Position numbers and translations under genes: made by a program. From Balanoglossus misakiensis (lineage: Eukaryota; Animalia; Hemichordata): a stretch of 64,000 nucleotides of DNA. The stretch lies in the NCBI GenBank assembly GCA_040954595.2, contig CM082578.2, forward strand, positions 2,152,831 to 2,216,830. Direction: 5' to 3'. Position 1 is the first letter of the stretch. Each line of letters begins with the position of its first letter. Under the pieces are notes generated by a model. It was not told where the DNA came from. It saw only the letters and a program-made list of their open reading frames with translations, and searched no databases. Shown here piece after piece: positions 1 to 64,000 of the stretch.

Positions 1-25047
<25,047 letters not shown>

Positions 25048-25102
25048 GTAACTGTGAGCTGACCATTTGTGATCCTATTCTTGGTTTCTTTAGTAATGTT
25101 TA

Positions 25103-25293
25103 CTGTAAAATGGGAAATTTTTGCCGCAAACTACGCGAGAGCCAAAATAACATGCAAATAAAACGTCGCGTAAAAAAAATTTCGAGATAACAATGCAGTG
25201 AAATACACGAACACGAAACTTAATCGTTGTGTAACAGTTGCCCCTTTTGATATCGCGAAAATTCCCTGTCGCGAAAATTTCCCATTTTCCAGT
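25103..25293. mobile_element. Copy of the CTGTAAAA...TTTTACAG MITE family
   Basis: 'tactgtaaaatgggaaatttt' ... 'aaaatttcccattttccagta'. Confidence 0.7.
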
Positions 25294-25528
25294 ATTTATT
25301 TCCATGCTGTACCATGCATATTACTTTTTACAGCCTGAATTTCATTTACCTGTATTCTTCTTTCTCAGAAATCTGTCGATCAATTTACCAATCATTGAAT
25401 GTATTATATAAATAAGCAAGCAACACCCAAATCAATTTGAAAACATTCATCAAAATGCAGCCCTTGGTATTGCCAGGAAACACATGTTGATGAACATGAT
25501 GCCTTAGGATATATATATATATATATAT

Positions 25529-25705
25529 CTGTAATGGAAATGGAGAAAGTACCTTATATTTTCTGTAAAATAGACATTTAATTGGCAAGCCGTCCTGCAT
25601 CAATTATTAATTCTGTACATGCACTAAAGCGCCCACACAGCTGGGTGTGTTGTATGGTCTTTAACCCTGTTTCAACTCAGAGTACTTTCTGCAATTTCAA
25701 GACAG
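25529..25705 (+). repeat. Left 177-bp terminal direct repeat
   Basis: 'ctgtaatggaaatggagaaagtacc...gcaatttcaagacag', matches 35734-35910. Confidence 0.92.
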
Positions 25706-26190
25706 ATCTTACGTGCCATTGGAGAGCTCCATTGCCTGGTCATTCATACTGTTTTCATTCATTCATTGCGGCATCAATATATTTTATCTATTCTAGCCGA
25801 GGAGCTTGGCACCTGTTGAAATGAACTCATCTGCTGTGGGCCAGTTTATTGGTGGCAGTTGAGCAGAGGAGAGCACCTTCTTTCCCGGCACGCCACCAAG
25901 TAAAGTTCCACGCTGCCCACCACAGATGCCAGCATTCATTCATTCATGCGAGTGAGTGTAATTGCAAATTTGCCTATTCTAGATTCTTACGTGCCATTGG
26001 AGAGCTCCACTGCCTGGTCAATCATACTGTTTTCATTCATTCATTGCGGCATCAATATATTTTATCTATTCTAGCCGAAGAGCTTGGCACCTGTTGAAAT
26101 GAACTCGTCTGCTGTGGGCCAGTTTATTGGTGGCAGTTGAGCAGAGGAGAGCACCTTCTTTCCCGGCACGCCACCAAGTAAAGTTCCACG
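25706..26190 (+). repeat. Subterminal 275-bp tandem repeat, about 1.75 units
   Basis: 'tcttacgtgccattggagagctcc...gcctattctaga' unit, same as 34909-35733. Confidence 0.9.
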
Positions 26191-26572
26191 TGCATTCCTG
26201 GCCCTGGTTTTATTTATGTTTACAGACAATATTGCATTTTTGTATTTTAATCAACTATAAATTTTGAATGTGTCATTTACCTGAACCGGTCATGTTGACC
26301 AGAATGATACATTTTTGCCTTCACTCACCCTATAAATATGTGATTGAGACATAGGTCATTTGCATAAGCTAACACACCAGAAAGTAAGCATATCTGTTGT
26401 TTTCCCTGTGTCACTGCCATCAAAGTAAAAATTAGACGTTGTGTAGAGCAAAATCCAATTTTTTGTTCCCAATAAACATGGATGAATTACATAGAATGTG
26501 TTTGTTGTTTACAGTCTTTAAATTGACACATTAGATTATGCACTTTACAAAACGTTTCTGAGAAACAAGTGA

Positions 26573-27076
26573 CTAACTAGTTTCTTTCCACTGTGGCCAA
26601 CGTGGTTCACTGTTTGTGTCAGAATCTCTCTGTTTTGCAAGGATTTTGAAATCATAGTGGTGACATGCATAGTGAAAATCAGCTACTTTCAAATGTCCGT
26701 CATGTTCATGCTGTAATTGAATTTTCAAAGCTGGGCTGGCGTGTTTTTTCTTATTTACATAAGTATCACACTTTATACATGTATCTTCATGGGGTTTTCT
26801 GAGTCCCGTATTTAGGTCCTCTCTCACAATTTTACGAAATATCGTATAACTGACAGTTGTTCTTCCCAGAAGAGATTGGTTGGTTATGAACTCTCGGTGT
26901 AACTGCGATATACTGTGGTCCGGCGCCAGGTACGGTTTAAATCGAGGATTCCTGCAGTAGTGAGATTCTACAATTCTGTGCCTGCGTACGTGTTCAGTGA
27001 TATCAGTCAGCAAATTTGGATTGAGTTTCCGACGATGCCCTTTGTGTCGGCCCCTTGCATCCGGCATCAGACCAGT
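26573..27076 (-). pseudogene. 5'-truncated tandem duplicate of the Sola-like N-half gene
   Basis: ~26177-27075 duplicates ~27076-27978 almost identically; translation equals the last 164 aa of the 320-aa ORF. Confidence 0.85.
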
Positions 27077-27474
27077 AAAGTTCCACGTGCATTCCTGGCC
27101 CTGGTATTATTTATGTTTACAGACAATATTGCATTTTTGTACAAGTATTTTAATCAACTATAAATTTTGAATGTGTCATTTACCTGAACCGGTCATGTTG
27201 ACCAGAATGATACATTTTTGCCTTCACTCACCCTATAAATATGTGATTGAGACATAGGTCATTTGCATAAGCTAACATACCAGAAAGTAAGCATATCTGA
27301 TGTTTTCCCTGTGTCACTGCCATCAAAGTAAAAATTAGACGTTGTGTAGAGCAAACTCCAATTTTTTGTTCTCAATAAACATGGATGAATTACATAGAAT
27401 GTGTTTGTTGTTTATAGTCTTTTAATGACACATTAGATTATGCACTTTACAAAACGTTTCTGAGAAACAAGTGA

Positions 27475-28431
27475 CTAACTAGTTTCTTTCCACTGTGGCC
27501 AACGTGGTTCACTGTTTGTGTCAGAATCTCTCTGTTTTGCAAGGATTTTGAAATCATAGTGGTGACATGCGTAGTGAAAATCAGCTACTTTCAAATGTCC
27601 GTCATGTTCATGCTGTAATTGAATTTTCAAAGCTGGGCTGGCGTGTTTTTTCTTATTTACATAAGTATCACACTTTATACATGTATCTTCATGGGGTTTT
27701 CTGAGTCCCGTATTTAGGTCCTCTCTCACAATTTTACGAAATATCGTATAACTGACAGTTGTTCTTCCCAGAAGAGATTGGTTGGTTATGAACTCTCGGT
27801 GTAACTGCGATATACTGTGGTCCGGCGCCAGGTACGGTTTAAATCGAGGATTCCTGCAGTAGTGAGATTCTACAATTCTGTGCCTGCGTACGTGTTCAGT
27901 GATATCAGTCAGCAAATTTGGATTGAGTTTCCGGCGATGCCCTTTGTGTCGGCCCCTTGCATCCGGCATCAGACCAGTTGAACAGTGCATCATTTTGCTT
28001 AGAACGGTTCTAGTCCGCCTCTCACTAATGCCAAATAATTTCAGGAATGCATTTTTGCAGACAGTAACCGTTTCACCGCCTTCATTCACCAGGTGATAAC
28101 GAACCGATTTCTTGTGTGACTTCATCTGTATATCCATCAGTTTGTAGAGCATCAAGTTCTGTTCATTATACACGCGACCATCAAAATATTTTCTCGTGGT
28201 GCCTAAAACATGCGTACTCCCAAGCTTCCGCAGACAATTCCCTTGAACGCAGGCGCATTCCAAGGAAAGACTGTCAATATCTTGAAAAGGGCGATTTTTC
28301 CTTGGTTTTTGTCTCGGACACGTCTTTTTAGAATTCCTACGTGGCTTGTTGGCTCGAGCTGACAGTTCGGTTCTGCGTTGCTGCCACACAGGAATGGGTT
28401 CCCACGCATAAGCAACTCCCCGGCAGGCCAT
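27475..28431 (-). CDS. Sola(1)-like transposase, N-terminal (non-catalytic, Cys/His DNA-binding) half as a stand-alone ORF
   Basis: 'VCKNAFLKLFGISERR', 'PDARGRH', 'ESHYCR...YL', 'VSYTIFRKIV..NTGLRKPHEDTCIKCD..H' are the motifs that precede the catalytic core in Sola1-type transposases. Ends at TAG with no catalytic domain; first ATG at 28431. Confidence 0.8.
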   Translation of the reverse strand: MACRGVAYAWEPIPVWQQRRTELSARANKPRRNSKKTCPRQKPRKNRPFQDIDSLSLECACVQGNCLRKLGSTHVLGTTRKYFDGRVYNEQNLMLYKLMDIQMKSHKKSVRYHLVNEGGETVTVCKNAFLKLFGISERRTRTVLSKMMHCSTGLMPDARGRHKGHRRKLNPNLLTDITEHVRRHRIVESHYCRNPRFKPYLAPDHSISQLHREFITNQSLLGRTTVSYTIFRKIVREDLNTGLRKPHEDTCIKCDTYVNKKKHASPALKIQLQHEHDGHLKVADFHYACHHYDFKILAKQRDSDTNSEPRWPQWKETS

Positions 28432-28553
28432 GGTCACAGCTGAAGTATTTGTTCAAGTACTGACTGACTAAACGCGGCATGGAACAAACGAACGAACGAA
28501 CGAACGACTTCACGTTCGGAAAAAAAAATCGTTGCGAGCTGTTGGGTGCCTCT

Positions 28554-29188
28554 ATTCTTCGCTATCAAATGACGTCAGACGCGTTCAGGTGGCAGTTACG
28601 TTCGCATTCAAATTTCCAGATGACGGGCAACTTCAGCAATGTTGACTTACGTAGTGCAGACAAAGACTGTGCAGACGAAATGCAATGAGGCTGATGAGGC
28701 AACATACCCGATACATGTTATGTGTTTGGTGGTTCTAAAGTAAAAACATACTCGGAAAAACTTTTACTGGATGCCGAAATATTGCTTGCCCGTCATCTGG
28801 AAATGACTGCGCCATGAGACACATTGCCAGATCACGTGATTGATAGTAAAGAATAGTTGTCGGCAACCGTTCTTTTTTATTGCTAACAATTCTTTACTAT
28901 CAATCACGTGATCTGGCCATGTGTCCCATGTCGCTGGCATTTCCAGATGACGGGCAAGCAATATTTCGTCACCTAGTAAAAGTTTTTCCGAGTATGTTTT
29001 TACTTTAAAACCGCCAAACACTTAACATGTATCGGGTATGTTGCCTCATCAGCCTCATTGCATTTCGTTTGCACAGTTTTCTCTGCACCATGTAAGTCCA
29101 CGTTGCTGAAGTTGCCCGTCATCTGGAAATTTTAATTCGAACGTAACTGCCGCCTGAGCGCGTCTGACGTCATTTGATAGCGAAGAAT
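28554..29188. promoter_or_regulatory. 635-bp imperfect palindrome between the divergent transposase halves; probable duplicated, bidirectional promoter
   Basis: Arms of ~305 bp, roughly 90% identical by hand count. Each arm has TGACGTCA, TCACGTGA and two inverted copies of TTTCCAGATGACGGGCAA. Confidence 0.75.
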
Positions 29189-29199
29189 GCTGTCAGAGC

Positions 29200-30212
29200 A
29201 TGGAAGGTGTGGTGGAAAACGAACAGAGGTTTTGTACGACCAACGATTGGATGGTGCTACATATGGACTTCCACAAGTCATTGCCGGTTCCTAAACTCAG
29301 CTCTGAAGACTTTTACTTTAAATCGAAATTGCAAATGAAGCTCCTTGGAATTTACAACGGGACAACGGAAAAGATGCATTGTTATGTATGGACAGAGCTC
29401 GATAGCAGAAAGTCTCCCGATGAAGTTATTACCTGTCTAAATCACTTTTTTATAACTCGGGTGTGACCAGCAGACATGCAGTTATTTACAGCGACAACTG
29501 CCGTGCCGAATTCAAGTGTGGGAAGTTAATGTTTTACTATGACTATCTGTTACGAAAGGGCGTGTTTCGACGAATTGACTATAAAACTCTTGTGGCTGGA
29601 CACACGTACTCCACCTGTGACCGAGTTTTTGCGTCCATTGAAAGGCATGCAAGTCGTTTCCAGAGTATAGAGACACCTCACGATTGGATATCTGTGATTC
29701 GAGGATCTTCTCTGAATGGGAACATTGGAGTTACGGAGATGACTCACAGAGACTTTTTCAATTATTCTGATTTCCTGAAAAATGAGTACGTTGTGCGTTA
29801 TGCAGATACAAACAATGTAACTTTTTACTACCAAGCCATGCACTATTTTAATTTTGGAGAAGGAGAAAGGCTTGATACCGACGGCAACCTCAGAACATTT
29901 AGTCATGCAGATAAAGTTTGGGTGAGAACATCTCTAGATCCAAGCGAGACCCCGATTGTAGTCGACTTTAGAAAGAAGAAGCAGAACCGGCGTTTACAAG
30001 ATTGTACGCTGAACAAACTTTATCAGGAACGTCGACCACTGGCGAGCAAAGTTTGGCGGGATCTTCAGAGTTTAGCCAAAAATTACCTGTCTCCGGAGGC
30101 AATAGAATTTTATAGGAATCTACCGCTTCAGGAGAGTAGTGGCACCTCTGCAGACCCGTACGCCTTTCATGATGATGACGACGATGATGATGATGATATG
30201 GGCGGTGGTTGA
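29200..30212 (+). CDS. Sola(1)-like transposase, catalytic DDD (RNase H-fold) half; one frameshift in a T6 run at ~29446-29451
   Basis: 'LHMDFHKSLPVPKL..FYFKSKL', 'CYVWTE..KSPDEVITCL', 'IYSDNCRAEFK', 'LVAGHTYSTCDRVFASIE'. One extra T joins 29200-29466 and 29463-30212 as NHFFYNSGVTSRH. Acidic C-terminal tail. Confidence 0.85.
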
Positions 30213-30705
30213 ACAAACTGTCCTTTTCATGACGACAGTGATTTTGGATATTTGGTGTGCGTGCACAGTTTATATGTAATATTTTCACACGAACGAGTTT
30301 TGACTGAATTTGATTAAAGAATCTACTCGATAATTAACAAATGTGCTGAATCGTGGTTATTATGTTGTTAATTTTTGTTTGTTTGTTTGTTTGTTTGTTT
30401 GTAAACAATTTCCGTTCATTCAACTGGCTACAAAGTTGGATTTTTGTACTGGGAAGCGATAAACTCGCACATCAAAACCGGGGAGACTCGATCATTTTTC
30501 CCTGCAGGTAGCCTGAAAAGCACCCGGGCAGAGATTACGTCATACATGTATATGGTCCACTTTAATACGAAATTATGCAAATGTGACATTTCACGGAAAC
30601 GGCGTATATAAAAGCGACCCTGGGCTATTGTTCGGAATGCGTCATCGACGAGAGAGTGACTGATAATTCTTCTACCTCGAGTCAACCATTCTGTATATAC
30701 TGAAC

Positions 30706-32031
30706 ATGGCTAGCTGGCGCAGGAAGAGACAAGGCAATGTGCGGTCTGTAATCAACGAACGGCACCGCTCAGTTCAGTGTCCCTTTCTTCAAAAGTGGAT
30801 CGGTGAGCAATTGGTATTTTCAGGTCGTTCAGAGGATGAAGTCCAGTCCAGTACTGTATTTGAGAGCTACAAATGTTGGGTTGAAAACTATTCGTCGGCG
30901 GACAATCAAGTAATGATTATGGTTACTAAAGCTCGATTTTTCAAGGTGAGAATGATCGCATTTTTCTTTCCCCCCCCCTCCCTCCCCCAAGGGACTCGTT
31001 TTCTGTCTCTTTTAAACCTGTAACTTAACGAAAAGGAAGTTTTTCACATATCTCTTCGTTGACCCTATAGCAATTTGGAGCGCGGATGCTTCAAGAGAAG
31101 AGCGTTACCAAATCAAAGTCGGCCGGGGTTAATATTTATAGAGGTGTTCGTCTGAAAGCTGGTTCGCGAAGAATCTCAACGGGGAAACCTGAGCACAGTG
31201 TACTTCAGACCAGGGCAAGGGCATTTCTTGATGACGCCAGCGTGACCGTTCCGATCGAGGTAAGAATGGTGTTTTGTTTGGACTAGGACAATAGAACGTT
31301 GCAATGAGTGTGTCAATGGGTGTCCAAGTGCAAACGTGGTCTGCTTCTGTCCACAAATGCCATTAATTTTTGGCAGGATTTATAAAATTGTCAATGAAGA
31401 ATACAAAAATGAAAAACAACAGTTAATAGCAAACTGGTAGGATTGCAAGGGCTTGTAAAACGGTACACACTGTACCAGGAAGTTTGCAACACTAATGAAG
31501 AATGTATATGATATATTTAGGTGAGAACTGTTCGCGATCGCCGGGACGCAGGACGGTGCGCGTTTTCGACGAGGGATATTCAAGCCTGGGACGTCGTCTG
31601 CGAATACCGGGGCACGGTTATTAGCGTTGAAGAAGCTAGTCGGCGTGATGAGCTTTACAGGGCAGAGGGGAAACGACCACGCATGTTCCATCTCTACATT
31701 GGAAAGAGACACGTTGTGTGAGTGTATCACTTAGTCGAATATATGGTCATATATTGCAAAGCATCTGTCGAAATAGAAAACGTAATATTGTCTATATTTT
31801 CCTCATTAACGCAGCATTGACGGATACGATGTCCCAGCCGGTGAAGAAAATTTAGCAGGCCTAATAAATCACAGTCAGCAGAACGCCAACTTGGTACCGG
31901 TTCGGATCGGAGAGCGCCTGGTTTTCTTTGCAACCAAGAATCTTTGTCAGGGAGTAGAGCTTTTGTATGATTACGGTGACGGGGGTGAAGAGGATTTCTT
32001 CAGTGGTTCTCAAACTTTTCCTGAAAATTAA
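30706..32031 (+). CDS. 4-exon protein: N-terminal RFX/D5-type winged helix + SET-domain lysine methyltransferase (PR-Set7/SETD8-like)
   Basis: Exons 30706-30945, 31071-31259, 31521-31717 and 31815-32031 splice GT-AG in frame with no stops. SET motifs 'GRCAFSTRDI..DVVCEYRG', 'IDG', 'LAGLINHS..NANL', 'ELLYDYG'; wHTH-like 'FLQKWI..VFESYKCW..FFKQF..IYRGVRLK'. Confidence 0.85.
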
Positions 32032-32936
32032 GGCATTAACACATCAACGCTTCGGGGTGTCGTAACGGCGGCGCGGCGGGGGGGGGGGGGGGACGTGAAA
32101 ATGTTTGTATCAGGAACAAAATTCCCGTGCAAATCACCTTGATCCGGGTGGGTGGACTATTCGCGACAAATGTTGAAATCATACAAAGCATTTTACTTAA
32201 TTAACCCATTTTTTTCATTTATTTGTTTACAGTTTACAACGTCATAGAGAAGTTGAACTAGAGACTGGATCAGCGTGTGTGACACCATAGTACACCAATG
32301 TTTTCTTCCGTTTGATTCAATTGTAATTTAAAACTGAGATTGCCTAACGCTTTCCCAGATTTTTTTAACCACTGAGAAACTGTGGGTTTTTTTCTGGGTT
32401 TTGGTGCGAGGTGATCTCAGTCAGTGGTGTTAATTTAATTAATCATTTTCTTTTCCTATTTACGTCGACTGAAATGTATTTTGATAGGTGATAGTCATAC
32501 CATAAAAAAAATCTTACGGCGCGACTGCCAAAATGTACATTTATTTGTCCGTTCCAAGTTATTTTGTGTATGTGTGATGGGTGCCGGTGACTGTGCAGGG
32601 TTGATTTCCCTAGAGCGACTGTTATATTCGTTTTCCAACGATGATGAATTTACATGTTATTTGCTTGGCATTTTGACGCAGAGACACTTCTGAAAACACA
32701 AACCTATTAATTATGCCACGGGTGTTAATTTATCACATTAAAAGAGGCTTTAGACGTTTGCCGCGAGCTCCTGGTGGGCAGAATCTTGTCAGCCCAAATT
32801 TGACTATAAGTACATAGCCAATGATATGACGCTCTCCCACATCCTTCGCCGCGCCTTTTCGCTGATTTACAGCATCTTGCGTAAACACTGTCATTTGATC
32901 TTGCTTGGCAGAAGTCAACTTGCTCTATACTACATT

Positions 32937-33302
32937 ATGGCGGCCAAGCTCAACTTCATCTCAGATAATGCCAAGGAGCGTTTGAGAGGCATCCTCGCCA
33001 GAAGGAGTCGCGTTTCCGGTGACTGTGTGCTCTGGACGGGTGCAGCTTGTCGAAACGGCTATGGCTCTATTACGTTCAAAGATGAGAACACTCTAACCGC
33101 CTATGTCCATCACATTGCACTCCTAATTAACGGAGTGCAATTGGTGGGCAGGCGGTTAGAGTGTTCTCATCGTTGCAACGAAAAGCTATGCATCCGCCCA
33201 GAGCACATTGTCCAGGAAACGCGACTCCTAAACATTTCACGAAAGACGTGCTTTAAATCCCCAAAAGGGGAGTGTCACCACGATCCCAGGTGCCTAAGGT
33301 GA
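32937..33302 (+). CDS. His-Me finger (His-Cys box / zinc-binding-loop homing endonuclease-like) protein
   Basis: 'CVLWTGA..NGYG..YVHHIAL..ECSHRCNEKLCIRPEHIVQETRLLNISRKTC..CHHDPRC' matches the I-PpoI-like SHxC..C..PxH...E....N..R..C pattern. Confidence 0.85.
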   Translation: MAAKLNFISDNAKERLRGILARRSRVSGDCVLWTGAACRNGYGSITFKDENTLTAYVHHIALLINGVQLVGRRLECSHRCNEKLCIRPEHIVQETRLLNISRKTCFKSPKGECHHDPRCLR

Positions 33303-34589
33303 GTAATCCTCTTCTCATTTGATATGTATTGTGTGACCCTGCAGTTGAAACGCTTTCATCAATAATTTGCGGCGCGTGGGTAATCTCGGTGTTATTGACA
33401 ATGCAGCCGGCCCAAACATTTTTAAATTAACACTGTTTCTGACTGTATTAACGAAATGTCCAATTTGCAAGTAGCCTATAGACAACCCTTTTGAATGAGT
33501 TTTGTCTCGTTGAGATTTTATACATAAGGAACAATCTAGATTTATTTTAGAAGACACTGTTCTTTTAAAACAGCTAGCATAATACAGCTAAATTTCGGAA
33601 TTTCCGGACAATTTTCGGAATTCCTTTTAAATTTGAGAAATTTTTCATCAGATATAAGTGTTACTATTTATTGGACATGTTTTTATCATTGTTTACTTTT
33701 TAAGGTCATTCTCACCCCCCCCCCCCAAAAAAAGCCACTTTAGGCTTCATGTTCAGTAAACAATCTGGAAAGTTCAGCTGAATTTTACACTGATCACACA
33801 TTTTTGGGAAGGTCTGGCGCAAAATAAAGGATGGCCAATGTAAATCTAATGTCACATTTGTAAACCTCTAAGTATTGTACACTCATTCTATTAAGTATAT
33901 GCAAATAGTACGGATAATTTTTTCGGAATGTGGAATTCCGAAATTAGTTCGGAACGTGTTAGCTGTGAAGAGATCACCACTGAGGGTTGGAAGGCCTTGC
34001 CAGAAATTAACGCGTAAAGTACGCCCTCACAGGCCATGTAAACAAGGTCAAATAAGGCCGTCTGGCAACGCGCCATTTGAGCCGAGCTGAGTTGGTCTGA
34101 GTTGCGTATCACACAGACTTAGGCTGAATGTCAGTGGAGTAACCAGTCCGTTTTAGATTTACCAATGATGTGAATTTAATTTCTTCACCCAGAAAAACAG
34201 AACACAACTTGTCTGCAACATGATGCTGACACATATGCCAGAGAAGTGGATCCGCGTTGTCAACACAGATGCCAGCATTCAAAAGGGGAGTGCCACCTCC
34301 TGAAATCAACTCATCTGCTGTTGGCCCATTTTATCTGTGGCAACTGTTCAGAGGAGACAACGTTTATTCCTAGCAAGCCACCACGCAATGTTGGGGTCAA
34401 CCTGTCAACACAGATGCAAGCATTCATGTGAGTGAGTATCAGGACTGACCTTGTATTTGCTGAATAATTCATAATGCCTATTTTAGAATTCTTAGAGGCA
34501 TTTGGAGAGTTCATTGCCTGGTCAACCAAACTACACCCCTTAACAGCTGAAACAAAATGCGTATTGTGTTCATTCATTCATTGCATCAA

Positions 34590-34860
34590 TATATATAGGC
34601 AACATGAGTATCAAGTAGCACTATTTGTTTACGATTGTATTCATGAAAACTTCCCACTAACAATTCCACAGTACTTCGTTAATATTGAACACATTTATCC
34701 AACAAGGTCAAAAGAAAAAGGGAATCTTCTGGTTCCAAAATACGCCACAAATGTGGGTCAACATACAGTGAAATATTATGGTGCTCAAATATGCAACATA
34801 TCAAATCTGTCTCATCAAAGTCATGCTTTAAAAAAGAATTGAAAAGGTATTATTTATCCA
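34590..34860 (+). mobile_element. Degenerate 3' end of a CR1/L2-group LINE
   Basis: 'YQVALFVYDCIHENFP..YF..HIYPTRS..LLVPKYATNVGQHTVKYYGAQI' resembles the ORF2 C-terminus. Confidence 0.6.
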
Positions 34861-34908
34861 TTTGACTGCTTGTTTCAAATCAGAGTACTTTCTGCAATTT
34901 CAAGACAG

Positions 34909-35733
34909 ATCTTACGTGCCATTGGAGAGCTCCATTGCCTGGTCATTCATACTGTTTTCATTCATTCATTGCGGCATCAATATATTTTATCTATTCTAGC
35001 CGAGGAGCTTGGCACCTGTTGAAATGAACTCATCTGCTGTGGGCCAGTTTATTGGTGGCAGTTGAGCAGAGGAGAGCAGCTTCTTTCCCGGCACGCCACA
35101 AAGTAAAGTTCCACGCCGCCCACCACAGATGCCAGCATTCATTCATGCGAGTGAGTGTAATTGCAAATTTGCCTATTCTAGAATTCTTACGTGCCATTGG
35201 AGAGCTCCATTGCCTGGTCATTCATACTGTTTTCATTCATTCATTGTGGCATCAATATATTTTATCTATTCTAGCCGAGGAGCTTGGCACCTGTTGAAAT
35301 GAACTCATCTGCTGTGGGCCAGTTTATTGGTGGCAGTTGAGCAGAGGAGAGCACCTTCTTTCCCGGCACGCCACAAAGTAAAGTTCCACGCCGCCCACCA
35401 CAGATGCCAGCATTCATTCATGCGAGTGAGTGTAATTGCAAATTTGCCTATTCTAGAATTCTTACGTGCCATTGGAGAGCTCCATTGCCTGGTCATTCAT
35501 ACTGTTTTCATTCATTCATTGCGGCATCAATATATTTTATCTATTCTAGCCGAGGAGCTTGGCACCTGTTGAAATGAACTCATCTGCTGTGGGCCAGTTT
35601 ATTGGTGGCAGTTGAGCAGAGGAGAGCACCTTCTTTCCCGGCACGCCACAAAGTAAAGTTCCACGCCGCCCACCACAGATGCCAGCATTCATTCATGCGA
35701 GTGAGTGTAATTGCAAATTTGCCTATTCTAGAT
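34909..35733 (+). repeat. Subterminal 275-bp tandem repeat, 3 units
   Basis: Three near-identical units (825 bp), preceded by the last ~30 bp of the terminal repeat (34879-34908); a diverged homologue lies at ~34260-34530. Confidence 0.92.
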
Positions 35734-35910
35734 CTGTAATGGAAATGGAGAAAGTACCTTATATTTTCTGTAAAATAGACATTTAATTGGCAAGCCGTCC
35801 TGCATCAATTATTAATTCTGTACATGCACTAAAGCGCCCTCACAGCTGGGTGTGTTGTATGGTCTTTAACCCTGTTTCAACTCAGAGTACTTTCTGCAAT
35901 TTCAAGACAG
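35734..35910 (+). repeat. Right 177-bp terminal direct repeat
   Basis: Matches 25529-25705. Confidence 0.92.
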
Positions 35911-36624
35911 ATATATATATATATATATATATATATAATTCACATTCATATAGATAAATACAATAAATAAATAAATAAATTAATAAATAAACAAGTCATT
36001 CAAAATATTTATTCTGTGAGTTTCTTCAAATCTTTTCTGTTACATATTTAAGATTTGTTAAATTTTCTCAAATCAATAAAATCAATGAAATATTGCCCAA
36101 TTTTAGCTTATTTTAGTGAGAGCTGCATGAGTGGATGAGTACAACAATAAAAACATGATGGCATAGCATCAGAAACAAGTATACACTAACAGAACTGGTC
36201 AAACATACACTTTGAACGGAATGCATTTCATCACTTCACATCATGTCTCCATTTTGACAATTATGTTTCAGAGAAGGTAACAACCTTCACAAGAATGCAC
36301 TTCAATAGTAGAACTACAACAATAATTTTTTTTTTAAGATAACATTGTCCATGACAATGAAAAGTCCAATATTCATAAACAATGTGAGCTAACAATTTCA
36401 GGTCTTGTCCCTTTTAAACTTGGCTGGGACTTGACTAACACAGTCAAAATAAGGAAAACTATTTTCTCACAAATAAATGATTAACCTTGAAATAATTACA
36501 TATTTAATTCAAAATGAATGAATTACTTAAATTATTAAATCAATTTATTATTGAATTAACTCTTAAATATTTAAATAATTTTATTTTGGCAGTGATCTCA
36601 CCACATTAGTGTGTGCCTTTATCT

Positions 36625-38728
36625 CTATTTATTAACTGATTTTTCATTGAGATCAAGCATTCTGTCCATTCGTTGCATTTTTTGGTTATGTTGTTGTTGC
36701 ATCAGAGACAAAAGCTCATCATTCTTCTCTTCCATTTTGGACACCACAGTAAACAGTCTATCTTGCACAGACATCCTGTCCATTCTAGTTTTTCGTTTTT
36801 TTTTACTGGGTTGGTCTGGGTTAGGGCTTGCTTCTGGAATAGTGCCACTGCCACTGGAGTCACTGCTTAATGCATCAGAGTCAATAGTTACAGTTGGATT
36901 AGTCCCCTCTCTGTGCCCATACAAATCGCTAAATCTCTCATAGTGACTGCATGTTCTTGTCTGTGTACCAGTTTGTTTTCTGCCATCGACAACTTCCATG
37001 AAGGCTTTTTTCAGATTCTTCCACTTGTCTTTGGCTTGGGTCTTCGAGATTATCACATCATGTTTGGCCATATCAGATACTACACTTTGCCTAAAAGAAT
37101 CATGTCTTATAGCACTTTTAAATTTATCATCAAGATCTGCTCTCAGTGATACAAGCAGAGTCTCTTCTCTCTCCGTCCATATGTGGATCTTGTCATGGCT
37201 ACTTGCACTGCTTGTAGGAGGGGAAGTCAGTTTTGGCTTGGTTACATCTACCTCATTTTCTTTCTGTTGACTGCTGAGTTGTTTTTCTGTTGGCCGTGTA
37301 TCTGGTTTTTCAGACTCTTGTTCTCTCTGTTTGGTTTCACTTTGCATTTGTTGTTCCCTTGGTTCTTGTTCACTTTGACTATCTTTACTTCTTATTAATT
37401 GGTTGATAATTGCCTGCTTTGTGTTAGCATCTGAAAAAAAGTAAAGGGTTAACAGCTAATGTTGATTATTGGCAACACAATTATTATTTGGGGGGATGAG
37501 GGTGGAACAGCACATTTTTTCCATTGGCCCAAGCAAAGCAAGGTAAGGTCAGTCGAAGGGCAACAATTGTCACGTAAACCACTATAGACATAAATGGTAT
37601 GGAAGAGCTACACAGCATAACAACAGATATCAAGTGCAAAGGTCTTTTTTATGGTAGCAGTATCAATATTTGGAGTGAAAATCAAAAATCATTTATCGTC
37701 AAAAAACCCCAAATTGTATGTTTTCTACCAATATTTGAAACCTTTTTGTGGCCACACTTGTGGGAGAACTTTGGCTTGAGTAAATTTTAATTTAAAATAA
37801 TGTTAAAAAAATGATTTAAAAAGATACAGCTAATGCCAGAGAAAAAATCTTGTTTCTCAAATTTTTCAGGTCAACCTTTAGAAGCGATAAACAATTTTTT
37901 TTTTCCAAACCAACATACACATATATAGACTGATGCTTGACAATCCCATAAGCTTCTATAGATTATGATCTATCATACACTAATAAAAAAACAATAACAA
38001 TTCTCATTAAATACAAATAAATAACAATTAAAAATATTCACATTGTTTTTCCTGAATGTCACAGATTAGAAAGCAATCTTTCATTTCCATTCATACTGAT
38101 GTACACGGTATCCATACTTACCCAGTGTTGTTGAGGTTATCAGATCTGCAATCTCTTTTTCCACTCTAACGGATCTACTTTCACTGGAATTTGGTTTCAA
38201 TATCCTAATTTCAACTCTGTGAAATAAAGAAATTTATTTAGAATGAAATGTCAAATAATGATAAGAAAGGTGGTTTCTTTTTTGTCCCAAATTCCGCAAG
38301 ACAAATATCAGTAAGGACGGATTGCGCCCCATAGTTTAAAATACTATATATTAAAATAAATATACATGTATTCCATCGAGATGTAGTGATTGTTATCATT
38401 TCAGGGGTGTTGGTCACCCCTTGAGGAATTGCATGCTAAAAGAGATAATCCCCCATCGCCCTGTCAGATGAATAATGAAACACTACAATTTATGATTTTT
38501 GGGGACGAAGGGCCTAATTTGTATTGTAATAACACAGTACAGGCGTCTGGTCTATTTTACCGAAATCAATACAACTATCGCATAGAATACTTCAAAGCTC
38601 CATGTCAAACCCTGTGACTGGTCAAACTTTTAATTACGTTTTGGAAAAAAACTTTCATAAAACTTTTTTTATGGTAAAAAGAAAAATAACAATAAAAGTC
38701 TGTGTACTTACGTCTGCTTGGCGGCCAT
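36625..38728 (-). CDS. Myb/SANT-like (trihelix) DNA-binding protein, PIF/Harbinger accessory-ORF type; 3 exons
   Basis: Exons 38728-38712 (MAAKQT), 38216-38122 and 37430-36625 join in frame. 'WTEREETLLV..QAKDKWKNLKKAF..CSHYERF', NLS-like KKKRK and a C-terminal coiled coil. Confidence 0.8.
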
Positions 38729-38930
38729 TTTGGCGAGCTCCTACCCTAGTATAGTCTCGGTTACCCAGACGCCTTTGCTTCTTCCGATGCTCTCCAGAAA
38801 AAGGGTCTGGGGAAATGCTATTGAAAGCTTTGTAAAACAAAATGGCCGATGTCAGGATTTTGATCATCGCCTGATTGGCTGAGCTGTCAGTATGACCTAG
38901 TATGACCCGGGTCACTGCAACTCGACCAAA

Positions 38931-41900
38931 ATGGCGGTGCAACATGTGTTAAGTGACTCTCGACAATGTGTGAGTTGTTGTCTCGTCATATCAAGAGACC
39001 GGTACTTGCTGGTTGATGCGAAAGGCAACAGGCGTCCTCTGCTAGCGTTGGTGGAGAAATTATACGGAATATCTTTGGTAGACGATAGTCGGAACTATTG
39101 TTCATATGTTTGCCGTACATGCAAACGGAAGATAGAAAGATGGGAACAGACTGTTAATACTGCCAATAAGATCAAGGAGAGTATTATGGAAAGATCGCAA
39201 CAAATTAAGAGAGTGACTGGAAAAAAGAGGCCGTTTCCATGCACACCAAATGCGGTATGTTTTGTTTGTTACTTCATTCAGCTATTGATAGTAATCACTG
39301 ACTGCCAACCGCATAATCTTTTAATGTAAAACAAAACTAAACAGTGGCAACTAAACTCCATTCAAAGAAATGGTTTAGCAGAGATCGAACCACATTTTTT
39401 TATGTTACACTGTCTACAGAGGGAAAAACTGACGGAAAATCAAGCCAAATCACGTATCCTATTGTCTTCAGAGTATGTGTTCATTCAGAGATAACTTACT
39501 CTATGTTTATGGATCCATTCTAGAACTCTAAAGTAACACCTTCCCGTATCACCCCAAGACAAGACATGAAGCGAGCGAAAACAGGCACCACAACTCCCAA
39601 AGTATGTACAATTTCTGTAAACTTTGATTTTCAAGGCCACTTACAGACAATTCAGTTTTTTGACATTGCTGTGTCATTATGTGATATACACTTGTGATTC
39701 TGATGTGTCTGGTTGTAACATTATCTGTATACTCTAGTATTACATGTAGTAATCACTCATCTTTTCATAAAGAATTGCCTGAAGTGACATCACTCAAATT
39801 CTATGTTAGATGTTATTTTGGACATTGCCTTACTACTATCACTTTGAAGGTTCCAGCTTCTGAATTTTAACTGAAATTGTGAAAAATTGTGATCATAACA
39901 ATTTTAGTCATATTGATTTAACTTTTAATGTGATAGAATCTTATAGATTTTTTTTAAAAATTGATACAGGTAATAAAAACCCCAACGCTTATTCCAAAGC
40001 CTGATGTATCCTGTGGTACACCAAGGCAGTGTTATACATGGAAACCATCATCTCAGGTATGTTATTTTTAGGACTATGGTATTAGGTGATGTGATGTCAG
40101 ACACACACACGTCAGTGTATAAAACCTGTCAGTTAAGGATGTACGTTCAGTAAAATTGAAAGTATTGTCATTTTTTTTAATTGTGGATTTTTGGATTTTC
40201 CTTTGTATGTATAATGAAAATCCGTAATAAAATATAGGGGTCACCGCGCTTGTTTTTGAAATACAGAGCCATGAATTTAGTCGAAAAAAGAAGAAAACCG
40301 ATGACTCAGCATTTTTCACCAATGGTTTGTCTATGGGCAAAATTTTTGACGCAATTTATCTCAAAATAGAGCGCGGTGACCCCTATATTTTATTTGACCA
40401 ATGAATTTATATTTGCTGAACTGAGCTTTGTGTGAAATTTCGTGAAAATGACAATAGTAGAAGTTTGTTTTCTAGCAATTTTCAATGTAATCCTATGGGA
40501 AAAAGACCGGGCGCGCGCTGTTTCCGGTTTATGTTCTGCGCGTACATCCTTAATCCCCACTTCTAAAAGAGGTAGTTCAATAGCCGAATGAAGATGTTTC
40601 AGAAACGTGAAATCTGTACACAGCACAAGTTCATTTCAATCACACCCACAACATAAACACTTTCATTACAACCCACTCGCAAAAATCTATCATATTTTTA
40701 TTTATTTTTGCAGGAAAAAACAGAGAAAGTAAGCACAGTTAAGCAGAGAAATGAGCTATCATCAAGGAAGAGGTTGCAGTTCACATCAAATGCAGCTGTG
40801 AAGAACAGTCAAAGAGTGACACGAAAACAGACGTTTACCTTTCGTACATCTACATGTAATGGTGCAACTACTCTCAGGCAGGTTATGAAGGCATTATGCA
40901 ATGGGACGGTGCAAAAGGCTGTTCAGATGCTCCTAACTTCTGATGTGTCGTTTATACGTAATGGTAGTCTAGAAGGTCTAGCTGCTGCAGCCAAACTGGA
41001 AGGAAAGAAGCATACCAAGACTTTGTGCTCTCTGAAAAATACACGTACTCTGACAAAAAAAGCTGTGCTCGATGAAGTCAAGACAAAATTACCAATTCTG
41101 TGGACAGCTTTATCCTCATTCTGTGGGAAAAGTAATGAATTGGGAGAAAACCATTTATTAATGGCGCTGTCAGTAATAATACATGGTAGAAATAGAAATT
41201 TTAATGGACTGCAACACCTCATCAGTCTCGCTATGTACCAAAGTCAACTTCAAAAAGAAGGGTATGAAATCCTCAGTAAACTTGGTGTTACCATGTCGTA
41301 CAGAACGGTGTTAAACCAACTAGACAAGGCAGCTTTGAAGGTGGACGAAACCATGAAGAGTTGGAAGGAATCAGTGGAAAATCAAGATAGGGTAAGGGAT
41401 ATTTTGATTTTAATCTGTCAAGAGGAATGTTCAGTAAATGGGTTCAAGAGATTTTGGACAACATTATGTGTTAAATACATGTATGGCTAGGAAATCAAGA
41501 TAGAGTACAGTGTACATGTTTAGATGGGTTATAATTCACACTTAACCCTTTCAACACCATTTACCTGTGTAGAGGTCCAGTTTTACCAGAGAAAACAATG
41601 GACTTGGACCAAACCATGGTGGTGAAATGGTCAATAAATGTTACATAATTATAGTTATTCAGCAATATGACATTTATCCTGTTACCAAATCTTTCTTGTA
41701 GGTTAATCAGTTTAACCAAGAGAGCACTGAGGATGTTGCTGTGCATGTTGATCATCCTTATCATATGGTTGACCCTGGAAATGAAAACTACCGGTGGATC
41801 AAGCAGATCATACATACTGTTCAACACAGGAACAAAGTCATCAGAGATCTAGAAGCGAATCAAATGCATATCGATTTAACATTGATAACCTGGATTATGA

Positions 41901-44900
41901 AGTCAGAGTGCGAAATATGACATCGGAACACCAGAATAGGTCTAAGCATTATGTTCAGGTAATTCCATTTTCTGGTATATTTTTATGTGTCTTTGTATTT
42001 TTTATCTTGTCAGTGTCTTGCTAGAATTAAAAAGAATGACTGTAGATGGCATAAGTATTGAATCTTTTCATGCATGTAAAACAAAATTACTATCAAAAAA
42101 CTTTACCGGCTGATGTTATTCATTTTATTTCAGTGAAAAGTAGGTCACTGTGGTGAAATAACCTTTTGATTTGGTACATGTGTATGATTATATAGGAATC
42201 TGTTGCCATAACTAATTTGTGCTGGTCTCATAGATTTTAATAATCTTGTGTAGCCATGCTGTGCAATGTTAAATCTGCAATAGTTACATGTCTCACATAG
42301 CATTGTATTTTTCTTGTCTGCTGTGACTGTCATTAAGGCAATGTGTGTTAAAGACAGAATCTGTTGTGAATCTTTGCCAAATGATCAACCAATTGGTGAC
42401 CTTAGAAACCTGCAAATCAGTGACTTCATTCCATCAGTTGAGGATAATTACAGCATAAGAAATGACATGATCCATGCTGTGTCACTTATTGCCATCAAAT
42501 ACATGAAAGGCTTCAAGGTATTTGAAGGTGTTATACCAAGTCATTTCAGGCATAAGTATACAGACCAAATGAAAGAAAAGTCTGCTGTGGTAAGAATATA
42601 GCAAAATAGAAAACTGGGACCAATGTCGAGGTTAATGCATGTTAGCCTTTTACCTGCATGTTGCTGATTTATTTCGATTTTTCAGTGCACGATTTGTTAT
42701 AACTAAACTACTAATATGTATGTTATGTTATTCTCGGTCTTTACAAAGCAATGTTATCCACACTCAAGGTTATAGCTATGGTTGACCCAAAGTTTGTGTC
42801 GACTTTGTGCAGTTGTCTAGTTACAGAAGTGGGTGTTTTGAAATAGTGTTTTCCTGTAAGTTACCCAAGAAAGCCTGACCAGTGTGATATTTTTCATAGT
42901 CAAGAGAACGATTCTGTTAATGTTATGATTACTGTTGTGAAGACTGAAGAGATTGACCCTGTTTAGTTTTTTGATTTGACAAGTAATTTTATGCAAAATG
43001 CACAATTTGGAAGAAAAAAAAATAGCATGAAACTTTCAGAATTCAGAAATGAACTTTAAAATAATTATTCTGTTGGAATTGAACATTCATTTCTATGTGA
43101 TGCTACTTCTTCAACAACCATAAGAAAACCTTGAATATGAGCTTCAGTGCTGTTGTTATTATTATGTTCAATTAACAAGTTTTTATTCACTGACTTTGTT
43201 ATTTGTAGATGATAATATAAATCATGTTCCACATATCTATGAAAATGTTTTACATTCAAATAAAGCCTCTCCATCAGTGGTAAGGAGGTTTCTTTCTTAT
43301 ATTCATGCAATGCATTTTATTGATTATCGTTATGACATTACAAGTAGTTTTACCTTAGGTATTTTATTACTGTTTTAGCATGTAGTTATGTTTTTTAGCT
43401 GTAAACTTGAATATTTTGGGCATAAACTTGTGTTATTCATGCAAAGTATTAGGGCCCTTAAAGTTAGGCCAAAATAAAAATATGTGCTGTTCCGATTACT
43501 CGACATACCCTAATTCTAACCCGTCGACTGTAAACTTTTTAGAGCTACGTAAACCCAGAAGTAAAAATAACAATGTCAAATATACATAATTTATGCAAAT
43601 TGTGCGAATCATGCAAGAACTAGAATGTCATTCTTCTACACTACGACGGCCAGCGAAATAAAATAAATTTGCAAAATAAAAAAATTTCCCTACCTTACCT
43701 ACCCTATTTTCGCACATATTTTTTTTGGCCTTAACTAATGTTTTTTTTCACTCTGATCAGAGGGAGGTTGTTAATTTTGTTTTCAACTGTTCTTATTTAA
43801 GCTGCCGTTGGGAATCCTTGAAAAAAATGAAAATATAACTAATGACATCATTGATGTAATGGAGTACCTGCAAAAACTGGTCCCAGGAACACGCACCGAA
43901 GTAGAAGTAGAGGAAATATATGGCAGGTAATTTAATGCTGGCCGTTTGCCATATTAAAGTTGCATTTACATTTCATTTTTTTCAGCTAGTCTTGTAAGAA
44001 TCACTTGTTTTTGCTCCTCTTCAGGAGCTGATGCTGTAGTGCTGAGTGTGTGTCAACATGCTGAGACTTGAGTATCTTGTAAATAATATACAAATTGTCT
44101 TTTATTATACCTTTAGAGAGGAGAGGTCAGAAAATCTGAGACCAATACCTCTAGGTGGGGATCAACTGACAGCGGAGAGAGTAAGAGGAGCCCATATGGC
44201 TCGTCTTGATGGTGAAACGCCAGAGGAAAGAATGGAAGGTGTTTTTGCGATGATGGAAGATTTCCATGAAAAAATGAATTTCTTGCAGGTAAACATATCA
44301 AAGATTTTGACATCTTACTGTGTAGGACAAATTTAAATTTTTAATCCTGTGAACATTGTCATATTGAAACCTGCATGGAAACTACATTCAAATTGAAACA
44401 TGAACAATGCATATAGAGGGTGTGGGACATATCACAGTCTTTAGTCAACATTATATAGATCATTACATTTATATCTGAGAAATTTTACGAAAACTAATAT
44501 GCCTGAATGGATGTAATGCAGCACATATTTTTAATTTGAGATGAAAGGTTAAAAAAACATGGTAGTTTTATCAAAACTTGTGTGAACTTCAGCCTGAACT
44601 GCTGTAGACTTCATACCCAGTGATATTGGAATATATCTCCCTTTTCAAGAGATCAGTACAATGCAACACTCAGATAAAGAGCAATGATTACATGACTATT
44701 ACACGCATATGATTTAAATGTTTTTATCCAAATGATCCACCTTTAATACAGCTGAAATCTTAAAACATCTTATTTCTCTAAAGGCTGTAATGGATAAACT
44801 GTATACCATGGCAAGTGCAAGAGATGGTGGTTATACTCTCAGCCAGTTGAGAAATCTCATTAACAGACGGAACGTTGTTGGGAAAGTGACGCAAGACTAC

Positions 44901-45811
44901 CATGCTGTGGGTGAATTTTTCGACCTTGTGACTGATGTTCACATCTTAGTAGCAATAACTGAGTACTTGAACATTGAAAACTTGGATAGCAATATTGATG
45001 TATTCCCAAGAGAAACGCACCTGTATCCAAATGAAAGAAAACATGCTGTGTTGAAAAATCTCATCGGATGTATTGTTGACAAGTTTGTCCTAAACCCAAT
45101 GAAGAAAACTTGCAGTCTATTGAGGAAAACACTGGAGGTGGTCAAGTAGTTGAGCAGGACCATGTGTACAATTATGCTACAGCCATTCTCAAGTACGGCC
45201 TATTGAGACGTATTTCCGTCATGACCACAGCAGCAGGAGATGGAGAGAGATGTTTGAGGAATTGGAGATACGCTATGCTTGTCTATCATTCCAGTCACAA
45301 GGTCAAGTATAGACTTGAGGCTTTTCTTCTCCAGGCAAGTACCAAAGCGTTGTTGTCACCACGGCTGAGTCATCAAATAACCTGGAATAGGTTCATAAAC
45401 CTATCGGGAGGAGAAGGAAATAATTTGGACGGAGACTATGTCATGGAACTCCTAAATAGACTCGCTAAGAAAAGAATAAAGACACTGGGACCAAATCACA
45501 CAAGTGCAGCTGTTGCCAGAATTGGAAAGACTCTGATGTACTGTGATGACATTGAGAAGCATTTGCTTCAGGAATTCGGTGTTGCATTTCAGTCTAGAGC
45601 ACACACAAAGGCTAGTGTTAATAGTGATATCAGAAAGATGTATGAGGAGCTGAAACATAAGTCATCTGTATTTAAATGGAATGCAGGGAGGGCACATGGT
45701 CATTTCCCAAACTTTAATGCTGACATTTTCTCTAATATTGATCCAAAAGACTTACACAGGTGGATAAACGGGAAGAAAAAAGAATATTCAACTGGTAAAT
45801 GGGCATTCTAA
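38931..45811 (+). CDS. Academ transposase (multi-exon), N-terminal Cys-rich finger; one frameshift near 45097
   Basis: Approximate exons 38931-39254, 39523-39601, 39971-40056, 40714-41391, 41702-41958, 42338-42589, 43802-43927, 44117-44288, 44784-45811. Motifs 'LSKLGVTMSY', 'IDNLD', 'LGGDQLTAERVRGA', 'EDFH', 'WNRFIN..GNNLDGDYVMELLN'. Confidence 0.85.
40137..40549. mobile_element. TTAA-flanked MITE (Kolobok-like) nested in an Academ intron; fragments also at ~160-310 and 12505-12830
   Basis: ttaa|ggatgtacg ... cgtacatcc|ttaa. Confidence 0.75.
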
Positions 45812-45896
45812 AGAAAAGCACTCTGTTGCAATGAGATGTCTTGAATTGTACCCAAATCTTGAGTATACCTGCCCACGGCAAGGGTTATTGCTTTAA

Positions 45897-46241
45897 AGGG
45901 ACAAAGTCTCTCTCTCCCGGGCCTTTTTCCATTAATTATATTTGATACAAGACACCATTTATGTTATTCTACAAGTGGATATATAGAGAATCCACATTCA
46001 ACGACACACAACTTCCATCCCGTTTGTAGGATATGAGAATAAAAATCCTGCCAAAATGAATAAATGGTAAACACCGATTATTCATTTTGGCGAGTTTTTC
46101 ACTCTCCTGTCTACAAGTTGGATGGATGTTGTGTGTGGTTGAAGGTTGATTCACTTCATATCCACATGTAGAATAACATAAATGGTGTCTTGTATCAAAT
46201 ATAATTAATGGAAAAAGGGCAGCGAAAGAGACTTTGTCCCT
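45897..46241. mobile_element. TTAA-flanked MITE (Kolobok-like); relatives at ~3420-3585 and 15236-15548
   Basis: ttaa|agggacaaagtctc ... agactttgtccct|ttaa, with internal inverted 'tatccacatgtagaataaca' blocks. Confidence 0.75.
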
Positions 46242-46562
46242 TTAATGAATATTTTCCTTTTCTTCAAAAATTTGCTTTCATCTGTAAGCTTAGGGTGATA
46301 ATTTTTAGCTCAAATTTGATATACATGTGAGGTTATATAAGCTGAAGTGGATGGCATCTGTATGTATGTATATAAAGTAAGGGTAGGTGGAGAAACGGTA
46401 AGCATAATCTCTATGTTTCGTGTGTCAGTGAGATGAGCGAGTATAGTGACTCACGAAACATAATTGTGTGTAAACCAATCAGCAACTCTTTTATTACGAT
46501 ACTGGAGGCCACCAGCCCAAAAGTATAATCATCAATCATAAAATGAACAAATAGATAAATAA

Positions 46563-47640
46563 CACTGTATGTAAGAGAACACATAGAAGTTCTCATGATA
46601 CTCATTCAAATGTACAGGTCATTATACACTGTAAGAAAGCACATAGAAGTTCTCATGATACTCATTCAAATGTACAGGTCATTATACACTGTAAGAGAAC
46701 ACATAGAAGTTCTCATGATACTCATTCAAATGTACAGGTCATTATACACTGTAAGAGAACACATAGAAGTTCTCATGATACTCATTCAAATGTACAGGTC
46801 ATTACACACTGTAAGAGAACACATAGAAGTTCTCATGATACTCATTCAAATGTACAGGTCATTATACACTGTAAGAGAACACATAGAAGTTCTCATGATA
46901 CTCATTCAAATGTACAGGTCATTATACACTGTAAGAGAACACATAGAAGTTCTCATGATACTCATTCAAATGTACAGGTCATTACACACTGTAAGAGAAC
47001 ACATAGAAGTTCTCATGATACTCATTCAAATGTACAGGTCATTACACACTGTAAGAGAACACATAGAAGTTCTCATGATACTCATTCAAATGTACAGGTC
47101 ATTATACACTGTAAGAGAACACATAGAAGTTCTCATGATACTCATTCAAATGTACAGGTCATTATACACTGTAAGAGAACACATAGAAGTTCTCATGAAA
47201 CTCATTCAAATGTACAGGTCATTATACACTGTAAGACAGCACATAGAAGTTCTCATGATACTCATTCAAATGTACAGGTCATTATACACTGTAAGAGAAC
47301 ACATAGAAGTTCTCATGATACTCATTCAAATGTACAGGTCATTATACACTGTAAGAGAACACATAGAAGTTCTCATGATACTCATTCAAATGTACAGGTC
47401 ATTATACACTGTAAGACAGCACATAGAAGTTCTCATGATACTCATTCAAATGTACAGGTCATTATACACTGTAAGAGAACACATAGAAGTTCTCATGATA
47501 CTCATTCAAATGTACAGGTCATTATACACTGTAAGAGAACACATAGAAGTTCTCATGATACTCATTCAAATGTACAGGTCATTACACACTGTAAGAGAAC
47601 ACATAGAAGTTCTCATGCATTCAAATGTACAGGTCATTAT
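46563..47640. repeat. 60-bp minisatellite, about 18 copies
   Basis: Unit 'attatacactgtaagagaacacatagaagttctcatgatactcattcaaatgtacaggtc' repeats on every 60-bp line. Confidence 0.97.
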
Positions 47641-47651
47641 ACCCAACAGTT

Positions 47652-50265
47652 TCACTCCAATTTATCATTGATAATTTTCCACACTTCTGAGGCAATGTGC
47701 GAGTCAAACACAAACTCTGTAAGAATGTCATCCTCACAATGAATGTATGGAATATTGCCTACTATGTCAGAAATAACAGCATCTGTTAACCCAGTCATTA
47801 CGATTGCTGAAATTAAACCCCCGGACATTGAATCTCTATATGTTGTCAAGTCTTGTTTGATTATCTGTTTTTGTTCTTCAGTAACATAATTAGTTAGGCA
47901 GTCCTGCTGTTCAGCATCTTTAGCAGCTGCACCCAGTTCCTCATCAGTAAGCCTCACTGGGATCAAACCAGGATGTATAGGGCATTCCCCACATTCACAT
48001 CGTCCATAGCAAATGTTACAACATAGATGGCCCTGAGAAACATTAATTTGTGTGTTTTGTCCAAAATGTTTCAAAAGGATATCTCTTCGACATCTGTCAT
48101 CTGACATGCAAAATTCTCTCATTTGGCTATCAGTGGCAACTCTGCTCACATCTCTTGGATGATAGTAGACAGTAGAAAATGCCTGTGTCCCATCCCTTCC
48201 TGCCCTGCCTGATTCCTGTACAAAGCCTTCAAAGGATCTGGAAGCTCCCCAATGAATGATCATGTGGACATCCGGGGCATCCACTCCCATACCGAATGCA
48301 ATAGTAGCTATTATGACTCTCAACTTGGATTCAGTCTTGCTGAATGATTTTTCAATGAATCTTTTATTTTTCACTGGGGTGGAGTGGTGGTACATTGTAA
48401 CCAGTGCATTCCGAATCGTTGGTGCCCCAATCCATGATTCATCATTTAATTCACTGATGAAATACTTGTACAAATGTGCACAAGATTTGATATTTCGGCA
48501 GTAAATTATGTGTTTCTTAGTTTCTGCCTTCATGCATCTCAGAGAATCAGCAAGCCAAGAGAATGTGTCAGCAATTGATGGTGGAGCCTGTATTGTTTGG
48601 TAGAATATATTGTGGCGGTCAAGATCACATGTCACCAGCTCACATTTTTCCATGCATAGGATTTTCTTTATTTCAGATCTCATCTCTGGAGTTGCAGTTG
48701 CAGTGAGTGCTACCATGCTAGCCCTTGGAAGAAGACTCCGTAGTTCACCGATGCGAGCATAGTCTTTTCGAAAATCTTTACCCCTGAACAATTGAAAATA
48801 ACAATAGACATGTCAACATTTTTAAGAGTGGGAGATCATAAAAGCTGTGTGTGTATTCATGTCTATTTCAGCACCAGTTCATTTTAAAATTGAAGCATGT
48901 TTTCTTTTTTACATTTTGCTTAATATGATGATTATCATTGCCAGTTCTCATGCAACATATTTTTATTTGCCATTTGGAGATTTAAGCATTATACAATATT
49001 TCTATAAAATACTGAAAATCTCCTGATGACAACGACATTCCTCACTCAAACATTCATGTGATAAAAACTTGGAAGCAAAACTTTATAATTTATACTTAAT
49101 GTATGTTCACACACATGTAGATATATATTTTTATATACACGGTATTGGTTATATACACATACCACTGAACAACACAGTGTGCTTCATCAACAACAATGGA
49201 ATGAATGGTGTCTCTGTACTTTGCTTGGCCTAGATGATTTCTCCAATTACCACTAAATAGAGCTTCTGGACTGAGCAGCATGATGTCACAATCTCTATTT
49301 GTAAAAGAAAAATATGTGATGCTATTAATAATATACTCATATGGGATGCATGAAAACACTTATTAAGAGATGATATTTCACATAAGTAATTGCAGTTCAG
49401 TTTCTATGAAGTACATCAATGTAGTACATGTACGTACTTAATTAACATAGTGTCATATAAGTCATGCTAATAGATTGGTATGGTGGATAGATAATGTGGT
49501 TGCAGCATTCTCCAAAATAGGTGAGATGTTTCACTTGACATTACATTTTACAAATCTAAATATGAAATCATACATGAGCATAATGTAACAAACCTGTACT
49601 ATAGCCTTGTTGTTCGCTCAGCTGTACTGCACTAACTCCCATCATGTTGAGACGCTGCACCTGGTCAGCCATAAGGGACACCAGTGGAGATATCACTAGC
49701 ACTTTATGATTCATCGGAGGGTTGTGGTATTCTTTAAGTATGTTTGGTAACAATGCATATATTATTGTTTTCCCATAGCCGGTAGGCAATACTGCCATGA
49801 CATCATTACCATTCACAAGTTGCCTTAAGCACTCAACTTGTCCATCCTGATTGAAAATACATTAAAAAAACAAGGTTTTATAGGCCCTAATATGACAGCA
49901 CAACATTAATAAAAATTAATCAATGTACTCACGAAAAATAATCATTCAATTTTAAACATCAAACGTCCAACACTGAAAAATACTGGCATGAAATAACTTA
50001 AAGGGTCACATTGAAGAATACTTAAATAACCCTGAACAGCACGTGCAGTGTCAGAAATTCTCTGCCGTGCAACTGAGTTCAATTGTGATAGGATGAAATA
50101 ATCTAGCAAACGAGTATTTTGAGAAATTAAACTATACCTAACAGATCAAGAAATTCCTACCTTTAACTTGTATGATATATCGTACAAGGTTAAAGATGCT
50201 TCAATTGCAGCGTTCAATCGGTCTCCATCGATGGATGTCGCCGAGGTTTTGCTGGATGTCGCCAT
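47652..50265 (-). CDS. RecQ-like DEAH helicase of AcademH
   Basis: Exons 50265-50161, 49846-49594, ~49292-49163 and 48783-47652. Motifs 'LPTGYGKT', 'ISPLVSLMADQV', 'VDEAHCVVQWGKDFR', 'ALTATAT', 'ATIAFGMGVD', 'QESGRAGRDG', RQC-like 'CRR..CCNIC'. Confidence 0.92.
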
Positions 50266-50444
50266 TTTGGTCGAGTTGCAGTGACCCGGGTCATACTAGG
50301 TCATACTGACAGCTCAGCCAATCAGGCGATGATCAAAATCCTGACATCGGCCATTTTGTTTTACAAAGCTTTCAATAGCATTTCCCCAGACCCTTTTTCT
50401 GGAGAGCATCGGAAGAAGCAAAGGCGTCTGGGTAACCGAGACTA

Positions 50445-50887
50445 GATTCACCCTTGACATGTGTTTTTTATACAAAATTATCCACTCACAGTATGATTCA
50501 CCTGGTATTTTAAATCAAATATGTTTTTATGCCCCTAGTAGAAATTTACGCAAGAAACCCTTTTTTAAACCCGACTTGTGCTCCGTTAATTGTAGACAAT
50601 TCTCGACAATGCTCAGATGCATGTCTGCTTTTAATGAGATTTCTTCTAAATGTAATATTGATATTTTTTCTACGCTCCATAGTTTTAAATCTATTTTATC
50701 CAGTCATTTTAATGGTACTGTTCCTTGATTTGTATTTATATTTTACGTGACATGTGTTACTTTTTTCGGTGTCTTGTTTATCAGTTAGTTTTTGTTTTGT
50801 GATTTAATTGTTTTTATTGTTTCCCAGATCTGTAAGTTGGTTTGCCCGTTGATCTGTGTAATAAATAAATAAATTAAAAAAAAAAAA
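50445..50887 (+). mobile_element. 3' fragment of the CR1-like LINE, cut exactly at the Academ TIR
   Basis: Near-identical to 60599-61044, with (AAAT)n/poly(A) tail followed by GTAAGCT. Confidence 0.9.
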
Positions 50888-51119
50888 GTAAGCTGGACAC
50901 TACTCACTCCGAGCCCGACCTGGTAATTTGTATGTTGTCCATCGAGCGCCTATAGCTTAGACCTATACAGGAGAGAACGGTTTATGAAGTTATGTTCAAC
51001 AAAAATATATGATCATGGAATTAAAGAATTTGGAGAAAAAAAATATAATTAAAAATGGACGTTTACGACGACAAAAAGGAAGACTGTTTAATGCAAAAGT
51101 TAAGAAAAAGGAAAAATTC

Positions 51120-51239
51120 AAGCCTACGGCACGTGGTATTCCCAGGCGGTCACCCATCCAAGTACTAACCACGCCCAACGCAGCTTAACTACGGTGATCG
51201 GACGAGAACCGGTGTATTCGACGTGGTATGGCCGTAGGC
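51120..51239 (-). rRNA. rrn5: 5S rRNA
   Basis: Reverse complement GCCTACGGCCATACCACG...TAGTACTTGGATGGGTGACCGCCTGGGAATACCACGTGCCGTAGGCTT, followed by T-runs (Pol III terminator). Confidence 0.97.
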
Positions 51240-52190
51240 AAACACTGCTTGAATTTCTACAATTATTAAGCAAACGGAAGCTTCACTAACACATAGGCGT
51301 ACACACAGAGCACGCGGCACGATAATTGTGTGCGTGGCCAGCTGATTGACCGACCCTATCTTATAATTTATATGGGAGAGAGCGGTTTTGTCTTGTTATA
51401 TCCTACAAAAAGTGACCATATTAAAGTGGAGAAATAATGACCTGATAATTTGTGTGGCCGATCGACCGTCCCTATCTAAGGCCTATATTGGTATGTTATG
51501 CAAGACACACTATTCGAAATAACGCCTGTCCGACAGTCCGAGACTGGTTGTTTCTCCATCAGACTGATAGTAAAAAAGTTACCAGTCCGGCGGACAGGTT
51601 GAATTTAGCGTGGAGTTGACTTGTTTGCGGTATCATAGACGTACATGTACGTGACCCCATCGTGACCCTGGCTGTCCGGGATAGCACCACCAACGATATC
51701 TTTTAGACCATCCTCTGTTTATTAGGCCCCTATTGCAATTAATTACCGTCCCTATCTTATATTGGAGGGAACGGGTTTGTCTTGGCATGTTATGCAAAAC
51801 ACTTGAAAGATGAATTTTTTTTTTTAAATGACGTTTATGACATACAGATGTAACCGACCCCATAAGGTCCCAATGGTATATATTTACATCATACACCAAA
51901 TTGGACTTAAAAACCAAAAATTGAAAGCCGCTGGAGTTTCTGCGACTATGAACTCAACGTAAGCTGGACACTACTCACTCCGAGCCCGACCTGGTAATTT
52001 GTATGTTGTCCATCGAGCGCCTATAGCTTAGACCTATACAGGAGAGAACGGTTTATGAAGTTATGTTCAACAAAAATATATGATCATGGAATTAAAGAAT
52101 TTGGAGAAAAAATATATAATTAAAAATGGACGTTTACAACGACAAAAAGGAAGACTGTTTAATGCAAAAGTTAAGAAAAAGGAAAAATTC

Positions 52191-52310
52191 AAGCCTACGG
52201 CACGTGGTATTCCCAGGCGGTCACCCATCCAAGTACTAACCACGCCCAACGCAGCTTAACTTCGGTGATCGGACGAGAACCGGTGTATTCGACGTGGTAT
52301 GGCCGTAGGC
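52191..52310 (-). rRNA. rrn5: 5S rRNA
   Basis: 120-nt copy with box A and box C. Confidence 0.97.
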
Positions 52311-53255
52311 AAACACTGCTTGAATTTCTACAATTATTAAGCAAACGGAAGCTTCACTAACACATAGGCGTACACACAGAGCACGCGGCACGATAATTGT
52401 GTGCGTGGCCAGCTGATTGACCGACCCTATCTTATAATTTATATGGGAGAGAGCGGTTTTGTCTTGTTATATCCTACAAAAAGTGACCATATTAAAGTGG
52501 AGAAATAATGACCTGATAATTTGTGTGGCCGATCGACCGTCCCTATCTAAGGCCTATATTGGTATGTTATGCAAGACACACTATTCGAAATAATGCCTGT
52601 CCGACAGTCCGAGACTGGTTGTTTTTCCATCAGACTGATAGTAAAAAAGTTACCAGTCCGACGGACAGGTTGAATTTAGCGTGGAGTTGACTTGTTTGCG
52701 GTATCATAGACGTACGTGACCCCATCGTGACCCTGGCTGTCCGGGATAGCACCACCAACGATATCTTTTAGACCATCCTCTGTTTATTAGGCCCCTATTG
52801 CAATTAATTACCGTCCCTATCTTATATTGGAGGGCACGGGTTTGTCTTGGCATGTTATGCAAAACACTTGAAAGATGAATTTTTTTTTTTAAATTACGTT
52901 TATGACATACAGATGTAACCGACCCCATAAGGTCCCAATGGTATATATTTACATCATACACCAAATTGGACTTAAAAACCAAAAATTGAAAGCCGCTGGA
53001 GTTTCTGCGACTATGAACTCAACGTAAGCTGGACACTACTCACTCCGAGCCCGACCTGGTAATTTGTATGTTGTCCATCGAGCGCCTATAGCTTAGACCT
53101 ATACAGGAGAGAACGGTTTATGAAGTTATGTTCAACAAAAATATATGATCATGGAATTAAAGAATTTGGAGAAAAAAAATATAATTAAAAATGGACGTTT
53201 ACGACGACAAAAAGGAAGACTGTTTAATGCAAAAGTTAAGAAAAAGGAAAAATTC

Positions 53256-53375
53256 AAGCCTACGGCACGTGGTATTCCCAGGCGGTCACCCATCCAAGTA
53301 CTAACCACGCCCAACGCAGCTTAACTTCGGTGATCGGACGAGAACCGCTGTATTCGACGTGGTATGGCCGTAGGC
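53256..53375 (-). rRNA. rrn5: 5S rRNA
   Basis: 120-nt copy, one substitution. Confidence 0.97.
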
Positions 53376-54321
53376 AAACACTGCTTGAATTTCTACAATT
53401 ATTAAGCAAACGGAAGCTTCACTAACACATAGGCGTACACACAGAGCACGCGGCACGATAATTGTGTGCGTGGCCAGCTGATTGACCGACCCTATCTTAT
53501 AATTTATATGGGAGAGAGCGGTTTTGTCTTGTTATATCCTACAAAAAGTGACCATATTAAAGTGGAGAAATAATGACCTGATAATTTGTGTGGCCGATCG
53601 ACCGTCCCTATCTAAGGCCTATATTGGTATGTTATGCAAGACACACTATTCGAAATAACGCCTGTCCGACAGTCCGAGACTGGTTGTTTTTCCATCAGAC
53701 TGATAGTAAAAAAGTTACCAGTCCGACGGACAGGTTGAATTTAGCGTGGAGTTGACTTGTTTGCGGTATCATAGACGTACGTGACCCCATCGTGACCCTG
53801 GCTGTCCGGGATAGCACCACCAACGATATCTTTTAGACCATCCTCTGTTTATTAGGCCCCTATTGCAATTAATTACCGTCCCTATCTTATATTGGAGGGC
53901 ACGGGTTTGTCTTGGCATGTTATGCAAAACACTTGAAAGATGAATTTTTTTTTTTTAAATGACGTTTATGACATACAGATGTAACCGACCCCATAAGGTC
54001 CCAATGGTATATATTTACATCATACACCAAATTGGACTTAAAAACCAAAAATTGAAAGCCGCTGGAGTTTCTGCGACTATGAACTCAACGTAAGCTGGAC
54101 ACTACTCACTCCGAGCCCGACCTTGTAATTTGTATGTTGTCCATCGAGCGCCTATAGCTTAGACCTATACAGGAGAGAACGGTTTATGAAGTTATGTTCA
54201 ACAAAAATATATGATCATGGAATTAAAGAATTTGGAGAAAAAAAATATAATTAAAAATGGACGTTTACGACGACAAAAAGGAAGACTGTTTAATGCAAAA
54301 GTTAAGAAAAAGGAAAAATTC

Positions 54322-54441
54322 AAGCCTACGGCACGTGGTATTCCCAGGCGGTCACCCATCCAAGTATTAACCACGCCCAACGCAGCTTAACTTCGGTGAT
54401 CGGACGAGAACCGGTGTATTCGACGTGGTATGGCCGTAGGC
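54322..54441 (-). rRNA. rrn5: 5S rRNA
   Basis: 120-nt copy, one substitution. Confidence 0.97.
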
Positions 54442-54940
54442 AAACACTGCTTGAATTTCTACAATTATTAAGCAAACGGAAGCTTCACTAACACATAGGC
54501 GTACACACAGAGCACGCGGCACGATAATTGTGTGCGTGGCCAGCTGATTGACCGACCCTATCTTATAATTTATATGGGAGAGAGCGGTTTTGTCTTGTTA
54601 TATCCTACAAAAAGTGACCATATTAAAGTGGAGAAATAATGACCTGATAATTTGTGTGGCCGATCGACCGTCCCTATCTTAGGCCTATATTGGTATGTTA
54701 TGCAAGACACACTATTCGAAATAACGCCTGTCCGACAGTCCGAGACTGGTTGTTTTTCCATCAGACTGATAGTAAAAAAGTTACCAGTCCGGCGGACATG
54801 TTGAATTTAGCGTGGAGTTGACTTGTTTGCGGTATCATAGACGTACGTGACCCCATCGTGACCCTGGCTGTCCGGGATAGCACCACCAACGATATCTTTT
54901 AGACCATCCTCTGTTTATTAGGCCCCTATTGCAATTAATT

Positions 54941-56973
54941 GGCAGAAAAAATGTGGAGAAAATCTAGGTTGGAAGTACATCGCCAGATTTACAGGGCCTG
55001 TCGGACCGACGTCGTTCGCCTTGTGGATGCTGCTAAAAAGAACCATTATGTCGGCCTTGTTGACGAGTGCTCAGGTAACCAAAAACAATTATTCAAGGTC
55101 GTAAAGGGACTGCTTGGTCACAATAACACATCCACTGTACTACCAAAACATGATGATTCTCTGGAATTAGCAAATCGTTTTGCAAAATTCTTCATTAATC
55201 GCGTAAAATCACTAACTATAAATATGGGCAATTCCATTCGACATCATTCACAACCACAAACTGAATTGAAATCCGATTGTCGCCTTAATGCCTTTGAGCC
55301 TACAACTGCTGATGAAATTGACAAGGTTATTCGTGCATCGCCTTCATCTACTTGTCGCCTTGATCCGATTCCTACCAAGATCTTCACACATTCTGACATT
55401 TTACAAGTTGTGTTACCACATATCACAGAAATCTTCAATAACTCTCTGCAGTATGGTGTTGTACCTCCTCATTTCAAGGAAGGCGTCGTTAAACCTCTAC
55501 TTAAAAAGCCATCTCTTGATCATGAAGTTCTCAAAAATTTCCGTCCTGTATCCAACCTGCCGTTTTTGTCGAAGATCCTGGAACGTATTGTTGCCAAGAG
55601 ACTGACTTCTCACATTGTCAACCATTCATTGGACGAGCCTTTGCAATCTGCTTACAAGCCAGGACACAGTACTGAGACTGCTCTCCTCAAAGTAACAAAT
55701 GACATTTTGCTTGCTCTTGATGAAAAAAGAGATGTTTTCTTGGTATTACTCGATCTTTCCGCAGCATTTGACACTGTGAACCATACCATTTTACTCAATC
55801 GCTTAAGAGACCGCTTTGGTCTCTCTGATACTGTTCTCATGTGGTTTAAGTCATACCTTCCAATCGTAGTCAGTGTGTACTTGTAAATTCCACCCAATCA
55901 CGTCACCTTTTTATCCGCTCGACACTGGGGTACCACAGGGATCAGTTCTTGGTCCCATACTTTTCAATATGTACACGTCTCCATTAGGTGAATTAGTTCA
56001 AAGTCATGGTTGTCTTTATAGTTTTTATGCAGATGACTCTTCACTTTATTTGTCTTTTAGTAAAGACAACGCAGCAAAAACTGTTTCAAATCTTGAACTT
56101 TGTATATCTGATGTTAGGTTTTGGATGTCTGAAAACTTCTTGTGCTTAAACGATGATAAGACTGAATTTGTTATTTTCTCTGGTATTTTGGGTGATCTGT
56201 CTGCTAGAGGGATTTCAGAAATTCGTGTTGGCGATTCTCTGATTCCCGTCCACTGTCAGGCTAAGAGCCTTGGAGTGATCCTTGACTCTTGTCTGACAAT
56301 GAAGCCACATATTGGACAGATCTGCTGCTCTGCCACTTTTCATTTACGTCGCATTGCGTTTATCCGCAAATATTTATCTCATTCTGCTACAGAGCAATTA
56401 GTTCATGCATTCATTACGTCTCGAATTGATTCATGTAATTCACTTTTATTTGGGCTCCCGAAGTATTCAATCAACCGTATCCAACGCGTTCAGAATATTG
56501 CTGCTAGAATTGTAACTCGTTCAAAAATCACCTGTCACATCACTCCAATTTTGTATCAGTTGCACTGGCTACCTGTTACAGAGCGTATTGTTTTTAAGAT
56601 GTTAGTTCTCATTTTTGAATCCATTCATAAACTTGGTCCAATCTATCTTTCAAGCATGACTAATCTATATGTTCCGTGTCGCAATTTAAGGTCAGCGGAT
56701 CAGTTCAAACTCTGCCCTGTTCGATCACGCACCAAGAGTTATGGTGATCGTGCTTTTACTGTTGCTGCTCCAATTCTTTGGAATAATCTTCCACTCACCA
56801 TTCGCCAGGCACCAGACTTATCTGTTTTTAAATCAAATGTTAAAACTTTACTTTTTAAATCTGTTTTTTAGCCATTTGTTGTATTGTACTTTTGCTTTAA
56901 GCGTCATTGATCACATTTTTTGTGGATACTGACGCTATACAAATAAATTATTATTATTATTATTATTATTATT
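54941..56973 (+). mobile_element. 5'-truncated L2-clade LINE (RT ORF with one frameshift near 55860)
   Basis: 'LDPIPT', 'FRPVSNLPFLSKILE', 'HSTETALLKV', 'LDLSAAFDTVNH', 'GVPQGSVLGP', 'FYADD', 'LHWLPV', and an (ATT)n tail. Confidence 0.9.
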
Positions 56974-57191
56974 ACTCACTCCGAGCCCGACCTGGTAATT
57001 TGTATGTTGTCCATCGAGCGCCTATAGCTTAGACCTATACAGGAGAGAACGGTTTATGAAGTTATGTTCAACAAAAATATATGATCATGGAATTAAAGAA
57101 TTTGGAGAAAAAAAATATAATTAAAAATGGACGTTTACGACGACAAAAAGGAAGACTGTTTAATGCAAAAGTTAAGAAAAAGGAAAAATTC

Positions 57192-57311
57192 AAGCCTACG
57201 GCACGTGGTATTCCCAGGCGGTCACCCATCCAAGTACTAACCACGCCCAACGCAGCTTAACTTCGGTGATCGGACGAGAACCGCTGTATTCGACGTGGTA
57301 TGGCCGTAGGC
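57192..57311 (-). rRNA. rrn5: 5S rRNA
   Basis: 120-nt copy, same substitution as 53256-53375. Confidence 0.97.
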
Positions 57312-58029
57312 AAACACTGCTTGAATTTCTACAATTATTAAGCAAACGGAAGCTTCACTAACACATAGGCGTACACACAGAGCACGCGGCACGATAATTG
57401 TGTGCGTGGCCAGCTGATTGACCGACCCTATCTTATAATTTATATGGGAGAGAGCGGTTTTGTCTTGTTATATCCTACAAAAAGTGACCATATTAAAGTG
57501 GAGAAATAATGACCTGATAATTTGTGTGGCCGATCGACCGTCCCTATCTAAGGCCTATATTGGTATGTTATGCAAGACACACTATTCGAAATAACGCCTG
57601 TCCGACAGTCCGAGACTGGTTGTTTTTCCATCAGACTGATAGTAAAAAAGTTACCAGTCCGGCGGACAGGTTGAATTTAGCGTGGAGTTGACTTGTTTGC
57701 GGTATCATAGACGTACGTGACCCCATCGTGACCCTGGCTGTCCGGGATAGCACCACCAACGATATCTTTTAGACCATCCTCTGTTTATTAGGCCCCTATT
57801 GCAATTAATTACCGTCCCTATCTTATATTGGAGGGCACGGGTTTGTCTTGGCATGTTATGCAAAACACTTGAAAGATGAATTTTTTTTTAAATGACGTTT
57901 ATGACATACAGATGTAACCGACCCCATAAGGTCCCAATGGTATATATTTACATCATACACCAAATTGGACTTAAAAACCAAAAATTGAAAGCCGCTGGAG
58001 TTTCTGCGACTATGAACTCAACGTAAGCT

Positions 58030-61000
58030 TTAAGACTTTTCTACCAAAATACAAGAAGTATTGCTGGTCCAAACAAGCTTCCCAAGTTTAACATTCAATT
58101 TTCTGATGCTGTGTTTGACTTGATTGTAATCACAGAAACTTGGTTGCACACCTCGGTTAACTGCAGTGAACTCCTAAACAATCAGTACTCTATTTTTCGT
58201 CGCGATCGTGATGCATCGACCAGTTGCAAGTCCCGTGGTGGTGGAGTACTCATCGCAGTCAGATCGGATATAGAAGCTCGTCAGTGCTCTGATGTAGATT
58301 CTAATGCTAACATTGAAATTATATGGATCCAACTTAATCTTTTAAACACCAATCTGTAGCTAGGTGTTGTTTATATGCCGCCAAACTCCAACCTTCAGTC
58401 ATATAACATTCTAGACGATAGTATTGACCGTATAAGTCATCTTTGTACGCCTAATGACTCCATTCTGCTGCTTGGTGACTTCAATCTACCAGATATCTCT
58501 TGGGTTCCTGATGTGGAGTTGGACCACTTTGTTCCTAGTGCATGGTCCTCTGCTTCTTCTGAGAGATTTATTGATACTCTTAACGAACACAATCTGCTCC
58601 AAGTAAACGGTCATCCCACCTGTAATGGTCATACACTTGACCTGGTTTGTTCAAGCTTCACCAAGATTTCCGTTTCAGTAAGTGAATCTGTTATTCCATC
58701 TGACCATCTTCCACTCGAATGTGACATTAATCTGGCTGCTCCAAAGCGGGTTTCTTACCCTGATCTTTGGGTCTACAACTATAAGAATGCGGACTTCGAC
58801 CACTTAAAAACCAATATTTCCTCACTCCCTTGGACTGCACTTCTAAACAGCTCCAACATCGACGATGATGCTGAACTTTTCTATGACCTCCTACAATCGG
58901 CTATAGACGACACAATTCCTAAAGTCCGCATAAAAAGAAGAAAGTTCCCCCTGTGGTTTGACGCCGATCTAATCTCCCGTGTAAGGGAGAAGGAAATCGC
59001 GAGACGCCAGTATAAACGCACTCAGACTCGTTCCGACTACTCTGTCTTCTCGCGTCTGCGTGCTCAACTTAACCTAGCCAAGGACGTACGTTATCGGGAA
59101 TATCTCTCAGATGTCCAGGCCTCCATCCACGAAAACAGCAAACGTTTTTGGGGTTATGCGAAATCCAAGCGTAAATTGACTCTGAACTCTTTTAACTTTG
59201 AACTTAACGGCAAGCAGTCTAACTCAGGCTCCGAAGCTGCTCAACTTTTTGCCGATTTTTTTGCCTCTGTTTTCACTGAAAACAATGACCCTAATTTACC
59301 TGAGCTTAATTATCCTTGCTTTGGGCAACTCTCACATGTCAATATCAGTACCCAGAGTATTGAGAAAGCCATCGCATCTCTTGACTTGAACAAAGCCAGT
59401 GGCCCGGATGGTTTATCCGCCCGTGTCATTAAACACTGTTCAGATGTTATTGTTGTCCCCCTCCAGATTTTATTCCAAAAATCAATTTATCTGGGACAGT
59501 TTCCTACCAAGTACAAACAGGCCAATGTTGTCCCCATTTTTAAATCTGGTCGCCAATCCTTTGTTGAGAATTACCGCCCCATCTCCTTGTTGCCTCTTTT
59601 TGCTAAGATTTTTGAAGCTGTTATTGTCCCTCATATCTACCAGCATGTTCGACCAAATATATCCATTTATCAGCATGGATTTGTTAAAAATAGATCTACC
59701 ACAACAAACTTAGTGGCTTACACTGATTTCATTTCAGCTTCATTGAACAACAAAGAACAGGTAGATTCAATCTACACTGATTTTAGCAAGGCGTTTGACA
59801 GTGTCTGTCACACACTACTGCTGTACAAAGCCGCCAAATTTGGTATATGTGGCAATTTGCACAGCTGGCTGGCGTCGTATCTCCATCTCAGACAACAGAG
59901 GGTGGTGTTTGGCAGTCACTCGTCAAACAGCTTCACTGCTACATCGGGGGTCCCACAAGGTTCACTCTTGGGGCCACTACTTTTTGTAATGTATATAAAT
60001 GATATATCACTGTTAGATATTTCTGCAAAGCTCAGCATGTATGCCGACGATGCTAAGATTTACCGTACCATCACCTCCTCCGCTGATTGTGACTTGTTAC
60101 AGAAAGACCTTGATAAATTTGCTCTCTGGTGAGACAACTGGAAGTTGTCACCTAATATCAATAAATGCAAATTCATCAGTTTCACCCTAAAGAAAAGGGT
60201 TATTTCATCTACTGACTACTCTATCAATGGCACTCCCCTTCAACGTGTTTCTGTAATCAAGGACTTGGGCATATACCTTACTTCTAATCTCAATTATTCT
60301 TTTCACATAAATAACACAGTATCCAGAGCCTTCAAATCTCTGGGTTTTATTAAGCGCCTCTGCCAGCCTTTTAATGACATGTCCGCAATTATTTCTCTAT
60401 ATTTTGTTTATGTAAGATCTATTCTAGAGTATGGCTCTGTTGTGTGGTCACCCCACCAACAGGGCCTGTCAGACAAGATTGAGCGGGTACAAATTAAGTT
60501 TGTGAAGTACATTTGTTGCAAACTCAATATTCACTGCAGCAGGTCCAGCTACCCTATTTATTGTAGATTACTGAATATCCCAATGTTATATAACAGAAGA
60601 TTCACCCTTGACATGTGTTTTTTATACAAAATTATCCACTCACAGTATGATTCACCTGGTATTTTAAATCAAATATGTTTTTATGCCCCTAGTAGAAATT
60701 TACGCAAGAAACCCTTTTTTAAACCCGACTTGTGCTCCGTTAATTGTAGAAAATTCTCGACAATGCTCAGATGCATGTCTGCTTTTAATGAGATTTCTTC
60801 TAAATGTAATATTGATATTTTTTCTACGCTCCATAGTTTTAAATCTATTTTATCCAGTCATTTTAATGGTACTGTTCCTTGATTTCTATTTATATTTTAC
60901 GTGACATGTGTTACTTTTTTCGGTGTCTTGTTTATCAGTTAGTTTTTGTTTTGTGATTTAATTGTTTTTATTGTTTCCCAGATCTGTAAGTGGGTTTGCC

Positions 61001-61044
61001 CGTTGATCTGTGTAATAAATAAATAAATAAAAAAAAAAAAAAAA
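58030..61044 (+). mobile_element. CR1/Jockey-group LINE, near-complete APE+RT ORF2 with two in-frame stops; 7-bp TSD GTAAGCT
   Basis: APE motifs 'ITETWL', 'RGGGVLI', 'GDFNLP', 'SDH'; RT motifs 'YRPISLL', 'QHGF', 'DFSKAFD', 'GVPQGS', 'YADD'. Stops at 58357 and 60130; poly(A) tail; GTAAGCT at 58023-58029 and 61045-61051. Confidence 0.93.
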
Positions 61045-61276
61045 GTAAGCTGGACACTACTCACTCCGAGCCCGACCTGGTAATTTGTATGTTGTCCATC
61101 GAGCGCCTATAGCTTAGACCTACACAGGAGAGAACGGTTTATGAAGTTATGTTCAACAAAAATATATGATCATGGAATTAAAGAATTTGGAGAAAAAAAA
61201 TATAATTAAAAATGGACGTTTACGACGACAAAAAGGAAGACTGTTTAATGCAAAAGTTAAGAAAAAGGAAAAATTC

Positions 61277-61396
61277 AAGCCTACGGCACGTGGTATTCCC
61301 AGGCGGTCACCCATCCAAGTACTAACCACGCCCAACGCAGCTTAATTTCGGTGATCGGACGAGAACCGGTGTATTCGACGTGGTATGGCCGTAGGC
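61277..61396 (-). rRNA. rrn5: 5S rRNA
   Basis: 120-nt copy, one substitution. Confidence 0.97.
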
Positions 61397-62341
61397 AAAC
61401 ACTGCTTGAATTTCTACAATTATTAAGCAAACGGAAGCTTCACTAACACATAGGCGTACACACAGAGCACGCGGCACGATAATTGTGTGCGTGGCCAGCT
61501 GATTGACCGACCCTATCTTATAATTTATATGGGAGAGAGCGGTTTTGTCTTGTTATATCCTACAAAAAGTGACCATATTAAAGTGGAGAAATAATGACCT
61601 GATAATTTGTGTGGCCGATCGACCGTCCCTATCTAAGGCCTATATTGGCATGTTATGCAAGACACACTATTCGAAATAACGCCTGTCCGACAGTCCGAGA
61701 CTGGTTGTTTTTCCATCAGACTGATAGTAAAAAAGTTACCAGTCCGGCGGACAGGTTGAATTTAGCGTGGAGTTGACTTGTTTGCGGTATCATAGACGTA
61801 CGTGACCCCATCGTGACCCTGGCTGTCCGGGATAGCACCACCAACGATATCTTTTAGACCATCCTCTGTTTATTAGGCCCCTATTGCAATTAATTACCGT
61901 CCCTATCTTATATTGGAGGGCACGGGTTTGTCTTGGCATGTTATGCAAAACACTTGAAAGATGAATTTTTTTTTTAAATGACGTTTATGACATACAGATG
62001 TAACCGACCCCATAAGGTCCCAATGGTATATATTTACATCATACACCAAATTGGACTTAAAAACCAAAAATTGAAAGCCGCTGGAGTTTCTGCGACTATG
62101 AACTCAACGTAAGCTGGACACTACTCACTCCGAGCCCGACCTGGTAATTTGTATGTTGTCCATCGAGCGCCTATAGCTTAGACCTATACAGGAGAGAACG
62201 GTTTATGAAGTGATGTTCAACAAAAATATATGATCATGGAATTAAAGAATTTGGAGAAAAAAAAATATAATTAAAAATGGACGTTTACGACGACAAAAAG
62301 GAAGACTGTTTAATGCAAAAGTTAAGAAAAAGGAAAAATTC

Positions 62342-62461
62342 AAGCCTACGGCACGTGGTATTCCCAGGCGGTCACCCATCCAAGTACTAACCACGCCCAA
62401 CGCAGCTTAACTTCGGTGATCGGACGAGAACCGGTGTATTCGACGTGGTATGGCCGTAGGC
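62342..62461 (-). rRNA. rrn5: 5S rRNA
   Basis: 120-nt consensus copy. Confidence 0.97.
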
Positions 62462-63403
62462 AAACACTGCTTGAATTTCTACAATTATTAAGCAAACGGA
62501 AGCTTCACTAACACATAGGCGTACACACAGAGCACGCGGCACGATAATTGTGTGCGTGGCCAGCTGATTGACAGACCCTATCTTATAATTTATATGGGAG
62601 AGAGCGGTTTTGTCTTGTTATATCCTACAAAAAGTGACCATATTAAAGTGGAGAAATAATGACCTGATAATTTGTGTGGCCGATCGACCGTCCCTATCTA
62701 AGGCCTATATTGGTATGTTATGCAAGACACACTATTCGAAATAACGCCTGTCCGACAGTCCGAGACTGGTTGTTTCTCCATCAGACTGATAGTAAAAAAG
62801 TTACCAGTCTGGCGGACAGGTTGAATTTAGCGTGGAGTTGACTTGTTTGCGGTATCATAGACGTACGTGACCCCATCGTGACCCTGGCTGTCCGGGATAG
62901 CACCACCAACGATATCTTTTAGACCATCCTCTGTTTATTAGGCCCCTATTGCAATTAATTACCGTCCCTATCTTATATTGGAGGGAACGGGTTTGTCTTG
63001 GCATGTTATGCAAAACACTTGAAAGATGAATTTTTTTTTTAATGACGTTTATGACATACAGATGTAACCGACCCCATAAGGTCCCAATGGTATATATTTA
63101 CATCATACACCAAATTGGACTTAAAACCAAAAATTGAAAGCCGCTGGAGTTTCTGCGACTATGAACTCAACGTAAGCTGGACACTACTCACTCCGAGCCC
63201 GACCTGGTAATTTGTATGTTGTCCATCGAGCGCCTATAGCTTAGACCTATACAGGAGAGAACGGTTTATGAAGTTATGTTCAACAAAAATATATGATCAT
63301 GGAATTAAAGAATTTGGAGAAAAAAAATATAATTAAAAATGGACGTTTACGACGACAAAAAGGAAGACTGTTTAATGCAAAAGTTAAGAAAAAGGAAAAA
63401 TTC

Positions 63404-63523
63404 AAGCCTACGGCACGTGGTATTCCCAGGCGGTCACCCATCCAAGTACTAACCACGCCCAACGCAGCTTAACTTCGGTGAACGGACGAGAACCGGTGTA
63501 TTCGACGTGGTATGGCCGTAGGC
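63404..63523 (-). rRNA. rrn5: 5S rRNA
   Basis: 120-nt copy, one substitution. Confidence 0.97.
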
Positions 63524-64000
63524 AAACACTGCTTGAATTTCTACAATTATTAAGCAAACGGAAGCTTCACTAACACATAGGCGTACACACAGAGCACGCG
63601 GCACGATAATTGTGTGCGTGGCCAGCTGATTGACCGACCCTATCTTATAATTTATATGGGAGAGAGCGGTTTTGTCTTGTTATATCCTACAAAAAGTGAC
63701 CATATTAAAGTGGAGAAATAATGACCTGATAATTTGTGTGGCCGATCGACCGTCCCTATCTAAGGCCTATATTGGCATGTTATGCAAGACACACTATTCG
63801 AAATAACGCCTGTCCGACAGTCCGAGACTGGTTGTTTTTCCATCAGACTGATAGTAAAAAAGTTACCAGTCCGGCGGACAGGTTGAATTTAGCGTGGAGT
63901 TGACTTGTTTGCGGTATCATAGACGTACGTGACCCCATCGTGACCCTGGCTGTCCGGGATAGCACCACCAACGATATCTTTTAGACCATCCTCTGTTTAT

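Follow-up and report, generated by a model that had tools for sequence, protein, structure and literature searches.

At positions 30,706 to 32,031 of the 64,000-nucleotide stretch of Balanoglossus misakiensis DNA analysed here (the window, eukaryotic DNA with a GC content of ~38%), there is a gene that the stop-to-stop ORF list contains only as pieces, just as the original prediction had said. Its predicted product joins a winged helix of the RFX/D5 type to a SETD8-like SET domain, and the question is what such a protein does and whether it belongs to a transposon or to the host. In the reading that we favor, and on which our judgement is evenly balanced, the gene is cargo of a composite-like DNA transposon and its product acts on chromatin as a DNA-tethered lysine methyltransferase.

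The gene is composed of four exons on the forward strand. Exon 1 (30706..30945, residues 1–80) encodes a basic N-terminus and helices 1–3 of the winged helix, while exon 2 (31071..31259, residues 81–143) encodes the end of helix 3, the wing hairpin and a linker helix. Exon 3 (31521..31717, residues 144–209) encodes the N-terminal half of the SET domain, including AGRC and CEYRG, and exon 4 (31815..32031, residues 210–280 and the stop codon) encodes its C-terminal half, including LINHS and ELLYDYGD, followed by an acidic tail. A TATA-like box (30605..30614, forward strand), presumably functional, is positioned ~100 nt 5′ of the ATG. The four exons splice to 843 nt, encoding 280 residues and a stop codon with no internal stop, and introns 1, 2 and 3 (125, 261 and 97 nt, respectively) each conform to GT...AG. 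The NHS and ELLYDY motifs of the original prediction are located in the spliced product at residues 224–229 (GLINHS) and 258–264 (LLYDYGD). The GC content of the coding sequence is 49%, and that of its introns is 33–44%.

Each intron was varied singly and scored against the Ptychodera flava protein XP_070545977.1, and in every case the proposed intron scored highest: intron 1 is the best of 135 open models (659 GT-AG pairs), intron 2 the best of 64 (841 pairs) and intron 3 the best of 66 (431 pairs). Consistent with the predicted junctions, the position of intron 1 is also common to four distant ORFs described below. A single unbroken 1616-nt DNA contig of run X1, which is possibly the source of the assembly itself, matches 30411–31985 with 3 substitutions and 18 gap letters. 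The four-exon gene is intact, its predicted splicing being based on sequence and homology. Downstream of the stop codon AATAAA is absent and the nearest ATTAAA is at 32737, which counts against transposon cargo.

The P. flava protein (P0001, 278 residues, uncharacterized) was found by a search with exon 4. It contains the same two domains and aligns with the spliced product end to end with 180 of 280 columns identical (64%) and no gaps at the three junctions, in agreement with the claim of an intact protein of ~280 residues. The SET part is 72% conserved between the two acorn worms, and the linker 51%. P. flava has one such protein, on one contig, and this is the only full-length relative that the protein searches returned. 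A HMMER search with exon 1 among 1.84 billion representatives yielded five matches, namely XP_070545977.1 and four ORFs of 32–37% identity (P0003–P0006), so the distribution of the family is patchy, a point in favor of transposon cargo. Because the likeness of these four ORFs ends exactly at the intron-1 position, at RF[FYC]K|V, they probably represent the first exons of related genes with this intron position; with them, the gene family extends beyond what is annotated.

Other searches returned no further relative. Specifically, none of the 20 candidates of a word-index search with exon 1 is a relative, the 2040 candidates of an alignment search include only 4 relatives, all of them already in the family, a phage tblastn search and scans of contigs of viral, prokaryote and metagenome origin yielded no match for the gene, and neither PHROGs nor NCBIfam contains a match for it. 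The protein searches gave no orthologue from echinoderms, amphioxus or vertebrates. Two candidates were discarded: a viral locus (L001), which is spurious, since it belongs to a phage head cluster and the match is on the strand opposite the portal gene, and a 132-residue protein with 49% identity over part of exon 4 (P0002), which is an ordinary SET fragment, misaligned, and was left out of alignments.

The original prediction placed an RFX- or D5-primase-type winged helix at the N-terminus, and the modelled fold supports this. In an Atlas feature search with exon 1, Pox_D5 clusters account for 25 of 30 matches, with a top score of 0.97. An AlphaFold2 model was computed from six sequences for residues 1–112 of the P. 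flava orthologue rather than of the window protein; its mean pLDDT is 82, rising to ~90 over residues 31–110, and its elements follow the order helix-strand-strand-helix-helix-helix-hairpin. A VIA structure search of 48,161 chains with this model retrieved RFX5 (Z 9.2, rmsd 2.8, 78 aligned residues), RFX1 (Z 9.2, rmsd 2.2, 72 aligned), the phage P4 origin-binding domain (Z 7.9, rmsd 2.5, 79 aligned) and ASFV PrimPol (Z 7.5, rmsd 2.6, 74 aligned), with the following match at 6.3; the top match is a nucleosome-bound RFX5 entry. In Foldseek searches against the PDB, two RFX chains rank first and ASFV PrimPol third, none of them at E 0.001, while matches among viral models are mostly primase-helicases, the best being a phage primase (E 4.2e-5).

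The predicted domain thus has the same fold (Z 7.5–9.2) as the RFX DNA-binding domain and the C-terminal winged helix of D5, P4-alpha and ASFV C962R (Pfam Pox_D5), from which it differs by an extra short helix (residues 67–72) and by the lack of a Pfam match. Its identity to RFX and D5 domains is 11–22%, which counts against the favored reading, and neither Pfam nor the PDB gave an RFX-type sequence match, exon-1 alignments against the PDB yielding nothing under E 0.27. Since the fold matches and the sequence searches do not, the N-terminal domain, as modelled, is of the RFX/D5 type by fold, while by its sequence it appears to lie outside the RFX family. With 23 K/R against 10 D/E, the first 125 residues are basic. 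In RFX and D5 systems the winged helix is joined to a dimerisation domain or a helicase, respectively, whereas here it is fused to SET.

The SET domain is recognized in both of its halves by Pfam PF00856 (cut-off 22.4 bits), exon 3 scoring 22.4 bits (E 1.7e-4), exactly at the cut-off, and exon 4 scoring 31 bits (E 3.6e-7); the P. flava protein scores 49.5 bits. In a PDB sequence search with the latter, SETD8 is the best match (E 9e-10), ahead of KMT2D (3e-6), and an Atlas structure search places H4K20 methyltransferase clusters closest. Specifically, residues Y172, N227-H228-S229, Y260, Y262 and D264 align with SETD8 Y245, N298-H299-S300, Y334, Y336 and D338, and the catalytic tyrosines are kept in both acorn worm species. 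In SETD8, the equivalent residues serve in SAM binding and in the lysine channel and restrict the product to monomethyl-lysine. By these sequence comparisons, the claim of a PR-Set7/SETD8-type domain is upheld for the active site, and the protein is likely to be an active lysine methyltransferase; the domain is divergent, and SETD8 is the nearest among solved structures.

The residues of SETD8 around the substrate are altered. The arginine of GRLINH, the CYMYYF strand and the C-flanking tryptophan all matter in SETD8; here, R295 is replaced by glycine (AGLINHS), the substrate strand CYMYYF by RPRMFHL, and the C-flanking tryptophan is absent, an EEDFF tail standing in its place. Because these three elements differ, specificity for H4K20 is uncertain. 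SETD8, the H4K20 monomethylase also called PR-Set7 or KMT5A, carries an N-terminal tail where the protein studied here has a predicted folded winged helix. Its activity on nucleosomes needs an arginine anchor, R188/R192, according to the accessible text of PMC7893823, and R114 and K119 are found at about the same spacing in both acorn worm species, a weak positional match.

The gene sits in a 10.4-kb segment (25529–35910) embedded in a run of (AT)n. At its left end there is a 177-bp direct repeat, A (25529..25705, forward strand), which carries imperfect 24-bp inverted ends of its own (19/24, a value reached by 0 of 100000 shuffles) and starts and ends with CTGT..ACAG. The right copy (35734..35910, forward strand) differs from it by one mismatch. 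The (AT)n tracts 5′ of the left copy and 3′ of the right copy mask any target duplication of the element; Sola1 transposons are marked by a 4-bp AT-rich target duplication, by terminal inverted repeats and by dispersed copies. Inside the left end there are 1.7 copies of a 275-bp repeat, B (25708..26190, forward strand), and the right end is preceded by three B units, on whose 5′ side lie the final 40 bp of a third A copy (34871..35733, forward strand); diverged B sequence of 68–75% lies at 34261–34594. Directly 5′ of the truncated third A there is a stub (34600–34870) that, from its motifs, we take to be the 3′ end of a LINE-like element; it has no Pfam match. Both the stub and the truncated A lie within the segment and count against the cargo reading, as does the depth of A and B in X1, far above that of the cassette, which marks them as a high-copy family. 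A and B may thus be high-copy elements independent of the cassette that happen to lie on either side of it. The family has the arrangement A-B-B-B-A in (AT)n, in which 177-bp units with self-contained inverted ends enclose 275-bp tandem units, and it may be a non-autonomous composite-like element.

Between the repeats, the segment contains the two halves of a transposase. The N-terminal half (27475..28433, reverse strand, 318 residues from the ATG) has no Pfam match, while the catalytic C-terminal half (29200..30212, forward strand) matches Pfam DUF7869 (E 9.8e-12), the only transposase profile matched. The ORFs contain the motifs ESHY, CxxC, DxxK, SDNC and GHxxxxCDRxF, which we presume to be those of Sola1. 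The halves stand head-to-head, each with an ATG and a stop codon, ~170 bp apart when intervening MITEs are discounted, and X1 contigs bridge the arrangement, which is explained either by an inversion that became fixed or by a transposase that is naturally split; a 5-bp inverted microhomology is present at both ends of the putative inversion. That the two halves are opposed counts against cargo. The catalytic half contains a frameshift near 29450 in this assembly, which may be private to it, because the bridging contigs of X1 and X2 carry one extra letter within 29186–29614 relative to the window.

Two further rearrangements affect the transposase region. The 3′ part of the N-terminal half is present in a 900-bp tandem duplication (26177–27978, 98%; the duplicate at 26177–27076), which is probably real because the X1 contig covering it has twice the depth of the neighboring contigs. 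Two inverted MITE insertions (28556..29186; 28556–28852 and 28891–29186), 34 bp apart and flanked by AT duplications, belong to a very high-copy family of ~297 bp; the bridging X1 and X2 contigs lack the pair, which is polymorphic between the window and the runs. A 635-bp palindrome first considered as a transposon end was rejected, being these two MITEs.

Downstream of the gene, an intact 121-residue ORF (32937..33302, forward strand) encodes a His-Me finger nuclease of the His-Cys box, I-PpoI-like type (Pfam PF05551, E 1.4e-12; I-PpoI, E 0.011), whose H98, N119 and zinc ligands align with those of I-PpoI, the catalytic positions being taken from the accessible text of PMC9587614.

The original prediction held that the gene is transposon-borne, and this we consider rather probable because of the anatomy of the segment and the lack of CpG depletion. 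Observed/expected CpG is 1.15 in the SET coding sequence, 0.96 in the cassette and 0.87–1.15 across the three cassette genes, all undepleted, against 0.32 in host coding stretches (2.8 kb); two 2.5-kb host windows at 0.89–0.93 count against this argument. The claim thus stands on repeats, transposase halves, nuclease and CpG, and gains no support from copies: no second copy of the cassette was found by X1 contig depth or protein searches. In X1, the contig of the gene has a depth of 693, within the 435–875 of unique host contigs on its left, depth not being equal to copy number. A depth of ~700 is either the single-copy level or the result of amplification of the left 35 kb. The depth step at the right edge, considered as ~20 copies of the segment, was rejected as such, since the host-gene contigs on the left are equally deep.

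The sequences around the segment are as follows. Positions 1–25200 (forward strand) contain exons of a large host gene of the Sushi/EGF/HYR type, EGF being assigned by Pfam and the rest read from the sequence, and no EGF exon lies beyond 25190 within the window. To the right of the (AT)n run, 36003–37627 has an X1 depth of 29–44, against 700–780 inside the segment, that is, ~twentyfold lower. A rare insertion allele or a mis-join would explain the drop, as would an amplified segment that borders on genuinely single-copy DNA. The low-depth stretch contains a Myb/SANT ORF (36628–37455, reverse strand), which lies outside the repeats and has a CpG observed/expected of 0.22. A young element with perfect 185-nt inverted ends, which we take to be Academ-like, occupies 38752–50444 and contains zf-AD, DUF6589 and RecQ-type helicase exons and an array of 18 × 60 bp (46570–47642). 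Beyond it, a 5S rRNA array of eight genes with a unit of ~1065 bp (50885–63619) is interrupted twice by LINE reverse-transcriptase ORFs (54939–56871 and 58027–60882), possibly those of a 5S-targeting retroelement.

If the gene is indeed transposon cargo, the basic winged helix would replace the targeting of SETD8 and keep the enzyme bound, in or close to the element, to DNA or nucleosomes. The SET domain, with tyrosine in the switch position, would add a single methyl group, and the mark would be placed on H4K20 or a similar nearby lysine, H4K20 being the first candidate substrate. The likely gain would be open or replication-competent chromatin, whether on the element in place or on its excised form. 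The weakest step of this mechanism is that the enzyme would be directed to the element that carries it, because both X-box-like sites (0 strict sites within the element, and 1 relaxed site against 0.6 expected) and iterated binding sites or repeated words in the cassette are at chance level. The specific version of the mechanism, in which a new animal lineage of composite-like, Sola-type elements combines self-inverted direct repeats, a split transposase, a homing-type nuclease and a winged-helix-SET protein that writes H4K20 on its own DNA, is doubtful.

It is unlikely that the gene lost its former mobility and is now a single-copy gene, domesticated or stranded, that is fixed at one locus of this lineage and serves the host as a DNA-binding chromatin writer, surrounded by transposon parts that are relics or later insertions. 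Its depth, equal to that of the host gene on one unbroken contig, the single P. flava protein and the better conservation of the SET part than of the linker all fit such a gene, as do its three ordinary introns, its TATA box and the rearranged state of the neighboring transposase. Against it, the gene lies inside 177-bp repeats that are one base apart, the adjoining nuclease is intact with all catalytic residues present, and CpG is undepleted alike over the three cassette genes. Nor did the searches return an orthologue from other well-annotated deuterostomes. A single-copy conserved host gene, the outcome that would have spoken against the original prediction, may thus hold in its first half, given depth and the one full-length relative, while conservation is unlikely because echinoderm, amphioxus and vertebrate orthologues did not appear.

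Equally unlikely is a transposon-borne protein with another task, whether methylation of a different lysine, action on a non-histone protein, for instance the transposase itself or a silencing factor of the host, or binding without catalysis. The altered substrate strand, R295 and C-flanking tryptophan speak for this, as does exon 3, which when searched alone is nearest to KMT2C/D (E 1e-4), and the cassette has neither X-box enrichment nor an iterated binding site. However, the whole domain is nearest to SETD8 and its structural matches lead to H4K20 methyltransferases, both species retain the catalytic tyrosines, and R114/K119 recall the spacing of the SETD8 anchor, weak as that match is (PMC7893823, accessible text).

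Finally, it is very unlikely that the locus descends from a Polinton-like element or an endogenous DNA virus, of which the C-terminal winged helix of a helicase, fused to a viral SET, was left among transposons: the fold neighbors of the winged helix are indeed viral primase-helicases, and accessible texts describe SET genes that in adomaviruses lie 5′ of a replicase ending in an RFX-like winged helix (10.1101/341131) and SET genes in some MELD viruses (PMC8502044), but capsid, polymerase, helicase and integrase families are absent from the long ORFs scanned (26 out of 61, the main ORFs of the cassette among them), no real relative was found among the viral contigs or phages searched, and the domain order and introns suit a nuclear gene.

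KolobokP composite-like transposons (Kojima and Bao 2022) have direct repeats at their termini that themselves carry inverted ends, and a homing-type nuclease, an arrangement paralleled here, as far as the accessible text describes it (PMC9587614). By that text, their repeats are ~450 or 660 bp long and end in 5′-RR..YY-3′, whereas those described here are 177 bp and end in CT..AG; their transposase is Kolobok-type, while the one described here is split, matches DUF7869 and appears Sola-like. The term 'SET' appears 0 times in the main text of that paper.

SET genes are known from other transposons, namely HarbingerS and Phytophthora MuDR (PMC12730594) and Helitrons and the red-algal Plavaka PAG2 (10.1101/2025.02.11.637652), a precedent that favors the reading of transposon cargo. 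These resemble the present case in having a SET accessory gene, but they belong to other superfamilies, and the accessible parts of the two sources do not mention an RFX/D5 fusion. HarbingerS combines a Harbinger transposase with a Myb gene beside SET, whereas here no scanned ORF matches a Harbinger transposase and the Myb/SANT ORF is outside the repeats. SETMAR of primates, in which a DNA-binding domain and SET act at transposon-derived sites (PMC8616336, accessible text), is the reverse case, a host gene that captured a transposase. In adomaviruses, a SET gene stands beside a replicase that ends in an RFX-like winged helix (10.1101/341131 and PMC13696692, in their accessible parts), so that the two domains are in separate virus genes and the winged helix ends a helicase, while here they are fused; adomavirus and MELD SET genes also have replicase and capsid genes as neighbors, and none is present among the cassette ORFs scanned.

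The accessible parts of PMC13565253 and PMC5751038 contain nothing on a fusion of an RFX/D5 winged helix with SET. Full-text literature searches yielded neither such a fusion nor a Sola-type element with direct end repeats, entries for which Repbase or supplements may contain. By this literature search, SET genes in transposons are known, and what appears to be new is the winged-helix-SET fusion and its setting.

A DNA-binding fold and a SETD8-like writer within 280 residues make this protein a small, testable animal candidate for a transposon that modifies its own chromatin, and the KolobokP layout of direct repeats and a homing nuclease would be extended to a second type of transposase. If the gene is instead domesticated, acorn worms would have gained a chromatin regulator much as primates gained SETMAR. 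In Arabidopsis, the VANDAL protein VANC binds and modifies the chromatin of its own transposon, and in the accessible text of the sources it is not a methyltransferase, in contrast to the SET enzyme described here (10.1101/2025.02.11.637652, PMC12730594). If the specific version of the mechanism, which we hold to be doubtful, is true, a self-marking element in acorn worms would be the animal counterpart of this plant anti-silencing, achieved through a histone writer.
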